DNA of 64,000 nucleotides. Origin: a virus. The notes below the pieces were generated by a model. That model was not told where the DNA came from. It ran no database searches and saw only the letters and a program-made list of their open reading frames with translations. This document shows positions 1 to 64,000 of this stretch, piece by piece. A program made the translations under genes and the position numbers. The DNA lies in IMG/VR virus record IMGVR_UViG_3300021963_000035, positions 64,001 to 128,000 of that record; one strand, written 5' to 3'. Each line of letters starts with the position of its first letter. Within the stretch, counting starts at the first letter, position 1.

Positions 1-2
1 TC

Positions 3-347
3 GCTCGTACTACAGAAGGTACTTTCGAAGCTCCAACAAACACCAAGTTTGTTGGTACACTAAACAGCGCGATGCGTGTTTATGTTGATGGCTATGCTGC
101 TGACAGCACAGACATCCTAGTTGGTTACAAAGGTTCTAGCGAATCTGACGCTCCAGCATTCTACTGCCCATACATTCCATTGATGAGCAGCGGTGTTGTG
201 TTAGATCCTAGCACATTTGAACCAGTAGTTAGCTTTATGACCAGATATGGTTACGTTGAATTAACCAACGTTGCTTCATCTCTAGGTAACGCAGCTGACT
301 ATCTAGGTAAAGTTGCTATCACTAGCGGTAACGTTAAGTTTAGCTAA
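3..347 (+). CDS. Major capsid protein, T4 gp23-like (C-terminal part; truncated at window start)
   Basis: Frame is open from position 3 (ARTTEGTFEAPTNTKFVGTLNSAMRVYVD). Contains GYKG..E.DA..FYCPYIPL and DP.TFEP...FMTRYG motifs typical of gp23-family C-termini. Confidence 0.92.
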   Translation, partial: ARTTEGTFEAPTNTKFVGTLNSAMRVYVDGYAADSTDILVGYKGSSESDAPAFYCPYIPLMSSGVVLDPSTFEPVVSFMTRYGYVELTNVASSLGNAADYLGKVAITSGNVKFS

Positions 348-374
348 TCTAGAAGAAAACATTTTATGTGTTTC

Positions 375-398
375 AAAAAGGCTCTTCGGAGCCTTTTT
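375..398 (+). terminator. Rho-independent terminator after the capsid gene
   Basis: AAAAAGGCTC-TTCG-GAGCCTTTTT: perfect stem, UUCG loop, U-tract. Confidence 0.92.
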
Positions 399-416
399 GT
401 TTGGCTTAAATATCTG

Positions 417-686
417 ATGCAGGTTGAAAGTGATAAAGATTTTCCTGAATTAAGAAAGCAGATACAAGTCTGGAAGAAACGTTTTCCTTTGTTTGCACAC
501 GATGTCCATAAAATTGAACACATAGTAGAAAATCACATACAAAATTTTTCCATAGCTGGTGTGCATTACAGGCAAACTAAGAGCAAAAAATATCTAGAAC
601 TTGCCCAAAAAGAGTTAGATGAAATCAACAGAGTTATCGGCACAGTTGAAAAAATTGAACTGATGGCATTACTTTCCCAAAGATAA
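417..686 (+). CDS. Hypothetical protein (~89 aa, helical)
   Basis: The ORF-track start (366) runs through the terminator. The in-frame ATG at 417 lies 4 nt after TAAATA (407-412) and is the more plausible start. Confidence 0.7.
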   Translation: MQVESDKDFPELRKQIQVWKKRFPLFAHDVHKIEHIVENHIQNFSIAGVHYRQTKSKKYLELAQKELDEINRVIGTVEKIELMALLSQR

Positions 687-773
687 ATACAATGTCTAAA
701 TGAGCTTGCATAGTGCAAGACTTATGCAGTACCCACTGCGTAGACCTAAAACGTCAACATAAGGAGAAAACAA
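684..773 (+). promoter_or_regulatory. Late promoter box TAAATA (684-689) followed by a structured 5' leader
   Basis: Hairpins CTTGCA-TAG-TGCAAG (705-719) and TATGCAGT-ACCC-ACTGCGTA (723-742); SD AAGGAG at 761-766. Confidence 0.6.
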
Positions 774-1157
774 ATGGGACGTCCATTAAGAAAAGATGTC
801 AGGGGAACTGACGTAATCAATACACCAGTCAGTGCAACTGGTATAACAGTAAAATTCCATGACGGTACAGCATTAAGATCCGACGGAATTATTATTAAAC
901 AGCGCGGATCAAAGACTTTCCTTGTAGCAAGGGTTGGAACTCCAAACACAAGATTTACCTGTGTTCTAAAGAACGGTACACCAAGTGCAGCTGGCGAAAT
1001 GCAACTAACTGGTTCAACATCGGGCATGCTTGATGCCGGTTTAGTAAACTGCGCTAAAATTACCAAACGTGTATTCACTAATTTCAGCGGTACACGTTAC
1101 ACATGGTATTTAGAATCTGACTCATCAGCAGACTATATTGTATTAACAGCTATCTAA
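774..1157 (+). CDS. Small putative virion structural protein (MGRPL... N-terminus)
   Basis: 127-aa ORF with strong SD, beta-rich, late box upstream, located between capsid and fibre genes. Confidence 0.7.
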   Translation: MGRPLRKDVRGTDVINTPVSATGITVKFHDGTALRSDGIIIKQRGSKTFLVARVGTPNTRFTCVLKNGTPSAAGEMQLTGSTSGMLDAGLVNCAKITKRVFTNFSGTRYTWYLESDSSADYIVLTAI

Positions 1158-1169
1158 TAGGATTCGGTA

Positions 1170-2177
1170 ATGGGACAAGTAATACAGACTAACGGCGATT
1201 ATGCTATCAAGACCAACTTTGGTGGAGTGATCACGCTGGATACCGGTCCCAGACTGGGACAAACGATAGTTACCGGAGACCTTATTGTCGAAGGTATTAC
1301 TATCACGGTTGATGCAGAAAATTTAAACGTCCAGGACAATGTCCTTACCGTTAACTATGGTGAAACTGGTAATGGCATCAGTCTAAGATATTCTGGTATT
1401 GCTGTCGATAGAGGATTAAATGCAGGTATTCCAAACAGCCAACCTGTATTAGTATATGACGAAAATGCAGATACGTTTATCATCGCAGATGCTAATGCCG
1501 GTTTAACTAACGTTAATTATACAAACAGTAATTTAAAAGTTCGAAGAATACTAACTGACTCTGCTACCGATAACGGAGATTTAACATTAATTGGTTATGG
1601 AAACGGATTAGTAAAAACTACAGGAACTACTGATTATTTTGAATCTATTCTTAGCAGGATCAATGATCCTATTAACTTTCCTTCCGGACTTTCTGTGCCA
1701 GCAACTACAGCTGACGACGTCTTAGCTAACGTAAAATATGTTAACTGGGCAGTTATTAACAATCCTACATACTTCTTAAGAGATGCTGATACTAGAGTAG
1801 TTACAGCAGACCTTAGCACAGTCCATTCTGTGGGTAGCAAAAGTCAAGTATATATTCAAATTGACAATAACACAAGATATCGTTTCTATGACGATATGTT
1901 TAGTTTATTAGGAATAGAAATTACTAATGAAACTATTACAGTGCCAGCGACAAACGATGATTTAAACATAGTCATTAATGGTACAGGAAAACTAGCTATT
2001 AATGCCCCTTTAAAATTAGCAGTTCAAGCTTCTACACCTGCTAGTTCAAGCGGTAACAATATTTTATACGCTAAGACTCCCGGAACAGGTGACAGCGGTT
2101 TATTCTTTGTAAATACTTCAAAGGGCGGAGAATTAATCAGACAACAACGAGCATTGCTTTATTCAATGCTGTTTTAA
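1170..2177 (+). CDS. Putative tail/baseplate fibre-like structural protein
   Basis: G/T/N-rich beta-strand repeats (V.GDL.V.G...TV...NL.VQDN.L.VN.GE.G.G); ends in a hydrophobic helix (RALLYSMLF). Confidence 0.7.
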   Translation: MGQVIQTNGDYAIKTNFGGVITLDTGPRLGQTIVTGDLIVEGITITVDAENLNVQDNVLTVNYGETGNGISLRYSGIAVDRGLNAGIPNSQPVLVYDENADTFIIADANAGLTNVNYTNSNLKVRRILTDSATDNGDLTLIGYGNGLVKTTGTTDYFESILSRINDPINFPSGLSVPATTADDVLANVKYVNWAVINNPTYFLRDADTRVVTADLSTVHSVGSKSQVYIQIDNNTRYRFYDDMFSLLGIEITNETITVPATNDDLNIVINGTGKLAINAPLKLAVQASTPASSSGNNILYAKTPGTGDSGLFFVNTSKGGELIRQQRALLYSMLF

Positions 2178-2187
2178 GAGAACATAA

Positions 2188-2751
2188 ATGAGCATAGAAT
2201 CTACACTTTTATTATCAGGCCTAGACCAAACGATTTTCACAGCGTCTGGAACACAGGCTATCACAACAATGGTATTTTGTAATACTGCTACTCCGGATCC
2301 TGCAGACGAATCTGTTCGCGCACAAAGTCTTGAAGTACACTTGATTAAAAGCGGTAGATCTAAAAGCAGTGGTAATACTATTATTAAAAATTTAACTATC
2401 CCTGCAGGAGAAACACTATTCTTTGATACTGAACGTGTAGTTTTAGATAACGGCGACATCGTACAAGCAACGTCTTCAGGCACTAACAGATCAGTTAGCA
2501 TTACAGGGGTTACTCAAGCAGCACAAGCAGTAGTAACATCTAATGGCCACTTATTAGAAGCAGGCAGTTATGTAACAATATCTGGAGTTGTGGGAATGAC
2601 TGAGTTGAATGGTAACACTTATCAGATCGTTTCAATAACCCTTAACACATTTACTCTGAACGTAAATTCAACAGCATTTACAGCATATTCTTCGGGTGGA
2701 GCAGCAGCAGCTGGTTATCTAGCTGCAACAGTGAGTGCATTAACAGTATGA
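2188..2751 (+). CDS. Small beta-sandwich structural protein with an inserted E1-FCCH-like module
   Basis: N-terminal part resembles 6456..6785 (..CN...I..G.T.....E..VL). The insert ITGVTQAAQAVVTSNGHLLEAGSYVTISGVVGMTELNG resembles the FCCH-like module common in phage structural proteins. Confidence 0.6.
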   Translation: MSIESTLLLSGLDQTIFTASGTQAITTMVFCNTATPDPADESVRAQSLEVHLIKSGRSKSSGNTIIKNLTIPAGETLFFDTERVVLDNGDIVQATSSGTNRSVSITGVTQAAQAVVTSNGHLLEAGSYVTISGVVGMTELNGNTYQIVSITLNTFTLNVNSTAFTAYSSGGAAAAGYLAATVSALTV

Positions 2752-3293
2752 AATTCTTAAAAACAAAAAATATAAGTAAATTTTCTGCTAGCGACAATGC
2801 TTATATCCAGTATCCATCTGGAAGGATTTTCATCGACAGCACAAACAGTATGCGGTTGCCTAAAGGTGCAACCGCAGACAGACCTCAGACCAGTCTAGCA
2901 CAAAGCGGAATGGTCCGTTATAACACTACGTCAGATCCTACAGCAAATCCTTCAACAACATCATTAGGTCTAGAAGTTTACCATGATGGGGCATGGAGAA
3001 CTGTTAGATTTAAAGGCGCATCAACTATAACAAAACAGACACTAAGTCCTGTAGGTAATGCTGTTGAAACAGTATTTGGTCCGTTAACTTATGTTCCTGC
3101 CACAGCTGACAATATTATCGTTCTAGTAGAGAATGTTCCACAGATTTCAACAACAAACTTTACACTAGAACAAAGTGTTAGCGGTAGCTTAACTGGTCCT
3201 TCTGCTCCGTATGCAGACGGGTGGTATTTAAAATTTACCAGCGCAGTGCCTGTTGGAAAATATGTAACAGTGTATTACGGCTTTGATCAGTAA
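2748..3293 (+). CDS. Structural/fibre-associated protein
   Basis: Carries the 'LP.G.TA.RP....G.RYNT' module shared with 3308..4837 and 4959..6452; ATGA-coupled to the upstream gene. Confidence 0.65.
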   Translation: MKFLKTKNISKFSASDNAYIQYPSGRIFIDSTNSMRLPKGATADRPQTSLAQSGMVRYNTTSDPTANPSTTSLGLEVYHDGAWRTVRFKGASTITKQTLSPVGNAVETVFGPLTYVPATADNIIVLVENVPQISTTNFTLEQSVSGSLTGPSAPYADGWYLKFTSAVPVGKYVTVYYGFDQ

Positions 3294-3307
3294 TACAAGG
3301 AGCGGCC

Positions 3308-4837
3308 ATGCCTGGAGCAGAACTAGGTAGAATATCAGGGCAGATGTTAACTTCAAACCTAGAGAGGTTTGGAGTAGATCTAGCGTTTGAGACTAGCCTA
3401 TTATATCTTAAAGTACCCCCACAGACTTCTGAAGATCCTAATCTATTATCTGGGTTAGGAAAGGGTATAGGAATTAAGACTGATTCTTTCAGTCGAGATC
3501 TTCAGATCAACGGAACTACTCAAACAGATTATCTAATTGGTTTGACTGGGACCCTAGGTAATCTCACAGTTAACAATAATCAAATAGGCAGTATCAGCGG
3601 CCCTATCTATGTTCGAGCTGGGAATGGTACTGGGACAGTGTTAGTCAGTAAAACAGTTACTGACGATTTGCAATTAAATGACAATGTAATATCAAGTAGA
3701 AATTCAAATACACCAATAGCACTTGACCCAAACGGAACTGGCACTGTAGATTTTAGATCTAATACTAGAATTTTTGGTAATTATAGTTCTACTGGTAATA
3801 TAGTAATAGACGGCAATTTCTCATTTGGTGGAAATATTACCGTCGGGGATCAAACAACTGATACTCTAAGTTTAACACCAGAATTAACACAGACTTTACA
3901 GCCGGGAGTAGACAGCACATACGATTTAGGCAGTACTCTTAAACGTTGGAGAACTGCTTATATCAGTGATCCATTGATCAGTAACAGTGTTATGATCAAT
4001 CAAAATAGAATCAGTACTTCTATTTCTAATGCTAATTTAGAATTAAGCGGTAATAGTTCTGGCGGTGTATTAGCAGAAAAAATAAGAATAGTTAATAATA
4101 CTATAGAAAACAGTTGGTCTGGAGCTACCAATGATCTGCAGAGGTCTATAGTTTTTACGCCCAGCGGCGGACAATTAATAATTAATTCTACAACATCGTT
4201 GAGATTTCCTGCAGGAACAGTTGCCCAATATCCGAATCCTGTAATCGGAGACTTACGATACAACACTACATTCGGAACATTTAGTGGGCTCGGAGGAGCA
4301 TTTGCCGGATTATACTCTACAGACCTTGCTACTCGCGTTACTACTCCTAGAGATATTTCTAGTAATATCATCAATTTTACTGCGGCAGGATCTCAAATAG
4401 CCAGTGTAGATTCTGTTAAATTATCTGCCATAAGAGTAGATGTAGACCAGGTTACTATAGATAACAACAGCATAAGCTCTAATAGCTTAAACACTAACTT
4501 AGAATTCTACGGTAATTCTAGCGAAGTGAAACTAGACAACATAGGCATACAAGGTAGTGCGTTTATTAATCCTAGTAGTGGTGCTGTAGAATTTAAATCT
4601 ACAAATCAAGGTTACTATAGGCTAACAGGAACTAACGCAGTTGTTATTCCAACAGGCGATACTGCCAGTCGTCTAATTCCTGCTCCAGAAATTGGTTATC
4701 TAAGATTCAATACTGATGTGAACCAGTTAGAAATTTGGGATGGTTCAATTTATAATATTACCACTGGTGCTGGTTCGGTAGTTACGCAAGCCGAAATGGA
4801 AGAACTATCTAATTTTTATACCATTGTCTTCGGTTAA
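3308..4837 (+). CDS. Tail fibre-like protein, paralog A
   Basis: N-terminus GRISG..L..NL.R.GVDLAFET.LLYL.V shared with the next gene; repeated I..N.I.....N.NL.L..NG.G beta motifs. Confidence 0.75.
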   Translation: MPGAELGRISGQMLTSNLERFGVDLAFETSLLYLKVPPQTSEDPNLLSGLGKGIGIKTDSFSRDLQINGTTQTDYLIGLTGTLGNLTVNNNQIGSISGPIYVRAGNGTGTVLVSKTVTDDLQLNDNVISSRNSNTPIALDPNGTGTVDFRSNTRIFGNYSSTGNIVIDGNFSFGGNITVGDQTTDTLSLTPELTQTLQPGVDSTYDLGSTLKRWRTAYISDPLISNSVMINQNRISTSISNANLELSGNSSGGVLAEKIRIVNNTIENSWSGATNDLQRSIVFTPSGGQLIINSTTSLRFPAGTVAQYPNPVIGDLRYNTTFGTFSGLGGAFAGLYSTDLATRVTTPRDISSNIINFTAAGSQIASVDSVKLSAIRVDVDQVTIDNNSISSNSLNTNLEFYGNSSEVKLDNIGIQGSAFINPSSGAVEFKSTNQGYYRLTGTNAVVIPTGDTASRLIPAPEIGYLRFNTDVNQLEIWDGSIYNITTGAGSVVTQAEMEELSNFYTIVFG

Positions 4838-4850
4838 TCTCCAATTTGAA

Positions 4851-4958
4851 TAAATACTTGTGATTACGAAAGATGACCAATTTTTCGTATGATTAAACTG
4901 TGGTAAACCCGCAATGTAAGGTGGTTATCCGTGAAACTCGGTGTCATAAGGAGAGCTG
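4851..4958 (+). promoter_or_regulatory. Late promoter box TAAATA (4851-4856) plus a structured leader (candidate pseudoknot)
   Basis: Stems 4865-4873/4881-4889, 4899-4903/4909-4913 and 4929-4931/4939-4941. Loop TGACCA (4874-4879) is complementary to TGGTTA (4922-4927). SD AAGGAG at 4948-4953. Confidence 0.55.
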
Positions 4959-6452
4959 ATGGCTGTTGGTCGCATTTCAGGTCCGCTCTTAAAGGCGAAT
5001 TTGCTTCGTAATGGGGTAGATCTGGCTTTTGAGACCGACCTTCTATATCTCGATGTTAATAACTCCCGCATTGGTGTAAACACTGCCGCTCCTGCTTATG
5101 ACCTAGATGTTTCAGGAACAACAAGAACAACCAATTTAGAAGTAACCAATCAATTAGATATTGGTGCTTTTAAAATTTCTGGTAACACAATCCTAGCTAA
5201 TACACCTACAATGAGTTTCTTGCCAGCAGCAGGAGACATTACTGTTTATCAGTCACGCCTTAGCGTAGACGATTTGTTGTTAGAAGGTAATACTATTAGA
5301 ACAGCAAATTCTAATGCTAATCTAGAATTTAGACCAAATGGAACCGGCACTGTTGACATTTATGGTAACACCAATGTCTATGGTAACCTATACGCCACTG
5401 GTAATATCAGTTTAGATGGTAATGTTGTTATCAAAGGTAACATTACTATTGGCGATCAAACTACTGATACTATTACGATTAATGCCGGAATAACCAGCAA
5501 CATATTGCCAGAATATACAGGACAATTTGATCTAGGTTCTCCAACACTGCAATGGAGAAACATATTTGCTGATCGTGCAGTATTATCAGATGTAGAAATA
5601 TTCGATAATATAATTAGAACAACAGTTTCTAATGCTAATTTAGAATTACGTGCAAATGGTGTAGGTGCTATTAGAATAGAAAAAATCGACATTAATGAAA
5701 ATGTTATCAGCACCTGGGATACAAATGAGAATATAGTTTTACAGCCTCAGGGCTCTGGTAGAGTAATAATTAATTCTACGACTGCTTTACAGATACCTGT
5801 GGGAACAGATGCACAAAGACCATTTCCGGCTGTAGTTGGTGGAATGCGATACAATACAGATCGCAATAGATATGAAGGGTTTGACGGCGCAAACTGGTTT
5901 AACCTTATAGGTGTTGAGGATGTTGACGGTAATACTAAGATTACCGCCGAATTGACACCCGGTGCAAACGACAACACTATTAGATTTTATGCCAACGGTT
6001 CGGTAGTTGCTGACATAAACACTACAAGATTACGTGCTGATAGACTTGATGTTGACAGTGTTACTATCGATAACAATGTTATTAGTACATTAACATCGGG
6101 AACTAATTTACAGATCAATTCCAACGGTACCGGTGTTATTAGAATTGAAAATTTTGATTTTAAAACTAATTCGATTACCAACAGAGTATCTAATGCTATA
6201 ACAACTCTAAACAATACTGGAACAGGTTATTACAAATTTACTGGATCTAATGGTTTTGTTATTCCTAAAGGTCTATCTAGTGAAAGACCAACATCTTATG
6301 CAGAAGTTGGCATGATGCGTTATAACTTAGATTCTCTAGCAGTTGAAGTTTGGGACGGAGTTCAGTGGTCAAGTCCTGCAGGTGCTGGTGGTGCTATTAA
6401 CATTACAACTGCACAAGACATAGCATTAGTAACAGTACTAACATTAGGATAA
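4959..6452 (+). CDS. Tail fibre-like protein, paralog B
   Basis: MAVGRISGPLLKANL...; collinear with 3308..4837; two IP.G....RP...G.MRYN modules. Confidence 0.75.
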   Translation: MAVGRISGPLLKANLLRNGVDLAFETDLLYLDVNNSRIGVNTAAPAYDLDVSGTTRTTNLEVTNQLDIGAFKISGNTILANTPTMSFLPAAGDITVYQSRLSVDDLLLEGNTIRTANSNANLEFRPNGTGTVDIYGNTNVYGNLYATGNISLDGNVVIKGNITIGDQTTDTITINAGITSNILPEYTGQFDLGSPTLQWRNIFADRAVLSDVEIFDNIIRTTVSNANLELRANGVGAIRIEKIDINENVISTWDTNENIVLQPQGSGRVIINSTTALQIPVGTDAQRPFPAVVGGMRYNTDRNRYEGFDGANWFNLIGVEDVDGNTKITAELTPGANDNTIRFYANGSVVADINTTRLRADRLDVDSVTIDNNVISTLTSGTNLQINSNGTGVIRIENFDFKTNSITNRVSNAITTLNNTGTGYYKFTGSNGFVIPKGLSSERPTSYAEVGMMRYNLDSLAVEVWDGVQWSSPAGAGGAINITTAQDIALVTVLTLG

Positions 6453-6455
6453 AGA

Positions 6456-6785
6456 ATGGCAACCTTTTTTAAAAATACAGTTATACCTCAGGTAGGAACA
6501 ACACCCACACAGTTAATACAGACTGGGTCTGGTACTAGAGCAACAGTTATTGGTTTAAGTATTTGTAATTTATTAGAAAATGCAGTAACAGTCAGTGTTA
6601 CGTTAACAGACGATACCAGTACAACAGGATATTATGTTAAAAATGCAATTATTTTGCCCGGACAAACTATGCGGGCAATTAACGGTGGTGAAAAATTAAT
6701 TTTGTTTACAAACAATGAACTTAAAGTTACTAGCAGCCAAGCAGCTTCAATTGATGTAATAGTAAGTTATGTTGAGATAACATAA
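6456..6785 (+). CDS. Small beta-sandwich virion protein
   Basis: MATFFKN...TVIGLSICN...GGEKLIL...IDVIVSYVEIT; directly follows a fibre gene. Confidence 0.7.
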   Translation: MATFFKNTVIPQVGTTPTQLIQTGSGTRATVIGLSICNLLENAVTVSVTLTDDTSTTGYYVKNAIILPGQTMRAINGGEKLILFTNNELKVTSSQAASIDVIVSYVEIT

Positions 6786-6795
6786 GGAAAGAGCG

Positions 6796-7161
6796 ATGAG
6801 TAATTCATATTATATCGGTGACGTAGACTTTTATCCGCTGCTAGGCGAGAATAATAGCAGATTCTTCTACGGATTAAGAAGAGATGCCGACGGAACATTG
6901 TACCTAGTAAAGATTGATCAGGTTTTGGGATTAGATCAAATTGCAGTAAATCGCCCGGGTGATCCTGCAGAAGATTATCCAGATTTTGAATTTGGTATCG
7001 ACTTCTTAGAAGGCATCCAAACTAATCACGAAATTACATATGACAATCTAGTGTATCCTCAGTATAAATGGGATCCAAGAAATCTATATTATTATTTGAA
7101 TGCAGAAGGCGAGTTAGTTGTACGTGTGAACCAACCATATACATATCCAAACGATGTGTAA
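6796..7161 (+). CDS. Hypothetical structural-module protein
   Basis: 121-aa ORF with SD (AAGGA); motifs FYGLRR..DG.LY and Y.QYKWD...LYYY.N.EGELV. Confidence 0.65.
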   Translation: MSNSYYIGDVDFYPLLGENNSRFFYGLRRDADGTLYLVKIDQVLGLDQIAVNRPGDPAEDYPDFEFGIDFLEGIQTNHEITYDNLVYPQYKWDPRNLYYYLNAEGELVVRVNQPYTYPNDV

Positions 7162-7201
7162 TAAATATTAAAATAGCTTTTAATAAGCAAAAGGACGAAA
7201 A

Positions 7202-10200
7202 ATGGCAGAGTTTAAACTTGGTAGATTAAGATTTGTATGGAAAGGAGCCTGGAATACTTCTACGGCTTATGTACGTGACGACGTGATTCGTTATGGTGGT
7301 AAGGTTTATGTTTGCGTGGCATTACATACATCTAGCTCAAACGTTGCTGGGGGATTTTACAGCGATCTAAACGACGCAACTCCAAAATGGCAGTTGATGA
7401 ATGACGGTCAAGCCTGGGCTAGCAATTGGGCACAGACAACCTATTATAAGATCAGTGACATTGTTAGATATGGTGGTCGTTCATATATTTGTATATTAGG
7501 ACATACCTCTGCTACAACATCGTTGGGATTAGAAAATGACTCTGCCAAATGGGAACTTCTCAACGATGGTATCGATTACAAAGGATCTTGGGCATCTACT
7601 ACAAGATACAAATATAACGATCTAGTAACCTACGGTGGTCAGTTATACATTTGCACAACTTATCATACATCTGGTGCTAGTTTTGATTTAACTAAGTGGA
7701 CATTATTTGCATCTGGTTTACAATTTGAAGGCGTATATAGTGCAGGAACTACATATCAACCAGGTGACGTTGTTAGCTACGGTTCTAATGCTTATGTAGC
7801 AACACAAACAACAATTGGTAATCTTCCAACGAATGCAACTTATTGGACACCTATCACAACTGGTATTCAATTTAGGGGTGCATACAGCGCAGGAACACCA
7901 TATAAGAAAGGTGACATCGTAAGTTACAGTTCTTATTCTTATGTCGCCAATCAAGATACAACAGGCAATGCGCCCGACAATGCAACTTACTGGGATATTT
8001 TAACTCCTGGTTTTGCATACTTTGGATCTTATGCCGGCGGAACCACTTATCAGAAAGGTGATACTGTAGGTTACGGCGGATTCCGTTATGTTGCCAAATC
8101 AACAACAACAGGTAATCTTCCAACTAATGCAACCTATTGGGACGTGTTTACCAAAGGTTACACATTTATTGGAACATATTCCGGAGCAACAGCTTATAAA
8201 CCAGGCGAACTAGTTGCCTACGGCGGTAATTTTTATGCTGCCAAAGCAGACACAACCGGTAATGATCCATCTAATGCAACCTATTGGGATGTGTTTACCA
8301 AAGGTTACGATTTTAAATCATCATACAGTGGTGCAACAACTTATAAAGTAGGTGATGTTGTTAGCTACGGTCCAAGATTATATCTATGTATTCAGCAAGG
8401 TTCTGGTAATCTACCAACTAACGCTAGTTACTGGTCATTGTTCGTTGACGCTGTAGGCTGGAAAGGTACCTATGCAGACGCCACAGCATATGTGATCGGT
8501 GACATTGTTCGATACGGCGGACGCTCTTATGTTTGTATTTTAGGTCACACATCTAATACAGCAGGAAACATTGAACCGCCAAATGCTACGTATTGGGCAT
8601 TGCTATCATCTGGCATGAGCTGGAAAGGCACATGGTCCAGCGCAACTGAGTATGAATTAGATGACGTTGTTGAATACTCATCAAGTTCTTGGATTTCTAT
8701 CGACAGTGATAACCTTAATCAACAACCAGATACTAGTCCATTAAAATGGAATCTTGTTGCACAAGCAGGTACTTTAAGTGCAGTCTTAACCACACGCGGT
8801 GACATGTACTTTAAGAATCAAGCTGGTGCTATTGCTAGATTACCAATTGGTACCAACGGCCAGATTCTAGTAGCTAGTTCTGCAGGTGACCCTGTTTGGG
8901 AAAATAACAATTATAGTGCTAACGTTTATTATGTTAGCCCGCAAGGCAGCAATTCTAATGATGGAAGAAGTAAAAACAGAGCATTCTTGACAATCGCATA
9001 TGCTTGCACACAAGTAACTGGTCCAGCAACAATTTTTGTTGCGGCAGGTACATACACTGAAGCTTTACCTATTATTATTCCGGCCAGTGTGCATATATGT
9101 GGTGATGGTCAACGTACAACAATTATCCAGCCTCAAGCCGGCGACGAAACAAAAACTATGTTTAGGATGAGCAACGGTAGCCAGCTGTCAAGAGTTACAA
9201 TGACCGGATTAAACGGATTCAGTAAGAGTGGAGTAACTCCTGAAGATATTACAGCAGCTACTTTAGGTGGCGTATTTGTGGCATTAAATTCTGCAAGTCC
9301 TGTTACTACAAAATCTCCATATGTTATGGAATGTGCTGCGATCAGCTCGGGCGGATGCGGGGCTCTTGTAGACGGAAGTTTGCATGCTAGCGGTAATAAA
9401 TCAATGGTATTCCATTCGTACACCAACATACACGATCAGGGTGTTGGCCTTTGGGTATCAAATGGTGCTAGAGTAGAAACTGTATCATTGTTTACATATT
9501 ATTGCGATTTTGGTTATGCAACTACAGCCGGTGGTATTATTCGTTCACTAAACGGTAATAATAGTTACGGATTGTACGGTTCTGTTAGCAGCGGAGTTGA
9601 TGCAGGCGAAACTCCAATAACCGGTACATTATATGGAAATATGTTGACCTGGTCAAACTTAACATTATCTGGCGGCAGTCTGTCAGTTGGTAATGTGTTA
9701 CAAGGTTTGACTTCTGGTACTACTGCAAGAATTTTAAATGTTCAGGAAGCTTCGAACAGAGTAATATACAAGATTATATCTGGAGGTCCTTTTGTAGTAG
9801 GTGAAACTATTAGAGATAATACAACATTGGCAACCGCAACTGTTGCAGCCGGTGGCGTTACTGGACAGAAAGGTTATACTGTTGTGGTTAGCGGATTTAC
9901 TACTCAGCCGCAGGCAGGAGGTAGTTTAACCATTACCGGTGACAGCACCAAGTATGTCATCCAAGCAGTTAGCGAATGGACATTATCTGGAACTGGTTAT
10001 AAGCCAGCAGGTTATGCAGTTCTTTCACTGACTGGAGATAAGACCACTGCTAGCAACGACGGTACAGCAGCGTCGATCAGATATCAATATTCTAAGATTA
10101 GACTAACAGGTCATGATTTCTTGAATATCGGAACTGGCGGAACTGTAACTACCAATTATCCTGGTACTCCAACACAGGCACCTGTACAGGCCAATGAAGT

Positions 10201-10531
10201 TGTTGAAAGAGTAGAAGGTCGTGTTTACTATGTAAGTACTGATCAGGATGGTAATTTTAGAGTAGGGGATTACTTTAAAGTCGATCAAGCAACTGGTAGA
10301 GCAACACTTAATGCCAGCGCATTTGATTTGACTGGTTTAACAGCATTACGTTTGGGTTCCATAGGAGCACAAATCGGAGAATCGATTAACGAATTTAGTT
10401 CAGACGGTACTATGAGCGGAAATTCGAATTTAGCAGTACCGACCGAACAAGCGGTAAAGACTTACGTGGATACACAACTGGCTAACACTTATGGTTTGAT
10501 TGTTGCCCAGGCGGTAGCACTAGGAGCATAA
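7202..10531 (+). CDS. Tail fibre/spike with tandem CBM5/12-like repeats and a pectin-lyase-like beta-helix region
   Basis: About 11 repeats of W/Y.G.(W/Y)....Y..GD.V.YGG..Y, then [13 protein letters not shown]...AF.TI..A...[10 protein letters not shown] (beta-helix entry motif). Late box at 7162-7167. Confidence 0.8.
7720..8460 (+). repeat. Tandem ~147-nt (49-aa) coding repeats within the fibre gene
   Basis: CTAATGCAACCTATTGGGA(C/T)GTGTTTACCAAAGGTTAC occurs at 8124 and 8271 (147 nt apart, 1 mismatch); GN.P.NA(T/S)YW recurs five times. Confidence 0.85.
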
Positions 10532-10553
10532 ATACACTAAAGGGTGCATTACA

Positions 10554-13500
10554 ATGGCAAAAAGACTTATATTTGATTACACATTTGATCCTGCAAACGA
10601 TAAGATCACAGTTGATGGAAATGTAGCAACACGACGTTTACTACTAATCACAAACGTCACTAGAAACATAGTTCTATTCAATTTCGCAGATACAACTAAA
10701 AAAGTTTTATCTAGAACATATGATAACACATACGAAACAACTTCGTTTGTGATGCAGTATGATTGTGCTGCGATGAGCGCAACTGATGAGATACAGATTT
10801 TCATCGAAGATGAAGCAGCTAAATTTTCACCAGAAGAACCATTACTGGATCCAGTAAACAAGTTCCGTGTATCTCAACCAAATACGTTGATCGATACTGA
10901 CTTTGAATACGGATTACAAGCTTCTAAATGGGAAACACTTGAGCGTGTAAACGAAGTTCCTGCTTTCTATGCAGCCACAGGTGATGTGCCATTGACAATT
11001 ATTTCAGATGTTACAGTCAACGGAACAAGAACAGTTACAGTAACTTGCTCTAGTTCACATGGTCTTGCTACAGGTACTCCGTTAGATGTTAGAGGTCTTG
11101 ATAGTTCAACAGCAGAAGGCACATTTGTTGTTAAAAGAACATCAGATTTAAGTTTTACTTTTGATGCTAAAGCAGTACAAAGAGGTACAGTAAGTGTTCC
11201 AGTAAGTATTTTTACTCCATATGCTAGCATTACTCCAGGCCGTTACTATGTAGGATCTACAATTGCTGCGGATAATACTGTTACTAATTTAAGTGGTCCA
11301 ATGACTACTGATGCACAGGCATCTAGCACAGTAACTATCACAACTCCATATTACCACGGTTTTAAAACTAATGCAACATTCTATCTGGCTAACACCCTAC
11401 CAAGATACACTCAAAGTTTTAACCCAGTAAGTATTACCAACGGTGGAGATGTTGACGATCGTTCAACATTGTTAGGTCAGTTAAGCAGCTTTACAGCAAC
11501 TATTTCTACTACAACATTGACTGTTAACGCATCCCCAACTCCAACTGGTTACATTACTATTGGTCAACGTGTTGTTGGCTCTGGTGTAACAGCTGGTACA
11601 TATATTACAGCACTAGGTACTGGTACAGGTGCTAATGGTACTTACACAATTTCAGTGTCTCAGACTGTTGGTTCTGCAACAGCAATGACTGGACAAGGTT
11701 TAGGAACTGGTGAAATTAAAGTCCTAGAACCATTCCACGAAGGTGTTATACGCAGAGATATTATCGCCACAAACATATCAATCGTTACTCACTATATCAC
11801 TATTCCAAATCACGGATTAGCCACAGGTGACATGATAGCATATGTAGGAGCTGCTTCTACTGGCTCTATTCCACAGATCGCAGCACTAGGCACTGGACGA
11901 TTTACTCTTTCATCTGGTCAAATTCCTACCTGGTCAACTTCTAACAGCGGTATGTTATATGCTGTAGTGATTGATCAAAATAACATAAGAGTGGCAAGTA
12001 ATGCCAAAGATGCATATGACGGCACTAACCTAATTCAATTTACAGGTACTGGTTCTCTAACACAGACTTTTGCACTATTCAAGAGAGGTAGTGATCTTAC
12101 TCCTGTAATTTCTAGCATAGCAGCAACTAGCGGTCAGTCTACCTATACATTTACACTAGCTTCTGGAACTAACGAAAGCAATAAGATCTTTCCTAAGAGA
12201 CAGATCACTATCGCTAACTCAATCAGTAATCTAAGTGGTGTGTTCGTAGTTCAGAGCACAAACTGGACTGCTACTGGCACTACATTCGTAGCAGCCGGTC
12301 CTACAAACAGTTCTGGTGTGTTGATTAACTCTGGTGTATCACAGACTTATACATTAGCCACAGCAAATACAGCAAACACCGCAGCCAATGGAACAACCAG
12401 TTTCTTACGTTATGATCCATTAGTAACACCTAGTTCATTTACAGCATCTATCTCAACAACTACGATGAGCGTTAGTGCTATCACTAGTGGAGCAATTACA
12501 GTTGGTGAGACTATCCAAGGACCTGGCGTTTCTGCTGGAACTACCGTTACCGCACAATTAACTGCAACAAACGCTGCCGCAGCTACACCAACTGCTACAG
12601 GTACTGTATCAACAAATACTATTGTTGTATCTAGTGCTACTGGTATCGCAGTAGGACAGTTTGTAACCAGCGCAAGTGGTGTTCCGAGCAACACATTTGT
12701 CACAGCTATTAGCGGAACAACTGTTACACTAAGCAATAATTTAACAGCCGGTATTACTAGCCAAACAGTAAACTTCTATACAGCAGGGCAAACTGGTACA
12801 TACACTGTGAGTGTAAGCCAAACAGTTAGCCCAGCAGTTGCAATGACTGATGCGAGATTCAGGATTTACCTACACGATCAACAATGGATCAACCACTTGC
12901 GTCTAAGTCACCATGACTGGTACAGTATTAGTGCTATGACTTTCACTAGACAAAACGTTCTAAGTGACAGTATCTACATTAAGAATCACGGTCTAAGTAC
13001 AGCTGAACCGTTAATCTTTATCGGCGGCGGTAACACTTGGACATCAGGTGTTACACCTCCAAGTGATGGAGCAATTTATTTTGCATCTGTAACTAACGCA
13101 GATGAAATCCAACTAAGAACAACACAGACGATTTCTGGTACAGGACCTTATGGTTCGGCTGTAGGTGCTACTGCTGTTAACTTTAACACAGCTAACACAT
13201 TAGTTGGTGGTATCTATCATTTACACCCTGGTTTCTCTGTAAGCAACTTTACAGCACAAGGTGCAACAGGTGGTGCTGGTAATGGTCGTGACAGAGCGAT
13301 TGCTACCTTCCAAACAGCTCCTGGTTACTTAACAGAAGGATGCCCGGTAATTTTAACTCAAGGTACTGGTTCAACATTACCTACGCCGTTGACAAACACT
13401 CCTAACACTTATGCTTCTTATCAAAAGTATTATGTTAGAACTATTATGTTAGGTAATACAGGAACTCCAGTATTTGAATTCTCACTAGCATTAACGCCAA

Positions 13501-16500
13501 GTGGTACACCGGTTAACTTTACCGGTGCAACTACAGCTGGAGCTGGTATTTTCTTTGTCACAAGAATTGAAGAAAACTTATATTCTAACAGCTTCTGGTT
13601 ACTCAATCACGGTGGCACATCAACTAACCAAGCAGTGGGCGGAACTGGACAACAAGGCGGATATCCAACTGCATTAGACTATCCTGGTCCGTTATTTGAC
13701 TTTATCAGTGACGTTAACAACGTTCGTTATACTCGTGCTAAGATGCAGTTAACAGCACCTACCGCTGCTACAGGATTGACCAGTGGTAACACATATTACT
13801 GCGTTCCTGTAAACAATAATTGCTTTAAAGTGCAAGATTATGCAGCTACACAGTTACCAACAGGTAATAACACAGTTCAAATTACTGCAATTACCAGCAC
13901 AACGACCAGCCATGCATTTACCAGCAGATTAATTCAAAACATTACTGCAAACAGAATTATTGTTCCGTTTGAAAGTCAAAACCTGATCGAGAATGCTATT
14001 GTTCGTTATGAAAATCGAGGAACCAGTGATATTGTAGCTTACAACTTTACTGGTGTTATTCCTGGTTTGATCAACAATCAGCAGTATCTAATAAGAAATG
14101 CTAACAACGTTTATTATAATGTAGTTGGCCGTGTTGATGGCAATTATACTGCTGCTGCTACTTCTATTTTAGTGACTAGTACATCAGGTCTAGCCACAGG
14201 AGCAACAATTAGAATTGGTTCGGAAGACATGACCATTACTAATATTGCGTCTTTAACATTAACTGTTACAAGAGCAGTAAATGGAACAACCTCAGCGATT
14301 ATTTCAGATGGTGCTGTAATTAAACGTCGTTACGGTCACTTCCAATTGTATACGACCACACAGTTTGTACCTCGTTTAGTTAACGGTGGTGCAGCTGATA
14401 CTACTAGAAAGACTATTCTATTGGCCAACCACGGTTTGAAACCAGGCGAAACAATGGTTTTTGTTTCAACAACAACTGGTGCAGTTACAACTGGTGCAGG
14501 TACTATTACCCTAGCAGCAGGCGATCTGTACTATGCTATTGTTGAAGACGAAAACAACTTTGGTGTGGCGATTACAGAAGCATTGGCATATGCCAGCTTC
14601 CCAATCAACATCACTACGGCAGGTACTGCGTGGGTATTCCTACAATACTATGCAGCAGCACCGTTGACTGGTTTAGCCAGCTCTGCTGTACAGCACAGAT
14701 TAGTTGATTGTTCAGCTACAGGAGCATTCGACGGTGGGTATACAGCATCGGCTGTAACTAACACAACGATCCAATTGCCAACAGGTCTAAGTGTTCCGCA
14801 ACGTGTATTAACATTTGATCCTAACTTTGTTCTAAATCAACAAAACGGTGAATTCTATATTCAAAACCACGGATTTCAAACAGGAACAGCAGTCACTTAT
14901 AGCAAAGGTTCATTAACATTTGCAATCGGCGAAGGATCAGGACAACCGTATACAGGTTATATCTCATTAACCAACAATACAACATATTATGTTGTTCGTA
15001 GAAGCTTAAACGCTTTCTGTTTAGCAACTACCAAGGCCAATGCTATCGCAGGTACCGTATTGAAGGGATTTAGTGGTCCTGGTTCTGCTCCAACTGGTGG
15101 TGTAGGTCATACATTTACTACTAGCCAGATGTGGGGTGAATCACTTGCTCCAGGTCTAGCAACTATCGTTGCACGTGACTTGACATTTAACGGGTCTAGC
15201 TCAACTGTTATTCAGGCTTCAACTGATCGTGTTGTAGTTAATAATCACGGTTTGGTAACTGGCGACCGTGTCATTTATCAGGTTTGGGCCAACGGCGGTC
15301 AGGTAAACGGTTTAGTAAACGGAAGAACATATTTCGTTTCTAACACAGTGTTTACCGGCGCAACAGCTGGTGGTGCTGCATCAGGACAAACAGCTAACCA
15401 GTTCTCATTACACAACACATGGGTAGGTGCTTATACCAATACAGACCGTGTTGACATCTTAGGTGTTGGTCGTGGTTCTGTGCATACATTAAAAGTATCT
15501 AACCCAACATTAGTTGGTAATTCATATAGAGGTGAATGGAACTCGGCAGACGGTTACAGATTCGGTGATATCGTACTGTTTAGAAATGCCTACTATATGT
15601 CATTAACTGGTATTACTGGTAACCTAAATTCAGGTAACCAGCCAGTGGTAACTGCAACCGGTTTGTATTCAACAGATTGGCAACCAGTACTGAATTTGCC
15701 TGCTTATCAGACCAAGTTCTTAACAACTTATCGTTCTGGTGACACTATCAAGTTATCAAATACAGCATTGCGTAGAACATTACCGTTCGATGCTAGCACA
15801 GCGGTTAGTGCCGCAGATAACACCATTACTATCACTAACCACAGATTAAACACTGGTGATTGTGTAATATATCGTGTAGACGGATTCGGTACTAACTTTG
15901 CAGGAACTGGTGCTAACCATTACTACTCAGGTAGCACAGGTAACAGTCTAGCAGCGGTTCCAGTTCCCGGATTGAATCCAAACCAGGTTTACTATGTAAA
16001 CGTAGGTGATGCTAACGTATTCACATTGTTTAACAGTTATGCAGAATGTATTCGAGGCGGTTCTGGTGATAGCGGTAACTTTGCTTACGCTGTAAACATT
16101 ACTGGTACAGGTACAGGTACTCAACATAAATTTGAGATCTTAGAAAATAGTACATTGGAATTGCAGGTTATTTCTGTAACTAGCGATACCGAAATGTTAG
16201 TTTCCGATCCATATACTGCTAAGGCTGTTACATTTAACCCGGCAGAAACTACAACAACTGTAGCTGGTTTAACATATCAGGTTGTTAACTTGGCCAACGA
16301 TGAAATCTTGATTCCAAATCACGGTTTTCTAACAGGTACAAAAGTAGTTTATACATTTGGACCTATTGGTTCAGGTTCTGCAATCGGTGGTTTAACAGAT
16401 GGTACTGCTTATTATGTAATCAAAGTTAACGATGATTTAATTAAATTAGCAACCACCGATCAAAACTCAGTTGCAGGTATTCCTCAAGACTTAACCACTA

Positions 16501-19226
16501 TTGGTTCTGGTGTGACACACTACTTGATCGCTACTACGATCTGTTCTAGCTCATTGGTTAGATTTGCAAGTGCAGGTACAGTTTCTAACAACAGTATATC
16601 AACAAGAAACTTCTATACCAGCCAGGTAGATGGAAACATCCGTAACGGTGTTTTAACTGGATTGCCAATTGTTCAAGAAACACAATTGTTACCACGCCCA
16701 GACTGCCAGAACGTACACAGACCGTTTGACGGCGGTGTTGAAATCAACGCTAGCAAGAGTCCAAACGTAAGTATCGTCCGTCAGACACGTAAGTATTTCC
16801 GTTATCAATCTGGTAAGGGCTTACAATGGTCAACTGGTTTGAACTTCAGCCCTAGCATTGACGTTAGCCGTATCACACACGATGGCACTACATTTGCCAC
16901 AGTTGTGACACGTCGTCCGCATCAACTATCAGTAGGATCAAAGATACAACTTGATCAGGTTGGCGCACAGAGCGAATACGAAGCAGTAAAATGCGAACGT
17001 GATTTAGGCTATTTCATTGACGGTGTTGGATACGACATTACCTTAGGTACAAATTATAATGCTGTATTCTTAGGTCTAGCTGATTACAACAGCCAAGAAA
17101 TTACTAATCCAGTTATTACTAACATCCAGAAAACTGGTGCTTATCTGTCTGCTTATACTATCGCAGATTCTACAGCTATTACTAGAAACAATGCTTTCTG
17201 GGCAGAAGTTGTAGACATCTTAAACAATGGTAGATCGGCTGCTGATACTGTAACATATACCAATCCAGGTACTGCTACAACATCACAGATTGCTGCTAAA
17301 GATAAGATAGTAGCTAACAGAACATTTATCACAGCAGAAATCAATGCTTGGGTAGCATTAACATACCCAGCATACGATCATGATGTTGCTAAGTGTACAC
17401 GTGACGTTAACTATGTTATCAATGCATATGCATATGATATTCTATATGGCGGAAACAGTGCTAGCTACGATGTCAGCAAATTCTTTAACTACTACTTCAC
17501 AGATGGTAGAACAGGAACTAGTTCAGATCACAGAGCACAAACTGTAGCAGCCTATAATAGACTAAAAACTATCCTTGGTCAAATCGTTCAAGGTATTGCA
17601 ATTACTAAGACTACTACAGGTTCTATGCCTAACACTGAATCACAAGTGACATCGGGCAACAATGCTACATCTGGTGATGCTGCTATAGTACAAGGTTTCG
17701 TAGATATTACTATCAGCCAAGTAAATGCAGTTTCACAGACCGCAGCTAACGTAGCACTAGCAGCCTTTACTAGAACTGCACCTAGCGTAACCTGGGCAGC
17801 AGCTGGTTTACAAACTGCTAAGACAGCTATCGATGCTGCCAAGACATCATTGATTGCTAACGTTGTTAGAGGAACTCCTTATACAGTACCAGACAACTCA
17901 AGTCCATTCTTTGTAGTGGCTAGTGTTGTAGATGACTTTACTATCACATATAGAACAAATGGTATTCCTGCAAATACAACACCGTACGGGTTCCCAAGAA
18001 TGTTTGTGTACACCTGGAACGATGCTAAAGTACGTGCAGGTGTATTTGACGATCAAAACGGTATGTTCTATGAATATGATGGTAAAGTGTTATACTGTGT
18101 CAAGAGATTCAGTACACAACAGTTGGGTGGTACATTATCAGTAGTGAAAGGTAGTAACACTGTTACAGGTGTTGACACTAACTTCACTGGTCAATTGACA
18201 CCTGGTAGCTTTATTGTTATCAGAGGTATGAGCTACAAGGTAACCCGTGTAGCCAGCAACACCAGTATTGATATTACTCCTGCTTACAGAGGATCAACAA
18301 AGGCTAGAGTACAAGCAACTAAAACCATTGATGAGAAATACGCTCAATATGAATGGAGTGTTGACAAGTGTGATGGAACAGGACGTCATGGATTTAATCT
18401 AGACATCCACAAGATGCAGATGGCCTACATCGACTTTAGCTGGTACGGTGCTGGTAAGATCCGTTTTGGATTTAAAGGCATCGACGGTCACGTGATTTAT
18501 GTACACGAGATCATCAACAATAACCATCAAACTGAAGCTTATCTACGTTCTGGTAACATACCAGCACGTTATGAGATCAGAAACGGTGATGCCCCAACTT
18601 ATGCACCAAGCTTGTATCACTGGGGTGCTTCGATGATCATGGACGGTGTGTTCGAAGACGACAAAGCTTACTTGTTCTCAGTAGCTTCTGGTTCAGGCGG
18701 CTCAGACACTATTAGTATTCCAACTAGCCGTGTAGGAACACCTTGTCCTGTATTGAGTCTACGTCTAGCACCTAGCGTTGACACAAACTTAGTAGGAGCA
18801 CTAGGAGAAAGAGATCTTATTAACCGAATGATTCTAGTGTTACAACAGGTTGGTATCGTTATTACATACGCAACAGCTGGTAAGACAACACCTGCTTCTA
18901 TTAGACTTGTTCTAAACGGTAGCTTGTCACAACAAGCATACTTCTCGTCCTACGGTGCTCCATCGTTGACACAGATCATTAAACATACTGGTCAAGTTAA
19001 CGATACTATCACAGGCGGATTGACGATTTATGAATTCCGTTGTACAGGTAACAACAGTACTGCACAAGATTTGAGCTCTCTAGCAGAATTGGGTAACAGT
19101 ATTACAGGTGGCGATTATGTATATCCAAACGGACCAGACATTATTACAATGTGCGTGGTTCCGACAGAAACTACAGATCCAACACTGGTTACTGCACGTA
19201 TTACCTGGACAGAATCTCAGGCTTAA
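10554..19226 (+). CDS. Giant modular virion protein (2890 aa), tail fibre/appendage
   Basis: S/T/G-rich; repeated I.NHG..TG..V.Y modules; core shared with 20484..25976 (IDxDFEYGLQ, RPxDGGV, RYQSGKG, FDDQNG, FSWYGAG, RLAPSV, NGPD, W.E.QA). Late box at 10529-10534. Confidence 0.8.
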
Positions 19227-19239
19227 TCCGAAAGGCACC

Positions 19240-19271
19240 AAAAACCCCACTACACGGTGGGGTTTTTTTTT
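19240..19271 (+). terminator. Rho-independent terminator
   Basis: AAAAACCCCACT-ACAC-GGTGGGGTTTTTTTTT. Confidence 0.9.
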
Positions 19272-19311
19272 GAATTAGAAACTGCTAAATATTAGATAGG
19301 ACTATAATAAA

Positions 19312-20472
19312 ATGGCCGGAAAAGACATTGTTGCAACCAGATTGCGTTTATCAGAACCTGCTTCTAAATTAATTAGGCAGGGATCTAGAGGTGAAGTAAC
19401 TTACGATTTTGAGTTTAACACTCTGCGACTTTATAATCAGGATCAACCGGGCGGATATACTCTGCTAAGATCTGATCTAAGCAATTTACCTACAAATATT
19501 ACATTAGGAACAGTTAATGTTACTGGCAACATTTCTGCTAACGTGGTTATTCCACAAGGCGGACAATTAACTGTTAATAATGCTAGCGGAGTGGCAGGTA
19601 CTATTAACGATACTCCACTTTCTTTTGAGATTAAATCCACAACTAATGTAACCAGAGTGGCTGTAAGAAATTCAGCTAATACAGCTAAAGTGTATGTTTA
19701 CGAAAACGGAACACTGAGTTTAGAATCTAACAGCTCAACATCAATTACTGCTAATGGTATTAATTTAACATCGAGTGGTGCTCTTACATTAACTGCACCA
19801 GAAAAAATCGTCGTGCAAGGTGTTAGTATAGAAGGAACAGAATTAAACACAACAGATTCTAGCGAACTTAGAGTTTTATCCGAAATGCATCATTTTGGTA
19901 AAGTTCGCTTTGAAGATGAATTGATCATTCATAACACAATAGTACCTCAGTTATCTAATATTAACATTGGTACAACCTTAAAAAGATTTAACAATTTGTA
20001 TCTAGGATCTACAGGATCCGTACAAATTGGATCACTGACACTAACTCGTGAATCGGGTACAGGTCAATTAGTTTCATCAGATGGATTCCATGCAGCTGAT
20101 ACCAGCGATTTAAGACATTTAAATTTAAGCGGTGTCTTTAACATTCGCGAAGATAACTATGACGGCAGTACATTCCCGGCACAGGTAACTATTACAACAT
20201 CAAGTAGTGCATATACTGGTGGCGCAGGTCAAACTGTGTATTCTAACAACGCCACACCAGTGAGCGGAGTAAAATACGGTATAGTACCAGATACTAACAA
20301 AGGATATACTTTAGGTAACCCTAATCGTCTTTGGGATAAATTATATTCTAGACAGATTAATTTTGATGACGGCACAACAATGACTACAGCACCAGAAACT
20401 AACCCACTGGTAGCTACCAAAGTATATTCAACAAGGAAAAGCCTAGCACTCAGCATTGCGTTGGGTAGTTAA
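19312..20472 (+). CDS. Fibre adaptor-like structural protein
   Basis: GEVTYD....TLRLY.....GG N-terminal module, beta-rich body, C-terminal LALSIALGS. Late box at 19286-19291. Confidence 0.65.
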   Translation: MAGKDIVATRLRLSEPASKLIRQGSRGEVTYDFEFNTLRLYNQDQPGGYTLLRSDLSNLPTNITLGTVNVTGNISANVVIPQGGQLTVNNASGVAGTINDTPLSFEIKSTTNVTRVAVRNSANTAKVYVYENGTLSLESNSSTSITANGINLTSSGALTLTAPEKIVVQGVSIEGTELNTTDSSELRVLSEMHHFGKVRFEDELIIHNTIVPQLSNINIGTTLKRFNNLYLGSTGSVQIGSLTLTRESGTGQLVSSDGFHAADTSDLRHLNLSGVFNIREDNYDGSTFPAQVTITTSSSAYTGGAGQTVYSNNATPVSGVKYGIVPDTNKGYTLGNPNRLWDKLYSRQINFDDGTTMTTAPETNPLVATKVYSTRKSLALSIALGS

Positions 20473-20483
20473 TGGAGAAATAA

Positions 20484-23400
20484 ATGGCAAAAAGAAAAAT
20501 AGACAGTTACATATTTGCACCAGGAACATCGACAAATTCTAATGCATACCCTAATGCTTATGCTTTATTATTAGCAAACAGAAGTTATCTCCTAGCAGAG
20601 TCAACTGCCTACATACAGAATCAAATTTCTAATAATGTTCCTGCTTTTGTAGGATTTAATTATGATCCAGTGAAGTGCCAAAGAGACACTGGATATGTGA
20701 TTGATGCATATCTTAATGATCTACGTTACGGCGGTAACAGGCAGACTAGAGAAGTAGTATCTTATTATTGGGATGGTACTACTCCTCAAATCGGAGGCAC
20801 AAGAGCACCAGAGATAGCAGTTTACAATTGGTTAATTGGTGTTATAAACACATACATATTAACCAAAACTCTAGCACCTTCATATCAATTTTCTGTAGTA
20901 CAGACAACAACAGGTTCGGCAGCTGAGGGCGGAGCTTCTGCAAGACTTACGACACTGAATACTATCACAGTTAATGTTATTACTAATGGACTATCTTCTT
21001 TGCCTGCATTGGTAAATGGTGTAGGAACATTAAAGATCCCAGAAAAGATCGATCTCGAAAATTTCTTATTGATCTCTAATGTAACAAAAAATGCTATCAT
21101 GTATGATTTCACTGATCCTACAGTGGGAATTACGGTTGATATCAAAGCATCTAAAGATGAAAATTTTCCTACTGCTTTACAAGGTAACGATGGATTTACA
21201 GTTGTACATTTTGTAACAGATACTTCGACCTATTCTTCGGACGACGAGATACAGATATTTGTAGAGAATAAAGAACAGATCACAAGACCTTGGAATTTTG
21301 GTACAGATGCGATCGAACGTATGCGTGTAGCTGCTCCACAGGCTATGATTGACGCTGACTTTGAATATGGATTACAGCCGACTAAGTGGCAGGCTATTAC
21401 ATCAAACAGAGGATATCCATCTACATTTGAAATTCCAGGTAGCGATTTAATTGTTACCGATGTTAGAACAGACGCTTCAACAGGATCTAATAATATTGGA
21501 CCTAGTCTAATCACCGTTACAACCAGCTCCCCTCACTTTTTGATTGCGGGCCAACCTATTACCATTAAAGCATTAGCATCAACTGTTTTAGGTTTTAGTC
21601 GAGCTGAAGGTACTTTTATTGTTAACACAGTACCTACTGCAACAAGCTTTACATATTATGCAAAATCTAAAGTAGGAACAGTTGATCAGGAAGTTGTAGC
21701 AACATCATACACTCAGCTAAGACGTGCAGGTTTTTACACTGGTGCTAGCTTAGGATCGGCTGCATTTACGGTTGATAGTCCCGGCAGCAGTGGTACAATC
21801 ACTGCCAGTTTAAATGTTCCATCGGGAGCCAGCATTATTCCGTTTACTGGCACAGCGCCTCCCGTTAATGCTCCTATTACTTCGGCAACGAATATTACTG
21901 CTGGTACTCAGTTTACATCTATATTAGGAAGTGGCGGCACAGTAACTACTAAAACTATCGCAGAAAATAGCCAGATAGGTGATAATAGTATTACAATAGA
22001 TAATGTTACCAATGTTCAAACTGGTCTAGTGGTTAACAACGGAACAGGATCTTCCGCAGCAGTTACTAGCGTGGTGGGAAATGTTGTGACACTTAATTCA
22101 CCGATCACTGCATTTAGACAAGGTATTAGCGGAACATATACTGGAATTTCTGGTACCAGCATAGGTACTCTAGGAACAGGATTAAGCCTTAACTTGTATA
22201 ATTCTGCTGGAACGTATTCACTATTAACTTTTAATAATCAAGGAACAGGTTATTCTGTTAACGATGTATTGGAGATTTCCGGTACTTCTGTTAATGTGTA
22301 TGAAACTACTCAGTTGTTAATGCACTTTGACGGCGGTAATAATTCTACAGTATTCTTAGATGAGACTGGAAAAACTTTTACATTATTCGGAAATGCTGTA
22401 GTATCTACTACTCAGAGCGTTTTTGGGGGTTCTAGTTTTAGAGTTAATAATACTCTAGGAGCAACACCGGCCGCCGGTTATATTACTACTGCTACAACAA
22501 ATAAATTACGATTAGGTATTAGTGATTACACCATTGAATTTAGAATAAGAATAACTACCGGTGGAAATGATCAGGCTATTTTAGATTTTAGATCACAGGC
22601 AGTCGATAACGCTTTATTAATTGGATTAACAAATTCTAACGCGGTATATGTATATTCTAACGGTGCAATAGTTGCCCAAGGTGGCTCTGCTCTAGCCCTA
22701 AATACTTGGTATCATGTAGCAGTAAGCAGAGCCAACGGTGACATTACTATTGCGCTTAATGGAGCTAACGACAATTTAGCTGGCCCATATACTGATACAA
22801 ACAATTATAATATAGATGTTCCTTTAAGAATTGGTGCCGATTACAGCGGACAGTATGGTGCCGCAGCATTCGTAGACGAAGTCAGAATTACCTTAGGTGT
22901 AACTAGATATCCAACATATCCGTTTACAATTCCAGCAAGTGCGTTTGGCCCAGATTCAGTTGGTACTACCAGCAATGGTGCTATCATCAGAGTAACCGGA
23001 ATAGGCCCATCTGGAGAAGTTGCTACTATACAGACATTGAATACTGGCACCGCACCAGGAAATAGTGGTCAAGAATACTATTACCTAAGTCCAACCCCGA
23101 TACCTGGTCAAGGTTCAGGTGCGGTCTTTACAGTTAGAAGACAATCAGGAACATATTCTGTAGTAGCAGTAACTACTCCAGGTACTAATTATCAATCAAA
23201 CAATAAAATACGAGTGTTAGGTACTGCTCTAGGAGGAGCAACCCCGGCGAACGATTTAGTCATTGAAGTTGGAGTAGTTCTAGGTACAGGAGTTTCTACT
23301 GCTAGTGCATTTAGCGGAACAGCATCAACCACAGGCACTTCTTTAGCATTTTTATCGTCGGTGTCATTGAATGCCGTAACAACTGGTGCTATTACCAGTG

Positions 23401-25976
23401 GGGCAACGATCACTTACGGTTCTCTAGCAAGAATACTAGTAAGTCTAGGATCAGCTCACGGGTTATTGCCAGGAAACGCTATTTCTACAGTTATTACATC
23501 CGCCGGAACAAATCATCAATTAGCAGCCGGACCTTTCTTTGTTGAAGAAGTGCCTAATCCTCAGACATTGAAATATAGTTGTAGAACTACCGGTACAGTT
23601 CAGGCTGGTTTAACTGGAATACTTTATCCTAGATCAGACGGATTCTTCGTACATAGACCTTACGACGGTGGTGTTCAATTAGGTACCGGTGGCCCACAAC
23701 ACGGCGCACAGGCGATTCGTATGAGTAAAAAATACATACGTTACCAGTCTGGTAAGGGAGCTATGTATAACACTGGTGCATTATTTGCTCCGAGCTATGA
23801 TCTAAGATCCGCAACGGCTAGTGGATTAACAATAGGAAGTACTATAACATTTGTAGTAGATGATAATGATCACGGATTACAAGTTGGCGCTATAATTAAT
23901 GTAACAGGAATAGTGAGTTTAGGATATAATGGAACATATACAGTTTCAGAAATTATAGATGAAAGAACTTTTAGAGTTATTACTTCTACAACCTTAAGAA
24001 CTACTAGCGCAGTGTTGGGAGCTCAAAGTCAGATTTCTTGTAAATTCTGGCACGGATCAGTTGTTCGTTCTGGACCGTTTGACGATCAAAATGGTATTTT
24101 CTTTGAATATGACGGAACCCAGCTAGCAGTTGTTAAAAGGTCTAGCACTTTCCAGTTAGCAGGTACTGCTTCTATAAATGTAGATTCGAACTCATTGATC
24201 GGAACCAATACTCGTTTTCTAGATCAACTAAAAGTTGGTGATAGAATCGTTATTAAAGGAATGACTCACGTAGTTAGCCAGGTTAATAGTCAGACCAACA
24301 TAGCGGTTACTCCTGATTACAGGGGAACATCAAATGCTGTTAATGCCAAAATCTGTCTAACACAAGATCTTAAGATCCCTCAGAGTCAATGGAATCTTGA
24401 TCGTTGTGACGGAACTGGTCCTAGCAGATATGTCGTAGATGTTACAAAAATGCAGATGATCGGCATACAGTTTAGCTGGTATGGTGCTGGTTTTATTGAT
24501 TGGATGTTTAGAGGTCCAAAAGGAGACTACGTATTCTGCCATAGACTAAAAGGCAACAACGTTAATACTGAAGCATATATGCGTACTGGTAACTTGCCTG
24601 TACGTTATGAAGTTCTTAATGAAGGTGCTAGAACTAGATTAGCCAGTGCAATGACTAACAGTCAAACTACTATGTCATTAGAAGATGGATCATTCTTCCC
24701 TAATGTTGGAACTGTGTATTGTGAAAACGAATTGATTAGTTATAGTGCTAAATCTGGAAATACACTTACAGGGTTAGTTAGATCGGCTAGCTTAACTAAC
24801 TTTGCAGCAGGTGCTCAAAGATCTTATACAGCAGGTCCGGCTGCTACTCACGCTGTAAATTCGGGAGTTATTTTAGCATCAGTTACTAACAGTCCACTGA
24901 TTAGCCACTGGGGTAGTGCTTACCTAATTGACGGTGGATTTGATAGCGATCGTGGATATCTGTTTAACTATCAGTTAACATCTTTCAGTGCTACAACCGC
25001 TAAACAGTGTGCATTCCTTATTAGGTTAGCTCCTAGTGTTTCTAATGCAGTGCCGGGAGATTTAGGTGAACGTGAATTACTTAATCGTTCTCAGTTATTG
25101 CTAAAATCAATTGAGGTTATTGGCGGTACTAGCGGCCAGACAATTGTTGTTGAAGGTGTATTAAATCCACAAAATTACCCAACTAACAGTGCGGTATTTA
25201 CAGGTTCAATCAGCGGAACAACATTAACTGTAACAGCAATGAACAGTGGTGTTATCGTTGTAGGTCAAACATTAACTGGTGGCGGCAGCCCTTCTATTAC
25301 CCCAACATTGACAATAACAGCATTGGGTACTGGATCGGGTGGAGTCGGAACATATACTGTTTCGTCTAGCCAAACAGTTGGTATTGGAACAATATTTGCA
25401 AGTCCATCAACTGTAAACTGGTTTGCCCTGAACAACGCAGCGCAAGGTGGTCTACCGTCGTTCTGTCAAATCGCATTGGGATCTGATACAAGTTTTGAAG
25501 GTGCTGGAACTACTGTTACCGCAGCATTAACGAGTAACTTGCAAAGTGGTAGAACTACAGCTCAGTTCTCTAATGCATCGGTGGCAGCTGTACAGGTTGG
25601 TTGGACAGCAACATCGGCTGCAAGCATACCATCTGGTACTGCGGTAACTAGAGTTCAGATCGATACTCCAACTTCGGGCACCACATCTATCACACTTAGC
25701 AAAGCGGCAACTGGCACCATAACATCGACTACAAACTTTTCATTTAGTGCTCCGGGATATGCGAACCCAGGTGAACAGGTATTTGCGTTCGCTGCTAACA
25801 CAGGTGACCGTCAGATTCTAGAATTATCAGATTTGAAAGAATTAACTAACTCTGCGGTTGGTGGTAGAGGAGCGTTCCCGAATGGTCCAGACGTATTGGC
25901 TATTAATGCTTTCGTCACTAGCGGTGCAGCAAACACTGTGTCGTTGTTGCTACGTTGGTCAGAAGCTCAAGCTTGA
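20484..25976 (+). CDS. Large modular virion protein (1830 aa) with a LamG/ConA-like domain; paralog of 10554..19226
   Basis: Shares core motifs with the 2890-aa protein. LLMHFDG...DYTIEF...WYHVAVSR...VDEVRIT (about 22310-22920) is a LamG-like lectin fold. Confidence 0.8.
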   Translation: MAKRKIDSYIFAPGTSTNSNAYPNAYALLLANRSYLLAESTAYIQNQISNNVPAFVGFNYDPVKCQRDTGYVIDAYLNDLRYGGNRQTREVVSYYWDGTTPQIGGTRAPEIAVYNWLIGVINTYILTKTLAPSYQFSVVQTTTGSAAEGGASARLTTLNTITVNVITNGLSSLPALVNGVGTLKIPEKIDLENFLLISNVTKNAIMYDFTDPTVGITVDIKASKDENFPTALQGNDGFTVVHFVTDTSTYSSDDEIQIFVENKEQITRPWNFGTDAIERMRVAAPQAMIDADFEYGLQPTKWQAITSNRGYPSTFEIPGSDLIVTDVRTDASTGSNNIGPSLITVTTSSPHFLIAGQPITIKALASTVLGFSRAEGTFIVNTVPTATSFTYYAKSKVGTVDQEVVATSYTQLRRAGFYTGASLGSAAFTVDSPGSSGTITASLNVPSGASIIPFTGTAPPVNAPITSATNITAGTQFTSILGSGGTVTTKTIAENSQIGDNSITIDNVTNVQTGLVVNNGTGSSAAVTSVVGNVVTLNSPITAFRQGISGTYTGISGTSIGTLGTGLSLNLYNSAGTYSLLTFNNQGTGYSVNDVLEISGTSVNVYETTQLLMHFDGGNNSTVFLDETGKTFTLFGNAVVSTTQSVFGGSSFRVNNTLGATPAAGYITTATTNKLRLGISDYTIEFRIRITTGGNDQAILDFRSQAVDNALLIGLTNSNAVYVYSNGAIVAQGGSALALNTWYHVAVSRANGDITIALNGANDNLAGPYTDTNNYNIDVPLRIGADYSGQYGAAAFVDEVRITLGVTRYPTYPFTIPASAFGPDSVGTTSNGAIIRVTGIGPSGEVATIQTLNTGTAPGNSGQEYYYLSPTPIPGQGSGAVFTVRRQSGTYSVVAVTTPGTNYQSNNKIRVLGTALGGATPANDLVIEVGVVLGTGVSTASAFSGTASTTGTSLAFLSSVSLNAVTTGAITSGATITYGSLARILVSLGSAHGLLPGNAISTVITSAGTNHQLAAGPFFVEEVPNPQTLKYSCRTTGTVQAGLTGILYPRSDGFFVHRPYDGGVQLGTGGPQHGAQAIRMSKKYIRYQSGKGAMYNTGALFAPSYDLRSATASGLTIGSTITFVVDDNDHGLQVGAIINVTGIVSLGYNGTYTVSEIIDERTFRVITSTTLRTTSAVLGAQSQISCKFWHGSVVRSGPFDDQNGIFFEYDGTQLAVVKRSSTFQLAGTASINVDSNSLIGTNTRFLDQLKVGDRIVIKGMTHVVSQVNSQTNIAVTPDYRGTSNAVNAKICLTQDLKIPQSQWNLDRCDGTGPSRYVVDVTKMQMIGIQFSWYGAGFIDWMFRGPKGDYVFCHRLKGNNVNTEAYMRTGNLPVRYEVLNEGARTRLASAMTNSQTTMSLEDGSFFPNVGTVYCENELISYSAKSGNTLTGLVRSASLTNFAAGAQRSYTAGPAATHAVNSGVILASVTNSPLISHWGSAYLIDGGFDSDRGYLFNYQLTSFSATTAKQCAFLIRLAPSVSNAVPGDLGERELLNRSQLLLKSIEVIGGTSGQTIVVEGVLNPQNYPTNSAVFTGSISGTTLTVTAMNSGVIVVGQTLTGGGSPSITPTLTITALGTGSGGVGTYTVSSSQTVGIGTIFASPSTVNWFALNNAAQGGLPSFCQIALGSDTSFEGAGTTVTAALTSNLQSGRTTAQFSNASVAAVQVGWTATSAASIPSGTAVTRVQIDTPTSGTTSITLSKAATGTITSTTNFSFSAPGYANPGEQVFAFAANTGDRQILELSDLKELTNSAVGGRGAFPNGPDVLAINAFVTSGAANTVSLLLRWSEAQA

Positions 25977-26233
25977 TTACAGAGAGATTCGAGTTGGTAT
26001 CGAATCTCTCTTAATTTATGTCCATGTTCCTGGTGTTGTGGCATAAAGACCTTTATGTCACCGATGACCACGTTATGGAAGAAATAATCTAGTTCTTTAG
26101 CCTGTGCTAAGAATTGATTATAAAGAGATTCTGCTTTATCTTTTATATTTTCGTCTGTACATTCTTGTATAAATTTTTTATACTTTTCACAGTCTCTTTC
26201 AAATAGTTTATTTCTAGAAATACTAGTCGACAT
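25967..26233 (-). CDS. Hypothetical protein (88 aa, helical)
   Basis: Last ORF of a coupled minus-strand run; start overlaps the stop of 26223..26615. Confidence 0.6.
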   Translation of the reverse strand: MSTSISRNKLFERDCEKYKKFIQECTDENIKDKAESLYNQFLAQAKELDYFFHNVVIGDIKVFMPQHQEHGHKLREIRYQLESLCNQA

Positions 26234-26615
26234 AATTCCTACTCATTACTAATATAGTTTCAATTTTACTTCTGATTAAAGAATTATTTAAGGTTGTTTT
26301 TAATCCCGTGTGTAGATTTTTAGGTAAATCGTCTAAGTCAGCCCAACATATAGTATTAATTTTAGTAGTCAAAAATTCACAGTCTACTAAGCAGATGTAA
26401 GTACTGTATTCGAACCCTCGATCTTCACTCAAATAAAGTTCGATTGGTATTATCCTACCTTCGCTGCCCTTAAAGCTAACTATCAATTCTTTTGCATCAT
26501 CAAGTAAATTTGATTGATGTTCAAATGTAGGAACAGTCCACTTTAGATTTTCGTGGATTAGCAGTATTCTTTGGGTTTGACTAGAAAGAAAAAGTATACC
26601 TGCACGTTTTTGCAT
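26223..26615 (-). CDS. NUDIX-fold-like protein with degenerate Nudix box
   Basis: AGILF.S....RILL N-terminus and F.Y.TY.C.V..EF...W..L..LP..LH.GL C-terminus as in phage NUDIX proteins, but no GX5EX7REUXEE box. Confidence 0.5.
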   Translation of the reverse strand: MQKRAGILFLSSQTQRILLIHENLKWTVPTFEHQSNLLDDAKELIVSFKGSEGRIIPIELYLSEDRGFEYSTYICLVDCEFLTTKINTICWADLDDLPKNLHTGLKTTLNNSLIRSKIETILVMSRNYVD

Positions 26616-26626
26616 GTAGATACTTA

Positions 26627-28072
26627 TTAAGGATTCATAACAAAGCGCCAGTATCCGGCAGTGTATTCGCCTTCAAAACTCTTAAGCCACTGTTCCCCGT
26701 CCCACTTATACTGTATTCCAGTTGTAAGATTTTGAACATAAACCGGAGGAGTTAAATTATTACCTTGACTATTAAAGATTATAGTCCAGGAACTGCCATT
26801 CCATTCGATAATATCATTAGCGTTCGCACGTAGATTACCCCAGGCATATACTCCTGGCAACAAACTTTCGCCAGCGCCTGTCGGGACTCCATCTTGATCA
26901 CTATCATAAAATCCTACTGAGGGATTAATATCTTCTAAGATTAAAAATCTCGTACCCACAGCCGATCCTCTCGGATTAAATTTAATAGGATCGATAATAG
27001 CATCGATTGTAGTTCTTCCTGAAATAATAGTGTTAGATGGTTTATCTTCTATGGTCACAAGTAGATAGGTACTGTCAACTTCATTGATAACAAACGTTCC
27101 TCTTAATTCGTTACCGTTAGGTTGTAGGAAGAAGATCTGGCTAATTCCTGGTTGATAGGCTTCGTGTTGATCTAGGATTAGATGCCAATCTAGCCTATCT
27201 CCCATGCGTTGAGGAACATCTAATCCTAAATTCTTAACTGCTTCGTGAGCATCTAATAAACTCAAATCATAATCATTAGATTGTCCATTGTTGCTTTTGA
27301 GTAACAATACACCAAAATTACTAGGTGTGGTGATAACTTTAGAGTTAGGGTTACCGTTATACACAAGATTGTTAATGTTAATAACATCTCCATCCTCACT
27401 GAAGATATTCATTATAACACTCTTTACAACACCTAATTGTTTTACTTTTGCAGGGGGAGTGATGTATATAGGCATAGAACAATCTATAGAGCAAATATCA
27501 ATATCGTTTTCTGTACCTTGAGGAATAGTTCTGCTTGAAAAAATTATGCTGTTTAGATCAACAACACTAAGGCTAGTCCAATCTATGTAGTTGTCTGTGG
27601 TTTGTATTTCTAAACTAGGATTAAACAACACTAACATTTGTTCTAACAACTGTAATTTTTGATCAGTATTCGAAGTCCAAATATCTGCCTTCATTGATAG
27701 TTTGTAAGGAGTTGGCATTAATCGTTCAATGGTATAGTTTGCTCCTTGAGAATTTCCGTAAATAGGATCTCCATTATTATCGAAACTATCATACTGCCTT
27801 TCTCGCAAATTCATCTTACTGACAAAACTAGCATCTGCTAGTCTTGACGTATCGAGTTCTAAATTACTGATGTAGCAGCTTATTCTCGGCACCGATGGCA
27901 TCTTATTTTCTGAATTATCTTTGATTATCGACGCAACTGATCTAGATAAATCCCCGTACATTACAGGAACGTGGCGCAGCTCTCCATCGCCGGATTTATA
28001 TTTGAAACCGATGAAAATACGCATAAACTGTGTTACGTATCTTCTTATTTGCCCGTCGTAAAAGAAATCCAT
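26627..28072 (-). CDS. Tail terminator / sheath stabiliser, T4 gp15-like (C-terminally extended)
   Basis: FFYD.QIRRY..QF..IF, VP..YG, PRIS, P.PY.L, QLLEQ.L..FNP motifs of the gp15 family. Confidence 0.75.
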   Translation of the reverse strand: MDFFYDGQIRRYVTQFMRIFIGFKYKSGDGELRHVPVMYGDLSRSVASIIKDNSENKMPSVPRISCYISNLELDTSRLADASFVSKMNLRERQYDSFDNNGDPIYGNSQGANYTIERLMPTPYKLSMKADIWTSNTDQKLQLLEQMLVLFNPSLEIQTTDNYIDWTSLSVVDLNSIIFSSRTIPQGTENDIDICSIDCSMPIYITPPAKVKQLGVVKSVIMNIFSEDGDVININNLVYNGNPNSKVITTPSNFGVLLLKSNNGQSNDYDLSLLDAHEAVKNLGLDVPQRMGDRLDWHLILDQHEAYQPGISQIFFLQPNGNELRGTFVINEVDSTYLLVTIEDKPSNTIISGRTTIDAIIDPIKFNPRGSAVGTRFLILEDINPSVGFYDSDQDGVPTGAGESLLPGVYAWGNLRANANDIIEWNGSSWTIIFNSQGNNLTPPVYVQNLTTGIQYKWDGEQWLKSFEGEYTAGYWRFVMNP

Positions 28073-29274
28073 TAATTATCTGCCTTTGGTCTTAGTGCTT
28101 TGCTCAAGCTTTGTTTTTCATTGATTTGTTTACCATTGATCGTGTTTACTGTTGTGTTATTAATAAATGTTGATCGTTGATTAGTTCTTGTAGGTTTGCC
28201 CTCAAAGCGTTCTCCTGACACTACATCAGATGGTCCTAAGTTACTCATCGTAGTTCTTACACTATCTTCTACCTTGATCCAAATAGAGCCATTATATCGG
28301 AACAATCTATTAGGAAGATAATCTGTTCGTAAACAATAATCACCCGGTTGTGCAGTTAACGGAAATGAAATTCCACTAGTAAATGGAGCACCATTGGGCG
28401 GAAAATCATTTCCAATCAGGTACCCATCATAACCTTGTTTTACTGCATTTTCTATAACAACACTGGCATCTAATGTACTTGATGAAGCATCTATAGTTTC
28501 GGCATCAGCAGTCAGCAGTTCGGGTCTACCGTCATCTCCAGTTTGCAATGTATAGAATTGAACAGTTTCATATCCGCTCAAAGGAGCATCCGCCTCAGCC
28601 TGATCTAAAACAGCTTTAGTGATCTGCATTTCTTTTTCGTAAGTAGACATAATGTCTCGAAGAGATTGAGTACTTCCCTCTTCGGCTGCACCATCTAAAA
28701 TCTGTTTAAATTCTTGGCTGTCTACTAACGGTGTGCATTTTGCTCTGTATAAGTGAGGATACCATGTTGCCGAAAATCCTTCAGCAGCTCTAGTTACATC
28801 TTGAATTACATAAAATCTCTTGAGAGCAAATTTAAAATCATTTAATGCATTGTAATCTTTTAAGTGTGGTAATTCAATAACATCACCACTCATAAGTTTT
28901 CTACCTATTTTTTCTACAGTATCGTTGATATGAAAAGTTATAAAAATCGTGTCGTTCTGCAAAAATAAACCAAATTGACTTAGATTAAAATCTAAATCTT
29001 GTATGTTATAAACACCCCTTAACACATACACATCGGGAGAATATTTGCGATCTCTATTTTCTAAAAACAGTAGATCTTGTATTTGAGTTTCTGTAGTATT
29101 TCCACCGTAATTTGGTATAGTGGGAGAATTTTCTCCCGCTGGAACGGCGCCCGGCCCTAAATACTTGTGTACAAAAACGTCAGTACCGCCCACCTGGAAC
29201 ATTTCCCAGATAGTTTTATCGAAAAATTTATAGTCGTTACCGCGTTCGGGGCGATATAATGAAAGTCTTGGCAT
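28072..29274 (-). CDS. Neck / head-closure protein, gp14-like
   Basis: Likely start MPRLSLYRPE at 29274, 7 nt after a minus-strand TAAATA. LSQFGLFL.ND...F and GDVIELP motifs; adjacent to gp13-like and gp15-like genes. Confidence 0.65.
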   Translation of the reverse strand: MPRLSLYRPERGNDYKFFDKTIWEMFQVGGTDVFVHKYLGPGAVPAGENSPTIPNYGGNTTETQIQDLLFLENRDRKYSPDVYVLRGVYNIQDLDFNLSQFGLFLQNDTIFITFHINDTVEKIGRKLMSGDVIELPHLKDYNALNDFKFALKRFYVIQDVTRAAEGFSATWYPHLYRAKCTPLVDSQEFKQILDGAAEEGSTQSLRDIMSTYEKEMQITKAVLDQAEADAPLSGYETVQFYTLQTGDDGRPELLTADAETIDASSSTLDASVVIENAVKQGYDGYLIGNDFPPNGAPFTSGISFPLTAQPGDYCLRTDYLPNRLFRYNGSIWIKVEDSVRTTMSNLGPSDVVSGERFEGKPTRTNQRSTFINNTTVNTINGKQINEKQSLSKALRPKADN

Positions 29275-29281
29275 AGTTATA

Positions 29282-29302
29282 TATTTACCGCTACGATAAA
29301 TA
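29282..29302. promoter_or_regulatory. Divergent pair of late promoter boxes
   Basis: TATTTA (29282-29287; TAAATA on minus strand) and TAAATA (29297-29302) in a 33-nt gap between divergent neck genes. Confidence 0.7.
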
Positions 29303-29307
29303 CTTGT

Positions 29308-30066
29308 ATGAGCCAAATTGATCAAGACAAACAAGCGGTCTACGACTATTGCAAAGCCATGCTGGGCGACGGCATGATCGATATAGAATTGGACCCAATC
29401 CATTATGAAACAGCACTTAGTCGTGCTCTAGCGGTTTTCCGTCAACGCAGCGATAATGCTGTAGAGGAAAGCATGGTATTTCTTACAATGGAAACGGACA
29501 AAAACGAGTACATACTTCCAAAAGAAATACAGCAAGTAAGACAAGTTTTTCGAAGAAGCATAGGCAGCAGAAGCGGTGGTGGCGGTGGTGGCACTGTATT
29601 TGAGCCGTTTAATTTGGCATACACTAACACCTATCTTTTAAGCTCTACTAACATGGGCGGACTTGCAACATATGATCTATTTGCCCAGTATCAAGAACAA
29701 GTAGGTCGAATGTTTGGTTCTTTTATTAATTTTCACTGGATCCCTCAAAGTAGAAAATTAGTCATCCAGCAGCGTCCTAGGAGTAATGAAGAAATAATGC
29801 TATGGGTGTATAACACCAGACCTGATAGTGCTATAATACAAGACACTTACTCCGGACAATGGATCAAAGATTATGCACTGGCTAACTGTAAAATGATGCT
29901 AGGGCAAGCTCGTGAAAAGTTTGGTCAGATCGCTGGCCCACAAGGCGGAACACAATTGAACGGTGCTAGTTTAAAACAAGAAGCACAAGCTGACCTCGAA
30001 CGGCTGACCTTAGAGTTGGTAAATCTAGTTCCTGGCGGTATTGGTTATACATTCATTATCGGTTAA
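29308..30066 (+). CDS. Neck / head-tail adaptor protein, T4 gp13-like
   Basis: DYC...LG...IDIEL, WIKDYALA.CK..LG.AR.KF..I.GP.GG..LNG, F.IG C-terminus. Confidence 0.85.
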   Translation: MSQIDQDKQAVYDYCKAMLGDGMIDIELDPIHYETALSRALAVFRQRSDNAVEESMVFLTMETDKNEYILPKEIQQVRQVFRRSIGSRSGGGGGGTVFEPFNLAYTNTYLLSSTNMGGLATYDLFAQYQEQVGRMFGSFINFHWIPQSRKLVIQQRPRSNEEIMLWVYNTRPDSAIIQDTYSGQWIKDYALANCKMMLGQAREKFGQIAGPQGGTQLNGASLKQEAQADLERLTLELVNLVPGGIGYTFIIG

Positions 30067-30073
30067 TTCAGGT

Positions 30074-30103
30074 TTGACCTAACACAAATTTTTCTAGTAT
30101 ACT
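30074..30103 (+). promoter_or_regulatory. Sigma70-type promoter for dNMP kinase
   Basis: TTGACC-N18-TATACT, followed by SD GGAG. Confidence 0.6.
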
Positions 30104-30124
30104 TACACTATCACTGGAGAATTT

Positions 30125-30820
30125 ATGATCATAGGTATTTGCGGATTTATTGGCAGCGGCAAAGACACAGTTGCCGACTATCTGGTTAACTTCCACGGAT
30201 TTCGTAGAGAAAGCTTCGCTAACACATTAAAAGACGCGGTTGCAGCCGTTTTTGGTTGGGACCGCGTTCTCTTAGAAGGACGTACAAAAGAAGCTCGAGA
30301 GTGGCGAGAGCAAAAAGATGAATGGTGGAGCAATCGACTAGGCCGTGATATAACTCCTCGTTGGGTGTTACAATACTGGGGCACCGAAGTGTGCCGCAGA
30401 GGATTCCACGACGATATTTGGATTGCTAGTTTAGAGAATAAACTACGTAATAGCAAAGACGATGTGGTAATTTCAGACTGCCGCTTTCCTAATGAAATTT
30501 CTGCTATCAAAAAAGCCAACGGAAAAGTAGTGCGAGTTATTCGAGGTGCAGAACCCGAGTGGTATCAGGATGCAGTTAATGTAAATGCTGGTCCTACTGG
30601 TAACATGGCCTGGGCATTGAGCAAAGACAAGCTTAATAAATTAGGCATTCACGCTAGCGAAACATCCTGGGTAGGAACTAAATTTGATCACATGCTAGAC
30701 AATAATTCTACGATTGACGATCTGTTTAGGCAGGTTAGAAATCTGGTACAAGATCCCCTTGACGCCAGTGAATCCCCTCTTTATGTAACAGTCTCTGACA
30801 GTTTGCACATACAGTCTTAA
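30125..30820 (+). CDS. Deoxynucleoside monophosphate kinase, T4 gp1-like
   Basis: IIGICGFIGSGKDT P-loop, SFA..LK, TPR.VLQ.WGTEV.R, VISDCRF.NE, HASE. Confidence 0.92.
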   Translation: MIIGICGFIGSGKDTVADYLVNFHGFRRESFANTLKDAVAAVFGWDRVLLEGRTKEAREWREQKDEWWSNRLGRDITPRWVLQYWGTEVCRRGFHDDIWIASLENKLRNSKDDVVISDCRFPNEISAIKKANGKVVRVIRGAEPEWYQDAVNVNAGPTGNMAWALSKDKLNKLGIHASETSWVGTKFDHMLDNNSTIDDLFRQVRNLVQDPLDASESPLYVTVSDSLHIQS

Positions 30821-31067
30821 GATTACTATAACGACAGTTGTTAAGATCCCCGTCCACATGAAATACCGCAAATACTTCAGGATGGGGACTCTTAAACCCG
30901 CACTTATCACACTGGGTTTTTTTCTTATATCCAGCCCGCATCCATCTAGGTGTTGATACTTCTCCTTTATAAAGGCACTTTTCACAGAGCCTTCTATAAA
31001 AGGTCTTTCCATTTTTTCTATAATTAACGGCTGCTGGTCGCATACCGCACTTACAAAGCGGTCTCAT
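30735..31067 (-). CDS. Small HNH-like Zn-binding endonuclease
   Basis: CKC..., C..C, CDKCGF...V.HVDG...N....NL.TVCANC; TAAATA 5 nt upstream of the ATG. Confidence 0.75.
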   Translation of the reverse strand: MRPLCKCGMRPAAVNYRKNGKTFYRRLCEKCLYKGEVSTPRWMRAGYKKKTQCDKCGFKSPHPEVFAVFHVDGDLNNCRYSNLKTVCANCQRLLHKEGIHWRQGDLVPDF

Positions 31068-31173
31068 GCAAATATTTACACCTTTTTGGCCCCTTTTAAT
31101 CTAGTTCAAACAATGCATTTTTTCAAAATGCCGCTAAATATTATGAGTAGATTAATACCGGGAGATTTATCAG

Positions 31174-34100
31174 ATGGCAACATTAAATTCACCAGGCGTA
31201 GACGTAAGCGTAATTGACGAGAGTTTTTACACACCGGCTGAGCCAGGAACAGTTCCACTCATTGTAGTGGCTACCTCACAGAATAAGAAAAACGGTGCTG
31301 GCACAGGCACAGCATCGGGAACGACCAAAGCTAACGCAGGTAAAGCAATCAAAATTACTAGCCAAAGAGACCTTGTTGATCTCTACGGTGTACCGTTTTT
31401 TGAGAAGACAGTTAGCGGAACTCCAATTCACGGAAGTGAAAGAAATGAGTTCGGTTTATTAGCAGCATACAGCTTGTTAGGTGTATCAAACGCAGCATTT
31501 ATTGTAAGAGCTGACGTAGACCTAGCACAATTAGAAGGCACAACAACAGCCCCGGGAGCGAATCCAAGTAACGGCGACTGGTGGTTAGATACAAAGAATT
31601 CTTTATTTGGTGTGTTTGAATGGAACGGATCAGCTGCATCGACAGTTGGCGGTCAGAAATTTACAAACAAGATTCCTCGTGTTTTAACATCAGATGACGC
31701 TATCAATGTATCAAACGGAGTACCAAAAGATTCATTTGGCACTATCGGAGAATATGCAGTAGTTGTAGAAACTACAGATGCTTATTCTTCAACTAAAGAA
31801 CCGGGTAGAATCTATTACAAGAGAGACACAGCTACGCTAGGCGTATCTGGCGCTTGGGTATTATTAGGTTCAAACGATTGGTATCGTTCACATCCTACCG
31901 TTAAAGGTACTGTTCAATCTCCAACAATTACCGCAACCAACACATTCTATATCAATGGAACAATGATCACAGCCAGCGGCACAACTGCTACTTCGTTAGT
32001 TTCTGATATTAATACTGTTATGAATGCACAAGGTGTTTATGCAGTTCGTGTGAGTGATAGGATTTATCTATATCAAAATGCAGATATTGATTCAGCAGCA
32101 GTAGATTCATCAAAGAGCAATGCTATTGTTATCACAGCAGGCACAGGACCGATCTTAACTAATATCGGTATTCCAGCAGGAACATATTATGGACCAGAAT
32201 TACAAATGAGTCCACATTACACTGTTCCTGAGTTCAAGTCAGACGATACTACTCCGCGCCCAACAGGGTCTGTATGGGTTAAGACTACTGATGCAAATCT
32301 AGGAGCTAAGTGGAGCTTGAAGCGTTGGAACGGAACTACTCTGTTATGGGAATTAGTCGATGCTCCGTTGTATTCTAGCACACACTCTGCACTATATGGA
32401 TTAGATCGTACAGGTGGCGGAAAGAACATTGCACAAAATAAAGCATTTGTTCAGTACAACTATTCAGAAGATATTGGTTACGATTCTACTCCACAGACTG
32501 CAACATTCAGAATCTGGAGAAGAAAGTCAACAAGCTCTACAGTGATTACTTCTGAGCCAATTACAGCTTCTACATTTACCGCAGGTTCTAATAATTTTAA
32601 AATGAGAGAAAGTAAGTCAGGTGCATCTGTTCTTAGTTCTCCGGCTGTACAGAGCGGAGATAGCTCATTGGTAACTTTTAGTCCAACTGGTGCTGTAGCT
32701 GATGCTGACAGATTAGCAAGTGCTATTAATGCTAGAGGCTACACTAACGTTGAAGCTAGCGTTACTACTGACAATAGAGTTGTTATTACTCACAAACTAG
32801 GCGGCGACATTAGATTTACTGACGGATTAAACAGCCCGTTAGGTGCAATCTTTACAGCGTTTAATCTAAACACACTAGAAGGCACCGCAAATCTTTATGA
32901 TATGCCAGCGGGAGATGGTGGAACTTTCTTAGCTACTAATTGGATTCCATTAGCTGCAACAGATGTTAACTGGTCTGCTAAGTCTAGTGCTCCTAAGAAC
33001 GAACCAGATGATGGACAACTATGGTACAATCCTTCTTTCAGTGATGTAGATATCATGGTCCATAATGGAACATTCTGGAAGGGTTATAGAAACGTATATC
33101 CTAACACAAATCCAACCGGTCCAATTGTTGCTGCAACAGCACCAACAACACAAACTGATGGTACTGCATTAGTTGATAAAGATCTTTGGATTAGCACTGC
33201 TGATACAGAGAACTTCCCAACAATTTACAAGTACGACGATAATAACAAGAAGTGGGTGTTAGTTGATAAGACTGATAATACTTCAGAAGAAGGCGTACTG
33301 TTTGCTGATGCACGTTATGGTTCCGACGGTACTACAGGAAATACAGCAGCATCGATTGAAACATTGACACAAAATGATTTCTTAGATCCAGATGCTCCAG
33401 ATCCTGCTAACTATCCGAGAGGAATCCTGTTATACAATACAAGACGTAGCAGCGGCAATGTTAAGAAATATAGAAACAGCTATGTTGATACTACAGCATT
33501 GAATACTAGATACAATGGTACTAATGGTATTGCTAGTACAATCGGCGACGGCCAGTCAATGGCATTATATGCAACTGATCGTTGGGTAACTGCAAGCGGT
33601 AACCAGGATGACGGTTCCGGTACATTTGGCCGCAGAGCACAACGTCAAGTTGTAATCCAAGCGATGAAGAGTGTAGTAGACACTAGCCAAGAAATCCGTG
33701 ACGAAGAACGTCGTAACTTTAACTTAATTGCTTGCCCAGGTTATCCAGAGCTATTGAGCAACTTAGTTAACTTGAATATCGATCGTGGTATTACAGCGTT
33801 CGTTATTGGCGACTCACCGCTAAGATTAAAGAGCGATGCAACAACATTAACTAACTGGGGTACAAATGCCAACGGTGCATTAGATAACGGCGATACCGGA
33901 ATCGTAACATACGACGAATATACCGCAGTGTTCTATCCAAATGGATTTACAACTGACTTAGGCGGTGTTAACGCAGTTGTTCCGGCAAGTCACATGATGC
34001 TAAGAACTTTTGCATTGAGTGATCAGGTTAGCTATCCTTGGTTTGCACCAGCAGGTACAAGAAGGGGTGCTATAACAAACGCAACAGCGGTAGGTTATAT

Positions 34101-34563
34101 TGATGCATCAACAAACGAGTTCCAGCAAGTGGCATTGAATGAAGGTCAAAGAGATACTTTGTATAACATCAAAGTAAATCCGATCGCATTCTTTAACGGT
34201 GTTGGTCACGTAAACTACGGTCAGAAGACTCGTGCTAAAAACTCTAGTGCATTAGATCGTATTAATGTAGCACGTTTAGTTGTTTACTTAAGAAGTCAAC
34301 TTTCTAAACTAGCAAGACCGTTCGTGTTTGAACCAAACGATAAAATCACTAGAGACGAGATTAAACAAGCTTGCGATAGCCTGTTACTCGAACTAGTAGG
34401 TTTACGAGCAATTTATGACTTCTCTGTTGTATGTGATACAAGCAACAACACACCAGCAAGAATTGATCGTAACGAGTTGTATGTAGATATTGCGATTGAA
34501 CCAGTGAAGGCCATTGAGTTTATCTACATTCCACTACGTATTAAGAATACAGGGGAGATTTAA
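31174..34563 (+). CDS. Tail sheath protein, T4 gp18-like (1129 aa)
   Basis: SPGVDVSVIDES N-terminus; PWFAPAG.RRG, GQKT, LDRINVARL, FVFEPND..TR, CD.SNNT..RIDRNELYVDIAIEPVKAIEFIYI C-terminus. Late box at 31135-31140. Confidence 0.95.
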   Translation: MATLNSPGVDVSVIDESFYTPAEPGTVPLIVVATSQNKKNGAGTGTASGTTKANAGKAIKITSQRDLVDLYGVPFFEKTVSGTPIHGSERNEFGLLAAYSLLGVSNAAFIVRADVDLAQLEGTTTAPGANPSNGDWWLDTKNSLFGVFEWNGSAASTVGGQKFTNKIPRVLTSDDAINVSNGVPKDSFGTIGEYAVVVETTDAYSSTKEPGRIYYKRDTATLGVSGAWVLLGSNDWYRSHPTVKGTVQSPTITATNTFYINGTMITASGTTATSLVSDINTVMNAQGVYAVRVSDRIYLYQNADIDSAAVDSSKSNAIVITAGTGPILTNIGIPAGTYYGPELQMSPHYTVPEFKSDDTTPRPTGSVWVKTTDANLGAKWSLKRWNGTTLLWELVDAPLYSSTHSALYGLDRTGGGKNIAQNKAFVQYNYSEDIGYDSTPQTATFRIWRRKSTSSTVITSEPITASTFTAGSNNFKMRESKSGASVLSSPAVQSGDSSLVTFSPTGAVADADRLASAINARGYTNVEASVTTDNRVVITHKLGGDIRFTDGLNSPLGAIFTAFNLNTLEGTANLYDMPAGDGGTFLATNWIPLAATDVNWSAKSSAPKNEPDDGQLWYNPSFSDVDIMVHNGTFWKGYRNVYPNTNPTGPIVAATAPTTQTDGTALVDKDLWISTADTENFPTIYKYDDNNKKWVLVDKTDNTSEEGVLFADARYGSDGTTGNTAASIETLTQNDFLDPDAPDPANYPRGILLYNTRRSSGNVKKYRNSYVDTTALNTRYNGTNGIASTIGDGQSMALYATDRWVTASGNQDDGSGTFGRRAQRQVVIQAMKSVVDTSQEIRDEERRNFNLIACPGYPELLSNLVNLNIDRGITAFVIGDSPLRLKSDATTLTNWGTNANGALDNGDTGIVTYDEYTAVFYPNGFTTDLGGVNAVVPASHMMLRTFALSDQVSYPWFAPAGTRRGAITNATAVGYIDASTNEFQQVALNEGQRDTLYNIKVNPIAFFNGVGHVNYGQKTRAKNSSALDRINVARLVVYLRSQLSKLARPFVFEPNDKITRDEIKQACDSLLLELVGLRAIYDFSVVCDTSNNTPARIDRNELYVDIAIEPVKAIEFIYIPLRIKNTGEI

Positions 34564-34566
34564 TAA

Positions 34567-35220
34567 ATGGCAATTACCTCATTAAACAAATATACAGTAC
34601 CTTTAGCTAGTAACCAGTCTAGCACCACACAAGGTCTGTTAATGCCAAAACTAAAGTATCGCTTTAGAGTGATACTACAAGGTTTTGGTGCTAATGGTTC
34701 AATTTCAACAGAATTGACCAAGCAGGTATCAGATGTAACAAGACCAAAAGTGTCTTTTGAAGAGATCGAAGTTCCTGTGTACAACAGCAAGGTATTCCTT
34801 GCAGGTAAGTACACCTGGGAACAAATGACTCTAACACTACGCGATGATGCTAGCGGAAACGTGCAGCGTTTAGTCGGTGAACAGATTCAGAAACAATTCG
34901 ATTTCATGGAGCAAGCATCAGCACGTTCTGGTATTGACTATAAGTTCACTACTAAGATTGAAGTACTAGACGGCGGCAACGGTGCTAATCAACCAAGCAT
35001 TTTAGAAACTTATGAGTGCTACGGTTGTTTCATTCAAAATGCAGACTACGGCGACTTGAACTACGGTACTAATGAACCAGCTACAGTGGCTCTAACAATC
35101 CGCTTTGATAATGCTATCCAATACAAAGGTGGCTCAATTGATGGAATTGGTCGTTCTATTGGTGCAAGAGTTGCTGCTGCCGCAGGCGGTACCGGTGGTG
35201 GTGCTGCAACAGTCGGTTAA
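34567..35220 (+). CDS. Tail tube protein, T4 gp19-like
   Basis: Follows sheath; PKLKYRFRV, V.RP..SFEEI, AGK.TW, L.IRFDNA. Confidence 0.88.
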   Translation: MAITSLNKYTVPLASNQSSTTQGLLMPKLKYRFRVILQGFGANGSISTELTKQVSDVTRPKVSFEEIEVPVYNSKVFLAGKYTWEQMTLTLRDDASGNVQRLVGEQIQKQFDFMEQASARSGIDYKFTTKIEVLDGGNGANQPSILETYECYGCFIQNADYGDLNYGTNEPATVALTIRFDNAIQYKGGSIDGIGRSIGARVAAAAGGTGGGAATVG

Positions 35221-35236
35221 TAGTTTTATTACTATC

Positions 35237-35266
35237 AAAAAAGCCCAGATTAACCTGGGCTTTTTT
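35237..35266 (+). terminator. Rho-independent terminator
   Basis: AAAAAAGCCCAG-ATTAAC-CTGGGCTTTTTT. Confidence 0.9.
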
Positions 35267-35283
35267 ATTGGATAAATATTTGT

Positions 35284-36447
35284 ATGGCAGATAAATTCAC
35301 TCGTTTCCTCGGCGAAGTATTAGGCGGTGCTCTTGCTCCTAAGGGCAACATGGCCAATTGGCAACACGCCACACGATTGTTTGTTGATAACAATTATGCT
35401 TTCGCTCCTAGAACCAAGTTCATGTACTATGTGTACTTTGAATTGGATGCATCCGTAGCAGGAGCTACCCAGTTTAAAGCTAGACACGGAGACATGGTAG
35501 GCATGTTGGTCAAAAGTTTAGACTTACCTAAGTATACTTTTGAACATATAGTTAAGAATCAGTATAATAAAAAGAAAATTTGTTATAAAGATATTAAGTA
35601 CGATCCCGTGAACATAGCGTTTCACGATGATAATACTGGCGTAGTAAATGCTTTGTGGGCATTATACTATGGAACTTACGTAGCAGATAGACACTTAGAC
35701 AAGATAGCATTTGCAACTAATGAATTATATTCTTCCGGTAAGGGTTATGCATATGGATTTGATACTGGACGTTGGGGAGATTTTATTCGTTCAGTAACGT
35801 TATATACTATGAGTCGACAACGATATAATGGTTATACTTTAGTTAATCCTAAAATTTTGTCCTGGCAACACGGAACAATGGGCAGTAGCGAAACGGGAGT
35901 AGCGGAAAGCACTATGCAACTCGGTTACGAAGCAGTTCTATATTCATCTGGTGTAGTAAAACAAGGACTGCCGGATGGATTCGGTAATAACTACTACGAC
36001 AAAACACCTAGTCCTCTTACTATCGGTGGTGGAGGCACAGCCAGTATATTCGGTGAAGGTGGTACACTAGCAGGTGTTTCTACAGTATTTGGAAATATTT
36101 CTGATGGCACTGCATTTAACAGTTTTGGTGGATTTTTAAGTACAACAGTTGCGGCAATTAATACAGCAAAGAATTTCGAAGCTGCAAAAGCAAATTTTAA
36201 AAACGAAGCTCTTAACATCATAACTTCACCGGCGGCTATCGACGGAGCACTTAATGTGGTCAGCGGATTACCAGGCACATTATTTCCAAAAAATACTAAT
36301 GTTACTCCGGATGTAAATGGTGCAGCTATTCCTGCATATAAAGGTGCAGACGTGCCTACAAATGTATTTTCGAATCCTGACGCAGCAGCAGGTGGAGGCT
36401 TGCCTCAGAGAACATTCCCCTCAGCAGGAGGTGAAAATCAAGGATGA
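35284..36447 (+). CDS. Tube-fold baseplate / tube-initiator-like protein
   Basis: VKS.DLPKY.F.....NQYN......YDPV.I.FHDD and L.NP.I.SW.H...M.L.YE resemble tube / gp48 / gp54-like folds. Confidence 0.6.
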   Translation: MADKFTRFLGEVLGGALAPKGNMANWQHATRLFVDNNYAFAPRTKFMYYVYFELDASVAGATQFKARHGDMVGMLVKSLDLPKYTFEHIVKNQYNKKKICYKDIKYDPVNIAFHDDNTGVVNALWALYYGTYVADRHLDKIAFATNELYSSGKGYAYGFDTGRWGDFIRSVTLYTMSRQRYNGYTLVNPKILSWQHGTMGSSETGVAESTMQLGYEAVLYSSGVVKQGLPDGFGNNYYDKTPSPLTIGGGGTASIFGEGGTLAGVSTVFGNISDGTAFNSFGGFLSTTVAAINTAKNFEAAKANFKNEALNIITSPAAIDGALNVVSGLPGTLFPKNTNVTPDVNGAAIPAYKGADVPTNVFSNPDAAAGGGLPQRTFPSAGGENQG

Positions 36448-36812
36448 GAACCAACCTACCATCACCTACAGACTATGATAGTTCCACAGGTACTAAATTA
36501 TTTTTTGATAGTTATGGTCAAGCCCCGTTAGAGTTTGGAGCTAACGAAGTCAATTCAACAGTAGCATTTTTTCAAGAAAAAGGATTTGATGTCGATGCAG
36601 CATCAGTAACTGCGGCTGTTTTATTAAAACAGGCTAAGATCGACAACGTTCCTATTTTTCAAGTGCTAGATGGGATAAAAAATCTCGATCAAGTTAAGCT
36701 AAGTGCGCTAGTTACAGAAATTCTAAATAATAATAGATCTATCACTTCAACTCTAGGTTATAGAACCAAAGATGTTTCTAACGTACTGATAACCAGAAAT
36801 ATATTACCGTAA
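36444..36812 (+). CDS. Hypothetical protein
   Basis: 122-aa ORF, translationally coupled on both sides. Confidence 0.7.
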   Translation: MRTNLPSPTDYDSSTGTKLFFDSYGQAPLEFGANEVNSTVAFFQEKGFDVDAASVTAAVLLKQAKIDNVPIFQVLDGIKNLDQVKLSALVTEILNNNRSITSTLGYRTKDVSNVLITRNILP

Positions 36813-37252
36813 TGGGAAGATTTGCACAGGGGATCTTCGAAATGAAGAACCCAGACAAGTACATAGGAAAAAAGAAACCACTGGCTCGCAGCAGCTGGGA
36901 ATTTATCTTTATGAAAATGTTAGATGAACATCCTGGCGTAGAAAGTTGGGCCAGCGAAAGCATACAAATTCCTTATCGTGATCCATTGACTGGAAAATAC
37001 ACAATTTATGTTCCTGACTTTTTCGTTGTATACAACGACAAGAATGGCAAAAAACATGCCGAGGTCGTTGAGGTAAAACCAGAAAATCAAACCCTAAGAG
37101 AAAAGGTAGGCAAGCACCCTTACAATCAAGCACAGTACATAAAAAACTTAGCTAAATGGGAAGCTGCTGTATCTTGGTGTAAACAACAGGGAATACGATT
37201 TAGAGTAGTCAACGAAGGCGATATTTTTCATACAGGCTCAAAAAGACGATAA
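36812..37252 (+). CDS. Head-completion nuclease, T4 gp4-like (TnsA-N fold)
   Basis: NP.KY.G, RSSWE..FM, WASE.I.IPY, Y.PDF, EVKP..Q, N.AKW.AA..WC. Confidence 0.88.
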   Translation: MGRFAQGIFEMKNPDKYIGKKKPLARSSWEFIFMKMLDEHPGVESWASESIQIPYRDPLTGKYTIYVPDFFVVYNDKNGKKHAEVVEVKPENQTLREKVGKHPYNQAQYIKNLAKWEAAVSWCKQQGIRFRVVNEGDIFHTGSKRR

Positions 37253-37260
37253 GTAATGTT

Positions 37261-37728
37261 ATGACTAAAAAATTAGAAGATCTATTCAATTTAGCTGACA
37301 AAGAGGAAGTTCCTGAGGTTCCCGTAAAGGAACACGAGGACGTAAAAGATCTTGATAACAGCTACAAGCAAGTAGAAGAAATTACTAAAAGTCTGCCCGT
37401 TATCCCCGAGCTAGATAATTTAGATGAGAAAGAATTAGATGACTTATCTAAAAAAGCTGAGGACGCATACGATGATCTAATGGATCTAGGCATGAATGTT
37501 GAAGTGCGTTATGCTGGACGTATCTTTGAAGTAGCTGGCACAATGATGAAAAATGCTATTGATGCAAAAGCAGCAAAGATCGATAGAAAATTAAAAGCAG
37601 TTGATCTTCAACTTAAGAAGTATAAGATCGACAAAGAAAATACCGGAGAGGATGATGTGCTACAAGGGCAAGGATTTGTAATAACAGATCGAAATGAGCT
37701 CATTAAAAAACTCAGCGGAAAGGAATAA
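37261..37728 (+). CDS. Putative small terminase subunit
   Basis: Helical 155-aa protein upstream of the large terminase; RIFEVA..M and DRNEL.K.L resemble gp16-like proteins. Confidence 0.55.
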   Translation: MTKKLEDLFNLADKEEVPEVPVKEHEDVKDLDNSYKQVEEITKSLPVIPELDNLDEKELDDLSKKAEDAYDDLMDLGMNVEVRYAGRIFEVAGTMMKNAIDAKAAKIDRKLKAVDLQLKKYKIDKENTGEDDVLQGQGFVITDRNELIKKLSGKE

Positions 37729-37736
37729 ATATAGAT

Positions 37737-38309
37737 ATGAAAACATTTAAAGAATATCTAACAGAAAGCCAAAAAACCTGGTCTTTTAAGATCAAAGTTG
37801 CTGGCCCACTTCCAGAAAATTTTGAATCTACTGTCAAAGAGAGACTGGAAAAATTTGGTGTTGCTAAATTTGAAAAAGCAGCACAAACACCCATTCAAAA
37901 AAATGCTGTAGACTTTCCTCAATTATCAAATGTAGAAGTTACAGTATTTGAGGTAGAAACAAACTACCCAACTACACCTCCAGAAATACATACGATCGTA
38001 AAAGGATCTAATCTAATCAAAGAAGAATATGTGCTAGTTAGATACGCTACAGAAGAATTGGCAGCATTAGATGTTGAACCAACTTCAAAAGCACTATTAT
38101 CAGATTCTAACTACTCAGAACAAGAAAAGATCAAACACAAAGATTATTTCGGGGACGAGTATAACAACAGTTTCTTAAAAGATCTTAGCAAAGCTGCTAA
38201 GGCACGTAAAAAAGAACTAGGACAAGACAAGGGAAAACCAGACGTGTTAGGTTCTGCGCTCAAAAATAAACAAGACAAATCTGGCGCAAAAAGTGCCATA
38301 GGGAGTTAA
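37737..38309 (+). CDS. Putative head-internal protein
   Basis: N-terminus MKTFKEYLTE|S resembles the T4 internal-protein capsid-targeting sequence. Confidence 0.55.
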   Translation: MKTFKEYLTESQKTWSFKIKVAGPLPENFESTVKERLEKFGVAKFEKAAQTPIQKNAVDFPQLSNVEVTVFEVETNYPTTPPEIHTIVKGSNLIKEEYVLVRYATEELAALDVEPTSKALLSDSNYSEQEKIKHKDYFGDEYNNSFLKDLSKAAKARKKELGQDKGKPDVLGSALKNKQDKSGAKSAIGS

Positions 38310-38310
38310 A

Positions 38311-39018
38311 ATGGATTTTCATCAGTTGTTAGCAAGAATGAAAGAAATAAATCAACCGACTACAGAGTCTACGGTTGATGAGTGTGGGGAGCCAATGGGC
38401 ATGCCTGGACCATCTGCTCCAGAGACCCCTCCTCCTACAGTTAGTATTAACATGAATGCACAAGGTGTTGAAAATATTTCTAGCCTAATGCAGTTATTAA
38501 TGAAAGTTAATCCAGATCTAGGTCCAAAGGCAGGAGCAATGGCTAAGCCTGCAATGACTGATCCTGTTATTGCTATTGGTACTACAGACGACGAACAAGA
38601 TTTTAGTCTAGGTAAAGACATGGATAGTGACGACGACTTAGACGGAGAAATTGATCCAGAAGGCGCAGATCAAGATGGTGGGTATGGAAATGAACCAGAT
38701 GAAAAGTACGCCGATATTGATGACGTAACTAAAAATGCAGGTGGAGGAATGAATGGTCCTAAGAACCCAAAAGATCTTAGAATCAAAGATCCCTCACCGT
38801 ACGAAAACGAAGCATACGCTAATGAGCCAGATGAGGAATACGAAGATCATTTAAAAATGATCAAGCATTTAGCAGGTGGCATGAATAAAGAAAAAGAAAT
38901 GGTCAAACACGGTTATCAGCAAGGCGATAATCCTAAGTCCATGAAAGAGAGCGATGATCCTTTGGCACAAATTAAAAATGATCTATACGCTCGACTACAA
39001 GAATTTAAATCACGCTAA
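38311..39018 (+). CDS. Acidic, low-complexity putative head-internal/scaffold-like protein
   Basis: D/E/P/M-rich; duplicated Y.NEPDE.Y...GGMN motif; several x-x-E|S/A sites. Confidence 0.55.
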   Translation: MDFHQLLARMKEINQPTTESTVDECGEPMGMPGPSAPETPPPTVSINMNAQGVENISSLMQLLMKVNPDLGPKAGAMAKPAMTDPVIAIGTTDDEQDFSLGKDMDSDDDLDGEIDPEGADQDGGYGNEPDEKYADIDDVTKNAGGGMNGPKNPKDLRIKDPSPYENEAYANEPDEEYEDHLKMIKHLAGGMNKEKEMVKHGYQQGDNPKSMKESDDPLAQIKNDLYARLQEFKSR

Positions 39019-39033
39019 TTAAGGATTGACCCC

Positions 39034-40620
39034 ATGGGCAAAAGTCTCGACGGGGTCTTGATCAAAAAGGCCCATAAACCCCAACGTTATACAATAGAAG
39101 AAGTCCGACACTTGGAAAAGTGTATGGATCCTGTTGACGGTCCTTTGTATTTCTGCAGAAACTTTCTTAAGATACAACACCCGGTAAGAGGCGCAATTGA
39201 TTTTGTACCATATGATTATCAGGAAAGATTAATAGAAGCGTACCATAATAACAAACAATGCATTGCTATGTTGCCTCGTCAGATGGGTAAGACAACATGT
39301 GCCACAGGATATCTATTATGGTATACGATGTTTGTGCCAGAAGCACAGGTTTTGATCGCTGCTCACAAGTACGAAGGTGCGCAGGATATTATGAATCGTT
39401 ATCGGTATGGTTATGAAAACTTACCTGACTTTATTCGTGCTGGTGTGTATTCGTATAACAGAAACACTATTGAATATGATAACGGTGCTCGTATTCAGGC
39501 AACCACTACTACAGAAAACACAGGTCGTGGTAAATCTTTATCATTAATTTATTGTGATGAGTTTGCGTTTGTGCAACCTCCAGAGAAAGCCAAAGAATTT
39601 TGGACCGCCTTAAGTCCTACATTATCAACAGGCGGTAAATGTATAATAACTTCTACACCTAATTCAGATGAAGACCAGTTTGCTCTTATCTGGACTGAAG
39701 CTAACAAAAAGTTCGATGAATACGGCAACGAACAAAAACTAGGAACTAATGGTTTCTACAGTTACTTTGCACATTGGAGTGAGCATCCAGATAGAGATGA
39801 GGATTGGGCCAAAGTAGAAAGAGCAAAGATTGGTGAAGAACGGTTTCGCAGAGAATTTGATTGTGAATTTTTAATCTTTGATGAAACCCTAATCAACGCA
39901 GTACGTCTTGCAGAATTAAAAGGTAGTGATCCAGTATTAACAATGGGTCAAACAAGGTGGTATAAAGATATCGATCCGCGATGTACATACCTAGTAGCAT
40001 TAGATCCTAGCCTTGGAACAGGCGGAGACTACGGTGCTATCCAGGTATTTGAAATGCCTAGTATGACGCAAGTAGCGGAATGGCATCACAATCTTACTCC
40101 GGTGCAAGCACAAGTAAAACACCTACGAGAGATTTGTAAGTACATACACGATCGGGGTGAAGAGTTAGGCGCTGCACCTCAAATTTACTATTCGATTGAA
40201 AACAATACTCTAGGCGAAGCTGCTTTAGTTACTATTAGAGATATTGGTGAAGAAAATATACACGGACTGTTCCTTAGCGAACCTATACGTAAAGGTCATG
40301 TTCGTAAGTTCCGTAAAGGTTTTAACACAACACATAAAACAAAGATAACTGCTTGTTCAAAATTAAAACAATTATTAGAAATGCAACAGATGAAAATCAG
40401 CTCAAAGCCTTTGATTTCGGAATTAAAAACATTCGTAGCACACGGAGTAGGATTTGGAGCAAAAACGGGAGAACACGACGATCTCGTATCTGCTTCATTA
40501 TTAATTGTTAGAATGGCAAATGTGCTGGCAGATTGGGATCCAAAAATCTATGAAAAAATGACGGATAGATTAACCGAAGAGCAGTTGCCTATGCCAATTT
40601 TTATAAGTACAGGTTTTTAA
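39034..40620 (+). CDS. Terminase large subunit, T4 gp17-like
   Basis: YDYQ, PRQMGKTT (Walker A), IYCDEFAF (Walker B), ITSTPN, nuclease ALDPS.G.G.D and HDDLV. Confidence 0.96.
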   Translation: MGKSLDGVLIKKAHKPQRYTIEEVRHLEKCMDPVDGPLYFCRNFLKIQHPVRGAIDFVPYDYQERLIEAYHNNKQCIAMLPRQMGKTTCATGYLLWYTMFVPEAQVLIAAHKYEGAQDIMNRYRYGYENLPDFIRAGVYSYNRNTIEYDNGARIQATTTTENTGRGKSLSLIYCDEFAFVQPPEKAKEFWTALSPTLSTGGKCIITSTPNSDEDQFALIWTEANKKFDEYGNEQKLGTNGFYSYFAHWSEHPDRDEDWAKVERAKIGEERFRREFDCEFLIFDETLINAVRLAELKGSDPVLTMGQTRWYKDIDPRCTYLVALDPSLGTGGDYGAIQVFEMPSMTQVAEWHHNLTPVQAQVKHLREICKYIHDRGEELGAAPQIYYSIENNTLGEAALVTIRDIGEENIHGLFLSEPIRKGHVRKFRKGFNTTHKTKITACSKLKQLLEMQQMKISSKPLISELKTFVAHGVGFGAKTGEHDDLVSASLLIVRMANVLADWDPKIYEKMTDRLTEEQLPMPIFISTGF

Positions 40621-40631
40621 CTAAATATAAT

Positions 40632-42953
40632 ATGGACTCACAAAAAAGCATTAGTACAGATTTATTTTTCAAGATACGCAGCCGTTTTCAAGGACTGAAG
40701 CTGGGCGAATCCGCCGGTGCTATAACTATCAATCCAGAAGACGCAGTTTTCTTTGATTTTGACTATCTAGATGAAGAGCAAGTATTAGGGCATGTTTCTA
40801 TAAGCCTAGCTGAACCAACATCTATGAAGGTGTATTTCAGCACAGGTATTGCGGAAAATATGAACCCTGTCCAAAAACAACGTTGGTATGATTTTCTTTA
40901 TGAACTAAGATTATTTGCCAAGAGAAGATTAATGAGCTTTGACACAAGAGATGTGGCCAAAGACAATCTCGATAAGCGAGATTTTGAATTTTTAAGTCAA
41001 TATAATAAACCAAAGCAGCCAGAGGAAAACGCTATGAATGAAAGCGCACTATACGGAACAAAGACCGTAAGCTATCAAAAATTAGAAGATACAAGACTGA
41101 TCATTAAGCATAGTCAAGCACTATCAGATGACATGCAGCCGGGAGCAAGGAGCAGAAATATTTCTGCACTTTTTGTCGAAAATTCAGAAGGCGAACGATT
41201 TAAATATCCTTTCATTCATTTAGCTGGTGCAAGAGCAATGCAACGACATGTAGCAAACGGTGGCGCACCGTACGATGCTATTGGAGAAAGTATTATTAAG
41301 ATGAGCGAAGAAATCGCTCAACTAAGAGGCTTTGGTAATTATGTTGTTAGAAACGATTTAATGAATTCTGATACAAATTCAATAGTAGAAAGAAGCACAG
41401 AGGCACTTAATAGATTAAGAGAACAGATCACCAAGCTGTCAAAACAGAGCCATTACGAGGCATATAGAGATTCTTTCCAGGCACAACAACCGATGGAAGT
41501 CCCACAAGATGTAGTAGAAGATTTTACAGAAAAATTTACAGTTAAAAACTTCAAAGAGGATATTAAGTCTGTATTCCCAGTGTTATATAGACTTATGAAG
41601 GAAGAATCCAAGCCCATAGGCTACGACGACATAGTCGCTTTAACAAATACACAAGAACAAAAAGTCGATGAAGAATCGGCTGTTCAAGATCCATTCGAAC
41701 AGTTTGAAGATTGGGTTTTAACCTTAGGCGAAGAAGCAATAGAAGAAAACGATACAGTAGTAGTAGAAGACTCAAAAGATCCAGATCATGAGTTCGAGGA
41801 AGTTGATTTAACTGTAGAAGTTTATTGGCAAACTGAACCGGAACTTAAGATTACTAGCGTAAAATTAGGAGATTCAGAGATACTTCCAGTAGTGTATCCC
41901 GAATATATCGAGCAAATGATTGAAGCGATACAATCAGGGGACATGACTGAGCAAGGATCAGAATTTGAAATGATCGAAAACGTTGGTGTTGACTACGAAT
42001 ACGAAGAAGCACAAAGAGGCTCAAGAGAAAGAGGTACAGGCTTACAGCTAGAACCAGATTATCCAGAATCATACACAATTACGGCTGCTTATATTTCACA
42101 AAATGGCAAGACTGTAGAAGTTGAGTTACCACAACATACTATCGATTGGATGGAAGAAAAGTTAGCAGATGACAACGCCGGCAGCGGATATGATGATTAC
42201 GATTACGATGATTATTATGATCGTAGAGGTGATTATGAAGAAGCTAGCGATCCTACACATCCAGAATATGACAAGGCCGATGATTATGATCTTCCTCCTA
42301 GCAAAAGAGGTAAAGGCACAGATCAATACAAGTTACCAGATTATGAAAAACACGATTCAAGACACAAGAGAGACTTCCAAAAACGTGCAGGCACATACAA
42401 AGATGAAAGTCTAGATCTAAAAGAAGTCGCAAGATTTATCTATAGTTTCTTTGACCGCGTCAATGAATCATTCCCTAAAGGCAATGAAGGTGTAGCCATA
42501 ATGGTTGGTAAAAAATTTGGTCCACGAGCAGAAATGATTGCACGTGAAATGATCGAAAGGCTAGCACCACAGCAAGATACAGCACATATGGTAACAGATT
42601 CTGGCGATAATCAAATGCAACCAGAAACATTAGAATCTTCAGATGTTAAAGAAGGTCCAATGTGGGATAAAATTAAAGGCATCGGATCAAAAATTTCTAG
42701 CTTTGCAGACAAGCATTTAAATGATCCTAACTATGCAAATCTAGACGATCCTAAAGTACAGCCAGTAGTGGGCAAAGACGGCTATGTAACACATTACGTT
42801 AAGAATGGTAAGGTAGTACATAGAGTTCCTCCAGGCCGTAAAACTCTTAGCGGAGCCCAATCTCAAAGAGACTGGGAAGCCAGAAAAGCACAGCGTCCAG
42901 CGTCTGAATCCAGTGATGAATTGGCAAGAATCAAATCTTTATCAGGCCTATAA
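40632..42953 (+). CDS. Large acidic protein (773 aa), probable head-internal/ejected protein
   Basis: Late box at 40622-40627. Folded N-terminal ~330 aa, acidic mosaic middle with many hydrophobic-x-E|S/A/G sites, C-terminal DELARIKSLSGL. Confidence 0.55.
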   Translation: MDSQKSISTDLFFKIRSRFQGLKLGESAGAITINPEDAVFFDFDYLDEEQVLGHVSISLAEPTSMKVYFSTGIAENMNPVQKQRWYDFLYELRLFAKRRLMSFDTRDVAKDNLDKRDFEFLSQYNKPKQPEENAMNESALYGTKTVSYQKLEDTRLIIKHSQALSDDMQPGARSRNISALFVENSEGERFKYPFIHLAGARAMQRHVANGGAPYDAIGESIIKMSEEIAQLRGFGNYVVRNDLMNSDTNSIVERSTEALNRLREQITKLSKQSHYEAYRDSFQAQQPMEVPQDVVEDFTEKFTVKNFKEDIKSVFPVLYRLMKEESKPIGYDDIVALTNTQEQKVDEESAVQDPFEQFEDWVLTLGEEAIEENDTVVVEDSKDPDHEFEEVDLTVEVYWQTEPELKITSVKLGDSEILPVVYPEYIEQMIEAIQSGDMTEQGSEFEMIENVGVDYEYEEAQRGSRERGTGLQLEPDYPESYTITAAYISQNGKTVEVELPQHTIDWMEEKLADDNAGSGYDDYDYDDYYDRRGDYEEASDPTHPEYDKADDYDLPPSKRGKGTDQYKLPDYEKHDSRHKRDFQKRAGTYKDESLDLKEVARFIYSFFDRVNESFPKGNEGVAIMVGKKFGPRAEMIAREMIERLAPQQDTAHMVTDSGDNQMQPETLESSDVKEGPMWDKIKGIGSKISSFADKHLNDPNYANLDDPKVQPVVGKDGYVTHYVKNGKVVHRVPPGRKTLSGAQSQRDWEARKAQRPASESSDELARIKSLSGL

Positions 42954-42970
42954 TTTATAGAAACTAATAC

Positions 42971-42992
42971 AAGGGCACTTAGGTGCCCTTTT
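42971..42992 (+). terminator. Rho-independent terminator
   Basis: AAGGGCAC-TTAG-GTGCCCTTTT. Confidence 0.88.
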
Positions 42993-43075
42993 ATTTTGGA
43001 TAAAATAAATTTAACTTTTCTGTCAACCAGTAGTCTAACCGAAACGTTATTATATTATGTTAGGAGAGAACTACT

Positions 43076-43372
43076 ATGAAGAAGTTACTAGCAATTACGT
43101 TTGCTGGTCTGATGTCAGTGACGACAGTAAGCCAGGCAAATCCTTATCACAGGCATCATCATGGACATCACAATCGTTACGACTGGGTTGCTCCGCTTGT
43201 GATAGGAGGCGTAGTGACGTATGCACTCACGAGACCGCAACCAGTTATAGTACAACAACCTCCGGTAGTATATTATCCTAACCCGCAACCACCTGCACCA
43301 TTCGGTTATCATTACGAGCAAATACTCGACGCTAACTGTCAATGTTACAGACTGGTACTTGTTTCAAACTAA
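43076..43372 (+). CDS. Small exported His/Pro-rich protein
   Basis: Signal peptide MKKLLAITFAGLMSVTTVSQA; HRHHHGHH; hydrophobic WVAPLVIGGVVTYAL; Pro-rich; CQC. SD AGGAG. Confidence 0.75.
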   Translation: MKKLLAITFAGLMSVTTVSQANPYHRHHHGHHNRYDWVAPLVIGGVVTYALTRPQPVIVQQPPVVYYPNPQPPAPFGYHYEQILDANCQCYRLVLVSN

Positions 43373-43388
43373 CCTTAAAGGAAATAAA

Positions 43389-43586
43389 ATGAAATTAATC
43401 GCAACTCTAGTAGCATCATTGTTCGCAGTAACCGCTTTCGCAGCAGAACCTGCCAAGAAAGAAGAAAAGAAGGTAGAAGCCAAGCCAGCAGCAGCCGCAC
43501 CAGCAGCATCAGCAGCCAAGGCCCCTGCCACTAAAAGTGACAAGAAGGACGCACCAAAGGCTGACGCAAAGCCAGCCACTAAGTAA
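43389..43586 (+). CDS. Small exported Ala/Lys/Pro-rich protein (Asr-like composition)
   Basis: SD AAGGA before ATG 43389; signal peptide ending AFA; mature AEPAKKEEKK...KPAAAAPA. Confidence 0.75.
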   Translation: MKLIATLVASLFAVTAFAAEPAKKEEKKVEAKPAAAAPAASAAKAPATKSDKKDAPKADAKPATK

Positions 43587-43764
43587 TCGAAACTTAGAAG
43601 ACAGTGACTTTATCGTTGACGACGAAGTCACTTTTGGACGTAATCTAAGAGCTAACAAATATGGCAAAATCGTCCAGGATGATTTATCAGATTATGTGAA
43701 GTTTAGATTATGGCTAGCAAGACAATTAGCACTAGCTAAGTATCGAGAAAAATGGGCTGCATAA
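43537..43764 (+). CDS. Hypothetical protein (GTG start, overlaps previous gene)
   Basis: Fills the gap up to the terminator; amphipathic C-terminal helix LSDYVKFRLWLARQLALAKYRE; start uncertain. Confidence 0.5.
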   Translation: MTRRTHQRLTQSQPLSNRNLEDSDFIVDDEVTFGRNLRANKYGKIVQDDLSDYVKFRLWLARQLALAKYREKWAA

Positions 43765-43773
43765 GCCCTTTTT
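43754..43773 (+). terminator. Probable terminator
   Basis: GGGCT-GCATA-AGCCC-TTTTT. Confidence 0.6.
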
Positions 43774-43810
43774 CTTTGGTTAAAAAAGTCGCAAATAGTG
43801 TTGTTTTTTA

Positions 43811-43839
43811 TTGACATTGCTAAATAAAAAACGCATAAT
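43811..43839 (+). promoter_or_regulatory. Sigma70 promoter with an embedded late box, upstream of the gp32-like gene
   Basis: TTGACA (43811-43816)-N17-CATAAT (43834-43839); TAAATA at 43821-43826 lies inside the spacer. Confidence 0.75.
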
Positions 43840-43893
43840 AAACATTGTGCGATAGGCATACATTTTAAGGCAAATTATAGGAGGCAAATTAAA

Positions 43894-44865
43894 ATGGCAA
43901 CATTAGCAGAAATCCGTGCGAAACTTCAAGAAGCACAAACAAAATCCACAGGCCAGAACACTGGCGGCGACAACGCAATTTATCCCCACTGGAACATGCA
44001 AGAAGGTAAAGAAGCTATCCTTCGTTTCTTACCTGACGGTGATTCAAACAACACATTCTTCTGGGTAGAACGTGCGATGATTAAATTAGAATTTGCTGGC
44101 ATCAAAGGCGAGTCAGAATCTAAGAAAACAATCGTACAAGTACCTTGTGTAGAAATGTATGGACCAAACGAAGTATGTCCAATTCTTAGCGAAGTACGTG
44201 GGTGGTTCAAGGACAAATCGTTAGAGGAAAAAGGTCGTCAATATTGGAAGAAGCGTTCATACATCTTCCAAGGCTTTGTCACTGATGATCCTTTGAAAGA
44301 AGATAGTCCACCAGAAAATCCAATCCGTAGATTTATCATTGGTCCTCAGATCTATCAGATCATCCGTGGCGCATTGATGGATCCAGAATTGGAAGAATTG
44401 CCAACAGACGCATTACGTGGAGTTGATTTCCGTATTGTAAAGACTAGCAAAGGTGGTTTTGCTGATTACTCTACTTCTAAGTGGAGCCGTCGTGAGCGTT
44501 CGCTTACTGATGTCGAACAAGCTGCTATTGAAAAATATGGTTTGTTTAATTTGAAAGATTTCTTACCTAAGAAACCAACTGATGTTGAACTTAAGGTTAT
44601 TAAAGAAATGTTTGAAGCATCAGTTAATGGTGAAGCATACGATCCAACTCGTTGGAGTCAGTATTACAAGCCAGCAGGCATCGGAAGCCAAACTGGTGAT
44701 CCTTTAAAACAATCTGCATCTAGAGATGATGACCATGCAGACGATGAGCCAGCATCTGCTCCAAAGGCAGCTCCTGCTCCTCAAGCATCGTCAGCAGCAT
44801 CTGGTGACAGTAGCAGTCGTGCGCAAGACATCCTTGCCATGATTCGCAATCGTCAGAAACAATAA
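43894..44865 (+). CDS. Single-stranded DNA-binding protein, T4 gp32-like
   Basis: LRFLPD, VPC.EMY...CPI, YWKKRSY, G.DF...KT.KGG.ADY..S.W; acidic/Ala-rich tail. Confidence 0.9.
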   Translation: MATLAEIRAKLQEAQTKSTGQNTGGDNAIYPHWNMQEGKEAILRFLPDGDSNNTFFWVERAMIKLEFAGIKGESESKKTIVQVPCVEMYGPNEVCPILSEVRGWFKDKSLEEKGRQYWKKRSYIFQGFVTDDPLKEDSPPENPIRRFIIGPQIYQIIRGALMDPELEELPTDALRGVDFRIVKTSKGGFADYSTSKWSRRERSLTDVEQAAIEKYGLFNLKDFLPKKPTDVELKVIKEMFEASVNGEAYDPTRWSQYYKPAGIGSQTGDPLKQSASRDDDHADDEPASAPKAAPAPQASSAASGDSSSRAQDILAMIRNRQKQ

Positions 44866-44875
44866 TAATAAACAA

Positions 44876-44900
44876 AGAGTACGGGTTAATCCCGTACTCT
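44876..44900 (+). other. Strong intergenic hairpin (terminator or mRNA stabiliser)
   Basis: AGAGTACGGG-TTAAT-CCCGTACTCT: 10-bp perfect stem, weak U-tract. Confidence 0.7.
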
Positions 44901-44922
44901 CTTGTCAACAAAGGAGATCAAC

Positions 44923-45114
44923 ATGGCAAAATTAACAAAGTTAGCGAAAGTAAACGAACAGATCACCATTAATCGTTATGATAACGGTTGGATGGTAGAG
45001 ATTGGCGGCCGCGATAAGAAAGAAGAATGGAAAAACACAAAGACAATGTGTAATACCGAGGAAGATGTTATCGCTGTAATTAAAGAGTGGAATTCAATGG
45101 AGTTAGATCAATAA
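44923..45114 (+). CDS. Hypothetical protein (63 aa)
   Basis: SD AAGGAG at 44911, ATG 44923; stop overlaps the RecA start (TAATG). Confidence 0.75.
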   Translation: MAKLTKLAKVNEQITINRYDNGWMVEIGGRDKKEEWKNTKTMCNTEEDVIAVIKEWNSMELDQ

Positions 45115-46193
45115 TGACTAAAGCATTTGATATTTCTAAATTCAGAAAGTCGATTACTAAGAGTATTGAAGGTCTTAGTATTGGCTTTAATGATCCTACT
45201 GATTGGGTCAGCACAGGCAATTATGCCCTTAACTATTTGATCAGCGGAGATTTCCATAAAGGAGTTCCGTTAGGTAAAGTAACTGTGTTTGCTGGTGAAT
45301 CAGGTGCGGGTAAAAGTTATATCTGCTCTGGTAATTTGATCCGTCACGCACAAGAACAGGGCATCTATCCTATTCTAATTGATTCAGAAAATGCTCTAGA
45401 TGAAGATTGGTTAAAAGCACTTGGTGTTGACACTAGTGAAGATAAACTCTTAAAATTAAACATGGCAATGATCGATGATGTTGCTAAAACAATAAATGAG
45501 TTTATGACTGAATACAAAGCAATGCCAGAAGACAATCGTCCTAAAGTGTTATTTGTTATTGATTCACTTGGTATGTTGTTAACACCTACAGATGTTAATC
45601 AATTCGAAGCAGGTGATTTGAAAGGTGACATGGGTCGTAAGCCTAAGGCATTGACAGCACTTGTTCGTAACTGTGTAAACATGTTTGGTAGCAATAATGT
45701 AGGATTGGTAGCAACTAATCACACATATGCTAGCCAGGATATGTTTGACCCAGACGATAAGATCAGCGGTGGTCAAGGTTTTATCTATGCATCAAGTATC
45801 GTTGTTGCTATGAAGAAACTAAAACTTAAAGAAGATGACGATGGCAATAAGATCTCAGAAGTACGTGGTATCCGTGCTGCTTGTAAGGTTATGAAAACAC
45901 GTTATGCTAAGCCATTCGAAAGTGTACAAGTGAAGATTCCTTATGAAACAGGTATGAATCCGTATAGCGGACTGGTCGATCTGTTTGAAGCTAAAGAGAT
46001 GCTCAAGAAAGAAGGTAACAGTCTTGTATATGTAACATCTGATGGTGAGATTATCAAACAATTCCGCAAAGCCTGGGAACGCAATGATAATCAAGGACTT
46101 GACAAACTAATGGCAGACGTAGGATCAAAAGATGGCGAAATTTCTAGATCTGAGATAATTAACAGTATTGAACCGGAGACTGTTGCAGAATGA
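45114..46193 (+). CDS. uvsX: RecA/UvsX-like recombinase
   Basis: STG.YALN..ISG, AGESGAGKS (Walker A), IDSENA, VIDSLG (Walker B), NHTY, SGG.G..YASS. ATG at 45114 is the likely start. Confidence 0.93.
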   Translation: MTKAFDISKFRKSITKSIEGLSIGFNDPTDWVSTGNYALNYLISGDFHKGVPLGKVTVFAGESGAGKSYICSGNLIRHAQEQGIYPILIDSENALDEDWLKALGVDTSEDKLLKLNMAMIDDVAKTINEFMTEYKAMPEDNRPKVLFVIDSLGMLLTPTDVNQFEAGDLKGDMGRKPKALTALVRNCVNMFGSNNVGLVATNHTYASQDMFDPDDKISGGQGFIYASSIVVAMKKLKLKEDDDGNKISEVRGIRAACKVMKTRYAKPFESVQVKIPYETGMNPYSGLVDLFEAKEMLKKEGNSLVYVTSDGEIIKQFRKAWERNDNQGLDKLMADVGSKDGEISRSEIINSIEPETVAE

Positions 46194-46432
46194 AAGAAGA
46201 CCTTATCGCCGATATCTGGAATTTGATGATCGAGCATATTCCAGAAAAATCTCGTAAAGACGTTGCTAGCGATTTTATCAATACTTTGTTAGATTATGGA
46301 ATCAAAGATTCTACTATCGAAAGTTTGTTAGGAATCGATCCATATCTCGACGACGCTATTAGTTATTCTATAGACGGAGAAGAGATCATGGATGAGTATG
46401 ATGATGACAACTATAACGAAGATGACGAATGA
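46190..46432 (+). CDS. Small acidic hypothetical protein
   Basis: 80-aa ORF coupled (ATGA) on both sides, between the recombinase and the UvsY-like gene. Confidence 0.7.
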   Translation: MKEDLIADIWNLMIEHIPEKSRKDVASDFINTLLDYGIKDSTIESLLGIDPYLDDAISYSIDGEEIMDEYDDDNYNEDDE

Positions 46433-46884
46433 GTTGGTACGAAAAAGTTTCTAAAGATATCTCTTACATTCCAGATGCTGTAGCATTCTATGAAAAAGAA
46501 TTGTTAGATGCAAAACTGGAATGTAAGATCTTTGGCAACATTGAAAAAGCGTCGGCAAATATGCCGGGTGTAGTAGAGAATCGTTTTAATCAATTACAAG
46601 AGATAGAAGCGATTCTTGAATACCTTAACATAGAATTACGTAGGCTAAAGAGCCAACATTTTCGCAAATATCTAGAAAACTATCAGAGGGCACTCAGTAG
46701 TAGAGATTGCGAAAAATTTGTTGACGGGGAAGCGGATGTCGTTGATTTTGAAAAGATTATTAACGAATTTGCATTACTTAGAAACAAATGGTTAGGTATT
46801 ATTAAATCATTAGATCAAAAACAATGGCATCTAACTAATATCATTAAACTGCGAATAGCAGGAATGGAAGACGCAACCATTTAA
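46429..46884 (+). CDS. uvsY: UvsY-like recombination mediator
   Basis: Helical ~150 aa; KY...Y..AL...D..K.VDG..D, IIK.L.QK.W...NIIKLR.AG; next to the recombinase. Confidence 0.75.
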   Translation: MSWYEKVSKDISYIPDAVAFYEKELLDAKLECKIFGNIEKASANMPGVVENRFNQLQEIEAILEYLNIELRRLKSQHFRKYLENYQRALSSRDCEKFVDGEADVVDFEKIINEFALLRNKWLGIIKSLDQKQWHLTNIIKLRIAGMEDATI

Positions 46885-46885
46885 C

Positions 46886-46908
46886 AAAGGTCCCCAGGGA
46901 CCTTTCTT
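46886..46908 (+). terminator. Terminator ending the recombination operon
   Basis: AAAGGTCC-CCAG-GGACCTTT-CTT. Confidence 0.8.
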
Positions 46909-46916
46909 TATAAATA
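46909..46916 (+). promoter_or_regulatory. Perfect T4-type late promoter TATAAATA at the head of the glycan island
   Basis: TATAAATA, 5 nt before ATG 46922. Confidence 0.8.
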
Positions 46917-46921
46917 TCGCT

Positions 46922-47665
46922 ATGAAAATAGTACTAGTAACAGGTGGGTTTGATCCACTTCATAGCGGCCACATCGAATACTTTAAAGCAGCAGCAAAAT
47001 TAGGAGATACTCTATTAGTCGGAGTAAACTCTGATGAATGGTTGCAACGTAAAAAGGGTGCAGCATTCATGCCTTGGGCCGAACGTGCTGAAATAATACG
47101 AAATCTAAAAATGGTAAGCGGTGTAATATCGTTCAATGACGACGATAATACTGCGATTGATGCTATATTAAAAGTAAGAGAAGTTTATTTCGGAGATACT
47201 ATTATCTTTGCCAACGGCGGAGATAGAACCAAAGACAACATACCTGAAATGGGGATAGCAGATCCTGATTTATTTTTTGCATTCGGAGTGGGTGGAGAAG
47301 ATAAAAGGAATTCTAGCAGTTGGATACTAAATGAATGGAAATCTCCTAAAACTGTAAGACCTTGGGGATATTATCGTGTGTTACATACTGTGGGACGAAA
47401 TGTAAAAGTTAAAGAATTAACAGTTGATCCTGGAAAATCTTTAAGTATGCAAAGACACAAGTATCGCACAGAATTATGGTTTGTAGCAGAGGGCGAAGCC
47501 GATACAAATTGGAATCCAGGCCATACTAAAATAAAAGAATTTAAGACTGAAGTTATTAGGGCTGGCGAATGGCATCAGTTACATAACACAACGGACGATC
47601 CATTAAAGATTATAGAAATACAATACGGCGAAGTCTGCGACGAGGAAGATATAGAAAGAAAATGA
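46922..47665 (+). CDS. Nucleotidyltransferase (HxGH, RfaE-II/TagD-like) fused to a mannose-6-P-isomerase-type cupin
   Basis: VTGGFDPLHSGH, GVNSDEWL.RKKG, ER..II, FANGGDR; C-terminal RPWG.Y.VL...VKEL.V.PG.SLS.Q.H...E.W.V. Confidence 0.88.
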   Translation: MKIVLVTGGFDPLHSGHIEYFKAAAKLGDTLLVGVNSDEWLQRKKGAAFMPWAERAEIIRNLKMVSGVISFNDDDNTAIDAILKVREVYFGDTIIFANGGDRTKDNIPEMGIADPDLFFAFGVGGEDKRNSSSWILNEWKSPKTVRPWGYYRVLHTVGRNVKVKELTVDPGKSLSMQRHKYRTELWFVAEGEADTNWNPGHTKIKEFKTEVIRAGEWHQLHNTTDDPLKIIEIQYGEVCDEEDIERK

Positions 47666-48348
47666 AAGACATAATTCCTATTTTTATCGGTTATGATCCG
47701 AGAGAAGCTATCGCTTATCATACATGTGCTAACAGCATTATTAGAAATTCAAGTAGGCCTGTTAGCATAGTTCCAGTAGCTCTAAATTTATTTAAAGACT
47801 ATACTGAGACACATACCGACGGTAGCAATCATTTTATCTATACAAGATTCCTTGTGCCTTGGATGATGAGTTGGGCTGGACATGCTATATTCATTGATGG
47901 AGACATGATAGTTAGAGGTGACATAGCAGAATTATGGGCATTAAGAGAAACAGGTAAAGATGTCCAGGTAGTCAAACACGATTACAAAACTAAAATGCCT
48001 GTGAAATATCTTGGAGCAAAGAATGAAGACTATCCTAGAAAAAATTGGTCTAGTGTTATTTTGTGGAATTGTAATAGCTTTCCTAACAGGAAACTTACCC
48101 CTGAATTTATCCAACAATCCAGCGGCAGTTTCCTCCACCGCTTCTCGTGGTTAGACGACGAGCGCATAGGTGAATTACCTAAAGAATGGAACTGGTTGCC
48201 AGACGAATATGGTCCTAATCCCGATGCTAAGTTATTGCATTATACTTTAGGTACTCCTTGCTTTCATGAATTCGCCAACACACCAATGGGTGACGAATGG
48301 CATCGTGAACGCATATTAACTGAATATTGTCAACAAAGAAATATATGA
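47662..48348 (+). CDS. GT-A glycosyltransferase (GT8-like)
   Basis: IFIGYD.RE, F.Y.RFLVP, FIDGDM (DxD), YPRKNWSSV.LWN, LP.EWNWL, LLHYTLG.P. Confidence 0.88.
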   Translation: MKDIIPIFIGYDPREAIAYHTCANSIIRNSSRPVSIVPVALNLFKDYTETHTDGSNHFIYTRFLVPWMMSWAGHAIFIDGDMIVRGDIAELWALRETGKDVQVVKHDYKTKMPVKYLGAKNEDYPRKNWSSVILWNCNSFPNRKLTPEFIQQSSGSFLHRFSWLDDERIGELPKEWNWLPDEYGPNPDAKLLHYTLGTPCFHEFANTPMGDEWHRERILTEYCQQRNI

Positions 48349-49145
48349 ATTGGATATTTCTAGATAACACAGAAAAATCACAATATGTAGAACTATTTGC
48401 AAAAAGTGCCGGGAAACTTATTACTCCTTACGAGAATTTTGTCTATGCGGATAGCAACGATCCGTTAGTTATCAGAGGAATTCTTAAAAATAAATTAATA
48501 AAACAATGTTGGAAAGACAATCGAACATTTTATTATTTTGATACTGGATATGTAGGCAACGACGTTTATCAATCTAATCCTAACGGTTACAAATACTGGC
48601 ATAGAATAGTTAAGAACGATCTGCAACACGGAAAAATAATTCCTAGACCAGACGATCGCTGGCGAAAACTAAACAAAACAATTAAGCCCTGGAAACGATC
48701 AGGCAGCAGAATAATAATAGCTGCACCGGACGAAAAACCCTGTAAGTTCTACGGAATAGAACTAGAGCAATGGTTAACAAACTTAGTCGACGAGTTAAAA
48801 AAATATACCGATCGTTCTATTGTAGTACGTCGCCGTCCTGCTAATAGAATGGACAGAAAACAAAATATCCCTTTAGTTCAAGAATTAGAAAATGATGTTC
48901 ACGCATTGATTACATTTAATAGTATTGCTGCAACTGAAGCAATAATAAATGGCATTCCCGCATTTACTCTTGCACCCACAAATGCTGCTAGTCCTGTTAG
49001 TTTACAAGATATAAGTAGTATAGAGAATCCGTACTATGCTGACCCCGAAAAAGTGTATGCTTGGGCCTGTCATCTAGCCTACGGACAATTTCATACTGAA
49101 GAATTGAAAAACGGTACGGCATTAAACATTTTATATAATGACTAG
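48345..49145 (+). CDS. KpsS/KpsC-like (capsule-synthesis type) glycosyltransferase, paralog 1
   Basis: YYFDTGY, IVVRRRP, FNSIAATEAIINGIP, YGQF..EEL..G. Start ATG 48345 is coupled to the upstream stop. Confidence 0.7.
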   Translation: MNWIFLDNTEKSQYVELFAKSAGKLITPYENFVYADSNDPLVIRGILKNKLIKQCWKDNRTFYYFDTGYVGNDVYQSNPNGYKYWHRIVKNDLQHGKIIPRPDDRWRKLNKTIKPWKRSGSRIIIAAPDEKPCKFYGIELEQWLTNLVDELKKYTDRSIVVRRRPANRMDRKQNIPLVQELENDVHALITFNSIAATEAIINGIPAFTLAPTNAASPVSLQDISSIENPYYADPEKVYAWACHLAYGQFHTEELKNGTALNILYND

Positions 49146-50085
49146 CATAGCAGTATATCACAAATCTGTCCCTAATGGTAAGAATCAAGAAAAAATTGAT
49201 ATCTTGAGATTCTTCTCTCTCGGAGCAAAAGTTAAAGGTGAGGCTGTGATAGACGTTGACAGTTATACTTTACAAAATCCCGAGGTTGCTGTTATACAGG
49301 GTTGGGTAGCAGATGATCAGCCATTGACTCCGCACGGAGATCTTAGAGCACGAGTTATTAAACATCAACTACAATGGAACAAATATGTCGTAGGAGTTGA
49401 CAGCAATCTATTTTTGTATGCTAACACAGAAAATCCTTTACATTATCTAAGATATAGTTTCAACGGAATATTTCCAACAACTGGAATATATTGTGACGAT
49501 CAACCAAATCCAGATAGATGGAAATCTATCAAACAAGATTTAAATTTAGAATTAAAAGACTATAGAACATCGGGCAATCATATATTATTGTGTATGCAGC
49601 GCAATGGCGGGTGGAGCATGCAAGGCCTTGATAATCAAGAGTGGGCTATTAAAACTATCGCAGAAATAAGAAAATATACAGATAGGCCAATAGTGGTAAG
49701 ACTGCATCCAGGAGATAAAGAAACTAAAAGAATTGTTAAATCAGGTGGTCCTCTTTGTAAAATAAAATTTGATTACGGAGTTATTCTAAGCCAGAATGAT
49801 AATCTTTTAGACGATCTTAAAGGGTGTTGGGCAGCAGTCAATCATAATTCTAGTCCTGTAGTAGGTGCAGCAATTGAAGGCTATCCTATCTTTGTAACTG
49901 ATCCTAATAACAGTCAATGCAAAGACATAGCCAATATCAATTTAGCCTATATTGAAAAACCGAGATTACCTGATAGACAAGCCTGGGTCGAACGTATATC
50001 AATGTTCCATTGGAAGTTCGACGAACTTAAATCTGGTGAGTGTTGGGAACACATGAAGAAATATGTTAAATTGAATTATGATTGA
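49138..50085 (+). CDS. KpsS/KpsC-like glycosyltransferase, paralog 2
   Basis: ILLCMQ, RPIVVRLHP, HNSSP.V.AAIEGYP, HW.FDEL.SG. Confidence 0.7.
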   Translation: MTSIAVYHKSVPNGKNQEKIDILRFFSLGAKVKGEAVIDVDSYTLQNPEVAVIQGWVADDQPLTPHGDLRARVIKHQLQWNKYVVGVDSNLFLYANTENPLHYLRYSFNGIFPTTGIYCDDQPNPDRWKSIKQDLNLELKDYRTSGNHILLCMQRNGGWSMQGLDNQEWAIKTIAEIRKYTDRPIVVRLHPGDKETKRIVKSGGPLCKIKFDYGVILSQNDNLLDDLKGCWAAVNHNSSPVVGAAIEGYPIFVTDPNNSQCKDIANINLAYIEKPRLPDRQAWVERISMFHWKFDELKSGECWEHMKKYVKLNYD

Positions 50086-50887
50086 TATACAGATTTTAAA
50101 GCAAGAAGAACAGGAATGGTATCACATTTATAATAACAATTATCGTGTGACTGTAATTGATGATTGGAAAAATGTTTCTACAGATGTGCCAGTAGTTTGC
50201 ACCGGTAATCTTTTGTACGATAATGTTCAGCATTGGTTAACAAAACATCAGCCTGCTGTCTACTTTGCTAGAGGTTATGTAGGCAATCATTTGTACAAAC
50301 ACAAAAAATTTTGGAGATATTCTATCAATGGTTGGGCTAATACCAGACTATCAAACATTCCTTATTCTAGGTGGAATGTACTAGGATTAGAAAGACATCC
50401 CTGGAAAGTTAAAGATGTAAAAAAAGTATTAATTGCTCCTAGTAAAATGACTGCAAGAATATGGACTCCGGAACTTGATACTCTGTGGCCAGAATCTATG
50501 TTAGATAAATTTCCAGGGGCAGAAGTTAGAATTAGAAGAAAAGAGCACAGACCTTGGTTAAGATGGAGCACTTTGTGGGATGACCTAGACTGGGCCGATC
50601 TTGTAGTATCCCAGAGCTCTGCCATAACAGCTGAAGCATTTTGGTATGGAAAGAAGGTCATCAGTTTAGAACCGTGTCCTACTTGGGCTGCAAAAAAATT
50701 TACTTTAGAAGACTGGCAAGATCCTAAAGAACCAGAACTCAGAGATCAATGGCACGAACATCTTGCTTGGTGTCAGTATACTGTAGATGAAATAGAATCC
50801 GGTTCAGTATTAGATCTTTTACAATTGTATTTTGGTAATTTGACTAATTATAAGTCCAAACAAAAGTATAATTTAATTAGAAATTAA
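50078..50887 (+). CDS. KpsS/KpsC-like glycosyltransferase, paralog 3
   Basis: YFARGY, VLIAP, VRIRRK, SQSSAITAEAFWYGKK, CQY.VDEI.SG. Confidence 0.65.
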   Translation: MIDIQILKQEEQEWYHIYNNNYRVTVIDDWKNVSTDVPVVCTGNLLYDNVQHWLTKHQPAVYFARGYVGNHLYKHKKFWRYSINGWANTRLSNIPYSRWNVLGLERHPWKVKDVKKVLIAPSKMTARIWTPELDTLWPESMLDKFPGAEVRIRRKEHRPWLRWSTLWDDLDWADLVVSQSSAITAEAFWYGKKVISLEPCPTWAAKKFTLEDWQDPKEPELRDQWHEHLAWCQYTVDEIESGSVLDLLQLYFGNLTNYKSKQKYNLIRN

Positions 50888-51459
50888 TTCTTTTCTAAAT
50901 AGAAGACATGCTCAATATTATATTGAGTTGCCGTTTTTAAATCAAACTCAGTTTTATATTTTATATCGGGAAATTCTGAAATAATATTTAAAACTTCCGC
51001 TAATGGTAACGAAATATCAACCATGTTCTTTCCGGTATTACACCAGTTTTCATAAACTTTAATAATTTTTTCTTCTTCAAGGAATGGAGTAAAAATTGTC
51101 AACACTGCTCTCTTATTAAAACTTTTTAAAACATTTCTTAAGATAGGTCTCCACTCTTGATTATGTTCTAATACATGTCGTATGTGTATGGCATCCACAG
51201 ATGTAGTGTAAGTAACTAAATCTTCAATTTTATCAACAAACACAGATTCAGATCCGTCGACCCCAACATATGTTTGATGTTCTGCTACATATTTCTTAAA
51301 TCCGCCAAACCCACATCCCCAATCTTCGATAGTTAAAATATCTTTTTGATTGAGCCACTTGCTGGCTAGATCTGCTGTATGTGGGTCTGAATATATTTTT
51401 CTTTTAGTTCTGCCTTTATAATATTCATTCCATAGTCCTACTTTAGATTCTGTATTCAT
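50884..51459 (-). CDS. Class I SAM-dependent methyltransferase
   Basis: IEDWGCGFGG (motif I), YVGVD, RHVLEH. Confidence 0.8.
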   Translation of the reverse strand: MNTESKVGLWNEYYKGRTKRKIYSDPHTADLASKWLNQKDILTIEDWGCGFGGFKKYVAEHQTYVGVDGSESVFVDKIEDLVTYTTSVDAIHIRHVLEHNQEWRPILRNVLKSFNKRAVLTIFTPFLEEEKIIKVYENWCNTGKNMVDISLPLAEVLNIISEFPDIKYKTEFDLKTATQYNIEHVFYLEKN

Positions 51460-52979
51460 TTTTTTACCCTTAATAAATCTTCTATTGTGTATAATTTTTT
51501 CATAAACTTTGAAGGATCAGATAATACGCTAACCTCTAAATCTCCTTCTCTCCTTGGACCAACTTCGACATCGAAATCTGCATCATTTACTTCTTTAAAT
51601 ATATCAACCATTTGTCGCACACTGGTACCAACTCCGTGGCCTAAGTTTTCAATTCTATTTGTAGACTTGTCAACTCCCCTAATGACTGCGTGACATATTT
51701 CATTTACGTGCGTGTAATCTCTGATGCAAGTACCATCTTCAGTATTATAATCATCACCAAATATTGTAAATTTCCCAGAGTCAATCGCAGCTATTAGGCT
51801 AGCAAACAGTCCGTCTGGATTTGTTGGATTTATTCCGTCGGCTCCAGTAACATTGTAAAATCTAAAAATAGTAAAAGGAATTTTATGATTCTTACAATAC
51901 TCAAAAACAATGTCCTCCATTGCACGTTTACTAATACCGTATGGACTACCTAGTCCTGCTGCTGCTCCGGTAGAAGCAATCACTAATCTTTTTGTTTTTA
52001 TTTTATTAAGAACATTTAATGTTCCGATAGTATTAGTTTGATAGTATAGTGTTGGAGTTATAACACTTCGTCCTACAGCAACTTCTGCTGCAAGATGAAT
52101 TACACAATCAAAAGTTTCTGTAATATTCCAGTCAGTATCTTCTGTAATGTTTTGTTTATAAAATTTATCCACAGGCAACAAAGGATCTTGTTTATCTAAT
52201 CCGTATACAATCCAATCCCGATCTCTTTCAATCATTTGACAAAGATGACTACCGATGTATCCAGAATTACCTGTGATCAAAACCTTTTTTGCTCGGTCAT
52301 TTCCCCAGAAGTTATTCTTACCTCGTACTAGAGATTTTTTTCCGTCTTCGCCAATTAAAGCACGACCCATTATATGACTATGTACTTGTATTTTTACAAT
52401 TAGTGCTGTTATAGCATTGTCGGATGGTAGCCAAGTTTCTTTGTACATGTCAACTAACTTCTTTGCTGCCGCAGGAGTGATTGCATATCCTGGAGTACCT
52501 GGCATAGATCCTTGCCAATATTCTTCTGCACGTGGTTCACCGGTTGGATTGTCAAGATAATGCCAATATTTTGCTGCTTTAGTTTGATTTCCAAAAACAG
52601 TTATTAACACTTCTTCAAATTCTACGTCCTCATATGGCCTAGTAAAAATTACATCGTCCTCTAATATCATTATAGGTTCGTTTAGTTCTATGCATTTTTC
52701 CCAAAGTCTATAATGACTGTCAAAGCAGCCCATTTCACCAGGATTTTGTTGGTCATCTCTAAACTCTTCAGTAAAAGGATTCAGGGGCCCGTTTTTAAAA
52801 TTCCAAGGATGATACCTGCGACCAGTTTCCTGATATCTTTTCTTTGTTTCGTCTCCATACGATCCCTCAAATAGTTCTGCATCCATTCCATATTCGTCAA
52901 GGGCTTCTTTGACTTTGAGTGCAGTGTCTAAAGAAGGTTTTATCTTAGACAAACAAATTATAAACGCTTTCATTTCCAA
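51456..52979 (-). CDS. GT25-like glycosyltransferase fused to a GalE-like NAD-dependent epimerase
   Basis: N-terminal AFII.L, GE.GC..SH..LW, ILEDDV, GYAI.P.AA.KL; C-terminal ITGNSGYIG, HLAA, YGISK, FRFYNV.G, DGTCIRDY.HV. Confidence 0.88.
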   Translation of the reverse strand: MEMKAFIICLSKIKPSLDTALKVKEALDEYGMDAELFEGSYGDETKKRYQETGRRYHPWNFKNGPLNPFTEEFRDDQQNPGEMGCFDSHYRLWEKCIELNEPIMILEDDVIFTRPYEDVEFEEVLITVFGNQTKAAKYWHYLDNPTGEPRAEEYWQGSMPGTPGYAITPAAAKKLVDMYKETWLPSDNAITALIVKIQVHSHIMGRALIGEDGKKSLVRGKNNFWGNDRAKKVLITGNSGYIGSHLCQMIERDRDWIVYGLDKQDPLLPVDKFYKQNITEDTDWNITETFDCVIHLAAEVAVGRSVITPTLYYQTNTIGTLNVLNKIKTKRLVIASTGAAAGLGSPYGISKRAMEDIVFEYCKNHKIPFTIFRFYNVTGADGINPTNPDGLFASLIAAIDSGKFTIFGDDYNTEDGTCIRDYTHVNEICHAVIRGVDKSTNRIENLGHGVGTSVRQMVDIFKEVNDADFDVEVGPRREGDLEVSVLSDPSKFMKKLYTIEDLLRVKK

Positions 52980-53779
52980 TAATCCTCTGTTCTGTTGATT
53001 TTTAAATCTGATCTTTTACTCTTACCTAACATTTTTCTATCGCCTTTGAGGTGATCAAGGTAAGCACCCCAGGCACTGTTAATCAATGGATGACCTTCAC
53101 CTGTTATTATTCCTTCACTCCAGTTAAGTTGTTCTAGAAACGGAAATTTTACTCGAACAGAATCAAAAACAAAACTGTCGTGCCACTCATCTAGTAAAAA
53201 TATTCCTGCTTCTGCACGGTCATACATTCTCTGGAACTCATTGAGGAAATTTCTAGTCATTTCTGATCTTAAATTTAAGGAGTATAGACCGCATTCACTA
53301 TATTTGCCCTGACGTCCTAAATAACATAGGTCATAATTGTTAGGTATTAGATTTTCTATCTGTTCTAAGGTAATAGGGCTGTGACATACAGTGTCAGCAT
53401 CCATCCATATTAAAATATCTGCGTCAGTTGTTTTTGCACAATGGAAAATTGCATAAACTTTATGTGCAAATCTTACAGCATCCCACTTGAAAGGCTTATG
53501 ACTGTCCTTCCTAGCGGCCAATCGGGGAAAACTTGATATATCTCCGTTGGCGTGTGGAATATTTTTCCATTTATCTTTAAATGCTATTAGATCTGGCACA
53601 CTGGTTCTCATGTCAGTTAGCGTGATCTGCGTATGATCTGGTACTGCTGGATTTGTATCTTCGGGGTATAGATGTAATGTTACTTCCTTGGGCCAATTTT
53701 TACAAAAACTGTCAATCATACGCTGGCCATATGCTTTTAATCCCTTATCGTTAAACGTTGTTACCACAGCGTATTTCAT
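52970..53779 (-). CDS. GT-A glycosyltransferase
   Basis: VVTTF, WDAVRFAHKVYA, IWMDAD (DxD), ECG, EWHDSFVFD, DHLKG.RK. Confidence 0.8.
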   Translation of the reverse strand: MKYAVVTTFNDKGLKAYGQRMIDSFCKNWPKEVTLHLYPEDTNPAVPDHTQITLTDMRTSVPDLIAFKDKWKNIPHANGDISSFPRLAARKDSHKPFKWDAVRFAHKVYAIFHCAKTTDADILIWMDADTVCHSPITLEQIENLIPNNYDLCYLGRQGKYSECGLYSLNLRSEMTRNFLNEFQRMYDRAEAGIFLLDEWHDSFVFDSVRVKFPFLEQLNWSEGIITGEGHPLINSAWGAYLDHLKGDRKMLGKSKRSDLKINRTEDYWK

Positions 53780-54174
53780 CGTTTGATCCTATATATGTAA
53801 AGAGTGTCTCTAGTTTCAGCTAACTCGTAATGATTTTTTTCTAATGCTCGATTTATCTTCTTAGAAGGTATGTCTTGCGAAACAACTATTATCGGAGTCG
53901 AGTTTTTATGGGCCATAGGTATAAAATTTCCAATTTCACAATGATACTTTTCTTCAACTACGATAAGATTTATAAAAGGTAGCAATTTTGTGTCGTCAAA
54001 TCTTAATTTAGGAATAAGATTTTTTCTTTTAACTGAACATCCGTCCGGGTCATAAACAAAAACATTTTGAAAATCGGATAAAAGATCTTCTAATGCAAAA
54101 AATTCGCTACCTAGCACCACAGCATTGTCTACTCTAGTGAGATATGAAGATAACCGTTTAACAAATTTACTCAT
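53776..54174 (-). CDS. Hypothetical protein, possibly a degenerate Rossmann/methyltransferase-like fold
   Basis: NAVVLGS...VFVYD strand pattern; first gene of the minus-strand glycan operon. Confidence 0.5.
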   Translation of the reverse strand: MSKFVKRLSSYLTRVDNAVVLGSEFFALEDLLSDFQNVFVYDPDGCSVKRKNLIPKLRFDDTKLLPFINLIVVEEKYHCEIGNFIPMAHKNSTPIIVVSQDIPSKKINRALEKNHYELAETRDTLYIYRIKR

Positions 54175-54185
54175 CTTTTAAGAAT

Positions 54186-54203
54186 TAAATACTGTGTTAT
54201 TTA
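54186..54203. promoter_or_regulatory. Interleaved divergent late boxes
   Basis: TAAATA on + at 54186-54191 and on - at 54198-54203, in a 41-nt gap. Confidence 0.6.
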
Positions 54204-54215
54204 TTTGAAGGTAAA

Positions 54216-55049
54216 ATGAAGGTCAAGCTATATAGACAGCACGGTGCCCTTGGTAGCAAAGAAGTTTACGATGCTGTTGAACAAGGGCTTAGATATCTTG
54301 GACACGAAATCGTCGAAGAAAATGAAGATTTGCCAGTGATCTGGAGTGTGTTGTGGCACGGAAGAATGCAACCAAATCAACACATACATTACATTTCGAG
54401 AAAAAATAATAAACCGGTAATGATAATTGAAGTGGGCAGTCTTAAAAGAGGTACCACGTGGCGCATTAGTCTTAACAACATTACTAGAGATGGAATTTTC
54501 CCTCAAATTTTGGACTTTGATAAAAACAGAGACAAAAAACTAGGAGTGTTCCTCAAAGATTTTAGAGAAAAAAGAAAAGACACAATTTTGTTGTTAGGTC
54601 AACACGACAAGAGTCTTCAATGGAATGGACTGCCTCCGATAAAAAATTGGATCGAAGAAAAAATCCAAGAAATTAGGAAATTTTCTGACCGTAAAATTGT
54701 TGTAAGGCCTCATCCTAGATGTTTCATACCTCAGTTGAATATCAAAAATGTAGAAATTGAAAATGTTCGACCTTTACCTAATACCTATTCTGAATTTGAT
54801 ATAACATTTGATCATCATTGTGTAATAAACTATAACAGTAACACCACAGTACAGGCAGCAATAGCAGGAGCACCTATTATTTGTGATCAAACTGGAATGG
54901 CATTCCCCGTTAGCAACAGATTAGACACCATTGAAGATATCAAAAATATAGATAGGGCCGAATGGTTTGAAAAAATTGTCCATACCGAATGGACATTAGA
55001 CGAATTAACCCAAGGCGATCCTATAAAAAACTTGATTTCTCTTGCTTAA
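54216..55049 (+). CDS. KpsS/KpsC-like glycosyltransferase, paralog 4
   Basis: IIEVG.L.R, ILLLGQ..KS.Q, IVVRPHP, YNSNTTVQAAIAGAP, TEW.LDEL..G. Confidence 0.72.
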   Translation: MKVKLYRQHGALGSKEVYDAVEQGLRYLGHEIVEENEDLPVIWSVLWHGRMQPNQHIHYISRKNNKPVMIIEVGSLKRGTTWRISLNNITRDGIFPQILDFDKNRDKKLGVFLKDFREKRKDTILLLGQHDKSLQWNGLPPIKNWIEEKIQEIRKFSDRKIVVRPHPRCFIPQLNIKNVEIENVRPLPNTYSEFDITFDHHCVINYNSNTTVQAAIAGAPIICDQTGMAFPVSNRLDTIEDIKNIDRAEWFEKIVHTEWTLDELTQGDPIKNLISLA

Positions 55050-55060
55050 TATGTTAGAAT
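55032..55060 (+). promoter_or_regulatory. Sigma70 extended -10 promoter
   Basis: TTGATT-N17-TAGAAT with a TG extension; ATG 55067 follows the -10 box after a 6-nt spacer. Confidence 0.65.
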
Positions 55061-55066
55061 ATATCA

Positions 55067-56263
55067 ATGAGAAATTCTGCCTACATCGAAGATATCTTTT
55101 TAGACTTTGCTCTGCTAACAATGACTGGGGCTGTAAACATACAGCCTCAAGATTCGTCACCTGTTAGTAGTTTTGAAAATGCTATAGTCCAATCTAAGAA
55201 ATTAACGCAAGCACAGGCCAATTACATTTTAAAATTATTGACAAAATATAAATTTTCTGCGTTTCGTGCAGGATTAGATTATGACCAACATCTAAAAAAT
55301 CCACAATGGAAAACCCCGTTTAGAGTATTGGACACTGCCAAGCGAATTTCTGTGGTAGAAACAGTCGATGGTGTTCAAATTTTAATAAAATTTCCATACA
55401 ATCTTAAAGAGACATTTGACAAGGCATTCCCAGACCTTTCATCATCTTGGGACTCAGATGCCGGTGTTAGAAAGATAGATGTCAATGATTGCAATGTTGT
55501 AGCACTAGCTGAATTTTGCCTCGAAAATGGCATAGAAGTTGACCAAACTTTTTCAGATTTACTATTACAGATTGAAGAAATTTGGAATCAAGAAAAAAAT
55601 ATTATTCCGCAATCTAAAATTTTAAATGATCAGGTTGTACTGATTAATGCTGATGAATATTGTCAAACATACTTTGATGAGCGTAAAAAAGATAAGGTAA
55701 ATTTTGACCTATTTTTGGCAAAATCTATGGGATTTTTACTCAGTGATATATCGGCACCGTCAAACACATTTGAGAAGATAGCGACCAGTCCGACAAATAT
55801 TTTCTGGGTAAAAGAAAATAAAACATTTTTTGATATCTACAAAAATTTAGAAGATAGTAAGATTGTATTTTTATTAGATCGTAACTGTGACTACTGCGAA
55901 GAGGCAAAAAAATTCGTAATTTCTGCGATGGAAAACGGCGTAGACAAATCAGATATTCGTGTTTGTTTTAGGCTCGATACTGAAGAAGAAAGAAAAAGGA
56001 ATTTTAATAGTTGGGTCAAAGAGCAAGGTGTTAGTGGCGGTGTTGATGATGGTAAAATTTTCATATTTTTACATAAACCAGCTAAATGGTTGTTTTCTAA
56101 AAAGGTAGATGTTAAAATAATAGCTACAAATTCACTGTGGCCTAATACTACATTAGGCATTGTGAACTGGATCGAAAGTCATCCTTGTGCTGTTTACTTA
56201 GGGGATCATCGACCTTCACTAAAAACTAAAACAAAAAAGGAAAAAGGCGTTGTCGACTTGTAA
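55067..56263 (+). CDS. Hypothetical protein (398 aa) heading the helicase operon
   Basis: Long ORF with its own promoter, overlapping the helicase start; no motif recognised. Confidence 0.75.
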   Translation: MRNSAYIEDIFLDFALLTMTGAVNIQPQDSSPVSSFENAIVQSKKLTQAQANYILKLLTKYKFSAFRAGLDYDQHLKNPQWKTPFRVLDTAKRISVVETVDGVQILIKFPYNLKETFDKAFPDLSSSWDSDAGVRKIDVNDCNVVALAEFCLENGIEVDQTFSDLLLQIEEIWNQEKNIIPQSKILNDQVVLINADEYCQTYFDERKKDKVNFDLFLAKSMGFLLSDISAPSNTFEKIATSPTNIFWVKENKTFFDIYKNLEDSKIVFLLDRNCDYCEEAKKFVISAMENGVDKSDIRVCFRLDTEEERKRNFNSWVKEQGVSGGVDDGKIFIFLHKPAKWLFSKKVDVKIIATNSLWPNTTLGIVNWIESHPCAVYLGDHRPSLKTKTKKEKGVVDL

Positions 56264-57707
56264 ATTAATCATTAAAGATGAAGTAAACATCAAAGCTGAA
56301 GGACTTGATTTAGAAACTAGGAGAAAACTGGTCAATAAATTTAAGTATACAGTCCCTTGGGCTAGACATCAGCCTTCATACAAACTAGGAAGATGGGATG
56401 GCACAGTAAGTTACTTTGGTCTAGGCGGAAACGGTTACTGTTCTCAACTGAATGAGATCGTCGAAATCATAACATCCAGTGGTTATGAAATAGATGTTGA
56501 AGATCTCCGAACACCATTTGATCTTTCGTTTAACGAGATACTGCCTACCTATTGGGCCGACCGTGGCAAGGTATGGCCAGAAGGTCATAGATTTGCCGGT
56601 CAGCCTATTGTGTTACGTGATGACCAAACTGAAGTTGTTAATACTTTCTTAAAAAATCCACAATCATTGCAAGAAGTCGCTACTGGTGCAGGCAAAACTA
56701 TTATGACTGCAACATTGGCACATATCTGTGAAAAGTTCGGACGTACAATCATTATTGTCCCCAATAAGGACTTAGTAACACAGACAGAAGAAGATTTTGT
56801 TAACGTAGACTTAGATGTAGGTGTTTATTACGGTGATAGAAAAATGCTGAATAAAACACACACAATCTGTACCTGGCAAAGTCTAAACATATTAGATAAG
56901 AAATCATTCGACGATGATGATGCGTTAACACTGGCAGAGTTTTTAGATGGGGTACAGACTGTAATAGTAGACGAAGTACACATGGCCAAGGCAGATGTGC
57001 TGAAAAGATTATTAACACAGAACATTTGTAATGCACCTATAAGATGGGGCCTCACTGGTACTATTCCTAAAGAAGATTGGGAGTTTCAATCTATTCGTGC
57101 TTCACTGGGAGAAGTTGTTGGTCAAGTCACTGCTCATCAATTACAACAGCAAGGAATACTGGCACAATGCCATGTTAATATACTACAAACTGTAGAGATA
57201 AAAGTTTTTAGAACATATCACGAAGAATTGAAATATTTGGTCACTGATGAAGATCGAGTCAAATGGATCTCCAGTCTAATTAAGACTGTCGCAGAGAGTG
57301 GAAACACTCTTGTGCTGATAGATCGATTAGAAACAGGAAATATGTTAATGGACATGATCGATGAAGCAGTGTTTATCAGCGGTGCTGTAAAATCAACAAA
57401 ACGAAAGGAAAAATATCGTGAAGTTGCGACGAGTGATGACAAGATTATTGTGGCGACTTATGGTGTGGCCGCTGTGGGTATTAATATCCCTAGGATTTTT
57501 AATCTGGTTCTTGTGGAGCCCGGAAAAAGCTTTACTAGGGTTATACAATCAATTGGGCGAGGTATTAGAAAAGCGGACGACAAAGACTTCGTCCAGATCT
57601 GGGACCTAACAGGAGGTACAAAATATGCTAAGAAACACCTCACTGAAAGAAAAAAATTCTACAAGGATGCCCAATATCCTTTTAGTATAACAAAGGTAAC
57701 TATATGA
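56250..57707 (+). CDS. uvsW: SF2 helicase, UvsW-like
   Basis: LRDDQ, ATGAGKT, IVPN..LV.Q, VDEVH, GLTGT, ATYGVAAVGINIP, QSIGRGIR. Confidence 0.92.
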   Translation: MSTCKLIIKDEVNIKAEGLDLETRRKLVNKFKYTVPWARHQPSYKLGRWDGTVSYFGLGGNGYCSQLNEIVEIITSSGYEIDVEDLRTPFDLSFNEILPTYWADRGKVWPEGHRFAGQPIVLRDDQTEVVNTFLKNPQSLQEVATGAGKTIMTATLAHICEKFGRTIIIVPNKDLVTQTEEDFVNVDLDVGVYYGDRKMLNKTHTICTWQSLNILDKKSFDDDDALTLAEFLDGVQTVIVDEVHMAKADVLKRLLTQNICNAPIRWGLTGTIPKEDWEFQSIRASLGEVVGQVTAHQLQQQGILAQCHVNILQTVEIKVFRTYHEELKYLVTDEDRVKWISSLIKTVAESGNTLVLIDRLETGNMLMDMIDEAVFISGAVKSTKRKEKYREVATSDDKIIVATYGVAAVGINIPRIFNLVLVEPGKSFTRVIQSIGRGIRKADDKDFVQIWDLTGGTKYAKKHLTERKKFYKDAQYPFSITKVTI

Positions 57708-58210
57708 GAATATTAACATTAAACAATACGGCATTCGATCTAAACGAATTGCCAGAAGAAGTGGAGGATGATACTAGATTCAGTGTATTAGATAATAGCA
57801 ATCCGCAAGATCCTGATTTCTTTTTTATGCCATTGATCTTTTTAGAATCATTCAACAGTCCTGCAATTCTATTAAGGATAGGTGAAGACGAAGTACAAAT
57901 GCCACTGGATTGGTGTATGGTAGTTGGAGACAAAGACTGCGGTATGGATCCAGAAGTATTGCCATTGACTAGTATAAATGAACGTGGTTTTGATGCTATG
58001 TTGTTTAATCCTATTAAAGGGTTCAAGATAGACTACAAGCCAATTGAGATCATTAATATCTTTGCTGATGTTAGATGGTATTTTCCTAAAATGAAAAACG
58101 GACAATTGTTAACTGTACCTATACGTGACGGTCATAATCCGCCGTGTGCATATTTTGTTAAAGAAGTCAGCAGGCAAAGTGAGATCCTGCAATTACATAA
58201 AATTCTGTAA
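57704..58210 (+). CDS. Hypothetical beta-rich protein (possible Hint-like fold)
   Basis: 168-aa coupled ORF; beta-strand pattern. Confidence 0.7.
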   Translation: MRILTLNNTAFDLNELPEEVEDDTRFSVLDNSNPQDPDFFFMPLIFLESFNSPAILLRIGEDEVQMPLDWCMVVGDKDCGMDPEVLPLTSINERGFDAMLFNPIKGFKIDYKPIEIINIFADVRWYFPKMKNGQLLTVPIRDGHNPPCAYFVKEVSRQSEILQLHKIL

Positions 58211-58213
58211 CAC

Positions 58214-58501
58214 ATGGGACAACTTAAACCAGGAGTCAAATATGTTTACGAAAGGCAAGACGGAACCGTCTATGCTAGAGAGTTTGGTGCTGACCCAAGC
58301 ACAAGAGTAGCTGTTGGCTGGGATTGGGAACCAGAGAGTAATCCATCTAGAGTTCGAAGCGCCTCGAGAGAAAGTATGTTAGAAAATCAACTTTGGTATG
58401 AAATTAGACAAGAAGCCAAAACTAACAAACCTTTGCAGGATGCCTTAGATCATGCTAAACTAATATATCACTTGAGTAAAAAAGAATGTCAGAAAATTTA
58501 A
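58214..58501 (+). CDS. Hypothetical protein
   Basis: 95-aa ORF in the operon (YVYER.DG.VYARE.G). Confidence 0.7.
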   Translation: MGQLKPGVKYVYERQDGTVYAREFGADPSTRVAVGWDWEPESNPSRVRSASRESMLENQLWYEIRQEAKTNKPLQDALDHAKLIYHLSKKECQKI

Positions 58502-58962
58502 AATTAACAGAGATACTGGCAGCAGTTGATACTGACCAAAAAGAAATATGGGGCTTACTTGATGCACAACAACAAAAGGCATTAAAGAAAGACCTATGGA
58601 ATTTAAATAGATATATCAGTAGCGCAAAAAGTCCTAAGAGAGAAGTACAAGAACACTTTGTTTTATTAGTAAATGAGTTTTACAACCGCCATTGGAATGA
58701 CATCAAAGACCATCCAGGCTTACAATGGAAGTTGTTGTGTATGTGCAGTTACGAAACTAAAAAAGTTATGTTTCACGAATGGATCAAACTAGTTCGTAAG
58801 GCAGAAGGTAGTTCGAAAAAAGCCAAGTTCTTAATGCAACTGTATCCCAACATGAAAATCGACGAAGTCGAAATGTTGGCAAAAATGACTAGCGATAAAG
58901 AAATGAAAGAACTGGCTAAAGATCACGGATTAGATGATAAGCAAATTAAAGAATTTCTATAA
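58486..58962 (+). CDS. Possible clamp-loader small subunit (gp62-like)
   Basis: W.LNRYIS....VNE..N......HP.LQW.L......FH.W.K pattern resembles T4-like gp62 homologs; replication context. Confidence 0.45.
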   Translation: MSENLKLTEILAAVDTDQKEIWGLLDAQQQKALKKDLWNLNRYISSAKSPKREVQEHFVLLVNEFYNRHWNDIKDHPGLQWKLLCMCSYETKKVMFHEWIKLVRKAEGSSKKAKFLMQLYPNMKIDEVEMLAKMTSDKEMKELAKDHGLDDKQIKEFL

Positions 58963-59636
58963 TGTACAAATGTGCATATTGTAATAAAGACTTTGCCAAA
59001 GAAAAGACATTGGCAGTACATATCTGTGAGCAGAAAAGAAGACACTTGAGTAAAACAGAAAAGCATGTACAGGCAGGCTTACTCACGTATCAAAAATTCT
59101 TCCAGTTTGCACAGAAAAGTTCAAAGTCCAAAACATTTGATGATTTTGCAAGTAGTCCTTATTACACAGCTTTTGTAAAATTTGGTAGTTTTCTTGTAAA
59201 CACTAATCCAGTATATCCTGAAAGATTTATTGAATTTGTAATCAAGTCGGGTGTTAAACTAGATCATTGGTGTAGTGATGACTTATATGGGTTATACGTT
59301 ACTGAATTAGTAAAACAAGAACCAGCCGACGGTGCTGTACAAAGAACCATCAAAACTATGATAGAATGGGCAGATGAAAAGAAAGCAGTTTGGGAGCATT
59401 ATTTTTTGTATGTTAATTTAAATAGATTAACACACGATATAAAAGAAGGACTAGTAAGTCCTTGGCTAATTTTAAATTTAGAATCAGGAAAAACAGCATT
59501 GCAAAAAATGAACGATGAGCAATTAGAAATCATAGGCACTATAATTGATCCTCCGTTCTGGCAACGAAAATTTAAAAATTATCCAGCAGATGTAGAGCTA
59601 ATTAAGGATGTTATCCGAGAGGCAAATATTCAATGA
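58962..59636 (+). CDS. Zinc-finger protein (C2H2/C2HC-type N-terminus)
   Basis: YKCAYCNKDFAKEKTLAVHIC matches Y-x-C-x2-C-x3-F-x5-L-x2-H. Confidence 0.75.
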   Translation: MYKCAYCNKDFAKEKTLAVHICEQKRRHLSKTEKHVQAGLLTYQKFFQFAQKSSKSKTFDDFASSPYYTAFVKFGSFLVNTNPVYPERFIEFVIKSGVKLDHWCSDDLYGLYVTELVKQEPADGAVQRTIKTMIEWADEKKAVWEHYFLYVNLNRLTHDIKEGLVSPWLILNLESGKTALQKMNDEQLEIIGTIIDPPFWQRKFKNYPADVELIKDVIREANIQ

Positions 59637-59866
59637 GTATTAAAAAACGTAGAGACGAAGAAGAACCAGAATTAGAAGAACTGGCAGAAAATGAAGATCA
59701 TATATCTAGAGATGATCTTGACATTGAGGTTGCACTTAGTGAGGAAGAGCCAGTTGTATATGTAAAATTTTCTGGATTTGAAGATCATGAAGATGCTGAA
59801 GAATACGCAGACTTTCTAGCCAGCACATTGCCTTTATTGTTATTTGAAACTACGAGATTGCAATAA
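59633..59866 (+). CDS. Small highly acidic protein
   Basis: 77 aa, E/D-rich, coupled to both neighbours. Confidence 0.65.
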   Translation: MSIKKRRDEEEPELEELAENEDHISRDDLDIEVALSEEEPVVYVKFSGFEDHEDAEEYADFLASTLPLLLFETTRLQ

Positions 59867-60444
59867 TGCCAGACATTGATATCGACTTTCCTGATCGACA
59901 AGCAGCCTTGAGATTGTTTAAACATTCTCAAGCCAGTCGATTGGAAAACGAAAAATTAGTTCCGCATGCAACCGGTGTATATTTTCATCAGGTTCCTATA
60001 AATGCAAGAACTAATCTATGTGCTGTGCCGTATGATCGGGCAGAGGATCAAGGATTTTTTAAAGTAGATTTTTTGAATGTTGGAGTTTACAAAGGTGTAA
60101 GAGATGAAGCACATCTCATTCAACTAATGGAGACTGAACCGTTATGGGATCTATTGGAACAAGACGATTTCACAAATTTACTATTCCACGTAAATGGTCA
60201 TGGCTCATTGATGAGACAAATGAAACCACAGAGTATAGAACAGTTGGCAATGTGTCTCGCTTTGATCCGCCCAGGAAAGAGGTACCTAGTAGGGAAGACC
60301 TGGAACGAGATTGGGATGGAGATTTGGACGAAACCAGAGAATGGTGAATACTATTTTAAGAAGGCACACGCTGTAGCTTATGCAACTTCCATAGTGGTGC
60401 AGATAAATTTAATTTGTGAACAAATTAGCTACGGATATAGTTAA
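59866..60444 (+). CDS. Minimal DnaE-like (C-family DNA polymerase palm) protein, 192 aa
   Basis: PDIDIDF, HATGV, GFFKVDFL, KP.SIEQLA..LALIRPG, Y.FKKAHAVAYA: DnaE motifs in the canonical order. Confidence 0.88.
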   Translation: MPDIDIDFPDRQAALRLFKHSQASRLENEKLVPHATGVYFHQVPINARTNLCAVPYDRAEDQGFFKVDFLNVGVYKGVRDEAHLIQLMETEPLWDLLEQDDFTNLLFHVNGHGSLMRQMKPQSIEQLAMCLALIRPGKRYLVGKTWNEIGMEIWTKPENGEYYFKKAHAVAYATSIVVQINLICEQISYGYS

Positions 60445-60812
60445 GATGGTCGTCTAACTAATACTATCGATTTTCTCTTAATACGTTTTGTTATTATCTG
60501 ATTTAGGCTAACACAAGGCCCTAGCATTAATTTAACATCTTTAGTTGAAAAATTCCTAACTGCGTATCTAAACGGATTTATCTCTTTTGCTAGGAAAATA
60601 TTGATAGGTATTTGTCTGTTAGATTCCCACCACCACGCTTCGCCTAGCTCTAAAAATCTAGTTTTTTCATCATCAGATTTAAGTGCTTTGTAATCGTACA
60701 TGCTAGTAACAGCAGCATCCTGATTTATGATAATACCCACGTATTCCTGATCAACGTAGTTTATTACGCTTATAAATGGAAAATTTTGTTGTAAGTTTTC
60801 TGTTATTCTCAT
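60441..60812 (-). CDS. Hypothetical protein
   Basis: Likely start MRITENLQ at 60812; FPFI....Y...EY.GII.N.D, WWWESNR.IPINIFL. Minus-strand TATAAATA at 60857-60864. Confidence 0.7.
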   Translation of the reverse strand: MRITENLQQNFPFISVINYVDQEYVGIIINQDAAVTSMYDYKALKSDDEKTRFLELGEAWWWESNRQIPINIFLAKEINPFRYAVRNFSTKDVKLMLGPCVSLNQIITKRIKRKSIVLVRRPS

Positions 60813-60838
60813 CTTATAAATATACTTAAAGGACCAAT

Positions 60839-61615
60839 ATGCAATTAAATCCAAGTTATTTATACTCAAACAAAATGGACGTCTTTAGCACACTTGGTAC
60901 CTGGACTACTGAGAGGTATCGAAAAGTGTATCAACGTAACTTTAAAGTGTATCGTGGCGTCGACAACCGCTTAGATTTCCAAATACGCAACTCGGATCAA
61001 AAACCACAGGATATGACTGGGTATTCTGTGATATTTAATCTTTTTACAAGAGAGAGTCAAGAATTGGTGACTGTTAGGACTTGTGAAGTACAAAGTTATA
61101 GCGGTGGAAAATTCTATGTGATTCTTAGCGAAGCAGACGTTCAAAATTTAGACACAGGGTATTATACTTTTAGTCTACATGCATTAGACTCAAATGGATT
61201 AAAAACAGCATTGTATGGCGACAGCCAATACGGTGCAACAGGAACTATTGATATTGTTGGCAGCACATATGCAGAACCAATTGATAGTTTATCTGTATCT
61301 ACATTTTCTTTATACGAATCTATCGTGCCTCCAGAAACTTACAGAGTAAGCGAAGTGTTAGATGCAAAACCACAATTTAATTCTAATGCTGCACTGCATA
61401 CGTTTGCTATGTACGGTAAGAACTTTGTTGGTGTTGCGACTGTGCAAGGAAGTTTAGATCCTTACAATTCAATCACAAATTGGATAGATTTAGCAACTAT
61501 TAATTTTAATTCAGATCCTATAAAATATCAAAATATCGAAGGTGTATGGAGTTATTTTAGAATCAAGCTAGATGTAACTTCGGGATCACTTGACAAAGTA
61601 TTGTATAGATATTAA
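60839..61615 (+). CDS. Putative late structural protein (Ig-like / BppU-like beta domains)
   Basis: TATAAATA at 60815-60822 plus SD; YRGVDN.L.F...N.DQKP, all-beta pattern, LDKVLYR C-terminus. Confidence 0.6.
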   Translation: MQLNPSYLYSNKMDVFSTLGTWTTERYRKVYQRNFKVYRGVDNRLDFQIRNSDQKPQDMTGYSVIFNLFTRESQELVTVRTCEVQSYSGGKFYVILSEADVQNLDTGYYTFSLHALDSNGLKTALYGDSQYGATGTIDIVGSTYAEPIDSLSVSTFSLYESIVPPETYRVSEVLDAKPQFNSNAALHTFAMYGKNFVGVATVQGSLDPYNSITNWIDLATINFNSDPIKYQNIEGVWSYFRIKLDVTSGSLDKVLYRY

Positions 61616-61618
61616 AAT
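61590..61618 (+). promoter_or_regulatory. Sigma70 promoter for primase
   Basis: TTGACA-N17-TAAAAT; ATG 61625 follows the -10 box after a 6-nt spacer. Confidence 0.75.
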
Positions 61619-61624
61619 TAGTCT

Positions 61625-62638
61625 ATGGCCTTAGTCATAGACATCTTACGAGATCTTATCCCATATAAGCGAAAAACTACTCCTAGTGGTTGGACTAGTT
61701 TTGATGCCCCTTGCTGTCATCACAGAGGTCACAATCGTGACACTAAGATGAGGGCTGGCATAATGCTGAACAATGAATTTGTATATCACTGCTTCAATTG
61801 CGGATTTGCAACAGGTTGGAGTCCAGGTAACTCGATATCTCCAAAACTTAGAGATCTATGCAAATGGTTAGGTGCATCAGACGACGATGTTAAACGATTA
61901 ATTTTTGAAGCACTGAAAACTGAAGGCGATAATTACGTTGCTAAAGAACGAGAAATATCAGTAGACTTTCCGCCAAAAGATTTACCAGAATCATCTATGC
62001 CAATATCTAAATGGCTAGAAACGTATGACGACATGACGTCTGAATTTTTAAATCCTGTAATAGAATATCTGATCAATAGAGGTTGTAATCCATTAAGTAA
62101 TCATTTCTATTGGTCACCTGCAGAAGGTTATAGTGATCGTGTGATTATCCCTTTTAAGTATCAAGGAAGGATAGTAGGTAGTACAGGAAGAAAGATCACT
62201 AAAGGTAAACCAAAATATCTTTCTGATCAACATCCTAATTTCGTCTTTAATGTAGATGAACAATTAGATGACAGCAAATACGTATTTGTTGTTGAAGGTC
62301 CGTTTGATGCCTTAGCAATTGGAGGAGTTGCCCTATTAAGTAATAATATATCAGAGCAACAGGCTAAGATAATTAATAGGCTACACAAACATGTGATCGT
62401 CATACCTGATCAGGATAAAGCTGGTCTAGATGTAATAGACAAGGCTAGAGATCTTGGTTGGTCTGTAGCGTTTCCTACTTGGGATAGCGATGTTAAAGAT
62501 TGTTCCGATGCTGTTAATCGATACGGAAAATTGTTTGTAATAATGGATCTTATCAAGACTGCAACAGAAGGATCTATAAAAATAAATCTCGCCAAAGGTC
62601 ATATGAAAAGAAGGCTACAAAATGCGCAAACTAATTAG
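61625..62638 (+). CDS. DNA primase (Zn ribbon + TOPRIM), T4 gp61-like
   Basis: PCC...YHCFNCG, YL..RG, RVIIP, GR, KYL, VVEGPFDA, IPDQDKAG, KD..DA. Confidence 0.92.
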   Translation: MALVIDILRDLIPYKRKTTPSGWTSFDAPCCHHRGHNRDTKMRAGIMLNNEFVYHCFNCGFATGWSPGNSISPKLRDLCKWLGASDDDVKRLIFEALKTEGDNYVAKEREISVDFPPKDLPESSMPISKWLETYDDMTSEFLNPVIEYLINRGCNPLSNHFYWSPAEGYSDRVIIPFKYQGRIVGSTGRKITKGKPKYLSDQHPNFVFNVDEQLDDSKYVFVVEGPFDALAIGGVALLSNNISEQQAKIINRLHKHVIVIPDQDKAGLDVIDKARDLGWSVAFPTWDSDVKDCSDAVNRYGKLFVIMDLIKTATEGSIKINLAKGHMKRRLQNAQTN

Positions 62639-62735
62639 AATTATCTTTTTACCTTTTATACGAATAAGAGAAAAATATCTGTATAAGAAGAGATTGAAAG
62701 AACTACGTAACAGGGATCCGTTTATCTACAAATGA
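62622..62735 (+). CDS. Small basic protein (37 aa), not in the ORF track
   Basis: MRKLIRIIFLPFIRIREKYLYKKRLKELRNRDPFIYK; overlaps the primase stop and is ATGA-coupled to the carbamoyltransferase. Confidence 0.65.
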   Translation: MRKLIRIIFLPFIRIREKYLYKKRLKELRNRDPFIYK

Positions 62736-64000
62736 TTACTTGGGGAATATCTGCTAACAGCCACGACGCTGCACTAACCGTTTTCTTAGATGAAAAGATA
62801 GCCTTTGCTAGCCATAGTGAACGATTTAGTAAAATAAAAAATGATCCGGATCTAGATCGAGATCTAATAAATTATGCGCTGCGATGGGGCGAACCTCAAC
62901 GAATCTACTGGTACGAAAAACCTTTTAAAAAATCACTAAGGCAATTAATTGCAGGTCAGGGATTCAATTTTGCTGAAAATAATATTAAAGAATACTTAAG
63001 AAAATTTAATATTAAGCAACCGATCACTTATGTTGATCATCATTTAAGTCACGCCGCCGGAGGATACTATACCAGCGGATGGGACAGTGCTGCAATATTA
63101 GTCATTGATGCTATTGGAGAATTTACCACAGCAAGTATGTGGAGAGGACAAGGCAGAGATATAAAACCCTTGTGGAAAATGAAATATCCTAACAGCATTG
63201 GTCTGTTTTATTCCGCAGTTACAAAAGCTGTGGGATTAAAACCAAATCAGGACGAATACATATTAATGGGTATGGCAGCATACGGTGACCCTTACAAATT
63301 CTATGATCATTTCTTTGACAACTACATAAATCTAGATGATCTAACATTTAAGCAGAACTTCCATAGAGGTATCAGTGATCTCGAAAATTTAATCAAGACA
63401 GAAAAAGATAAATTTGATATCGCAGCCACAGCACAATTATTTTATGAAGATATGTTTGATAATCTTTTGTTAGATCTGTATATCGAAACGAAAGAACGCA
63501 AACTGATTCTTAGCGGAGGCTGTGCATTAAATTGTTCTGCAAATAAACTAGCATTTCAGTGGTTTGATGATGTATGGATAATGCCTAACCCGGGAGATGC
63601 TGGTAGTAGTTTAGGCTGTGTATTAGCACATAACAAATGGCACACCTATTGGCCCGGACCGTATTTAGGTTACAACATACCCGGAGAGTATCCGGTGCAA
63701 TCTATAATTAAAGAATTAGAAAACAACAAAATATGCGCAGTGGCTAGTGGCCCTGCAGAGTTTGGTCCAAGAGCATTGGGCAATCGCAGTCTGTTAGCTG
63801 ATCCGAGAGATCCCGGCATCAAAGATCGTGTTAATGATATCAAACAACGACAAAAGTTTAGACCATTTGCTCCTGTAATAATGGAACACTTAGCTGAGAA
63901 GTTTTTTGATATGCCTGCTAAAAGTACACCTTACATGCAGTTCACGGCTGTGTGTCGTGAGCCTAGCAAATATCCTAGTATCATCCACCAGGATGGTACT
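62732..64000 (+). CDS. Carbamoyltransferase, NodU/CmcH family (truncated at window end; absent from the ORF track)
   Basis: WGISANSHDAA, SERFSKIKND, HHLSHAA.GYY.SG, VIDAIGE, SIGLFYS, EYILMGMAAYG, SGGCALNC.AN, PNPGDAGSSLG, EFGPRALGNRSLLADPR, KQRQKFRPFAP. Confidence 0.93.
   Translation, partial: MITWGISANSHDAALTVFLDEKIAFASHSERFSKIKNDPDLDRDLINYALRWGEPQRIYWYEKPFKKSLRQLIAGQGFNFAENNIKEYLRKFNIKQPITYVDHHLSHAAGGYYTSGWDSAAILVIDAIGEFTTASMWRGQGRDIKPLWKMKYPNSIGLFYSAVTKAVGLKPNQDEYILMGMAAYGDPYKFYDHFFDNYINLDDLTFKQNFHRGISDLENLIKTEKDKFDIAATAQLFYEDMFDNLLLDLYIETKERKLILSGGCALNCSANKLAFQWFDDVWIMPNPGDAGSSLGCVLAHNKWHTYWPGPYLGYNIPGEYPVQSIIKELENNKICAVASGPAEFGPRALGNRSLLADPRDPGIKDRVNDIKQRQKFRPFAPVIMEHLAEKFFDMPAKSTPYMQFTAVCREPSKYPSIIHQDGT

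Follow-up and report, generated by a model that had tools for sequence, protein, structure and literature searches.

A predicted late-expressed glycan-assembly island at the uvsY–uvsW junction of a jumbo myovirus related to PA5oct

Analysis of a 64,000-nt window of IMG/VR record IMGVR_UViG_3300021963_000035, from an uncultured PA5oct-related jumbo myovirus, supported the presence of a cytoplasmic multi-enzyme glycan-assembly locus that is likely, judging by its late-type promoter boxes, to be expressed late in infection. Gene order shows that positions 46909–56263 are an 11-gene insertion at an ancestral uvsY|uvsW junction; in PA5oct-like phages nothing separates the two genes (Table 1). In one of these, PAC2, uvsY directly adjoins uvsW (the syntenic gene is annotated 'DNA helicase UvsW'), and g11 is missing between the two. 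A sequence-only reading of the window had described an island of ten genes; all ten were found in place with the domains proposed for them, but the island extends further, an eleventh gene also belonging to the inserted block.

Table 1. Features of the island and its flanks (window coordinates)
Feature	Position	Strand	Description
uvsY-like recombination mediator	46429–46884	+	Left flank of insertion; phrog_231, E 8e-17
Hairpin	46886–46905	+	8-bp, GC-rich, weak U-tract (CUUUAU); possible leaky terminator of recombination operon
Late-type box TATAAATA	46909–46916	+	Core TAAATA at 46911–46916; 5 nt upstream of g1 ATG
g1	46922–47665	+	Nucleotidyltransferase (HxGH type, RfaE-domain-II-like) fused to PMI-type cupin; core
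g2	47662–48348	+	GT8-like GT-A glycosyltransferase, DGD motif; core
g3	48345–49145	+	Paralogue A, Kdo-transferase fold, without Q and HP motifs; core
g4	49138–50085	+	Paralogue B, Kdo-transferase fold; Q154, G158, R-x-H-P invariant; core
g5	50078–50887	+	Paralogue C, Kdo-transferase fold, without Q and HP; variable
g6	50884–51459	-	Small SAM-dependent methyltransferase, motif EDWGCGFG; variable
g7	51456–52973	-	GT25 glycosyltransferase fused to GalE-type NDP-sugar 4-epimerase; variable
g8	52970–53779	-	Retaining-type GT-A glycosyltransferase, D127-A-D129 (DAD) invariant; core
g9	53776–54174	-	132-aa protein without family assignment; variable
Late box TAAATA	54186–54191	+	24 nt upstream of g10; feeds g10-g11-uvsW; kept in 12 related loci
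Late box ATAAATA	54198–54203	-	23 nt upstream of g9
g10	54216–55049	+	Paralogue D, Kdo-transferase fold; Q-x-x-x-S and R-P-H-P invariant; core in most relatives
g11	55067–56263	+	398-aa virus-only protein; in inserted block; co-transcribed with g10 and uvsW
UvsW-type SF2 helicase	56250–57707	+	Right flank; ResIII, DEAD, Helicase_C domains

The enzyme families, and the lack of any membrane or export component, bore out the reading of a cytoplasmic assembly locus. In Pfam, g1 matched CTP_transf_like (PF01467, E 5e-14) and the MannoseP_isomer cupin (PF01050, E 6e-24); its NCBIfam matches, TIGR02199 and TIGR01479, were under the cut-offs, and its N-terminal domain resembles RfaE domain II. Orthologues of g1 were found in nearly all related loci. 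g2 matched PF01501 at 34.1 bits (cut-off 24.3) and phrog_28018 (E 6e-37), with 38–89% identity in relatives. g7 matched PF01755 (E 2e-19), PF01370 (E 7e-33) and TIGR01179 (E 6e-49), and had close orthologues on just two other contigs. The best Foldseek matches of the g8 AF2 model (pLDDT 94.6) were GT6 alpha-1,3-GalT/ABO enzymes and GT8 glycogenin. Matches of g6 to class-I methyltransferases were weak (Methyltransf_12 and Methyltransf_23, E 2-3e-5, below cut-offs), and no homologue was present in the fetched related loci at E ≤ 1e-5. Searches of Pfam, PHROG and NCBIfam with g9 returned 0 matches, its orthologues being found in a few loci at 22–44% identity. For g11 there was no Pfam match and the Atlas clusters listed were viral hypotheticals only; related loci have a gene of ~390 aa at this position. 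Two starts were corrected, most likely to ATG 48345 for g3 and ATG 52973 for g7, each giving an ATGA overlap with a stop codon (that of g2 and of the gene upstream of g7, respectively). No membrane segment was found in the 11 island proteins (all Kyte-Doolittle ≤1.3 over 19 residues; threshold 1.6, 19-residue window), in agreement with the earlier observation that no transporter, flippase or membrane anchor is evident. Nor were export or membrane components found in this island or in 23 related islands.

Blastp (1e-8 to 1e-15) identified g3, g4, g5 and g10 as distant paralogues. The AF2 model of g4 (pLDDT 93) gave VIA Z values of 13.1–14.9 to KpsC, WbbB and KrkA over ~250 residues (rmsd 3.7–4.7 Å), with Z ≤ 10.8 for the next fold class after the beta-Kdo transferases. 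A profile of the paralogue family matched WbbB (E 0.002) across (K/R)XHP...NS..EA..G, and the Q-to-H spacing was 36–37 residues in g4/g10, compared with 37 in WbbB and 38 in KrkA. The fold is therefore shared with KpsC/KpsS (GT107), the WbbB N-domain (GT99) and KrkA (GT140), R-x-H-P and the QXXXD Gln being retained in g4 and g10. Unlike those enzymes, the island proteins are phage-encoded, single-module (~270–315 aa), and have the nucleophilic Asp replaced, by Gly in 31/31 g4-type sequences and by Ser in 23/23 g10-type sequences. This Asp is reported to be absolutely conserved in beta-Kdo transferases (PMC12887879). Sequences of the g3 and g5 types are without Q, D and H, yet keep invariant residues of their own. 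Pfam Capsule_synth did not match any of the paralogues. They had been described as KpsS/KpsC-like; the fold was confirmed (Z 13–15), but membership of the family was rejected because the catalytic Asp is absent. The four form an unnamed family with the modified GT-B fold of CMP-Kdo transferases, lacking the QXXXD nucleophile. Among viral structure models, the best matches to g4 after the first entry include four proteins of TetV-1, an algal giant virus. Orthologues of g4 number in the hundreds in metagenomes.

A gp55-like late sigma factor is encoded at G000:47939-48766 (T4 gp55, E 1.9e-6; phrog_12791, E 2.5e-82). TAAATA occurs in 85 copies in the genome, 28 of them within the intergenic 4.2% (P = 5e-18; shuffles 9.8 ± 2.9), and is the A/T hexamer with the strongest intergenic enrichment. 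Most of these 28 copies (23) are correctly oriented and ≤50 nt from a start codon, including those of sheath, tube and fibre genes. The full octamer TATAAATA was rejected as the relevant unit; it was rarer than expected (3 in the window vs 7.8), whereas the core was strongly non-random. The upstream regions of g1 orthologues comprised 23 distinct sequences, of which 19 had TAAATA and 3 had TAAGTA. The box is kept upstream of g1, g8/g9 and g10 orthologues and absent upstream of the internal genes g2 and g4. At g1 it leaves practically zero leader. The boxes between g9 and g10 face each other, with predicted starts that cross, and the paired TAAATA...TATTTA layout is kept in relatives. These data suggest that TAAATA is a functional late box. 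The claim of three transcription units at late-type boxes was upheld by the coordinates, the sigma factor, the genome-wide statistics and conservation, and a sigma70-type promoter (TTGACA-17-CATAAT) was found, as proposed for the replication side, upstream of the gp32-like gene. A terminator proposed at 46886–46908 held in part: the hairpin folds (-11.8 kcal/mol, z = -2.57), but its U-tract is weak and a consensus terminator scan missed it. The argument from late boxes to morphogenesis, and so to virion rather than DNA, failed, because the box at 54186 also feeds uvsW and a primase-subunit operon has a perfect TATAAATA ahead of it, at 60815. In a PA5oct-like relative, TTAAATA lies 9 nt upstream of uvsW. 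Overall, then, the late cytoplasmic glycan locus of the sequence-only reading stood, and its case for virion over DNA did not.

The island was found on about 40 related IMG/VR contigs (g4 orthologue in 40 loci in all). In the 24 fully flanked loci it lies between uvsY and the helicase and spans 7.5–17.2 kb. Related islands consist of a fixed core (g1, g2, g3, g4, g8, usually g10 and g11) and two hypervariable spots, g5, g6, g7 and g9 being variable. Accessory genes formed 81 clusters in 52 families, among them sugar-nucleotide genes (GDP-mannose dehydratase, RmlD-like, Ugd, PglF-like), FkbM and other methyltransferases, pyruvyl- and sulfo-transferases, and glycosyltransferases (GT17, GT25, GT8, GT2, GT7). 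Membrane segments in the 81 clusters were limited to 3 marginal cases.

A virion protein is, tentatively and by a narrow margin, the leading candidate for the target of the glycan. A CcrColossus homologue, gp128, belongs to a GT cluster flanked by tail genes and the lysis cassette, and the known DNA-acceptor routes are absent from the contig and from a complete relative. The fold relatives in TetV-1 were counted toward this reading as well, since host LPS cannot be the target of that virus. The fibres are Ser/Thr-rich, as had been pointed out (21–23% Ser+Thr vs a genome mean of 12.7%), but this is weak evidence for a virion target, the trait being common in fibres. Counted against a virion protein were the position of the island in the recombination/replication module, not the structural module, late boxes that are not morphogenesis-specific (uvsW, primase-subunit operon), and a second putative glycan locus (G000:4707-15086; Ugd, radical-SAM enzyme, unknowns) by the fibre/baseplate block, which is positionally a better fibre-glycosylation candidate. 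Also counted against it were the recognisable families (RfaE-like, GT8, GT25, Kdo-transferase fold, GalE), typical of LPS/LOS/capsule synthesis, whose enzymes are likewise soluble or peripheral. This repertoire, with its RfaE-domain-II-like domain, its GT25 'LPS biosynthesis protein' and a fold nearest KpsC/WbbB/KrkA, would fit remodelling of the host envelope. The soluble enzymes would work on the cytoplasmic side of the inner membrane, modifying lipid-linked intermediates (lipid A-core, undecaprenyl-PP-linked O-units or a Kdo-lipid capsule primer), for export by host MsbA, Wzx or ABC systems, and a masked or changed receptor would keep progeny from being wasted on debris or already infected cells. 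The bacterial counterparts also lack membrane spans, the CcrColossus cluster has a 'family 9' (heptosyltransferase-type) GT, hypervariability would follow host O-antigen diversity, and comparable GT/epimerase/TagD/KdsA/B sets in large T4-like cyanophages have been read as cell-surface modification (PMC12801897). We nevertheless regard an envelope target as unlikely. Late-box expression would leave scant time for export and display before lysis, exclusion functions being usually early; an initiating phosphoglycosyltransferase, ligase or acyl/lipid-handling protein was found in 0/23 islands; the Kdo-fold family also occurs as several paralogues in TetV-1; and the core is kept across phages at 47–75% protein identity, probably with different hosts.

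Somewhat less probable still is DNA hypermodification, in which a multi-sugar chain on a modified base of replicated DNA, added before packaging, would protect against nucleases. The island is embedded in DNA-metabolism genes (gp32-like, uvsX, uvsY, uvsW, primase), published clusters place mono- to trisaccharides, heptose/Kdo included, on 5hmC by LPS-like GTs and a cytidylyltransferase (10.1101/2023.12.21.572611), and PA5oct DNA resists several restriction enzymes (10.1101/2025.03.31.646159). RB69 and DLP3 polyarabinosylate 5-hydroxycytosine, and late timing is compatible with a DNA target because sugar hypermodification is commonly late and pre-packaging, according to PMC13326640. However, a ThyA-family hydroxymethylase/hydroxylase and a C5-cytosine methyltransferase were absent from the contig and from a 364-kb island-bearing relative (CheckV 100% complete), with controls matched, and a TGT/DpdA homologue search found none; a TET/JBP search was silent, as was its positive control. 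The GT-B paralogues resemble Kdo transferases, and the matches listed do not include T4 beta-GT; the sulfo-, pyruvyl- and many O-methyl-transferases of related islands are typical of polysaccharides and glycoproteins. To our knowledge, such tailoring is not known on DNA glycans. A different acceptor (a non-virion protein, small molecule or free oligosaccharide, such as a decoy, osmolyte or modified host protein), or a role of g3/g5 as non-catalytic partners of g4/g10, seems improbable. The loss of Q and HP motifs from g3 and g5 with retention of other invariant residues would suit it, and g9 and g11, with no recognised fold or family, could be acceptors or adaptors. There is no phage precedent that we know of, and the combination of a conserved core and hypervariable tailoring genes is what characterises an exposed surface structure under selection.

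In chlorovirus PBCV-1 and mimivirus, virus-encoded soluble GTs, sugar-nucleotide enzymes and methyltransferases put an atypical glycan on virion proteins with no need for lipid carriers or the host ER/Golgi, and glycan content differs between strains. The island resembles these systems in its soluble cytoplasmic enzymes, predicted variable glycan and g4 fold relatives in TetV-1. They belong to eukaryotic giant viruses, however, in which virion glycosylation is demonstrated and not inferred as here, and the comparison here is between whole systems. In mycobacteriophages, as Freeman et al. reportedly described in 2023, capsid and tail-tube subunits are glycosylated by phage-encoded GTs whose expression accompanies that of late genes. 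Those Actinobacteria phages have one to few GTs in or beside the structural operon; the island, in a Gram-negative-type jumbo myovirus, has 7–8 and sits in the recombination module. DNA sugar-hypermodification clusters (Pyle et al., 10.1101/2023.12.21.572611; Lee et al. 2026, PMC13326640) share sequential GTs, an epimerase, a cytidylyltransferase, LPS-like ancestry, multi-sugar products and late post-replicative action, but are defined there by a ThyA homologue, or C5-MT plus 5mYOX, that creates the hydroxyl acceptor, found neither here nor in the complete relative. Other clusters in T4-superfamily phages are the 'LPS/cell-wall' islands of large T4-like cyanophages (P-SSM2, S-SCSM1, S-SCSM2R; PMC12801897), of predicted function, with GT2, GT25, GT11, epimerases and a TagD-type cytidylyltransferase. 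A cluster in Pelagibacter phage Mosig has two g4-family homologues amid methyltransferase, GT and sulfotransferase genes. Cyanophage and Mosig islands differ in genomic position, core gene set and phage lineage, and are not known to occupy one fixed position throughout a clade under a conserved late promoter.

We infer a pathway in which soluble enzymes would accumulate in the cytoplasm during virion assembly, because the three operons start at gp55-type late boxes. Donors would be host nucleotide sugars, together with one sugar that g1 activates and another that g7 epimerises. With the nucleotidyltransferase-cupin, three GT-A enzymes (g2, the GT25 of g7, g8), the GalE-type epimerase, the g6 methyltransferase and the four Kdo-fold paralogues, sugars would be added one by one to give a glycan that is short, branched and in part O-methylated, without the involvement of a lipid carrier, flippase or exporter. 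Its likeliest acceptor would be a virion protein exposed at the surface, for instance a fibre, tail decoration or capsid decoration. The conserved core enzymes would make the inner part of the glycan and the two recombination hot spots would exchange tailoring genes; related phages would therefore be expected to carry different glycans. Late in infection, then, these phages probably make a variable glycan of their own.

The island between the uvsY-like gene and the UvsW-type helicase gene proved to be a genuine insertion for glycan assembly, conserved in relatives and of late type, and it contains a candidate new glycosyltransferase family. It lies on a 148.6-kb IMG/VR virus contig (G000), found to be 42% complete using CheckV, of which the window covers bases 64001–128000. 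The large terminase has 54% identity to that of the Pseudomonas jumbo phage PA5oct, and the window codes for a contractile sheath, a tube, very large fibres, and gp32-, UvsX- and UvsY-like proteins. This kinship and gene content identify the source as an uncultured jumbo myovirus within the wider T4 superfamily. A megablast comparison of the island with 50,697 phage records gave no match, so that relatives exist at the protein level only. The 'moraphage' lineage (PMC12619734) was set aside as a comparison, being a different lineage. The uvsX gene of the source phage is one 368-aa ORF; in the PA5oct-like Pseudomonas phage PAC2, the RecA/UvsX-like gene is annotated piecewise around a Hef-like homing endonuclease.

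PAC2 also informs on the insertion site. Its uvsW gene starts 12 nt after uvsY, and a TTAAATA sequence overlaps the uvsY stop codon, 9 nt ahead of the uvsW ATG. It follows from this adjacency and the TTAAATA that the island, including the 398-aa gene g11, was inserted where a late promoter already existed. When g4 was used to search IMG/VR, at least 40 loci were identified, at 48–75% identity. Where both flanks were present, the island lay between uvsY and the helicase gene in every case (24/24), with a span of 7.5–17.2 kb. Its core comprises g1, g2, g3, g4, g8, a g11-like gene of ~390 aa and, in most loci, g10. Genes g5, g6, g7 and g9 are variable, as are 137 further ORFs in 81 clusters and 52 families, and the accessory ORFs are concentrated in two places, between uvsY and g1 and where g4 and g8 converge. 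Their Pfam content is that of classic glycan diversification, with sugar enzymes (GDP-mannose 4,6-dehydratase, RmlD-like reductases, UDP-sugar dehydrogenases, PglF-type dehydratases) and transferases (FkbM and other methyltransferases, pyruvyl- and sulfo-transferases, GT17, GT25, GT8, GT2, GT7).

The accessory genes encode no polytopic membrane proteins, 3 of the 81 clusters being marginal (scores 1.62–1.85), and no initiating phosphoglycosyltransferase, flippase, polymerase or ABC exporter was found among the 25 most frequent of 51 accessory Pfam families. The sequence-only reading had seen no transporter, flippase or membrane anchor in the island itself, and a hydrophobic segment was indeed found in none of the 11 proteins. 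Bacterial O-antigen and capsule loci, in contrast, have an initiating phosphoglycosyltransferase and polytopic export proteins. The arrangement differs too from the mycobacteriophage type, where glycosyltransferase genes lie inside or adjoin the structural operon and capsid or tail subunits are glycosylated, whereas this island is placed between uvsY and uvsW; the nearest virion gene is 3.9 kb upstream of it, with recombination genes between.

The contig encodes a gp55-like sigma factor, which matches T4 gp55 (E 1.9e-6) and phrog_12791, 'sigma factor for late transcription' (E 2.5e-82); T4 gp55 matches were found in the relatives G001 and G002 too. The late-box core TAAATA is present in 85 copies in the genome, vs ~250 for hexamers of similar composition. 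Intergenic sequence, 4.2% of the genome, holds 28 of the 85 (binomial P = 5e-18), while its shuffled equivalent held 9.8 ± 2.9 copies (maximum 18), and TAAATA ranks first in intergenic enrichment among all 64 A/T-only hexamers. Most intergenic copies (23/28) are oriented toward a start codon no more than 50 nt away, the genes including those for the sheath, the tube, three fibres and a virion structural protein. TAAATA has the features of a signal under selection. The full T4 late octamer, TATAAATA, is rarer in the window than expected (3 copies vs 7.8; 4 in the genome) and was for that reason rejected as the basis of the argument. In related contigs, the box is mostly 4–7 nt ahead of the g1 start, and distinct sequences upstream of g1 orthologues carried TAAATA in 19 of 23 cases and TAAGTA in 3 more. 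The opposed box pair between g8/g9 and g10 (TAAATA...TATTTA) is retained in relatives; no boxes were found in these contigs ahead of the internal genes g2 and g4. The TAAATA statistics, the sigma factor and the conserved boxes bear out the earlier proposal that the island is transcribed from late-type boxes, and strongly suggest, at the sequence level, that it belongs to a T4-type (gp55-dependent) late regulon.

The companion claim, that late boxes mark morphogenesis genes, did not hold. The UvsW-type helicase gene is served by the box at 54186 as well, and that box was therefore rejected as island-specific; in T4, uvsW belongs to the late genes. One perfect copy of TATAAATA, with a Shine-Dalgarno sequence behind it, stands ahead of two genes, one hypothetical (258 aa) and the other encoding a Toprim primase subunit. 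A gene for replication thus appears to have a late-type promoter. Given these boxes, 'late' does not equal 'morphogenesis' in the source phage.

Other aspects of late-box placement were noted. Several boxes end 4–5 nt before an ATG, without a Shine-Dalgarno sequence, while other late genes have an 18–48 nt leader with GGAG. If transcription starts ~6 nt past the box, as in T4, the mRNAs from the short-leader boxes would be leaderless. At two sites, late boxes on opposite strands face each other, 6–34 nt apart; divergent transcripts are predicted to begin inside each other's promoter, and a polymerase on one box should exclude a polymerase on the other. The stop codons of the convergent operons g1–g5 and g9–g6 share 4 nt with no terminator between, and hence their late transcripts should run into each other as antisense RNA. 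The hairpin at the left of the island, previously read as a terminator, does fold (−11.8 kcal/mol), but its U-tract is weak.

Coordinates of the island and associated features (window positions unless a contig or phage is named).
Feature	Position	Description
Island	46909–56263	Genes g1–g11
g1		HxGH nucleotidyltransferase, nearest RfaE domain II, fused to PMI-type cupin (Pfam/PHROG/NCBIfam)
g3	48345	Corrected ATG
g6		Weak class-I methyltransferase (profile matches)
g7	52973	Corrected ATG
g11	55067–56263	398 aa
Shared stop codons	50884–50887	Operons g1–g5 and g9–g6
Oriented TAAATA box	31135	Sheath
Oriented TAAATA box	35273	Tube
Oriented TAAATA boxes	4851, 7162, 19286	Fibres
Oriented TAAATA box	40622	Structural gene
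Short-leader box	35273–35286	Tail tube
Short-leader box	40622–40634	773-aa structural gene
Short-leader box	46911–46924	g1
Short-leader boxes	G000: 59518, 132355	
Facing late boxes	54186–54203	
Facing late boxes	60815–60864	
Nearest virion gene	40632–42953	
Late box and primase-subunit gene	60815–62638	Perfect octamer at 60815
Carbamoyltransferase	62732–64000	On to G000:128189
gp55-like sigma factor	G000:47939–48766	
Second putative glycan locus	G000:4707–15086	
CTP_transf_3	G004:7243–7794	
RecA/UvsX-like gene	PAC2:1664–6498	

The ten ORFs of the sequence-only reading were found where it had placed them, and most of its domain labels were upheld by Pfam, PHROG and NCBIfam. Gene g2 encodes a GT8-like enzyme (PF01501, 34.1 bits vs a cut-off of 24.3), with the match confined to profile positions 61–134 and a DGD sequence as DxD motif. 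The g7 product is a fusion of GT25 (PF01755, 70.6 bits) and a GalE-type SDR (PF01370, 114.4 bits), both above the Pfam cut-offs; its score with TIGR01179 galE (166.7 bits) falls under the equivalog cut-off (262.3), so its substrate was left unassigned. A GT2 assignment for g8, suggested by its first Pfam match, was rejected, as PF00535 gave 22.8 bits vs a gathering score of 23.3 and the predicted fold is nearest to retaining GT6/GT8 instead. In the g8 model, built from 24 orthologues (pLDDT 94.6), the nearest folds are GT6 and GT8 enzymes, and the DAD motif is invariant; g8 is predicted on this basis to be a retaining-type GT-A. PDB sequences yielded no match to g8, either alone or as a 24-sequence profile. 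No Pfam, PHROG or NCBIfam match was found for g3, g4, g5, g9, g10 or g11. An Atlas search with g11 reached viral hypothetical clusters only, and its model was poor (pTM 0.33). The starts of g3 and g7 were corrected, and each ATG overlaps the preceding stop codon as ATGA, which suggests translational coupling.

Two loci outside the island were also observed. A NodU/CmcH-family carbamoyltransferase, 6.5 kb downstream (Carbam_trans_N, E 9e-44; Carbam_trans_C, E 7e-29), could be a further sugar-tailoring or base-modifying enzyme. A second putative glycan locus, beside the fibre/baseplate block, holds a UDP-glucose/GDP-mannose dehydrogenase (Ugd), a weak radical-SAM protein, and eight ORFs that matched neither Pfam nor PHROG; it contains no paralogues of island genes.

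Genuine, although distant, paralogy links the products of g3, g4, g5 and g10, and none of the four matched Pfam Capsule_synth (PF05159) or any other curated model (Pfam, NCBIfam, PHROG; E ≤ 0.01). With the AF2 model of g4 (pLDDT 93), the top 15 VIA rows were all KpsC, WbbB and KrkA (Z 13.1–14.9), which were also the best Foldseek matches. Generic GT-B folds reached Z ≤ 10.8, a clear gap below the Kdo transferases. The family profile reaches WbbB (E 0.002) over the HP...NS..EA..G segment.

Two motifs define the retaining β-Kdo transferases (PMC12887879): QXXXD, whose absolutely conserved Asp acts as covalent nucleophile, and (K/R)XHP, which binds CMP. In our orthologue sets, QXXXD with its nucleophilic Asp was missing from all four groups. 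At that position, located from the spacing to HP and HMM alignment of the adjacent segment rather than by residue-level structural superposition, the g4 group has Q with Gly at Q+4 (both 31/31) and the g10 group Q with Ser at Q+4 (both 23/23), while the equivalent segment is P-[DS]-E-K-P in the g3 group and S-K-x-T-x in the g5 group. The (K/R)XHP motif appears as an invariant R-x-H-P in the g4 group and R-P-H-P in the g10 group; at its position, g3-type proteins have R-x-[RK]-[AP] and g5-type proteins R-x-K-x. From both these types Q, D and H are gone, whereas R188, S238, G248, W283, E296 and G300 are kept. The four paralogues therefore share the fold of β-Kdo transferases but not the mechanism, and g4 and g10 probably share the nucleotide site. 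With the catalytic Asp absent and the mechanism different, they were kept out of GT99, GT107 and GT140. On the modelled structure, they would define a new glycosyltransferase family with the CMP-Kdo-transferase fold, the CMP-binding motif in two members, and the covalent-catalysis Asp lost in all four. The g4 orthologue is common in metagenomes, in hundreds of 90%-identity clusters, and unannotated everywhere; the wider family numbers 4,926 representatives at E ≤ 0.001 among 1.8 billion. A CTP_transf_3 domain (KdsB/NeuA-type CMP-ulosonic-acid synthetase; E 2.8e-26) was found in the relative G004, ~3 kb past the helicase gene, with none in the window's contig or in the complete relative G001.

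As acceptor, the sequence-only reading had favoured virion proteins, and we prefer this too, tentatively. The island would be expressed late with the structural genes, its enzyme set is wholly cytoplasmic by design, and a fixed core is joined to a hypervariable periphery. The fibres are as rich in Ser/Thr as had been claimed (21–23% Ser+Thr vs a genome mean of 12.7%), and a CcrColossus homologue is located between tail and lysis genes. The island's position outside the structural module argues against the virion, as does the fact that the second glycan-type locus, with its Ugd, radical-SAM enzyme and unknowns, is the one adjoining the fibre/baseplate block. Addition to the host envelope seems somewhat unlikely, although all recognisable island families are of LPS, LOS or capsule type, such bacterial enzymes are soluble too, and comparable cyanophage islands were read in this way by their authors (PMC12801897). 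The predicted late timing, the lack of an initiating enzyme among the 25 most frequent accessory families, and the presence of paralogues of the g4 fold in an algal giant virus all speak against it.

Modification of phage DNA would suit the island's genomic neighbourhood, and published work describes late addition of heptose, Kdo and polyarabinose to phage DNA, with a cytidylyltransferase (10.1101/2023.12.21.572611; PMC13326640). However, DNA sugar-hypermodification clusters have a ThyA homologue, or a C5-methyltransferase with 5mYOX/TET, and both ThyA and the C5-methyltransferase are missing from the contig and from the complete 364-kb island-carrying relative. Searches with PF00303 and PF00145 found nothing in G000, G001 (100% complete), G002 or G003, with positive controls; PF12851 (TET/JBP) gave no match in these genomes, but the control genomes were silent as well. 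Related islands also carry sulfation and pyruvylation genes, which are not known to occur with DNA glycans. We thus regard DNA as an improbable target, and an acceptor other than virion, envelope or DNA as very improbable indeed.

Phage glycosyltransferase islands as such are already known, and glycosyltransferase clusters are common in large phages; almost none of their targets are known. The present island is unusually tractable, with a fixed locus clade-wide, a core/variable split, a defined promoter class and soluble, expressible enzymes, and the clade carrying it is metagenomically abundant. It is possible, if somewhat doubtful, that this widespread uncultured jumbo-phage clade has a serotype-like locus, in which a conserved soluble late core (including a previously unnamed Asp-less branch of the Kdo/sialyl-transferase fold, with 3–4 paralogues) and freely exchanged methyl, pyruvyl, sulfate, deoxy- and uronic-sugar cassettes coat the virion with a strain-specific glycan. 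In phages, such a locus would correspond to the O-antigen loci of bacteria and the capsid glycans of chloroviruses. If DNA were the target, the island would represent glycan hypermodification upon an unknown acceptor chemistry. If the virion is the target, variable glycan coats would exist on tailed phages that infect Gram-negative-type hosts, with effects on adsorption, grazing, antibody recognition and particle stability.

Follow-up and report, generated by a model that had tools for sequence, protein, structure and literature searches.

A 192-residue jumbo-phage protein as the probable C-terminal subunit of a split, minimal DnaE-like nucleotidyltransferase

What a gene of only 192 codons, beginning precisely at the catalytic motif of DnaE, may do among the helicase and primase genes of a virus is the question raised by the reading frame at 59866..60444 (plus strand) of the window, that is, of the whole 64,000-nucleotide stretch analysed here, which covers positions 64,001 to 128,000 of IMG/VR virus record IMGVR_UViG_3300021963_000035. 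The first-pass annotation, made from the letters alone, had described the product as a C-family polymerase reduced to its catalytic palm, and had taken it for either one subunit of a split and miniaturised Pol III-type enzyme or a repurposed nucleotidyltransferase. The former reading is the one that our results support: with a probability of about 0.85 the frame encodes the C-terminal subunit (hereafter the C-half) of a split minimal DnaE-like C-family nucleotidyltransferase of group 2.2 (RaK2/121Q/PA5oct/Atu_ph07-like) jumbo myoviruses. The gene call itself is backed by a match to phrog_11778, by an AlphaFold2 model and by a structural match, and the ATG overlaps the TAA of a 77-aa frame directly upstream (TAATG), a coupling that had been pointed out before and is plainly seen in the window.

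All the motifs that had been picked out in the order of DnaE are present where they were reported. The protein opens with M-PDIDIDF (residues 1-8), the PDIDIDF strand of which (59869..59889, plus strand) aligns to MPDIDIDF of M. tuberculosis DnaE1, and D3 and D5 are thereby equivalent to the metal ligands D401 and D403 of E. coli, and D7 to the DnaE-type D405. HATGV follows at residues 34-38 and GFFKVDFL at residues 63-70, and within the latter hhalign equates K66-V-D68 (60061..60069, plus strand) with E. coli K553-F-D555 and hence with the third catalytic aspartate. The stretch KPQSIEQLAMCLALIRPG (residues 120-137) holds the finger motif R135-P136-G137 (60268..60276, plus strand), which several alignments set on E. 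coli R640-P641-G642 within FRPGP 638-642, and YYFKKAHAVAYA (residues 162-173) holds F164-K-K-A-H168 (60355..60369, plus strand), corresponding to E. coli FNKSH 756-760 and aligned to DYAFNKSHA of DnaE1; a phmmer alignment likewise sets YYFKKAH on DYAFNKSH of the latter protein. D401, D403 and D555 are metal ligands throughout the C family, and D405 is an extra aspartate of the DnaE type (PMC3919608); the C-half has equivalents of all four. H168 furthermore occupies the position of E. coli H760, which has been proposed to act as a steric gate against ribonucleotides and is reported to be invariant in Pol III alpha (PMC8485763). The residue next to H168 is Ala in the window and Ser in the family consensus, and it should be mentioned that the S759A substitution is tolerated in E. 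coli (PMC8485763). Segments corresponding to the PHP domain, the thumb, the HhH, the OB domain or the GS motif are found neither within the frame nor adjoining it, and the earlier statement that PHP, RGS motif, clamp-binding motif and OB domain are missing from these 192 residues holds as well.

The assignment to the DnaE lineage follows from profiles. The family phrog_11778, which is labelled 'DNA polymerase' and has a profile of 197 positions, matches the C-half at E 4e-65 (residues 3-186 on positions 8-194), and phrog_405, the profile of full-length DnaE, does so at E 5e-8 in colinear fashion (profile positions 442-453, 569-679 and 778-807). PF07733 has no match on this frame. Plain sequence searches would miss the kinship to DnaE, since the Pfam DNA_pol3_finger model stays below threshold on residues 109-138 (17.6 bits, where 22 are required) and the PDB sequences yield no better than E 0.7 with phmmer.

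The kinship is furthermore in agreement with the AlphaFold2 model of the C-half, which was computed from an alignment of its homologs and has a mean pLDDT of 95.9. When this model is compared to the PDB with Foldseek, each of the top 18 matches is a Pol III alpha or a PolC, and VIA-align superimposes 182-188 of the 192 residues on these enzymes with Z 9.1-9.6 and rmsd 3.4-4.0, the next unrelated fold coming at Z 3.1, so that the model superimposes on Pol III alpha and PolC only, as the first reading had led one to expect. Model residues 1-190 correspond to residues 400-784 of E. coli alpha, 461-841 of T. aquaticus alpha, 419-811 of M. tuberculosis DnaE1 and 971-1296 of PolC, and hhalign places residues 54-138 on E. 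coli alpha 541-642. A mere 190 residues thus cover a 385-residue span of the E. coli protein, with nothing past residue 784: the thumb, which in the domain limits of Lamers et al. 2006 reportedly comprises approximately residues 433-510, is missing together with roughly half of the finger residues, and the finger stretch from RPG to FKKxH counts 26 aa as against about 113 aa in E. coli. We can conclude that the C-half is the second part of the palm followed by a shortened finger segment, with the metal site intact, and the description of a protein reduced to its palm therefore has to be amended, since a part of the fingers is retained and the palm is not whole.

The 192-residue gene is real and strongly conserved. 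Homologs are found by tblastn in 96 phage records with 39-52% identity at a coverage of at least 95%, and among the 40 matches listed all are phages of the RaK2/121Q/GAP32/PA5oct/Atu_ph07/Phosso type, 38 of them in records spanning 284-490 kb and two in shorter Klebsiella phage records; the GenBank labels of some of these homologs read 'DnaE-like DNA polymerase III alpha' or 'DNA polymerase'. A large protein collection holds 7,641 clusters of the C-half (E <= 1e-5, lengths of 105-336 aa searched), the best 120 of which are 191-205 aa long, and at least 551 stretches of the IMG/VR viral-contig collection match it. The identical protein is also encoded on a contig of 295,302 bp. MPDIDIDF is 100% conserved across 78 close sequences, and exactly 192 aa are encoded at 68 of 77 related loci. 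A wider set of 91 diverse homologs, with identities as low as 30%, has D3, D5, K66, D68 and P136 without exception, which bears out the claim that all three catalytic aspartates are intact, and D7, H34, G37, R135, K165 and H168 are conserved to at least 90% in this set. The earlier impression that the gene shows no decay is likewise confirmed by a median dN/dS of 0.086 (range 0.036-0.17) over 77 unsaturated pairs, and strong purifying selection keeps the metal-binding aspartates, K66 (K553), RPG and FKKxH.

The surroundings are those of a replication locus, as had been recognised before. A ResIII/DEAD helicase gene (56250..57707) and a Toprim primase gene (61625..62638) flank the region, and the order helicase, 168-aa, 95-aa, 158-aa, 224-aa, 77-aa, C-half, 142-aa (opposite strand), 258-aa structural gene and primase is kept in about 60-81 of 81 related loci; indeed all relatives examined have the C-half in the company of primase and helicase genes. 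The 224-aa neighbour (58962..59636, plus strand, phrog_11058) has an N-terminal C2H2-like motif, finds only viral C2H2-type clusters in the Atlas, and is syntenic in all 81 loci, including phage Phosso, where it is 39% identical. The very acidic 77-aa frame (59633..59866, plus strand), the one sharing the TAATG overlap with the C-half, is found directly upstream of the latter in 65 of the 81 loci and is absent in PA5oct, and neither Pfam nor PHROG gave a match to it. The convergent 142-aa neighbour downstream (60441..60869, minus strand, phrog_11637) is present in 77 of the 81 loci, with 50% identity in Phosso. PA5oct has genes of similar size in the positions of the 224-aa and 142-aa genes, that in the former position being of 235 aa.

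If the C-half is one part of a split enzyme, another protein should supply the first part of the palm, and such a protein is found in the relatives. Scanning Phosso with phrog_405 revealed a second small frame, matching DnaE profile positions 362-436, which encodes 177 aa and ends in VWGVGRGSSVASYVLFLIGIHRVNSITYELDFDEFLN, and the corresponding proteins of relatives (hereafter N-halves) have 155-177 aa and end in VWGVGRGSSVASYVLYLIGVHKVDS followed further on by EFF or EFL. The N-half carries the motif GVGRGSS, passes Pfam PF07733 with 43-46 bits against a cut-off of 23.9, and aligns to E. coli alpha 272-394, a segment that opens with the palm's first residue and stops just ahead of the PDxDxD strand with which the C-half begins. 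A comparison of 28 N-half sequences shows no variation at W118, G119-S125 and other positions, the R, G and S of the motif included. An N-half of 155-168 aa is found in four of the five large related IMG/VR records, at a distance of 167-186 kb from the C-half. One of these records, of 364.5 kb and with a completeness rating of 100%, has its C-half at about 12 kb and its N-half at about 192 kb. The N-half is also found in Phosso and PA5oct, the pair of the latter being EST35_0220 and EST35_0288; over all relatives and isolated phages examined the two genes lie 31-224 kb apart. The suggestion that the partner be sought by co-folding the C-half with its immediate neighbours therefore pointed to the wrong place, and the 77-, 158-, 224- and 142-aa neighbours were rejected as the missing half after giving no Pfam match, no DnaE-like PHROG match and no GS motif. 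The N-half is no less abundant than its counterpart: at least 7,984 clusters of it (8,000 candidates scored) stand against 7,641 of the C-half, and 107 phage records against 96, and the jumbo-phage genera concerned are largely the same. Among the 60 N-half rows listed, at least 8 are Bacillus, Thomasclavelia or Alishewanella phages of 101-169 kb that are not in the set of phages with a C-half, and most of these N-halves carry the annotation DNA polymerase III alpha. In PA5oct no virion-protein label is attached to either half.

The earlier expectation of a complementary small frame with the GRGS motif is thus borne out in the relatives, but not in the record from which the window was taken. 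Here tblastn with the Phosso N-half gave a best E of 0.3 and an HMM built from 28 N-halves a best E of about 1, and neither PF07733 nor PF00136 is found in its 148.5 kb. A six-frame scan for G[RK]GS gave a single match in a long frame, a GVGRGS in a 2890-aa ORF near window position 15468, which we take to be due to chance since its context is unrelated. The record is however a fragment rated 42% complete, and the failure to find the N-half in it therefore shows nothing; considering that the halves are 167-186 kb apart in the relatives, the N-half would be expected to lie outside the fragment. The partnership is accordingly derived from relatives with 65-72% identity, the window's own N-half not having been found. 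Much the same can be said of the gp43-like family B polymerase that had been proposed as a further target, which is absent from the 148.5-kb fragment but present (PF00136), with open frames of 890-1013 aa, in each of the five relatives searched. All four related records having both halves encode this polymerase too, and since the relatives keep a gp43-like family B polymerase, the split enzyme would be accessory and not the replicase.

That the two halves belong together is suggested by their co-occurrence in the relatives and by natural fusions. An unrestricted HMMER search revealed single chains composed of an N-half, a short linker and a C-half, namely P0200 (375 aa) and P0269 (336 aa), and P0391 and P0392 (376 aa) were found in addition. 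Such fusions are rare, with four clusters as compared to thousands of split ones, but they come from independent samples and are located at the syntenic position of the C-half, with a homolog of the window's convergent 142-aa neighbour downstream of the fused form. A 77-aa frame lies upstream of the fused form as well, but it has no detectable kinship to the 77-aa frame of the window (E 3.2). The C-terminal 185 residues of the fusions are 35-38% identical to the window protein, and the fusions pass PF07733. The model of the fused P0200 has a pLDDT of 85.7 and matches Pol III alpha with Z 15-22 over 295-347 residues, the next matches being Pol-beta-like nucleotidyltransferases at Z of about 3-3.6. 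Since MAFFT misplaced the N-halves in them, three alignments combining fused forms with both halves (A3, A4 and A7) were dropped and A6 was used instead.

A similar picture emerges when the window's C-half (alignment A1) is co-folded with the N-half of the relative G005 (alignment A2). The predicted complex has an ipSAE of 0.90, the best of three controls reaching 0.00, and 58 of 80 solved complexes attain the mark applied, as do 2 of 110 mismatched pairs, a calibration that is rough because our own alignments were used. The runs share at least 79% of their contacts, with a partner pLDDT of at least 76. In the predicted interface the DxD strand of the C-half (residues 1-10) packs against residues 114-128 of the N-half, which comprise the WGVGRGSS strand and loop, and C-half residues 6-8 touch N-half residues 118-119. 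It should be mentioned that the pass may reflect the memory of the model, because the two proteins come from a split gene whose single-chain DnaE relatives have solved structures, and the co-fold, made as it was with a partner from another phage, would indicate likeness and not binding. The fusions and the co-fold both speak for a putative assembly of the two proteins into one catalytic module.

We propose on these grounds that the C-half would be inactive alone and would pair with an N-subunit of approximately 155-177 aa, encoded at a distance, that provides the equivalent of alpha 272-394 and with it the GRGS nucleotide-binding loop. The WGV strand of the N-half (118-120), which precedes this loop, would pair with the DxD strand of the C-half and so complete a Pol-beta-like palm, and the notion that the C-half needs the N-half for its active site is well supported by inference. 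One alternative is that the 192-aa protein is a palm-only enzyme that stands alone without any second subunit. The three metal-binding aspartates, the confident fold of the C-half by itself and the missing N-half in the 148.5-kb record could be taken in this sense, but a protein of this kind would have neither the GS nucleotide-binding loop nor the first part of the palm, the relatives with long contigs do have an N-half, fused forms exist, the co-fold predicts that the N-half shields the area surrounding the DxD strand, and the record is only 42% complete, all of which makes a solitary enzyme hardly credible. The possibility that the frame is instead the remnant of a recently broken full-length dnaE is negligible. 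Its colinearity with the DnaE motifs and its start exactly at PDxDxD might suggest such an origin, and the first-pass annotation had named a broken gene as an outcome that would overturn its view; a decaying fragment is however ruled out by the conservation, constant length and dN/dS of the gene, considering the 7,641 clusters in the range of 105-336 aa, the 68 of 77 loci with exactly 192 aa and a dN/dS of about 0.09, and no flanking DnaE fragments are found and synteny is kept from the uncultured clade to Phosso and PA5oct.

It is likewise very improbable that the protein has retained no more than the DnaE fold and serves as a non-catalytic replisome or structural factor. Such a role could account for the loss of the DNA-binding domains, and the literature searched reports no activity of any member of the family, but even homologs of 30% identity keep D3, D5, D68 and K66, and the R, G and S of the N-half are just as invariant, which would not be expected of a purely structural protein. 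More weight should be given to the notion that the two halves form an active nucleotidyltransferase that is not a templated DNA polymerase, and that would for instance add nucleotides to DNA or RNA ends without a template, extend or process primers in some other manner, or make a nucleotide-derived product. The loss of thumb, clamp-binding motif, HhH and OB domain along with the deletion in the fingers, which are cut by about half, leaves room for another nucleotidyl-transfer reaction, the next structural neighbours of the fused model below Pol III alpha are Pol-beta-like terminal transferases, poly(A) polymerases and CCA-adding enzymes (Z about 3-3.6), and the relatives have a family B replicase and thus no need for a second one. 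On the other hand RPG and FKKxH, which in DnaE face the template and the incoming dNTP, are kept under selection, H168 is found at the steric-gate position of H760, primase and helicase genes surround the C-half in every relative examined, and matches at Z 3 reflect only the Pol-beta core shared by these enzymes, so that we regard a non-polymerase function as unlikely. A DNA polymerase is favoured by the steric-gate histidine, by the template-facing finger motifs and by the primase and helicase neighbourhood, and the heterodimer would then be a small, distributive, dNTP-using enzyme that retains the steric-gate histidine and fills gaps, repairs DNA or extends primers alongside the gp43-like family B replicase; we consider the odds of such a role to be about even.

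A more speculative extension, which we offer tentatively and consider rather doubtful, is that the heterodimer of about 350 aa, or the fusion of 336-376 aa, represents the smallest working core of the C family, a thumbless one that would bind DNA by way of phage partners such as the primase, the clamp or the C2H2-type protein of 224 aa whose gene is always adjacent, or else that it performs a specialised reaction of which the gp43-like replicase is incapable, be it the hand-off of primers, the filling of gaps in modified DNA or the tailing of ends. Cellular C-family polymerases exceed 1000 residues, and in these phages the core is cut to about 350 residues and split over two genes. The family is furthermore very common, with thousands of metagenomic protein clusters and about 96 isolated jumbo phages, and its carriers include the therapy candidates PA5oct and RaK2. 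For biochemistry and structural work the natural fused forms offer a convenient single-chain construct. In practical terms the frame may be annotated as the C-terminal subunit of a split minimal Pol III alpha that is accessory to a family B replicase, the gene of which would be located beyond the fragment.

The window protein belongs to a family that has already been described. In 2021 Iyer, Anantharaman, Krishnan, Burroughs and Aravind (Viruses 13:63) reported that jumbo phages of group 2.2 have, beside a family B polymerase, a minimal Pol III alpha made of two proteins, of which the N-terminal one binds NTP and the C-terminal one binds Mg2+ and the template, their genes lying far apart, and they suggested that the split minimal form reflects the ancestral state of Pol III (PMC7824862). 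If this suggestion is also correct, the enzyme would bear on the origin of the bacterial replicase. A literature search for experimental follow-up of the split enzyme returned only this comparative paper and genome announcements. What is added here is a divergent member from an uncultured clade, a map of the structural elements kept and lost, selection statistics and the rare fusions.

The split enzyme of T4-like jumbo myoviruses such as RaK2, 121Q, GAP32, PA5oct, Atu_ph07 and Phosso likewise has a C-unit of about 190 aa that starts at the DxD motif, and the synteny of the group 2.2 enzymes is the same, with a conserved upstream gene, the C-half, a convergent small gene, a structural gene and the primase. 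The window copy differs from those of the isolated group 2.2 phages by its identity of 39-52% and its membership of a large uncultured metagenomic clade, and this clade has the extra overlap-coupled acidic 77-aa frame upstream. In the bacterial DnaE enzymes (E. coli 2HNH, T. aquaticus 3E0D and M. tuberculosis DnaE1 5LEW) the second palm segment and the finger base are folded as in the C-half, and the motifs come in the same order (equivalents of D401, D403, D405, K553 and D555, RPG and an FNKSH-like motif), but these enzymes have about 1160 aa as compared to 192 aa, or about 350 aa with the partner. Unlike DnaE, the C-half is without PHP, thumb, HhH, clamp-binding motif, OB and tau-binding domain, shares its palm between two polypeptides and fails the Pfam gathering scores. 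PolC of Firmicutes (3F2B) is an equally good structural match (Z 9.6 over 185 residues, rmsd 3.4); the third aspartate of PDIDIDF (D7) however follows the DnaE and not the PolC pattern (PMC3919608), and the C-half, unlike PolC, has neither an inserted exonuclease nor N-terminal domains. The natural mini Pol III alpha fusions, finally, occupy the same syntenic slot as the C-half but carry both halves in one chain.

The genes that flank the C-half, the C-terminal unit of the split minimal Pol III alpha, are largely kept among the 81 related loci compared for gene order. A gene for a 224-aa protein with a C2H2-like motif (CAYC...H....C) at its N-terminus (58962-59636, + strand; phrog_11058) lies upstream in all 81, either adjoining the C-half or with a small acidic ORF alone intervening, and the protein is a candidate DNA-binding partner. 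It has a homolog of 39% identity in the isolated jumbo phage Phosso, and the same slot in PA5oct, likewise an isolated jumbo phage, is occupied by a 235-aa gene. In the window the acidic ORF (77 very acidic aa; 59633-59866, + strand) is coupled to the C-half by a TAATG overlap; it is found immediately upstream of the C-half in 65 of the 81 loci, has no counterpart in PA5oct and gave no match in a family search. Its product could be a clade-specific partner or, alternatively, a putative DNA mimic. The 3' end of a convergent 142-aa ORF (60441-60869, - strand; phrog_11637) overlaps the C-half stop, and this ORF is kept in 77 of the 81 loci and in Phosso, with a 132-aa gene in its slot in PA5oct.

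The N-half, the separate GRGS-motif unit, resides in a locus with conserved synteny of its own on several stretches (L090:890-1980, - strand; L091:1348-2806, + strand; also L089, L092 and L098). Two structural-looking genes precede it and genes of ~114-130 and ~120-130 aa follow, which from their sequences we would guess to be GroES-like and MazG-like, respectively; the PA5oct counterpart of the former is annotated 'chaperonin'. Elsewhere in the window, two very long ORFs of 2890 aa (10554-19226, + strand) and 1830 aa (20484-25976, + strand) presumably encode virion or fibre proteins. Their N-termini are alike (MAKR.I..Y.F.P). A GVGRGS at ~15468 in the former was dismissed as a chance match.

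The two halves are, rarely, joined in one natural chain of 336-376 aa (database proteins P0200, P0391, P0392 and P0269), and such forms come from independent metagenome samples. The fused genes (L093:1066-2193 and L099:519-1649, both + strand) occupy the syntenic position of the C-half and are adjoined by a homolog of the convergent 142-aa ORF (31% identity, E 2e-6). Iyer et al. 2021 (PMC7824862) cover minimal Pol III alpha in its split form only.
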